Below, piece by piece: positions 1 to 23,774 of a DNA stretch of 23,774 nt. Where the stretch lies: positions 1-23,774 of the forward strand of contig JBHHXT010000061.1 of NCBI GenBank assembly GCA_046757165.1. Direction: 5' to 3'. Source of the stretch: a bacterium (GTDB lineage: Bacteria; Zhuqueibacterota; Zhuqueibacteria; Oceanimicrobiales; Oceanimicrobiaceae). The position numbers and the translations under genes are program-made. Every line of letters begins with the position of its first letter. The first letter of the stretch is position 1. The notes below the pieces were generated by a model. It worked only from the letters and a program-made list of their open reading frames with translations. It was not told where the DNA came from and made no database searches.

Positions 1-361
1 CGTAAAGCCATTTACCCAGGTCGTGCGCATCCTTCAATGAGAGCAGGGCGGCATCCGTCGTCAGGTCCTCACCGTGCGCAGCCTTGTTGCCGTTTCTCCG
101 AAGCCAGTGTAGCTTGGAAATAACAGATTTGGGGACGGCGTTCTTGAATTCGATTTCGCGGATGCGGTTTAAGAAAGTATCTTCATCCGGTTCAGGGAGA
201 TTCAGGTCGTGGTGGACAATCCTGGTCAGTTGCTCGGCAAAGAGCCGAAGTTTCACCCCGCAGCTCGCCGGATCCGGATAGAGGTATTGTTCCGCAAACT
301 CACCCAGGGTAGCCAGTTCCGGTAATGTTTGTTTGAGAAATTCAAAGTTGCTGGTTTGCAT
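1..361 (-). CDS. hsdR: N-terminal part of a type I restriction enzyme R subunit-like protein (DUF4145 N-domain), running off the left edge
   Basis: Not in the ORF track. Manual translation from ATG 361 (GAGGA RBS upstream) gives MQTSNFEFLKQTLPELATLGEFAEQYLYPDPASCGVKLRLFAEQLTR...KLHWLRRNGNKAAHG...AHDLGKWLY, open to the edge. The SNFEFL / DP..C..KLR.FAE / LR..GN.AAH pattern is typical of HsdR N-termini; the helicase part is outside the window. Confidence 0.65.
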   Translation of the reverse strand, partial: MQTSNFEFLKQTLPELATLGEFAEQYLYPDPASCGVKLRLFAEQLTRIVHHDLNLPEPDEDTFLNRIREIEFKNAVPKSVISKLHWLRRNGNKAAHGEDLTTDAALLSLKDAHDLGKWLY

Positions 362-505
362 GACGTGTCTTCCTCAACAAGGCAATGTCACTGACCAACA
401 CGTATCGGTTACGGGCGTTACTGGAGAACGCGACCGGGAGACAAAGATCCGATGGCGAAGCAATTCAGGTTGTGATCCGTGCGGGATTCATAAACATGGC
501 GCGCC

Positions 506-684
506 TTCACGGGTAGATAGGCTCTATACTTTTAGGCTGTAGGAAGAACCTAAGCCGGACAAGCCGGAAATTCGAAATCCTAAACTCCAAAATCGAGAAC
601 AAACTGAACCACAAAAAAGTGTTGCCAAAGAATGACAGAACTTGACTTGTCAGGGCCTGACAGCCTACAGTCTAAACACCTGAA
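506..684. repeat. Composite palindromic intergenic element (family A arms with a family B element inside)
   Basis: Left arm ggtagataggctctatacttttaggctgtaggaagaa and right arm agcctacagtctaaacacctgaa match the element at 5369-5457. The interior 553-637 matches pieces at 5089-5114, 6331-6367 and 15663-15723. Confidence 0.8.
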
Positions 685-687
685 TGG

Positions 688-1959
688 TTACACAATCTCT
701 TGCACATCAACGCCCCGCAGCCGCATGACCCGCTCGATCACCTCTCCGATCTTGTTGTTCGGGGTCGAGGCGCCGGCCGTTATCCCGAGCACGATTTCAT
801 CTGGTGGCAGCCAATCTTTGCACACCGCAATGTCTTGACTGCCAATCCTTTTGTGCCGGATTTGGCCATCCTGTAAAATGCATGCCGGGTCATCGATGTG
901 GTAGGTCGTGGTGTATTTCGAGGAGATCTCGGCCAGGTGATTGGTGTTGCTGCTGTTGAAGCCGCCGACGACGAGCATCAAATCCAGACGGTGATTCTCG
1001 ACCAGCTCCAGAACAGCGTCCTGGCGGTCCTGGGTGGCGCTGCAAATCGTATCGAAGGTCTGATAGTGGCTGTCCAGGCTTTCGGCACCATATTTCTCGA
1101 CCATCGCTTTCCTGAGCAGGTCAGCGATGGCCAGGGACTCGCTGCTGAGCATGGTTGTCTGGTTCGCAACCCCAACCTTGCTCAGGTCGGTATCGGGATC
1201 GAAATGTGGCGACGTGGCCTGTCGAAACGAGGCGCTGAAGGCCTCGCGGTCGCCACCGTTCAAAATGTGCTCGCACACGCGCTCTGTCTCCCCGAGGTTG
1301 CGCACAATCAGGTATTTGCCGTCAGGATACTGCAAGGCCTGGGAGCTGGTGGCGATGGTTTCCTCGTGAAAGAATTTGCCGTGAATAATGGAGGTGTAAC
1401 CGTTCTTGGCGTAAAATGAAACACGTTTCCAGACGTTCAAAACGGAGCCGCACGTCGTGTCCACTAAAATGCAGCCACGTCTCTTCAAAGTTTGAAATTC
1501 CTGCACGGAAACCCCAAACGCCGGCAGGATCACGACATCCTCCGGACGCAAATCCGCGTGCGTCTTGCCATTGCTGTACTGCCCGCTCAGGAACTCGACA
1601 CCGATGTCGAGCAAGCGGTGGTTGACGTGCGGATTGTGAATGATTTCCCCCGTAAGAAAAATGTGGCGGTCGGGAAACTTCTGTCGCGTCTGGTAAGCAT
1701 AGTCGACTGCGCGGTCGACGCCGTAGCAAAACCCGAACTCCCGGGCGAGATGAATCGTCACGCCCGCTGCGTGCAAACGATACTCGGTCGCCCGCAGGTG
1801 CGCCACCAGAGCGCTAAAATACTCTTGCTTGAGAATCCCCCGGACTTCGTTCTTGAGGCCAAGCCCTCTCTGATAGAATGGTGAAATTTTGGACTCCTTT
1901 CCAGATTCAATATCTTGTTGTGGATCAACTTCCCGAGCTGTCTCGAAGTAGTTCTTCAT
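688..1959 (-). CDS. ispH: 4-hydroxy-3-methylbut-2-enyl diphosphate reductase (long, cyanobacterial/plant-like form)
   Basis: Motifs FGFCYGVDRAV, EIIHNPHV, VDTTCGSV, NQTT, DTICSATQDRQ, SSNT, TAGASTP; the three Fe-S cysteines are present. Start placed at ATG 1959 (MKNYF). Confidence 0.97.
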   Translation of the reverse strand: MKNYFETAREVDPQQDIESGKESKISPFYQRGLGLKNEVRGILKQEYFSALVAHLRATEYRLHAAGVTIHLAREFGFCYGVDRAVDYAYQTRQKFPDRHIFLTGEIIHNPHVNHRLLDIGVEFLSGQYSNGKTHADLRPEDVVILPAFGVSVQEFQTLKRRGCILVDTTCGSVLNVWKRVSFYAKNGYTSIIHGKFFHEETIATSSQALQYPDGKYLIVRNLGETERVCEHILNGGDREAFSASFRQATSPHFDPDTDLSKVGVANQTTMLSSESLAIADLLRKAMVEKYGAESLDSHYQTFDTICSATQDRQDAVLELVENHRLDLMLVVGGFNSSNTNHLAEISSKYTTTYHIDDPACILQDGQIRHKRIGSQDIAVCKDWLPPDEIVLGITAGASTPNNKIGEVIERVMRLRGVDVQEIV

Positions 1960-1991
1960 AATGGCAAATATATGGAATTGCGGAACGAATG

Positions 1992-2468
1992 TCAACACCC
2001 CCTGTGGGACTTCTCTCCCTTGAGGATGGTCATGGCGCGATAGATCTGCTCCAACAGAATGACTTTTGCCAGCTCATGCGGGAAGGTCATGTCCGACAGG
2101 GACAGGACGAAATCGGCGTGGTTCAGAATCTTGCGGTCCAGGCCCAACGGACCGCCGATGACAAATGCGAATCTGCTGCGGCCGTGCAACGTTTTCTCCC
2201 GGAAAAAGCGGGCGAACGCCTCGGAAGACATCTGCATACCGGTCGGGTGCAAAGCGACCACGAAATCGTCCGGGTACAACCGCTGCGCGAGTGCTTTCGC
2301 TTCGGTTTCCTTGACGAGCTTGCCGTTTCGGAAGGCCTGCCGGGAGGCGTCTTTGACCACCACCTGCTGCACCTGCGCATAGCGTTCAATTCGCTGCACA
2401 AAATCTGCTTCGGCAGTTTGCCAGTGTCGCAATTTGGTTTTCCCAACTGTTACGAGTTTCAGTTTCAA
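1992..2468 (-). CDS. rlmH: 23S rRNA (pseudouridine-1915-N3)-methyltransferase
   Basis: KLKLVTVGK N-terminus (TTG start 2468), SSE.FA, FVIGGPLGL, LSLSDMTFPHEL..VILLEQIYRA. Confidence 0.95.
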   Translation of the reverse strand: MKLKLVTVGKTKLRHWQTAEADFVQRIERYAQVQQVVVKDASRQAFRNGKLVKETEAKALAQRLYPDDFVVALHPTGMQMSSEAFARFFREKTLHGRSRFAFVIGGPLGLDRKILNHADFVLSLSDMTFPHELAKVILLEQIYRAMTILKGEKSHRGC

Positions 2469-2508
2469 GGCTGGCCCCGTCTCAAAGCAGTGTGTCTGTG
2501 CGGCCAAA

Positions 2509-2536
2509 TGTGAAACGTCAAATGTGAGACGTCAGA
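2509..2536. repeat. Degenerate 7-bp tandem repeat (TGTGAAA CGTCAAA TGTGAGA CGTCAGA)
   Basis: Four heptamers overlapping the DUF790 stop codon; same unit type as 17461-17490. Confidence 0.65.
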
Positions 2537-3734
2537 GGAGAGCATCATGTCCTGTGCCTCCTTCCTGCTCCTGCAAAACCTGCAAAACATCCTTGACCTT
2601 CAATCGGGTCTTGTAGAAAATGACTGGGCCTTGAAACGCCTCTCTGGAACAGTTCAAGTTGGCATTGACCGCGACGATCAAATCCTTGCGATTGGCGCGT
2701 TTCAGTTTGTCCAGTTTCTTGCTCAGGTATTCCGGCGTCCAGAATCCGACAATCTCGAGCAGGGCTTGCCGGCCGTCAGGATGCACCAGCTTGAAGTCCG
2801 GAATCAGAACGGTGTCCCCCAGGTCGATGATTTCGCTCTCTCTTTCGATGACCCACTCCGTTTTGCGCTTGACAAAGTTGGCATAAAACGCCTCTTCCAC
2901 TGCGCTGTCGAACAGGGTCTCGTCCCGGTAGTGAGTGGCAAGGCCGCAATCCTGGTCCAGGTCAAAGGTACGCTGGCCGTGCTCTGTGTTCACAGCGGCA
3001 ACCATCTGCCACTTTTTCGCCAGAAGCAGAGCCGGCAAGAACCGCGCAAGGTTGACGCCGTATTTTTGTGTTTTGCGGAACAGGGCGAATGGCCCATCGA
3101 CTTCGACGAAATAGTGGTCTGGCAGTCGCCGGATCTTATGCATGAGCCGGGCCAGCTTCAGATAGCGGAAAACGGTCTTGTACCCGTCCCAGATCTTGAT
3201 CTCCATCCGGTGGCACCGATACAAGATGCCCTGGGCCAACGCCAAATTGTAGCGCCGCAGCAAACTCTCTGGCGTCAGCCGGCCATCCACTCGCCGCAGA
3301 ATCTGCTGGTCTGGCAAGTCGCCATACAGATCCTGAGGCAACGGGCCATGTTCCTGCTCGAATCTTGCCAGCACGCCGGACACGACCTGCTGATGGACCA
3401 AATCAGCCTGCCGGACGATGGGGCGATAAGTCTCTGCAAATTCGAACAATTGCCGGCGAATTTGCGCATAATCGAGGGCGTCAGGCGAATCGTATTCGGC
3501 AAACCCGTCCAGCACCTTCGCCAGGCCGCGGATGATCTTGTAGCCGACCAGATCGGACTCATAGTCGTTCAGCGCCGTCTCCAGGTCGCGCCTGCTTTTG
3601 CCGGTGTGCGTTTTGAAAATCTCAATCAAATCGGTGGCAATTTGCAGGTAATAGGCGGCGTGCCTGCGCTTCAGGTAGCGCGGGGTGATGGCCGTCTCGC
3701 TGACCTGAAAGCGAAGGAGATCACTGGTAAGCAT
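2532..3734 (-). CDS. DUF790 family restriction-endonuclease-like protein (Bax1-like)
   Basis: MLTSDLL N-terminus, RYNLALAQG.LY, DGP..LF..T.KYG.NLA.FLPALL, FDSAVE..F, IPDF...LEIVGFWTPEYL.KKL. Overlaps the upstream helicase by 14 nt. Confidence 0.9.
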   Translation of the reverse strand: MLTSDLLRFQVSETAITPRYLKRRHAAYYLQIATDLIEIFKTHTGKSRRDLETALNDYESDLVGYKIIRGLAKVLDGFAEYDSPDALDYAQIRRQLFEFAETYRPIVRQADLVHQQVVSGVLARFEQEHGPLPQDLYGDLPDQQILRRVDGRLTPESLLRRYNLALAQGILYRCHRMEIKIWDGYKTVFRYLKLARLMHKIRRLPDHYFVEVDGPFALFRKTQKYGVNLARFLPALLLAKKWQMVAAVNTEHGQRTFDLDQDCGLATHYRDETLFDSAVEEAFYANFVKRKTEWVIERESEIIDLGDTVLIPDFKLVHPDGRQALLEIVGFWTPEYLSKKLDKLKRANRKDLIVAVNANLNCSREAFQGPVIFYKTRLKVKDVLQVLQEQEGGTGHDALL

Positions 3735-5082
3735 CGGCTCTTCTCCGCCGGTAGGAAATCTGGCTTTCTTTTGTGCCGCGAGTCACGAGCTCGTAGAGAA
3801 TCGCCTGTTTATCTTCGCTTTTGCGCAGAATTCGCCCCAGACGCTGGACGTGCTCGACCGGACTGCCTGAACCGCTCAAAATAATGGCCACGTTTGCGTT
3901 CGGCACGTCCACCCCCTCGTTCAGCACTTTCGAGGTGACCAGCACCGAGTACACGCCCTTGCGAAAGGCATCCAGGATCTCTTTTCGTTCAACCGTTTTG
4001 GTGTGGTGGGTCAGCGCCGGGACCAGAAAGGATCGGGATATCTCGTAGACGAGATCGTTGCTCTCGGTGAAAATCAGCACCCGGTCCGCGTAGTGCCGTT
4101 TGAGGAGGGTCTCGAGGATCTCGAGCTTGCGGTGAGCCCCGATGATGATGCGGCGGCTCTCCAAGCGCGCCAGAAACGCTTTGCGTGCCCGCGGGTGGAA
4201 GGCGCTTTCCTGCAAGAACTGCTTCATCTCCTGACCGTAGAACTTCAGGCCCGTGTCACGAATGTAGGACTCATACAAGGCTTGATGCCGGGTGTAGGCG
4301 CGTTTCTCGTCCGGCGTCAAGTCCACGGAGATTCTCATGACTTCATACTCCGCGAGGTGATCCCCCTCCAGATCTTTGATGCTCCTGTGGTAGACGACGG
4401 GACCGAGCAGCCGTTCCAACTTGTCGTGCAAACCATCCATGCGCTCATAGGTCGCCGTCAGCCCGAGCCGGAACGGCGCCAGGCTCATTTCGGGAATGTG
4501 CGAATAGGTGGCCGCTGGCAGGTGATGCACCTCATCGAAGATGAGCAGACCGAAACGGTCGCCGTACTTGTCGATGTGCCTGTAGGCGCTATCGTAAGTC
4601 GTGACGGTGACCTCCCGAATTTCGTGGTACCCGCCGCCCAGGATGCCCACCTCGATGCCGAAACCATCGCAGATGACGTCATACCACTGGTTCATCAAGT
4701 CGAGCGTCGGCAGGACCACGAGACAGCTTGTGCCGGCGTGCTGCATGGCGGCGAGCGCCAGCCAGGTCTTGCCGGAGCCCGTCGGCAAGCAGATGCTGCC
4801 ACGACACCCACGCGCTTGCCAGGCCTGCAACGCCCCCTTTTGATAGTCGCGCAACCGAATATTCATCCGCAGTTCGAGCTGGAGCTGCGTGAAACGCGCC
4901 GCACCGTCTCTGAACGCGATCTTCCGTGAACGCAGCCATGAAATGATTTCTTTATAATAAATGGCTTTCGCCCGCCACTGTTTTGAACGGTCATCCCATC
5001 GCAAGCACGGCAGGGTGACCTCATGCTCCAGATCCTGCAGCAAAAGCGTGCCGTCATGAAAGATTAATTTCGACTTTGCCAT
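3721..5082 (-). CDS. XPB/Rad25-like superfamily 2 DNA helicase
   Basis: LRDYQ, LPTGSGKT (Walker A), DEVHH, GLTAT.ER.DG, VLNEGVDVP, QRLGRILR, LYELV..GT.E. Compact 453 aa, archaeal-XPB-like size. Confidence 0.9.
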   Translation of the reverse strand: MAKSKLIFHDGTLLLQDLEHEVTLPCLRWDDRSKQWRAKAIYYKEIISWLRSRKIAFRDGAARFTQLQLELRMNIRLRDYQKGALQAWQARGCRGSICLPTGSGKTWLALAAMQHAGTSCLVVLPTLDLMNQWYDVICDGFGIEVGILGGGYHEIREVTVTTYDSAYRHIDKYGDRFGLLIFDEVHHLPAATYSHIPEMSLAPFRLGLTATYERMDGLHDKLERLLGPVVYHRSIKDLEGDHLAEYEVMRISVDLTPDEKRAYTRHQALYESYIRDTGLKFYGQEMKQFLQESAFHPRARKAFLARLESRRIIIGAHRKLEILETLLKRHYADRVLIFTESNDLVYEISRSFLVPALTHHTKTVERKEILDAFRKGVYSVLVTSKVLNEGVDVPNANVAIILSGSGSPVEHVQRLGRILRKSEDKQAILYELVTRGTKESQISYRRRRADAYQ

Positions 5083-5088
5083 CGGTTC

Positions 5089-5114
5089 AGCCAGAAATTC
5101 GAAATCCTGAACTC
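5089..5114 (+). repeat. Family B repeat fragment
   Basis: agccagaaattcgaaatcctgaactc matches 562-587 agccggaaattcgaaatcctaaactc at 24/26. Confidence 0.7.
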
Positions 5115-5368
5115 TGAGTTCAAGAAAAGCTAGGCACCCAACAGGCCCAGCGTCTCGACCGGGGACTTCGCGCAGTCGAGATGACCCTGCGGGCAGGAAA
5201 AGGTAAACTGTTCCACGCGGACAAGAAAATCATAGGGCCAAAAAACCATGAAAATTTTCCGTGTGGGTTTTTGATCCGTGTGGAGCCAATTCTGATAAGA
5301 ATTATCGCTGTCTCCACACCCGTGAAAAAATAGGGGTTGTAAAGAAAAAATGCAATGAAATTAACTGG

Positions 5369-5457
5369 TTCAGGTAGATAGGCTGTAGACTTTTAGGCTG
5401 TAAGAAGAATCCATGAAAGGTCGTACAGCCCAATAGCCTACAGTCTAAACACCTGAA
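5369..5457. repeat. Family A palindromic (MITE/REP-like) element
   Basis: Imperfect terminal inverted repeats ttcaggtagataggctgtagact ... agcctacagtctaaacacctgaa. A second copy lies at 506-684. Contains the stop codon of the ada-like gene. Confidence 0.8.
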
Positions 5458-6311
5458 TTCGTCGCCTTGGCGACCTCCCAGCCGATGATGGCCTTCTTGC
5501 GCGCTCTCCCTCCGCCGTAGCCGCCAAATTCCCCAAGCTTGCGGATGACTCTGTGACACGGGATGAGAAAGGGCACGGGATTTCTGCCGATGGCATTCGC
5601 CACCGCGCGTACCGCCCCGGGCTGCCCAATCTCGTACGCGATGTCATGGTAAGACACCACGCGAGCGTACGGAATCTTGAGCAGGGCTTCCCAGACCTTT
5701 ACCTGAAAATTGGTGCCCTTCAAGAAAACATGAAAGGGCACCTTGCGCCCTCGGTCCGGCGCATCGAAAATTTGCTGCACCAGGTGGCCGGTGCGCGCGC
5801 GGTTCTCCACAAAGTTAGCCTCGCGCCACTTCTTCCGGGTCGAATCCAGCTCCGCTTCCGGCCGGCTACTCTTGATAAAGTCCAGGCCACAAATGCCGCG
5901 CTCGGTGAGCGAGAGCAGACACTCCCCAAACGGGGTTGGATGAACGCCGAATTCAATCGTGAGCGCCTCACCGCGGCTCTTGTATTCGCCCGGTGTCACC
6001 GCCTCGCATGCTACGAACAAGTCATGCAACCGACCCGGGCTGGAAAGTCCGCTCTGGTAAGTCACATCCAGAAGGTCACGCGATTGCCGCAACAACTCTT
6101 TGGCGTACTCCTTCGTCAGAAATTGCAGAAACCGTTTCGGGCTGATGCCCACCCAGCGGCTGAACAACCGCTGAAAATGGTACTCGCTGACGTGCACCGT
6201 CCGGGCAATTTCCTGCAAAGTCGGATGGCGGTGAAAGTTCTGTTCAAGGTATTGAATGGCCTGCTCGATGCGCTGATAATCTAACGATGCTTGCTGGAAA
6301 ACTTCGGACAT
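5445..6311 (-). CDS. Bifunctional AraC-HTH regulator / methylated-DNA--protein-cysteine methyltransferase (Cada2-like; no Zn Ada-N domain)
   Basis: HFQRLFSRWVGISPKRF (AraC HTH), GRLHDLF, GTNFQVKVW.AL..IP, IPCHRV active site. ATG 6311 preceded by AAGGAGG. Confidence 0.92.
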   Translation of the reverse strand: MSEVFQQASLDYQRIEQAIQYLEQNFHRHPTLQEIARTVHVSEYHFQRLFSRWVGISPKRFLQFLTKEYAKELLRQSRDLLDVTYQSGLSSPGRLHDLFVACEAVTPGEYKSRGEALTIEFGVHPTPFGECLLSLTERGICGLDFIKSSRPEAELDSTRKKWREANFVENRARTGHLVQQIFDAPDRGRKVPFHVFLKGTNFQVKVWEALLKIPYARVVSYHDIAYEIGQPGAVRAVANAIGRNPVPFLIPCHRVIRKLGEFGGYGGGRARKKAIIGWEVAKATNSGV

Positions 6312-6325
6312 GAGATCCCTCCTTT

Positions 6326-6367
6326 GCCGGAAATCGAAAAAAAGCTGAACCACAAAAAAGTCTTGCC
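6326..6367 (+). repeat. Family B repeat fragment
   Basis: aaatcgaaaaaaagctgaaccacaaaaaagtcttgcc (6331-6367) matches 590-626 at 33/37, and is preceded by gccgg as in the 553-566 end. Confidence 0.75.
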
Positions 6368-6444
6368 CCGACAGTCATCATCGGCATACAATCAGGACAG
6401 TCGGGGCTTGCCCAAAAGTGGCAAAAAGGAAATTGTGCGGTAGG

Positions 6445-6485
6445 AAGATACGAATGGCCTTATCATTTTGCCACCCGAATCTTGC
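6445..6485 (-). promoter_or_regulatory. Putative Ada/Cada2-type operator (GCAAGATTCGGG) with a downstream -10-like TATCTT
   Basis: The minus strand reads GCAA-N4-CGG at 6485-6475 and TATCTT at 6450-6445, upstream of the ada-like gene. Confidence 0.5.
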
Positions 6486-6561
6486 TGAACTCAGCGGCGG
6501 CCAGCGATCGGGTGAACGACTTGACACTTGATACGTTCCGTAGGCCAATAATGGTTACGTA

Positions 6562-6600
6562 TTTGTTTCGAATTTCGGATTTCCTTTTCGCGGCTTCGTC
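6562..6600 (-). repeat. Family B-related repeat with heptamer units (GAAATCC GAAATTC GAAACAA)
   Basis: The reverse complement gacgaagccgcgaaaaggaaatccgaaattcgaaacaaa resembles 558-603 and 15668-15685. It lies just after the M14 stop codon. Confidence 0.5.
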
Positions 6601-6611
6601 TGCGAAAAGGC

Positions 6612-9197
6612 TCAGGTTCTGTCCCCTTCCAAACGATAGAGTGCATTGAAAATCAATTTGAACGTTCCGAACGTCTGACCCCGGTGGTGTGGCCGGAAGG
6701 CGTAGAGAATGGCGACCCCCTTTCCTACCGGTATTTCTGCCAGCGCGAGTTTATTGAGCAACCGACTTTCACCCACGGCCCAACCGCTCTGCAACAGGTG
6801 GCGGTTGCCGAAAAAACCCGTCTCCCGAATTTCCTGGTTGTATATTTTTGCGGTCAACACGACCGGTCTGTTTTTGTAGATCGAGATTCTGGGGAGCAGC
6901 CCGTACGTCAAAGGAGAGGTCAAATCCAGGTGGAGTTCAAACAAACTACCGGGCGCAAAGTAGTCCTTCCGTTCCACGCCCTTCAAGGTGTTGGTCGCCG
7001 GCAGATTGAGCTTCTCAATGGCAAAATTGCACGCCTCGCCCATGAAGAGCACTTTGCCGCCAGCCTGGAGAAACTTCAGAATCCGCTCCACACCGATTTT
7101 GCCGATGCCCCCTCTGAATTCTTTCCTGACCCGGGGCTCACCAAAGGTCGGCTCGCCAGCCTTTTCGGATTTGCCAGTCAGAATCCAGTTCGTATCCTGG
7201 CTCCCGAAGATCAGAACATCGAAATTGTTCTCGAGCCTGGTTCTGGTCTTGAAATCTTCATTGTGCAGGATGGTGTATTCGAAACCGAACTTGTCAAATA
7301 CCAACCTGAGCCACCCTTCATCGTACGCCCATGGAATCCAGGGCTGGTAGATGGCAACACGTGCCGGGCGGACCTTTTTCAGGCTTGCTTTTGGCGGTTT
7401 CGCGATCGGCATAAGAGGGACTTCGAACTGGCCAGCGGCCTCCTGGACGGCTCTGCTTTTGCCCGGCACTAGCTGAACCAGGAAGGCCCCTTTTCGCAAA
7501 TCGTCGTCCGTGGGCTCGAGCTGATAAATATCCACCCCCCGGTCCATAAGATGGTTGGCGAGGATGTAGCTGTGATTGAGCCGGCGTTCAATCATGACCC
7601 AACCGGAGTCTGGCTGGCTGCTGGCTATCTGGAGTCGAGGCTCGGTAAAGTGCTTCATCTCGACTTCAAATGGCCTCTGCACGGCCACGGCTTTGACGCC
7701 AAACTGCAAGGGCAGCGTCCAGGCAGTCACATCGTAGGGCTGGCGCGGTGGGCCGCCGGGATACTCCAGCAAGTTCGGGTACTGCTGTATCTCGAACAGG
7801 TCTTTGACATACGCCCGCGCCGGCTGCGCCAGCGGCACAATATAGGCGCCTTCGTGGAAGGTGCCGTCGCTGGTGGAGAAATCGGCATCGGCGCGGTAGA
7901 TATCCACATTCGCAAACCGCAGCCGGCGCAGCATCTCGATGGCGTTGTTCGGGTCATGCTGCACCGCCGGAACGACATAAGCAAACGGCCCACCGCGCTG
8001 CCCGGCCGCAATCGCTTCTTTGTTGAGACGATAAAAGTTCCGTTTGTATTTTTCTTTGTAGGTAGCTGCGAGGTCCAACATGGAATAGGTGGCCGCCTTC
8101 TCGAATTCGATGATGTCGCGCAGCCGCCACCACCCGCCAAGCCACGGGTCCAGGAAGTTGGTTTGTTGCGAATATTCCGGCAGGTCGATACCCATACCCC
8201 GCAGGCTCGTTTTTGGGAAAAAAATCGGCGTCGCAATTCGCACGCTGGCCGCCTCGGTCAAAATGCCGATGCGGTTGTGCCACAGTGGCGTCTTGGACAT
8301 GGTGCCCTCGAAAAACGCATTGAAAATCGTGCCCGTCACAACCCCTTGGAACCCCTGATCGTGCAAATCTGAAACAACGTGTTTGCCCAGGGTATTCACG
8401 TGAGCCATGAGCGAGGGCGGCACATTCGGATTCACGGGGTCCGAATACGGCGGCAAGAACAAGCGCGCTCCCCGCGAGCCCATCTGGTGCTGGTCCAGCA
8501 CGATCTCCGGATGCCAGTCATGATAGAGCACTTTGGCAACATGCTGGCTCTCGACAAGATTGAAAAAAAACCAGTCGCGGTTGTTATCGTGGTCCGCGTA
8601 GTGGTGGTATTTCATCGGCATGCGGCTGCCCTCATGCTCGGTGCCCACGTCTTTCAAATACCACTTCGTCACCATGTCCTGGCCATCCGGGTTCAGCGAC
8701 GGCACCAGCAAAACGATGACGTTATTTCGTATTTTCTCGATTTGCGTATCAGATGACGTGGCCAGCTCGTAGGCCAGCTCCACCGACTCCTGGCTGGCGG
8801 CAATTTCGGTGGCGTGGATGTTCAGGGTGATCAAAAAAACAACCTTCCCCTCCTGGATCAAAGTTTCCGCGATGCTCTCTTTCAGGGTATAAGGTCGTGC
8901 CAACTGCTGCTGGATGTCTTGGTGCTTTTCGAGATTCTGCATGGTTTCCTCGGCACTGATGATGGCCATGATCATGGGTCGGTCGAGCGTCGTTCTGCCC
9001 AACTCGAGCACTTGCGTACGCGATGAAGTCTTACCGAGCATGCTGAAGTAAGAAACGATTTGGCCCCAATTTATCAGCCTTCTGTCTGCGCCCATCTGAA
9101 AACCAAAGGTGGCTTCCGGGGATGGAATCGGTTGGGCCACCAGAGTCGCGTTTAGAAATAGCACACTTGCAATGACCACCAGAACCTTCTGTTTCAT
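6612..9197 (-). CDS. Secreted M14-family zinc carboxypeptidase-like protein with a C-terminal class I GATase-like domain
   Basis: Signal peptide (MKQKVLVVIASVLFLNATLVA|Q), IHATE (HxxE), NPDG, DNNRDW, DQHQMG, PYDVTAWTLP, DEGW.R.VFD. Confidence 0.88.
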   Translation of the reverse strand: MKQKVLVVIASVLFLNATLVAQPIPSPEATFGFQMGADRRLINWGQIVSYFSMLGKTSSRTQVLELGRTTLDRPMIMAIISAEETMQNLEKHQDIQQQLARPYTLKESIAETLIQEGKVVFLITLNIHATEIAASQESVELAYELATSSDTQIEKIRNNVIVLLVPSLNPDGQDMVTKWYLKDVGTEHEGSRMPMKYHHYADHDNNRDWFFFNLVESQHVAKVLYHDWHPEIVLDQHQMGSRGARLFLPPYSDPVNPNVPPSLMAHVNTLGKHVVSDLHDQGFQGVVTGTIFNAFFEGTMSKTPLWHNRIGILTEAASVRIATPIFFPKTSLRGMGIDLPEYSQQTNFLDPWLGGWWRLRDIIEFEKAATYSMLDLAATYKEKYKRNFYRLNKEAIAAGQRGGPFAYVVPAVQHDPNNAIEMLRRLRFANVDIYRADADFSTSDGTFHEGAYIVPLAQPARAYVKDLFEIQQYPNLLEYPGGPPRQPYDVTAWTLPLQFGVKAVAVQRPFEVEMKHFTEPRLQIASSQPDSGWVMIERRLNHSYILANHLMDRGVDIYQLEPTDDDLRKGAFLVQLVPGKSRAVQEAAGQFEVPLMPIAKPPKASLKKVRPARVAIYQPWIPWAYDEGWLRLVFDKFGFEYTILHNEDFKTRTRLENNFDVLIFGSQDTNWILTGKSEKAGEPTFGEPRVRKEFRGGIGKIGVERILKFLQAGGKVLFMGEACNFAIEKLNLPATNTLKGVERKDYFAPGSLFELHLDLTSPLTYGLLPRISIYKNRPVVLTAKIYNQEIRETGFFGNRHLLQSGWAVGESRLLNKLALAEIPVGKGVAILYAFRPHHRGQTFGTFKLIFNALYRLEGDRT

Positions 9198-9351
9198 AGC
9201 GTTCCTCAGTTTTGAGTTCTAAGAGACACTTGCGTGGGATGCATAAAGCATGATTTCATTTGAAGTTAACCCATTTCTCCAGGAATTGCAAGAGAATTTT
9301 CGGTATTCAGCTTTGACGCTGTAAGTTCCCTAAAGATAGCACGCCATCCAA

Positions 9352-9384
9352 AACCTTGCGAAGGTTTCGAACCTTCGCAAGGTT
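9352..9384. repeat. Perfect 15-bp inverted repeat, REP-like palindrome
   Basis: aaccttgcgaaggtt-tcg-aaccttcgcaaggtt. Each arm is itself a 6-bp hairpin (aacctt-nnn-aaggtt). Confidence 0.85.
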
Positions 9385-9542
9385 ACCCTGTCATTTCCAG
9401 GAAAACTCTGCCTGTCTGACAAGTTCATGAAAGATGCAGGCAAGAAGTAATATTTTCTTGGAATTTTTTGTGCAGAATCCTTAACTTTCTCCAAGTTAGT
9501 TCGCATGCTCAAATCTCTGACCGTACAAAAGGAGGCCAAACC

Positions 9543-9836
9543 ATGCACAAGAGAAACTTTTTGCTACTTTCGCTTTCGAGCATTTGCTGCCTGTTTGTCA
9601 CACACGCACCTGCCTTCGCGGATCCAATCGATGACATTCTTCGTATCTGGCAAGAAACCATCTGGCTCTGGGGCAAGCGTATTTTCTGGTTCTTTGGTGT
9701 GGCATCGGCGATCACGATCGCCGCCTCTCCGGCCAATCGCAAGAAGGCGCTCTACGTTTTGGGAGGGGTCATCTTATTTTATCTTTCTCCCCTTTTGATC
9801 GATTTTATTCAGCAGGCGGCTGGCCGACCATTCTAA
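9543..9836 (+). CDS. T4SS pilin-like protein, copy 1 (VirB2/TrbC/TraE-like)
   Basis: GGAGG RBS; 26-aa signal ending AFA|D; 71-aa mature region with two hydrophobic helices split by a basic NRKK loop. Lies upstream of virB3/virB4. Confidence 0.8.
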   Translation: MHKRNFLLLSLSSICCLFVTHAPAFADPIDDILRIWQETIWLWGKRIFWFFGVASAITIAASPANRKKALYVLGGVILFYLSPLLIDFIQQAAGRPF

Positions 9837-10697
9837 GCATTTCGACAGATCGGACGATATGTCGCAATTAATGGCGAGCCTGCGGCAAGTATCGGTCAAA
9901 CATTGTGAAAATAATCAACTGAACCGTTAAGAATCTTTAACAGTTGCCGCAGTGCCAAACGATAGTTAACGGCGGACACCATCGAGCAAGCCCCGACTGT
10001 CTCGAGGTCAGCAATGGTCGAGATATTATTCTGGAAAAAGCTTTTTTTAGTTTTCAGGTAGATAGACAAGACAAGATCTTTCATAAATGACAAAAACGGA
10101 CGCCCCGATTGAGGAAATTGGGAATATTCACAAAAGCCCGAACAGCCCGGAACCAGACAGGATCCCGGGTCGCAGGAGCGAATCGCAAAAAATAGCGAAA
10201 ATTTTTGTTGCTTTTCATGGGAGCTTTTTGTTATTTTAGGAGTAGAACTAATTATAAATTGGGGAATTGCAGCGGTTTCACCTGGACAAGGAGGGGGAGG
10301 CATTCCTAACCACCAGGTTAAATCACCATCATGCCTTTCAACACGGCCTCACCCAATTTGTCGCTCATGCAAGTGTGCACCCGCAAGCTGCACCCGACCT
10401 GCAGTCAAGAATGGCGAAGCACGTTGGTTGTCGGCACGGCATTGAAAGGCGCCTTGATGAAGATGACGAATCAAAAAATCGAACACGCTCAGCACTGGAT
10501 GGAATCTTACTGCATTTCTCCCCCACGTTCTGATACGGGGCTTTGTCGCCAAAAAGCCGTCGCGAAAAATAACCAAAACGCCTGTCGTGCGGGTAACCTC
10601 ATATACGCAACTCTATCGCCTTTTGAAAGTAAGAACGACTTCGCGTGGGAGATTTTCGCGATATACGCTATCGAACGACAAGATTAGGGAGGCACGT

Positions 10698-10991
10698 ATG
10701 TACAAAAGAAAACTATGGTTGCTCACGCTCGTCAGCGCATATTTCCTATTCTTATCGTACTCCTGGGCCTTCGCAGACCCAATTGATGACATACTTCGTA
10801 TCTGGCAAGAAACCATCTGGACATGGGGAAAACGGATTTTCTGGTTCTTTGGGGTTGGCGCGGCCATTGTCATCGCGGCTTCACCGGACAATCGCAAAAA
10901 GGCGCTCTATGTGTTAGGAGGTGTCATACTGTTCTATCTTTCTCCTTTGCTCATCGATTTCATCCAACAGGCGGCCGGCCGGCCTTTCTAG
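10698..10991 (+). CDS. T4SS pilin-like protein, copy 2 (VirB2/TrbC/TraE-like)
   Basis: GGAGG RBS and ATG 10698. Mature region is 66/71 identical to copy 1. Directly precedes the virB3-like gene. Confidence 0.82.
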   Translation: MYKRKLWLLTLVSAYFLFLSYSWAFADPIDDILRIWQETIWTWGKRIFWFFGVGAAIVIAASPDNRKKALYVLGGVILFYLSPLLIDFIQQAAGRPF

Positions 10992-11064
10992 GGATTGTCC
11001 CTGGTCACGGGTCAGCGACAAAATGACCTGACCGGGTGAGTGGGAACTAATTTCGATAGATGTA

Positions 11065-11343
11065 ATGGAAACACCGATCGAGCAAACGCTATCCAAGCCG
11101 ACTCTGCAGTTCGGCCTGCGTCCGGTGGACTATCTGGTCCTGGTCCTCGTGGCGACGCTGGGCAGCTTTTTTCTTTCCAAGCTCTGGCTAATTCTCATTA
11201 TCCTCGTCCTCTTTCTTGTTTTTCGCTATGTCAACAAGAGCAAGCGTCGTTATTTCTGGTCCTCCATCTACATCTGGTTGATCACAAACACACACCTGCA
11301 CATCAAGCAAACCCGAAAACTACCCCCTTTGCTTAACCAATAA
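11065..11343 (+). CDS. VirB3/TraF-like small membrane protein
   Basis: 92 aa; L.KP...FGL motif followed by a hydrophobic hairpin. Canonical position between the pilin and VirB4. Confidence 0.75.
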   Translation: METPIEQTLSKPTLQFGLRPVDYLVLVLVATLGSFFLSKLWLILIILVLFLVFRYVNKSKRRYFWSSIYIWLITNTHLHIKQTRKLPPLLNQ

Positions 11344-11353
11344 GGAACAAAGG

Positions 11354-13819
11354 ATGTTTTTTAGCAAGCAAAGCAGTCTGACTGACAATTTTCATTCTCA
11401 TGGCATCTTGGAGTTCAACGGCAAAGGCTATCACGTGCGCAAAGACGGTGCGATCTCCATCGTCTGGAAGGTGGATGCAGGCAATGCGTTACGATTCACC
11501 GAGCCGGATTTTCAAGGGTACACGGCGCAGATGACCAAAACCATCAACCTGCTCCCCCCCTATACGCAAATAGATTTCCTGTACGACAAGTATGAAACGC
11601 ATTGGGACGCACACCTCAAATCAGATCTGACCACCAATCGCCCGGAAATTGTCAAGTTGATGGAAATTCGCCGGCGTGAGATTGGCGTGCGAGCTGCCTA
11701 CACCCTCGATGTCTATCTTATCGTGACCTTCAATCATCTCATCCAGTACAAAGCGCCGATGCGGCAGGACTTCTTTCTCTTCAACCGCAACAAGTTCGCG
11801 CAGTTGACGAGGGGAAAGTTCGAGCAGGATGGCCGGCACATCGAAAATACCGCCGCTCTGATTGAAAATGAGCTGCGCTGTTTCAGCTTTAGCCGTTTGA
11901 GTGGAAATGACATTACCGACTTGCTGAAATCCTATTACAACCTGACCCACCAGCCGGCAGAGCTGAACGTCCGCAGAGAGCAGTTCAACGGGGACCTGCT
12001 CTACAAGAACTTCTCATCGAAATATGATGACCTGGTTATTGGTCTCGACCACATGCTGGTCGCATCCATGATCGAGCTGCCGGACAAAGCCGTCAATCCG
12101 ATTGAAGTTGACAAACGGTTTCTGAGGAGTCCGCTGGAGTGTTTCCTCAGCCTGCCTTTCCGACTCCGTCTCGCGGTGCGAATGGAGAAGATGCCACACG
12201 ACAAGGCGCGGACGTATATCACCCTCAACAAGCTCATCAACAAACCCCGCTTCAACAATCTGGCCAGCATGAAGATGATCGAGCTGGACGGCGATGAAAA
12301 CGGGCAGGTCTATCCGGGCATCTCCAATCTCATCGAGTTTGAAAAAGATTTTCTGGCCGACATCTCTCTCACCTTGATGACCTGGCATCCCGACAAGGTG
12401 CGGCTGGCCGAGCGGCAGGAGCGCATCATCTCGGCTTTTACGCGATTCTTCAATTCCAGGGGAATGATCGAGTATGGACAGGACGCCCTGAACGCCTTCC
12501 TGTCCTGTGCGCCCGGGAATTATCCCTACCGCCGAATCACCGTCCGCGGGGCGCATCTTGGCCACTTCGTCAACCTGAGCGACCACTACAAAGGGATGAA
12601 CAGTGGCGTGCCTTTGATCAACACCAACGACGCGCCCGTCTACTATGACCTCTTCTCCACCGAGAACGCCAACTACAACTCGCTCATCGTCGGGCCCTCG
12701 GGCAAGGGCAAGAGTTTTTTTTGCAACTCTTTGATTTTTAACTACATCGCCCAGGGCGTGCAAGTGATCGCCCTGGACTTGAGTGGCAGCTACAAGCCTT
12801 TGGCCGATGTTCTGCGTTCAGATTACATTCAGATCGACAGGCGCAAGCCAAACTATCTCGACCCGTTTCACTATTTCAACCCACTGAGCCATCAACATGA
12901 CTCCCCCGAATATCTCGAGACGCTGACTTACTTGCAGTCTTTTCTCAATTTGATGGTCAAAGAGGAGTCAGACACCAAATACATGAGCAAGGACAAGAAG
13001 GCGGTGATTTATGATGCCCTGGAAAAATTCTTGCAGGCACGGCACGGCGGCGCCATAAACATCCATACCTTCTGGAATTTTCTCCGAGAAAATGGGGACA
13101 ACATTTTTGAGGACGACACGACATTTTACAGATATGTGGTCAAGACGCTCAGCTATTACCTGGAGAAATCCGCCCTCAAAATATATTTTGATCCCGGCAA
13201 CCAGAATCATCTGAGCATAAGCCGAGACAAGCCGGTCGACTTGATCGCGTTTGACCTGAAAGGAATCGAGAAGGAAATCGAGCTCATGCCGCTGTACTCC
13301 AACCTATTGAGCATGCTGGTCATGAACGCGTTGCATCGAGACTTCAAGAGATTTCTGTTTATCCTGGATGAGAGCTGGAAGGCCCTGGAGAGCTCGGAAA
13401 TCATCTATGGACTGGTGCGGGAAACCGGCAGAACGTCGCGCAAGCACTTTGGCTCTGTTGCAGCGCTGACGCAGAACATCAAAGACTTGCAACAGGGAGA
13501 CCTGGGAGCCTCTGTGCTCACAAACAGCTACAGCAAATTTCTCCTGCCGCATTCCGGCGAGGATGTCGAGACGGCGATCCAGGTCCTGGACATGACGCGG
13601 GCTGAGCAGCGGGCTTTTCGTAATCTCAAGGAACACGAGATTCTCCTTTCTCGTGAAGGGGAGCCCATCATATTCCGGATTCCGTTTTCCAAACAGGATT
13701 ACTGGATCTGGACCACCCGACCCGATGAAGTACACAAACGCAACCAACAAATGCGCTACGACAAGAATGTCATCAGTGCAATCTCCGCTCTTGCCGAAAC
13801 CAACCCCACACAGGAATGA
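11354..13819 (+). CDS. virB4: VirB4-family T4SS ATPase (Bacteroidota TraG-like)
   Basis: 821 aa; NYNSLIVGPSGKGKSFF.N (Walker A), D.SGSY..L, FDLKGI, FILDESWK (Walker B), RKHFG....TQ...DL. Confidence 0.93.
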   Translation: MFFSKQSSLTDNFHSHGILEFNGKGYHVRKDGAISIVWKVDAGNALRFTEPDFQGYTAQMTKTINLLPPYTQIDFLYDKYETHWDAHLKSDLTTNRPEIVKLMEIRRREIGVRAAYTLDVYLIVTFNHLIQYKAPMRQDFFLFNRNKFAQLTRGKFEQDGRHIENTAALIENELRCFSFSRLSGNDITDLLKSYYNLTHQPAELNVRREQFNGDLLYKNFSSKYDDLVIGLDHMLVASMIELPDKAVNPIEVDKRFLRSPLECFLSLPFRLRLAVRMEKMPHDKARTYITLNKLINKPRFNNLASMKMIELDGDENGQVYPGISNLIEFEKDFLADISLTLMTWHPDKVRLAERQERIISAFTRFFNSRGMIEYGQDALNAFLSCAPGNYPYRRITVRGAHLGHFVNLSDHYKGMNSGVPLINTNDAPVYYDLFSTENANYNSLIVGPSGKGKSFFCNSLIFNYIAQGVQVIALDLSGSYKPLADVLRSDYIQIDRRKPNYLDPFHYFNPLSHQHDSPEYLETLTYLQSFLNLMVKEESDTKYMSKDKKAVIYDALEKFLQARHGGAINIHTFWNFLRENGDNIFEDDTTFYRYVVKTLSYYLEKSALKIYFDPGNQNHLSISRDKPVDLIAFDLKGIEKEIELMPLYSNLLSMLVMNALHRDFKRFLFILDESWKALESSEIIYGLVRETGRTSRKHFGSVAALTQNIKDLQQGDLGASVLTNSYSKFLLPHSGEDVETAIQVLDMTRAEQRAFRNLKEHEILLSREGEPIIFRIPFSKQDYWIWTTRPDEVHKRNQQMRYDKNVISAISALAETNPTQE

Positions 13820-13823
13820 AATC

Positions 13824-14711
13824 ATGAGAACAAAAGCGGCTCTACTGTTCTGGATCGTTCTCCTGGCAACCATCGTCCCGCCTGCTCGCGGGCAGTTTTT
13901 CAATCCATCGGACGCGGCAGTGATCGCCAAACTGGGTGAAATCCTCCGCACGCACCGCCAGCATCTGGTGGAGGCGATCAGAACAGCACGCGGGATGGAG
14001 CGCACATTTCAGACCTTACAACATCTCGATGAATACGAGAAGAGCTTACGCCGGGACATCGGCTTCATTTCAGGCCTCGACTTGACCCGCCTCGACGACC
14101 TCGAACGGCTTATTCTTTTCGGCGACCAAACAGATTTTTACTTTCGCAGCCTCACCGGCAAAATCAATAGCGAGATGTACAACCTGAGCCAGATGAAGCG
14201 ATATGGGGACGGCTTCCTGGAATCGATGGACGGTCTCGGCATGGTCGATGCCGACTTGATCAGAGCCATCTACGCCAATGACAAGACGCTGGAAGAGTTT
14301 GGCATCACGCCCGAGGAGGCGGCGGCCCTGATGCAGCAGCTCTCGGTTGAATCCACCCTGCTCGATTTGTACCAGGTCAAGGGCACCGAGAACCTCATCA
14401 AGGCCTTGACTGAGCAGGGCGAACACCTGAAGCGCGTGGCCCGAGACTCGAGCGTCAAGCTCGACCAGGGGCAAAGAGTCATGCTGCTAACAAAGAGCGA
14501 GCAGAGCTACATTGAAGCCCTGAAATACCAGCAGCAGCTTGCTGAGAAGCTGAAGGAAAGAAATGCCAATATTTCACGCAGACTTCTTCTGAAGGGCGAG
14601 ATGGAAGCTGAGATAAGAGAGCTGGAGAAGTTCTATCAGTGGCATGCCTCTCTGGAGCGAAATTTGGGTTTCTTTGATACCGAATATATCAAGCGCCAAA
14701 ATATCAAGTAG
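13824..14711 (+). CDS. Secreted helical/coiled-coil T4SS component (VirB5/TraI/TrbJ-like)
   Basis: Signal peptide ending ARG|QFFNPSD; helical Q/E/L-rich body; lies between VirB4 and TraJ. The family is inferred mainly from position. Confidence 0.6.
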   Translation: MRTKAALLFWIVLLATIVPPARGQFFNPSDAAVIAKLGEILRTHRQHLVEAIRTARGMERTFQTLQHLDEYEKSLRRDIGFISGLDLTRLDDLERLILFGDQTDFYFRSLTGKINSEMYNLSQMKRYGDGFLESMDGLGMVDADLIRAIYANDKTLEEFGITPEEAAALMQQLSVESTLLDLYQVKGTENLIKALTEQGEHLKRVARDSSVKLDQGQRVMLLTKSEQSYIEALKYQQQLAEKLKERNANISRRLLLKGEMEAEIRELEKFYQWHASLERNLGFFDTEYIKRQNIK

Positions 14712-14724
14712 GGGGAGAGCAAAA

Positions 14725-15648
14725 ATGTTCCAGCAGATTCAAGGAATCTACACGCAAAGCAACGAGGTCCTGTCGTCCATTGTCGACCTCGCATGGAAGA
14801 TCTTGCCTGTTGTGGCACTTGTGATGCTCCTGGCTTATGTCTTCGATGCCCTGAAGAACAACCGCGGCAATTACACCGAGTTTCTGTTCAGGATCGGAGT
14901 TGCCGTCCTCGCCCTCGCCAGCTACAAATGGTGGAGTGTTGAAATCGCGACCCTGATTATCGAAATCGCAAAACTGTTCAAAAGCGACGGCGTCTCGGAT
15001 TACTATAGCGTGGTCATCGAGCTGTTCAAGAACCATGCGGGCAACGAGGCGGCCTGGTATGACGTGGGCATCCAGTTCCGTGGGTTTTTCTACTACTCCT
15101 TGCTGTGGATAAGCGTTGCTCTCGTCACTCTGGCGACGGTGTTTTTTGAAATGCTGCAATTCTGGGCGCAAGCCTTTCTCTGGATACTGGGTCCCCTGGC
15201 CATCGTCTTGACGCTCTTTCCCAACTTTCGCGGCGCATTTCTGAGCTGGCTGAACCGCTATATCGCTGTCAGCTTCTGGTCGGTCATCTACATGGTCGCC
15301 ACCAGAATCTTCAACGGCTTGATCGGAGAGACCTTTTCCGACCTGTGGGTGGGAAACAAGACAGGCATTGACCTGTCCGGCCAGGGCTTTCTGATTATGA
15401 AGCTGGTCATTTTCAGCGTCGCCTTCTTCTTCGTGATTATCCGCATCCCTGCCATGACGGGCTGGCTGACCCAGCAGAGCTTTGCGAGCGTCAGCACCGT
15501 CATCGGCACCGGAGCGGCCCTGGGGGCAAATAAATTGATGGCGGTCGGCAGAACCGTTCGATCGACAGTCGGCAAATTCGGCAAAGCACGCCTGCAGCAA
15601 ATGGGCAGCGCCATTTCCAACAAGATCTCTGGAGGGGTGGGTCCATGA
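14725..15648 (+). CDS. traJ: VirB6-like polytopic membrane protein (Bacteroidota TraJ-like)
   Basis: Multiple TM segments. ILGPLAIVLTLFPNFRGAFLSWLNRYIAVSFW and IP..TGWL match my recollection of the CTn TraJ signature (ILGP.AF....F......W..RYI.V..W). Confidence 0.8.
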   Translation: MFQQIQGIYTQSNEVLSSIVDLAWKILPVVALVMLLAYVFDALKNNRGNYTEFLFRIGVAVLALASYKWWSVEIATLIIEIAKLFKSDGVSDYYSVVIELFKNHAGNEAAWYDVGIQFRGFFYYSLLWISVALVTLATVFFEMLQFWAQAFLWILGPLAIVLTLFPNFRGAFLSWLNRYIAVSFWSVIYMVATRIFNGLIGETFSDLWVGNKTGIDLSGQGFLIMKLVIFSVAFFFVIIRIPAMTGWLTQQSFASVSTVIGTGAALGANKLMAVGRTVRSTVGKFGKARLQQMGSAISNKISGGVGP

Positions 15649-15662
15649 GTCGCGTTGACTCG

Positions 15663-15723
15663 AGCCGGACGAGCCGCGCAAGAAACGCGGGATTTAGCAA
15701 CGTTTTCTTGCCATAAAATTACA
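15663..15723 (+). repeat. Family B-related element inside the T4SS operon
   Basis: agccggacgagccg matches 553-566 at 13/14; ttgccataaaattaca matches 622-637 at 13/16. Internal hairpin gcaagaaacg...cgttttcttgc. Confidence 0.55.
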
Positions 15724-15733
15724 TGAGGACAAG

Positions 15734-16438
15734 ATGATTTCTTTTGAGGAAAATGATAGGCCACCTTCGGAGGCTCAGGAGACAACCCACAGCGAGCCCG
15801 AGCAGAAACCACAAGGGGCGGACGAGATGTCCGGCTTCATCTGGCGGACGTTCGTGGGCAACAAGAAGAAGGAAGACTTTTTCAAGAGCTCTCTCTTACT
15901 GCTCATCATCATCAACGGAATCCTCGGCTTTTTCTTGTACAATCAAAAAACGCAAAAATCAGTCTACGTCATCGACGCCGGCGTTCCAAAACTGGCGCAC
16001 CTGGTCGCCAGCGACGTTCGGGTTGATGAGCAACTCCACTTCTTCATCAAAATATGGGCGAAACTGCTGTTTGAAGTGACGGGTAACAACTATGCCCAGA
16101 ACCGGGAAACCCTGAAAGAGCTTTCGAGCCAAAGCCTGATGAAACGCATCCTGACGGCCGAAAGTGCCAGCAGCAACAGGCTCATCAAGGAAATCATCCA
16201 ATCTGAAACCATGCGCTTGAAGGTGGCGGACATCATCATTGACAAAATCGAACGACGCGGCAGCATTATCACTGTCGCTTTCAGTGAGATCATACAGATC
16301 GATTTGCCCGATGGCAGTGAAAAATATGTCACCCGCCACAAAGCCGAAATCATCTCGACGAAATACACCTTGAATGGAATTGGCCTGGTGATGGTGGACC
16401 TCGACAATCTTTGGAAGCTAGACAGGAGATTAAAATAA
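15734..16438 (+). CDS. traK: VirB8-like bitopic protein (Bacteroidota TraK-like)
   Basis: Single TM followed by KSVYVIDAGVPKLA (TraK-type IYVLD.G.P.LA), F...F.VT, and C-terminal N..GL. The start could alternatively be ATG 15827. Confidence 0.75.
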   Translation: MISFEENDRPPSEAQETTHSEPEQKPQGADEMSGFIWRTFVGNKKKEDFFKSSLLLLIIINGILGFFLYNQKTQKSVYVIDAGVPKLAHLVASDVRVDEQLHFFIKIWAKLLFEVTGNNYAQNRETLKELSSQSLMKRILTAESASSNRLIKEIIQSETMRLKVADIIIDKIERRGSIITVAFSEIIQIDLPDGSEKYVTRHKAEIISTKYTLNGIGLVMVDLDNLWKLDRRLK

Positions 16439-17460
16439 TGAATCTACCCGAGCATTATGCCAAGCTGAACAAGAAGTGGATCATTCTGGGGGTGATCGGC
16501 TTTGTTTTGATTTTTCTGACCGTCTCTTTCCTTGCCTCCTACTATGAATACAAAAAGAGCGGCCCCATTTCGGAAGAGCCCGTCAGCACATACGATGAAG
16601 ATAGCTTCGCGCGCTTGCATGAGGAATTTATCAAAGACAAACCGCACGGCAAAGACCAGAAAGAGATCCTGGCGGAAATTGTCAAAGAAAGCAAGAAGGC
16701 CGACCCAAGAGTAAGAAGAATCAGTACTGAAAGCCTCTATTCAAAAGGCACGTTCGATACCCTGGCTGTCAATTGTGGCATCTTACTCGAAAAATACAAA
16801 GAGCTGGTCATAAAATGCAATGAGCTGGAAAAACAGCTGGGAAAGAAGAAAGGCAAAACCGCCTCCGGCAAGAAAAAGGGCAAATCTTCCGCATCGCGTT
16901 TTGCAGCTAAACCTCCCGCTACCAGCCGCGGATTTGATTACACCCGATACATTCGCACCGGCACAAGCAGTGAATTGCGCAACGAGGGCGGCGGCGGCAG
17001 CTTTGGCAAAAGCGCGCAGTTCACCTGGGCCACGCTTTCTCTGCGCCAAAAGCAGAGGGTCTTCAATCAGTCGGTGGTCGCTTTTGATGTCGCGGAAGCT
17101 TTCGAGCTGCAGGGCTCGAGCATCCCGCGTTCGGCCGTGGTGGAGGGGGTCGCGCAAGTGAGTCGCGGCCGCGGCAGAATCTTCATCACTTTTCGCAACA
17201 TCTACACAGAGGATCAGACCTTCGATATCGAAGGAGAAGTCTTCGCGCTCGACAGGTCGCGTGGCCTGAATGTCTTTATACACGGAGAAAGCAGTGTGGC
17301 GGAAAGCTTCAAACGCGAAGCCACAGACCTCATCGGTTTGCTCGACCCGTCCCGCACCGGCATCGGGCGAAACGTGATCCAGGACACAGATGTCGGACAG
17401 GAAGTCTATGGTGTCCTGGACGCGGGAACCATGGTGCTGGCCAACATCAGAAAACGATGA
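16438..17460 (+). CDS. traM: VirB10-like core complex protein (Bacteroidota TraM-like)
   Basis: Coupled to traK by TAATG. N-terminal TM, coiled coil, K/G-rich linker, and a C-domain IPR.AVV.G.AQ...GRIFI.F.NI......I.GEVFALD...GL.V ending L.AGT.V. Confidence 0.78.
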   Translation: MNLPEHYAKLNKKWIILGVIGFVLIFLTVSFLASYYEYKKSGPISEEPVSTYDEDSFARLHEEFIKDKPHGKDQKEILAEIVKESKKADPRVRRISTESLYSKGTFDTLAVNCGILLEKYKELVIKCNELEKQLGKKKGKTASGKKKGKSSASRFAAKPPATSRGFDYTRYIRTGTSSELRNEGGGGSFGKSAQFTWATLSLRQKQRVFNQSVVAFDVAEAFELQGSSIPRSAVVEGVAQVSRGRGRIFITFRNIYTEDQTFDIEGEVFALDRSRGLNVFIHGESSVAESFKREATDLIGLLDPSRTGIGRNVIQDTDVGQEVYGVLDAGTMVLANIRKR

Positions 17461-17490
17461 CGTGAAACGGCAAACGTGAAACGTGAAACG
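17461..17490 (+). repeat. 7-bp tandem repeat (CGTGAAA CGGCAAA CGTGAAA CGTGAAA CG)
   Basis: Begins immediately after the traM stop codon. Confidence 0.8.
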
Positions 17491-17571
17491 AATTCTTATG
17501 GCACCAGTGACAAATTCGCTGTTGGCGAGGAGGGCAGCGGGCTTCCAAGTCCGGCCCCAAAAAGGCAATAG

Positions 17572-18486
17572 ATGAGCACTAGCACGACAAAAACTCCCGG
17601 CACCTGGCTGCTGACTCTGATCCTCCTGTTGGGTGGTTTCGCTCTGGCACATGCCAATGGCAGCGACATCGTGATGTATCTCGAGATCGGTACGCTCTCA
17701 GAGATCATCATCCCCGAGCCGTACACCACGGTCCAAATCCCGGTACAGATTATCGAGATGCGCGATGTTCCCGGGCGCAACAAGCGCGTCATTACCGTGC
17801 ATCCTATCGTTCCACAAAAGACCAAAACCAACATCAGAGTCTATACGCAACACTACGATTTTAATATCCGCATTTTTCTCAATTGGACGGGGACCAGGAC
17901 CACGGAAAGTCTCGATCTCGGCAAGTTTGCGCAGAAGATCACACCCTGGAAAGACACCGCTGCGCCAAATGGCATAGTGGATAATGGCGCAAAGACCAGG
18001 AATGGCGCGTCCGGAAACGGCTCCGATATCCAGCCAGACAGACCGGCCACTTTCGGAGACTTCAGCTTCAAGAAGCTGTACAAAGTCAGGCCGGATTTGC
18101 TCAAACCAAACAAGCACGCGCCTGCCATGGTGAAAAACCGCGTCGTGTTTGCCATTGACCATATCTTTCACCACAAAGGCAAGCTGGTTTTCAAGGCCAC
18201 GCTCTGGAACAAATCCAAGGTCCCTTATAACATTCTTCAACTCACTGTGACATACAAGGAGAAAGTTGGCATCCCGGTCCTCAATCAACACGAATCCAAG
18301 TCGCTGATCCTGGCGCCATTCTACGAAAAATATTCGAGAAAAATTGTGGCGCCGGGCAAAAAATCTCACATCATCTACGTCACCTCCAAACTAAGTCCGC
18401 AAGACACGGGATTCTTTAATTGTGTTCTGGTTGAAAAATTCGGCACCCGCAACTTTGATTTCAATATTCCCTCATACATCAAATAA
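17572..18486 (+). CDS. traN: VirB9-like core complex protein (Bacteroidota TraN/DUF4138-like)
   Basis: Signal peptide. C-domain L.NKS.VPYNI..L.....EK ... IVAPGK....IY...K.......F...L.EK.G.RN..F.I follows the TraN pattern. Confidence 0.8.
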   Translation: MSTSTTKTPGTWLLTLILLLGGFALAHANGSDIVMYLEIGTLSEIIIPEPYTTVQIPVQIIEMRDVPGRNKRVITVHPIVPQKTKTNIRVYTQHYDFNIRIFLNWTGTRTTESLDLGKFAQKITPWKDTAAPNGIVDNGAKTRNGASGNGSDIQPDRPATFGDFSFKKLYKVRPDLLKPNKHAPAMVKNRVVFAIDHIFHHKGKLVFKATLWNKSKVPYNILQLTVTYKEKVGIPVLNQHESKSLILAPFYEKYSRKIVAPGKKSHIIYVTSKLSPQDTGFFNCVLVEKFGTRNFDFNIPSYIK

Positions 18487-18496
18487 TCGAGGTAAG

Positions 18497-18988
18497 ATGA
18501 GAATGTTTCTGACCTGTCTGCTGGCATTCGTACTCAGCAGCCATGTGTACGCGCAATATCAAAAAATGGCCAGGGCCAGCTCCATCAACCTGTCCGCCGC
18601 TGCTTCCTATGCCAACCTGGGCTGGAGCAAGCAGCTCAGCAACAAGACCAACCTGGCCATCAGCGGTTCTTATTTTCAGGATGAGGCCAATTCGATTACC
18701 TCGGACAACTTTAGCGCCAACCTGGGGCTGAGCCGCTGGCTCTTTCGTATCGGAGACGCTTACATCAGTGGCGGGGTGGGCGGATTTGTTGCCCACACTC
18801 ATGCCGAGAGCGCAGCCGATACGGAGGACAATGATGTCAGCTTCGGGATTGACTTGCGCGGAGAGCTGGAATTCTATCCCACCTGGTGGCTGGTTCTGTT
18901 CGGGGAAGTCAAGCAAATGGAGTTCTTTACCTCCGATTTTCTCAACAGGAAGTTTATTGTTGGTGGGGGTGTGAAGATTGTCTTTTGA
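18497..18988 (+). CDS. traO: Small outer-membrane beta-barrel (Bacteroidota TraO-like)
   Basis: Signal peptide VYA|Q, amphipathic beta-strands, GELEFY, and a C-terminal beta-signal GGGVKIVF. Directly follows traN. Confidence 0.7.
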   Translation: MRMFLTCLLAFVLSSHVYAQYQKMARASSINLSAAASYANLGWSKQLSNKTNLAISGSYFQDEANSITSDNFSANLGLSRWLFRIGDAYISGGVGGFVAHTHAESAADTEDNDVSFGIDLRGELEFYPTWWLVLFGEVKQMEFFTSDFLNRKFIVGGGVKIVF

Positions 18989-19053
18989 GAGGGTCTGCTG
19001 TGACTCACTCCTTTCAAAATAATGGAATGCAACGATAGCAAGGGGAGCAAGCT

Positions 19054-20820
19054 TTGAAAGTACACTCATCTGCAATCATAACACTCATCGTTCTCACGGC
19101 GGTCAGTTGCTCGGACCGCAAGGAAGACAACCCCCTGACCGCAAACAATCAACCGCCGACGCTGCAAGTGCTGGGCTTCGCGTCGGATACGCTGGTCTAT
19201 GTCAATGAAAAGGCCTACGAGTTCGACTTTGTGGCAACAGATGATGGCCAAAAGGAGCTCGAGGTGCTAGCAAAGGCCATCGGCAACTCGGGCACGGTCA
19301 CGATCGTTGACAAAACCGAAGCAGGTCTTTACAAGGCCGAGTTTGTGCCGTCACGGAAGGGCGAACATCTCATCGAAATCTCTGTCTCTGATGGGCTCGA
19401 GACTGCGACCGCCACGTTGTCGGTGTTTTTTGGCGACAATCAGCTCCCGGTGGCGGTGATCCAGTTCCAGGAATTGGCACGGGATAATCAGAATCTCTTG
19501 TTTACTTATGAATTCGATGCCGGCAATTCGAAGGACAAAGACAGCAGGATTGTCAAGGCGACCTGGAACCTGGATGGCGTGGTCGTAGAAACACCGTTCG
19601 AGCAGAACTTGCAGCACACCTTCAACTACTACGCCGATTACAAGATCGATTTGACGGTCGAAGACGAGTACGGCGGCATCAACTCGACCAGCGCCACCAT
19701 CGACAATTCCAGACCCCTGGCCAGTTTTATTATTCGACCGGTTCCGGAGGCAAAGAACGGCGACCAGATCACCCTCGATGCTGCAGCCAGTGTGTCACCG
19801 CGGGGACAAATCAGCGAATACGAATGGCTCCACCAGCGCCAGCAGGGCGTGGATATCCTGGCTGAGCTGAGCGACAATCTTTTTCGCTATCAGGTCAACA
19901 TGCCGGTCGGGGAAAATTTCATCGGCCTGGTGGTCATGGATGTCGAGGGAAATGTTTCAGACACGACTTGGGTGAGCTTTAATGTGATCAACCAACCGCC
20001 CCAGGCTGATTTTGGTTTTCGCACCGAGCTGGAGCGCATTATCATTACCGACAACCTGTCGCAGGATACCGACCCGGGCGATACCCTGAGCTATAGCTGG
20101 TTCCTGAATGACTCGCTGGACAGCGCCAAACAAAACGAAGCCCTGCCCGTCTTCGACCTGCGGGGCGCCGTCTATCAGTTGACCCTCACCGTCACCGACA
20201 ATCACGGCGCTTCCGGCTCGAGGACGCGCTCCGTCAGCGTGCCGGGCGTGCCGGAGGCGCACTTCGTTTTTCCCGGCGGGGTTGAAGACAACTTCGAGAC
20301 CGGCAACGGTGAGAGCGTCGTCATCGATGGCAGCCAATCTGTCGCCGGCAATGAAAGCCGGGGCATCGAATCCTTCACCTGGTTCCTGCGTGGCGACAAC
20401 TTCCCGGTCGAAACGCTCTCTGACGGCAGAGCGGATGAGATCACCCTGCAGATGAGTCATCAAATCGGCGAATATGAAATCGGCCTCAAAATTACCAACC
20501 AGGAAGGCATGGAGAGCGCCACAACGTGGAAGAAGCTGATTCTGCTCAACAGCGCTCCAATCGCCGAATTCACGTGCGAATTTCAAGCCTTTCTGGAAGG
20601 CATTGTCTACAGAATCCTGACCAATGATTCCACGGATCCCGACCCCAGCGATTCCCTCTCCTTTCACTGGTTCCTCGATGGGGTTGAACAAGAGCAGACC
20701 GGTCCCACCCCTACCTTTACGCGGGACCACAGCTCCTTTGTAGACACGATCACGCTGCGAGTCGAAGACCTGTTTGGCGGTACCGGTGAGAAGTCCATCA
20801 CCGGCGGCTGCAGCGAATAA
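19054..20820 (+). CDS. Lipoprotein with about six tandem PKD/Ig-like domains (adhesin-like)
   Basis: TTG start with AAGGGGAG RBS; lipobox TAVS|C. Domain starts NQPP, NQLP, NSRP, NQPP, GVPE, NSAP; PKD motifs FDA..S.D.D, Y.W, LTV.D..G. Confidence 0.85.
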   Translation: MKVHSSAIITLIVLTAVSCSDRKEDNPLTANNQPPTLQVLGFASDTLVYVNEKAYEFDFVATDDGQKELEVLAKAIGNSGTVTIVDKTEAGLYKAEFVPSRKGEHLIEISVSDGLETATATLSVFFGDNQLPVAVIQFQELARDNQNLLFTYEFDAGNSKDKDSRIVKATWNLDGVVVETPFEQNLQHTFNYYADYKIDLTVEDEYGGINSTSATIDNSRPLASFIIRPVPEAKNGDQITLDAAASVSPRGQISEYEWLHQRQQGVDILAELSDNLFRYQVNMPVGENFIGLVVMDVEGNVSDTTWVSFNVINQPPQADFGFRTELERIIITDNLSQDTDPGDTLSYSWFLNDSLDSAKQNEALPVFDLRGAVYQLTLTVTDNHGASGSRTRSVSVPGVPEAHFVFPGGVEDNFETGNGESVVIDGSQSVAGNESRGIESFTWFLRGDNFPVETLSDGRADEITLQMSHQIGEYEIGLKITNQEGMESATTWKKLILLNSAPIAEFTCEFQAFLEGIVYRILTNDSTDPDPSDSLSFHWFLDGVEQEQTGPTPTFTRDHSSFVDTITLRVEDLFGGTGEKSITGGCSE

Positions 20821-20858
20821 GGGTCTCGAGATTTCAAATCCTAAACGGGAGTCCGAAA

Positions 20859-21125
20859 ATGGCCTTGATCTACAAGATTGTCGAACTCAACACCAGAACC
20901 CTGATGAAGGGTCGCCTGAGGCTCAGACATGTGGAAGACATCCTCAACAAATGGTCGGCTGACGGCTGGCAGCTCGACCGCATCATGACCGGCGCTGATT
21001 ACTCCTTTTTGAGCGGCAAGAAGGAGGTCTACCTCATCATCTTCAAGCGCGAGGCGGAGCAGGCACCAAAGCAGGAGAAAGAGACTACCGCGCAAGAGGT
21101 CGAGGAGGGCAACGGACCACAATAA
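20859..21125 (+). CDS. DUF4177-like small protein
   Basis: YKIVEL...LNKWSADGWQL...LIIFKR pattern followed by an acidic tail. Confidence 0.75.
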   Translation: MALIYKIVELNTRTLMKGRLRLRHVEDILNKWSADGWQLDRIMTGADYSFLSGKKEVYLIIFKREAEQAPKQEKETTAQEVEEGNGPQ

Positions 21126-21246
21126 CAAGGTCTTCGTTGTTTATGGCCACGATGAAACAGCAAGAAACCATCTTGAGACAATGCTTAGGCGGTGGGGACT
21201 GGAACCACTAATTCTTGACCAGCGTTTTCTTCAACAGATTCAGTGA
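21121..21246 (+). pseudogene. Fragment of a TIR-like nucleotide-binding domain gene (CAP12/Pycsar-type TIR)
   Basis: Not in the ORF track. Manual translation NNKVFVVYGHDETARNHLETMLRRWGLEPLILDQ, after which similarity breaks. No in-frame start lies between the stop at 21010-21012 and 21121. Confidence 0.8.
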
Positions 21247-21250
21247 ATCG

Positions 21251-21280
21251 GCCCGGCGCAGCACAGTCATCCGTTATGCC
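21251..21280 (+). mobile_element. Probable right half of an integron attC site (R' GTTATGCC)
   Basis: GTTATGCC at 21273-21280 is the exact complement of GGCATAAC at 22195-22202, as expected at the two ends of a cassette. No left half was found. Confidence 0.55.
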
Positions 21281-21532
21281 GAAAAGTCAAGAATAAAAAA
21301 TAATGCAAGAAGTACAGCGACGGAAATTTCCAAACTGAAGTATCCCGGGGCATAGGAGGAGAGGCGAGCATCATTCCCTCTCTCTCCTACTTCTCAACGG
21401 TTGATCTTGAAACAAAACAGGTAGCAAAAATTGATATGATTTCTCCAGATTCAACTATTGCTTTTACAGGCAAATATACTTAAAAAAAAGACAGGTTGTG
21501 AAATTTCAATCATACAAAACGTGGTGATAGCA

Positions 21533-21763
21533 ATGACTAAAGCATTATTAGAAAGAATGATCTTAGAAGAAACCAAGAATTTGTCTGCTGACACTTTGCA
21601 TGAAATCTTGGATTTCATAAAATTCAAAAAGCAAAAGACCTTTGGGAAAAAGTCCTTTGAAAAAAATATGGAAACTGAATTAAGCGATCTCAATGAAATG
21701 TCATTAATACATTTAGAAGAAGAATTTTCAAACTATAAAGAGCTTTACCCGCGTGAACATTAA
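21533..21763 (+). CDS. Putative antitoxin (DUF2281-like)
   Basis: 76 aa with a L...L.EILDFI.F...K motif; overlaps the downstream PIN gene; AT-rich. Confidence 0.7.
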   Translation: MTKALLERMILEETKNLSADTLHEILDFIKFKKQKTFGKKSFEKNMETELSDLNEMSLIHLEEEFSNYKELYPREH

Positions 21764-22145
21764 TTACGTCACTGATACAATGGCTTTGGTTTTACGACTT
21801 GAGAAAAGAAGATTAGGTCGAAAAGTAAAAGCTATTTTTGAGGATGTAGAAAAGGGAAACATAAAATTAATGGTTCCTGCGATGGTGTTGGCTGAAATTG
21901 GGTATTTGTCGGAAAGAAATAAAATTGATACCAATTTGAATGAAGTCAAAGATTATTGTGAGAGACATCCTACAGTTCAAATAGAACCCATAACGGAAGA
22001 AATAATTCACAGAAGTTTTGAAATTGATGATAAGCCAGAATTGCATGACAGAATAATTGCTGGAACTGCCTACCTAAGAAATTTAGAACTTGTTACCAAC
22101 GATCCAATAATCATAGATTCCAAATTTGTTTCTACTGTTTGGTAA
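21753..22145 (+). CDS. vapC: PIN-domain VapC-like toxin
   Basis: YVTDT.AL, VP.MVLAE, ELHDRIIAGTA...L.LVT.D; the PIN acidic residues are present. Confidence 0.9.
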   Translation: MNINYVTDTMALVLRLEKRRLGRKVKAIFEDVEKGNIKLMVPAMVLAEIGYLSERNKIDTNLNEVKDYCERHPTVQIEPITEEIIHRSFEIDDKPELHDRIIAGTAYLRNLELVTNDPIIIDSKFVSTVW

Positions 22146-22193
22146 GAAATTCAAACTTGCATTCATTAAGAATCAGTTGCTCTCAGCAAATTA

Positions 22194-22326
22194 GGGCATA
22201 ACATTTTTTTGCAGCCGATTGCGGGGCTCCTGCGTAATTTCCAGTTTTGCTTTTTTTCGAGGTTCCTTCTTAAGGGCAGCTTTGGCGCATTGAAATCCGG
22301 CAACGGCTGAAAAACTCGTTATGCCC
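22194..22326 (+). mobile_element. Integron attC recombination site (133 bp)
   Basis: R'' GGGCATAAC (22194-22202) and R' GTTATGCCC (22318-22326) form a perfect 9-bp inverted pair. L'' TTGCAGCCGATTGC pairs with L' GCAACGGCTGAA leaving extrahelical bases. It lies downstream of the cassette ORFs. Confidence 0.85.
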
Positions 22327-22824
22327 ACAATTCTTTGGGTAGTTTTTGCGATTTCTATAGTCATCATTTTTCGTGTCGACATTAGTCGTCTGTTGAAGAC
22401 TCTTAGCTGGAGAATTCGTACCGGTGCCTCTCTGAAGGTAGGTGTGATTGAAATCGGACAGAGTTATGTCTCACCTGGAGCTAACCTGTCAGACAAATCT
22501 GGTTATGTTGAAACTAGGAAAGATGAGAATCAAGCCCGCTATACCCAGAGAGAGCAATATTATGTACCAAATAGAAATGTTCAGCTCGTGCACAAGCTAG
22601 CACCATCGGAACGCCCCGGACAGCTTTATGATATGTTGATTTGTCTAATCCCTCATGGATATGGCGCAACCCTTGCGTCCGTTGCGTGGGTCGAATACTA
22701 TTTCGGAAAAAGTCGGGGAGAGCGAATCTTTATTTCCAGAGACCGTGCAAGGAGTTTTTCTGTTGCCACGTCAGCATACATCGCCTTTACTTTTGGCCTA
22801 CGCCGAAAAGCATTACTCAGATAA
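22321..22824 (+). pseudogene. Membrane-anchored protein with a prokaryotic YEATS-like domain, probably truncated
   Basis: N-terminal TM plus LKVG.IEIG, then YD..I.LIPH, V..VEYYFG..., F.SRDR...F....SAY. The ATG lies inside attC R', and the sequence after SAY (about 22780) belongs to a different gene. Confidence 0.55.
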
Positions 22825-23132
22825 ATACACTCGAATTGAGGTGCGATTCCGAGGACCGCTTTGTTACATTGACGCTTATGCCGAGCCCTGGGTTCCGTCT
22901 GACTTTGACCCAAAGGTATTTGGGGAATCACGTGAGGAAGTATTTTGAGCGGCTACGAAATACTCCAATCCATCTTTGTCGGCTGCGCTATTTCGGAGAT
23001 GAAAATCGTTGGACGTTGGCTTTCTATACATATAGCCAGGAAAAATATGAGCCATCGGTTTTCAACAGTGGGAGTTTCGACGGTACCCCTGAGGAAGCCT
23101 TTGAGATCTGTGCGGTGTTTTTGACGGATTGA
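22790..23132 (+). pseudogene. 5'-truncated, frameshifted conserved hypothetical gene
   Basis: AYAEKHYSDKYTRIEVRFRGPLCYIDAYAEP...ESREE continues as YFERLRNTPIHLCRLRYFGDENRWTLAFYTYSQEKYEPSVF...TPEEAF if one base near 22940 is removed. No start codon. Confidence 0.6.
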
Positions 23133-23254
23133 TGGCACCGGGTCGGCGTGATCGGACAAAGCGTCGAGACCAAACACGCGCTCGCGCTGAGTTTGCAGCC
23201 CCTGCGAGCATGGAGTGAGGGTGCCAGCAGTTGCGGCTGGTGTTTACATATTGC

Positions 23255-23761
23255 ATGAAAAAGATAAGCGCAAAAGACAGAACAGAATGGCGAGCGTGGC
23301 TATCTGCCAACCATGATAAAGTGGCGGAAGTCTGGCTGATATTCTATAAGAAGGAGACCGGCAAAACATCCGTTGAGTACGGAGCTTCCGTAGAAGAGGC
23401 GCTCTGTTTTGGATGGGTTGATAGTATCATTAAGAACCTGGATGAGACCAAATACGCAAGGAAATTCACGCCGAGAAGACCCCATAGCAAGTGGTCACCA
23501 TCGAATATAAAGCGTGTCGAGAAGCTGATAGAAGAAGGATTGATGACCGGGCATGGCATGCAAAAGGTAGAGGCTGCCAAACGGGATGGCAATTGGGACC
23601 ACCCGGTGCAAAAACCTGAGCTGACCTTCGAAATCCCGCCAGAATTCTCACAGGCATTGAACCGAAACAAGGCAGCCAAGGAAAACTTCGACAAGTTGGC
23701 AACCACCTACCAAAAGCAGTATATCGAAAGCATAACCTGCGCTGCCATTCAACGCACTTAA
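23255..23761 (+). CDS. YdeI/OmpD-associated family protein, C-terminally truncated
   Basis: EWRAWL..NH....EVWL.FYKK, VEEALCFGW.DS, FTPR...S.WS..N..RV..LI..G.M. The expected W...AK..ETR..RI ending is replaced after KQYI. Confidence 0.85.
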   Translation: MKKISAKDRTEWRAWLSANHDKVAEVWLIFYKKETGKTSVEYGASVEEALCFGWVDSIIKNLDETKYARKFTPRRPHSKWSPSNIKRVEKLIEEGLMTGHGMQKVEAAKRDGNWDHPVQKPELTFEIPPEFSQALNRNKAAKENFDKLATTYQKQYIESITCAAIQRT

Positions 23762-23774
23762 ATTGATTAACATA

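Follow-up and report, generated by a model that had tools for sequence, protein, structure and literature searches.

Conjugation systems are described as being exapted often, and relaxase-less (MOBless) type IV secretion systems (T4SSs) were present in 18% of genomes (PMC3158045; PMC3548315). As far as the sources drawn on here report, MOBless T4SSs typically still require the coupling protein (T4CP) (PMC4027160), and deletion of the T4CP leads to hyperpiliation in F and pKM101 (PMC13463995). The T4CP-less systems treated in a review, namely Ptl, Brucella VirB, ComB and Trw, all belong to host-associated pathogens, and Bartonella Trw has been proposed to make adhesive pili (PMC12857230).

The locus described here belongs to a metagenome-assembled genome (MAG) of KSB1, from an uncultured deep-sea-vent bacterium (genome G000; assembly completeness 99.98%). 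The window, that is, the whole 23,774-nucleotide stretch analysed, is one entire contig ending in a multicopy IS-like terminus; for this reason nothing past position 23774 is linked to the cluster. Positions 9543-20820 hold an intact MPF_B-like operon, from two VirB2 genes through a lipoprotein with six Ig/PKD domains. The initial annotation had described a co-oriented, intact cluster from the two pilins to DUF4177, between a peptidase and cassette debris; all 12 ORFs were recovered at their coordinates, on the same strand and with open reading frames, and the flanks are indeed an M14 peptidase on the left and foreign cassette-like genes on the right:

6612..9197, minus strand: M14 peptidase of the left flank, in divergent orientation; among the relatives, only G005 also has it next to the cluster
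9543..9836, plus strand: VirB2-like pilin, extra copy (PF04956, E 5e-5, under cut-off)
10698..10991, plus strand: VirB2-like pilin, ancestral copy (PF04956, E 2e-4)
11065..11343, plus strand: VirB3/TraF-like membrane protein (PF05101, E 7e-5, 23.5 against a cut-off of 23.9)
11354..13819, plus strand: VirB4 ATPase, Walker A and B motifs both intact (PF19044, 104.6 bits)
13824..14711, plus strand: secreted all-helical protein, tentatively in the TraI/VirB5 slot (weak profile matches and position)
14725..15648, plus strand: TraJ/VirB6 polytopic membrane protein (PF04610, E 2e-5; TIGR03782, E 2.5e-5; both under cut-off)
15660..15705, no strand: host intergenic repeat in the traJ-traK spacer (14 matches on 14 contigs)
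15734..16438, plus strand: tentative TraK/VirB8-like bitopic protein (one TM segment; weak match and position)
16438..17460, plus strand: TraM/VirB10-like protein (PF12508, 33.7 against a cut-off of 25.1)
17461..17490, no strand: host intergenic repeat in the traM-traN spacer (41 matches on 25 contigs)
17572..18486, plus strand: TraN/VirB9-like protein (PF13595, 34.9 against a cut-off of 31.1)
18497..18988, plus strand: TraO-like outer-membrane β-barrel (Atlas structure match to the PF10626 cluster, TM 0.86, both sides being predicted models)
19054..20820, plus strand: lipoprotein with six tandem Ig/PKD domains (PKD profile matches)
20859..21125, plus strand: DUF4177, accessory (PF13783)
21126..23774, plus strand: cassette-like right flank of foreign composition (PIN toxin-antitoxin pair, YEATS-like gene, truncated YdeI)
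22196-22326: single attC-like hairpin in the right flank
23724-23774: IS-like terminus at the contig end, which had been read as a second attC, a reading we rejected

Pfam matches lay over the cut-off for P-loop_TraG, Transposon_TraM, DUF4138 (TraN), PKD and DUF4177 and slightly under it for both VirB2 copies, VirB3 and TrbL/VirB6, and the Bacteroidota Tra TIGRFAMs all scored far under their curated cut-offs on the cluster proteins. HMM support, on which the initial annotation had staked its Tra assignments, is present, weakly so for TraI, TraK and the pilins. TraM and TraN stand beside virB4 with class-specific profiles over cut-off, and TraO is placed by its predicted structure, PF10626 itself being detected in 3/16 members; for TraE, TraF, TraI, TraJ and TraK, class-specific profiles fell under threshold or matches were generic only. 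The operon has no ORF slots for TraH, TraL or TraP, as had been observed before, nor does it include VirB11. VirB4, whose Walker motifs are retained in 16/16 relatives, reached only 78.8 against a cut-off of 261.55 with TIGR03783, which the F-type TraC model TIGR02746 outscored, and in a rough 164-row tree with unreliable deep nodes it did not group with three Bacteroidota plasmid TraGs. The TraM, TraN and TraO families are shared with MPF_B, but the host is KSB1 and not one of the Bacteroidota, and the label should read MPF_B-like.

The extra pilin is identical to the ancestral copy at 67 of its last 72 residues and is private to G000, the only one of eight loci with two pilins; the ancestral copy shares its ribosome-binding region with G005. 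With a dN/dS of 0.03-0.05 between the copies, the pilin was duplicated under selection and both pilin subunit slots are retained. The helical protein gave weak DUF4141 and PF07996 matches (each in 2/18 members), and its Atlas structure leads toward TraI/VirB5; the predicted model is of low confidence (pLDDT 51.5) and gave no informative fold match, nor was a match obtained when profiles were compared against two plasmid proteins of Hymenobacter. It might be a VirB5-type pilus subunit. The TraK-like protein matched TIGR03781 in 2/16 family members (E 0.004) and had no PDB sequence match. The six-Ig lipoprotein is conserved in both KSB1 T4SS types, keeps its Cys in 11/11 full-length alignment rows and has a predicted model with a pLDDT of 89.5; fold searches with the whole chain brought up generic Ig-repeat folds, with no TraQ entry among the matches listed. 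The protein might act as an adhesin. DUF4177 is present in three of the seven genomes with a visible downstream side (G000, G005 and G013). No conserved promoter or upstream motif was found among the loci.

The absence of a relaxase, T4CP and integrase held up on genome-wide searching for the T4CP and seven relaxase families and, for the integrase, within the window. No T4CP was detected in G000 with PF02534, PF12696 or a sister-type T4CP profile, nor was there an extra FtsK, and no relaxase was detected of MOBP, F, B, V, Q, H or T, for which controls gave signal; in the MOBC search the control was silent. The sole PF10412 match in G000 (C59) was rejected as a T4CP, being a 1,817-aa HerA-like ATPase. 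The window contains no T4CP, relaxase, integrase, att site or tRNA, no carrier locus has a tRNA, and no linked T4CP or relaxase was found at loci with a visible flank (7/8 on each side), including those of G003, G004 and G005 among the flanking ORFs examined, where both flanks lie on one contig. The reads gave no credible excision joint around the cluster and flat depth over it; two joints skipping the cluster (5408-23727 and 9384-23721) were rejected, their 25-27 nt sides lying within multicopy repeats. MAGs may lose mobile modules, a point that weighs against domestication. MOBF mobilisable elements, unlinked to the cluster, occur in 3/8 carriers; use of the machine in trans was absent from the functions first listed for it.

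The same gene order recurs in 7/20 other genomes of the family, each of a different genus, so that 8/21 family genomes carry the cluster, with gene order and start identical at 8/8 loci. Patchy presence at variable loci had been named beforehand as evidence against domestication, and it is partly what we see: five different upstream neighbours occur among seven genomes, and virB4 in G007 is broken into three pieces, all of which count against our reading. On the other side, mobility genes are absent from every locus, flanks are shared between sister genera, and the genome set contains no close relatives, the other carriers being different genera. A site beside M14, which the initial annotation had suggested looking for in relatives, was common to only 1/7 (G005), and in four genomes the M14 peptidase stands beside a different conserved gene. 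Weak shared flanks, given no weight here, comprise an inverted DegV/plsY block in G005 and G009 and a paralog-rich OMP family in G004 and G013. VirB4 relatives at 33-43% identity were found (P0015-P0018 and P0021); plasmid relatives are distant, the best at about 24-26% identity, two scans of viral contigs returned none, and among the matches listed the metagenome scan gave only distant VirB4s.

Selection on the cluster is purifying: dN is 0.14-0.38 and synonymous sites are saturated (pS 0.76-0.88, compared with 0.81 for the flanking M14 gene); the G151/G153 T4CP row was left out of the dN/dS analysis, as it had taken in VirB4 instead. The comparison of cluster and species trees proposed earlier gave a divided result, since a species grouping was not rejected (p-AU 0.29) but only 2/5 splits agree with rpoB within the family (rho 0.06), which weighs against our reading. 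The host-like composition first judged by eye is confirmed by a tetranucleotide distance at the 57th percentile among 297 windows, by codon usage and by GC3 at the 30th-98th percentile, the two pilins excepted (13th); the right-flank genes lie at the 0-8th percentile. Together with the repeats that the initial annotation had noticed inside the operon, the saturated pS and the lack of a detected T4CP or relaxase, this supports its proposal of a long-resident, non-autonomous apparatus.

We consider domestication of the cluster well supported. With a probability of about 0.85, an ancestral conjugative MPF underwent a single early loss of its T4CP, relaxase and integrase, and one KSB1 family has retained it on the chromosome under purifying selection ever since, with loss in many lineages and several relocations. 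It probably now serves the host cell itself. By analogy with Trw, its present function may be an adhesive pilus, a tentative reading that we place first among the functions considered and give somewhat less than even odds. VirB4, with VirB3, TraJ and TraK, would pull pilin out of the inner membrane, and TraM, TraN and the TraO barrel would provide the outer-membrane exit; the pilus would then extend with the TraI/VirB5-like protein as a cap at its tip and the six-Ig lipoprotein as a structural or adhesive accessory. Because it has no T4CP, the machine would be unable to load cytoplasmic DNA or protein and would remain in pilus-making mode, the pilus serving surface or cell attachment. Three points speak against this function: G000 already has four secretin genes, its near-identical pilins, paired in no other carrier, are unlike the variable Trw arrays, and the VirB5 and adhesin assignments are themselves weak.

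An unlikely, though substantive, alternative is a resident conjugation bridge, in which mobilisable elements that supply a T4CP and MOBF relaxase of their own would use, in trans, the cargo-less MPF kept by the host. Full-length TrwC occurs in 4/167 KSB1 genomes, three of them carriers (G004, G007 and G010), giving 3/8 carriers against 0/13 non-carriers within the family (p 0.042); G004 and G010 have adjoining T4CP and TrwC genes with no MPF nearby, the G010 element lying at tRNA-Gly with an integrase, and G007 has T4CP/TrwC pieces on two contig ends. However, carrier genomes are larger (median 6.3 against 4.7 Mb, p 0.004; kin are non-independent), no such element was seen in five of the eight carriers, G000 among them, the fourth TrwC is in the VirB4-negative, 67% complete G141, and the host's preservation of the machine is left unexplained. 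A combined form, in which the host domesticated only the bridge, a cargo-less diderm MPF_B-like machine kept across genera under purifying selection as an attachment pilus into which MOBF elements plug their own T4CP, is rather unlikely.

Less probable still is ComB-like DNA uptake, with a VirB4-driven pseudopilus drawing DNA into the periplasm and ComEC completing import. VirD4 and VirB11 are missing, as described for ComB (PMC12857230), and G000 has ComEC; but ComEC occurs in 43/46 genomes irrespective of the cluster and secretins in 19/20 other family genomes, so the cluster replaces no missing uptake route, the VirB5-like slot missing in ComB is retained, no upstream motif is common to the loci, and no anticorrelation with competence pili was seen. 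We regard as doubtful a two-step exporter of Sec-exported periplasmic substrates, as in Bordetella Ptl and Brucella VirB: T4CP-less systems are known to act so (PMC12857230), and numerous secreted proteins of G000 end in sorting-like C-terminal tails, but none of the 8 loci adjoins a conserved candidate substrate gene. An ICE, still live or in decay, with a MOB module that escaped assembly or recognition or was lost recently would suit the IS-like contig end, the silent MOBC control, the patchy, variable loci and the broken G007 virB4, but is improbable, as it needs an identical omission in eight genera, the single-contig flanks of G003, G004 and G005 are T4CP/relaxase-free among the ORFs examined, the genes are intact at saturated dS, host repeats are present, depth is flat, and plasmid relatives are remote and viral ones absent from the scans.

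A second KSB1 T4SS type, found in 25 genomes, retains its T4CP and has a tree that follows rpoB. On the combined reading above, KSB1 would have retained two machines separately: the second type, a likely protein exporter, with a T4CP but no relaxase, and the present one with neither. The two types form a natural pair, with and without the T4CP, that makes the role of a T4SS after coupling loss testable. The cluster would be a lineage-wide T4CP-less case, descended from an MPF_B-like system, in an uncultured phylum of environmental bacteria, and, if mobilisable elements do use the resident machine, it would help explain where such elements get helpers.

Overall, the machine is a variant of a kind already known, the MOBless, T4CP-less T4SS; it departs from typical MOBless systems in that none of the eight loci has a linked T4CP where flanks are visible. 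With CTnDOT MPF_B, as presented in PMC4027160, it shares the order pilin-VirB3-VirB4-TraI-J-K-M-N-O, the TraM, TraN and TraO families and an operon without VirB11. Unlike CTnDOT, it has no TraH, TraL or TraP slots, T4CP, relaxase or integrase, ends in the six-Ig lipoprotein and resides in KSB1; its VirB4 shares about 22-24% identity with the TraG of Bacteroidota plasmids and gets a higher score from the F-type TraC model. The T4SS of Patescibacteria is likewise lineage-level, chromosomal and relaxase-less in uncultured bacteria, but is described as a near-ubiquitous, monoderm MPF_FATA system, whereas that of KSB1 is diderm, MPF_B-like and patchy (PMC12102498). As outlined in PMC12857230, Helicobacter pylori ComB also has VirB4 as its sole ATPase, without VirD4 and VirB11, but is without VirB5, whereas the KSB1 cluster keeps a tentative VirB5/TraI-like gene and its host also has secretins; ComEC, present in G000, is not carrier-specific. 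Bartonella Trw is likewise chromosomal, T4CP-less and conjugation-derived with a duplicated pilin, but stems from R388/MPF_T and, in a pathogenic host, comprises several variable copies of VirB2 and VirB5 (PMC12857230), whereas the KSB1 cluster usually has one pilin, with two near-identical copies in 1/8 genomes, and belongs to an environmental bacterium.

The cluster is real, and its intact, co-oriented state claimed in the initial annotation was confirmed: 12 ORFs at 9543-21125 are all open and face the same way. P-loop_TraG, TraM, DUF4138/TraN, PKD and DUF4177 scored over the Pfam cut-offs, with VirB2 (twice), VirB3 and VirB6 slightly under. TraO was assigned by a predicted-structure match (TM 0.86), and TraK and TraI/VirB5 by position plus weak matches. 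VirB4 Walker motifs are undamaged in 16/16 close VirB4s. The final core gene encodes a lipoprotein with six tandem Ig/PKD domains, for which fold searches returned generic matches only. The proposed MPF_B type (class definition excerpted from PMC4027160) agrees with the layout and the TraM and TraN Pfam matches, but every Bacteroidota Tra TIGRFAM scored far under cut-off, and the best TIGRFAM score of VirB4 was F-type TraC. The cluster is MPF_B-like by layout rather than an established member of that class. An 860-bp non-repetitive spacer (9837-10697), in which we found neither a credible ORF nor a shared motif, separates the pilin genes.

The claimed absence of a relaxase and coupling protein (T4CP) held in genome-wide profile searches. 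In the host assembly, G000 (6.09 Mb, 531 contigs, rated 99.98% complete), profile searches found no match to PF02534, PF12696, PF03432, PF18976, TrwC, or the MOBV, MOBQ, MOBH and MOBT models; each of these searches picked up its positive control, and the one for MOBC was silent. We take the Pfam families searched to correspond to MOB classes. The sole PF10412 match was rejected as a T4CP, being the tail of a 1,817-aa HerA-like ATPase; FtsK occurs once. Linkage past position 23774 is unseen because the assembly is fragmented and contig C61, which makes up the entire window, ends in a 50-base terminus common to 30 contig ends. This terminus (23724-23774) belongs to a multicopy IS-like element, with a second terminus at ~38 contig ends; it truncates YdeI and breaks up the assembly. 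On G000 contig C59 (L057:996-19999), a group of ATPase-like genes with very long products (1,434 and 1,817 aa) adjoins cysteine desulfurase-like and PAPS reductase-like genes, possibly a phosphorothioation or defence island.

VirB4 orthologues (55-80% identity) occur in 7/20 other genomes of the host's family, representing seven genera, with identical gene order. At the eight carrier loci (upstream side visible in 7/8, downstream in 7/8), the ORFs compared or scanned on visible sides included no T4CP or relaxase, and there was no tRNA; the G004 locus has a tyrosine integrase ~19 kb upstream. In G009, an extra 339-aa gene with no known function lies between traN and traO (L210:3004-4023). G007 virB4 is split into three pieces. 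Patchy presence, named in the initial annotation as evidence against long residence, was found in part: the cluster is absent from 13/21 family genomes, several of them 94-98% complete; the other carriers each belong to a different genus. Retention beside the M14 peptidase gene, a further check it had raised, was seen only in G005. Four further genomes, including two carriers, conserve a different neighbour at M14, and the cluster therefore moved beside M14 in the G000/G005 ancestor. Also on the left, 2532-5082 encodes an XPB helicase paired with a Bax1-like nuclease (DUF790); the best nuclease models are archaeal, the host bacterial.

Cluster codon usage and tetranucleotide profile resemble those of the host, and two spacers hold host repeat families, in keeping with the base composition and repeats first noticed in the sequence. 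The right flank is foreign in composition, with low-GC cassette-like genes, in keeping with the suggested cassette boundary; among them lies an imperfect, attC-like hairpin (22196-22326, z -2.1). A gene fragment, presumably TIR/CAP12-like, starts at 21126, directly after the DUF4177 stop. The G000-G005 comparison shows saturation at synonymous sites in every one of 11 cluster genes and likewise in flanking M14; cluster dN is 0.14-0.38, which puts dN/dS below ~0.13 for a dS of 3 or more. Between the G000 pilins, dN/dS is in the purifying range, at 0.03-0.05. The stretch occurs in four hydrothermal-vent metagenome runs from a single study, where cluster depth equals that of the left flank and one contig covers 9359-21982, although three of the runs may be the assembly's source and contigs drop rare variants. 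Comparison of VirB4 with species trees was divided: only 2/5 splits are shared with rpoB (rho 0.06) and IQ-TREE supported only G000+G005, but the species grouping (24-gene tree) was not rejected (p-AU 0.29). Vertical descent is compatible with these data.

VirB4s of this kind occur in 33/167 genomes (including the unpublished G158 and G162) of the host's phylum, which we take to be KSB1, with one locus each. The other 25 carry a second type, ~25% identical, ordered T4CP-pilin-VirB3-VirB4-TraI-J-K-N-M-PKD-TraO.

L030:5700-18116, L034 and L087-L105: second-type loci, chromosomal, divergent T4CP, relaxase not found
L034:7291-12343, L089:1878-5783, L101:5547-10392 and L096:13067-14092: unrelated genes within second-type operons

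The inserted genes encode an Mrr endonuclease, BNR or subtilase proteins whose C-terminal tails are sorting-like, and 340-380 aa proteins without known function downstream of virB4. The second-type T4CP lay within the same fetched locus in 19/23 examined; it occurs in 24/167 genomes and 0/21 of the host's family, its profile finding nothing in G000 (best E 0.23). This type is present in 16/19 genomes of one family, and its VirB4 follows rpoB (13/18 splits, rho 0.80, Mantel p 0.0002) with dN/dS of 0.03-0.10 (5 pairs). Searches of 23 second-type genomes detected no MOBP (0/46), MOBF or DUF5712 (0/31). We regard the second type as a separate candidate for protein export.

Full-length MOBF relaxases occur in 4/167 genomes, three of them carriers of the G000 type, on elements unlinked to the cluster:

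L048:12105-16643: mobilisable element, T4CP and MOBF, no MPF nearby
L050:10651-18336: likewise
L205:15948-20000: likewise
L204:1-4268: likewise

Those of G004, G007 and G010 are ~40% identical, the last integrated at tRNA-Gly; G000 has no such element. Their co-occurrence with carriers (family level, p 0.042) is a lead, tempered by the larger genomes of carriers (p 0.004).

Lacking a T4CP, the machine would be unable to load cytoplasmic substrates. Among uses given for T4CP-less systems in the section of PMC12857230 on systems without VirD4, we favour an adhesive pilus by analogy, because pilin and tip-like protein are kept, the pilin is duplicated under selection, the Ig-repeat lipoprotein is always present, and T4CP loss causes hyperpiliation in model plasmids (PMC13463995). 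Protein export would be another use of such a machine, but we found no conserved substrate gene. DNA uptake has no specific support, because ComEC (43/46 genomes) and secretins (42/46) occur whether or not the cluster is there. We infer every functional step of the adhesive-pilus mechanism.

Our search, of mostly non-subscription literature, listed no paper on this system in KSB1 or Calditrichota, though CONJscan supplement tables may include these loci. For a tra operon on a Hymenobacter plasmid (L198:12540-22145; typed non-mobilizable), the annotation shows neither a T4CP nor a relaxase within 14 kb. According to the portions consulted, MOBless T4SSs are common and have been exapted repeatedly (PMC3158045, PMC3548315), and chromosomal T4SS across the phylum Patescibacteria are already published (PMC12102498).
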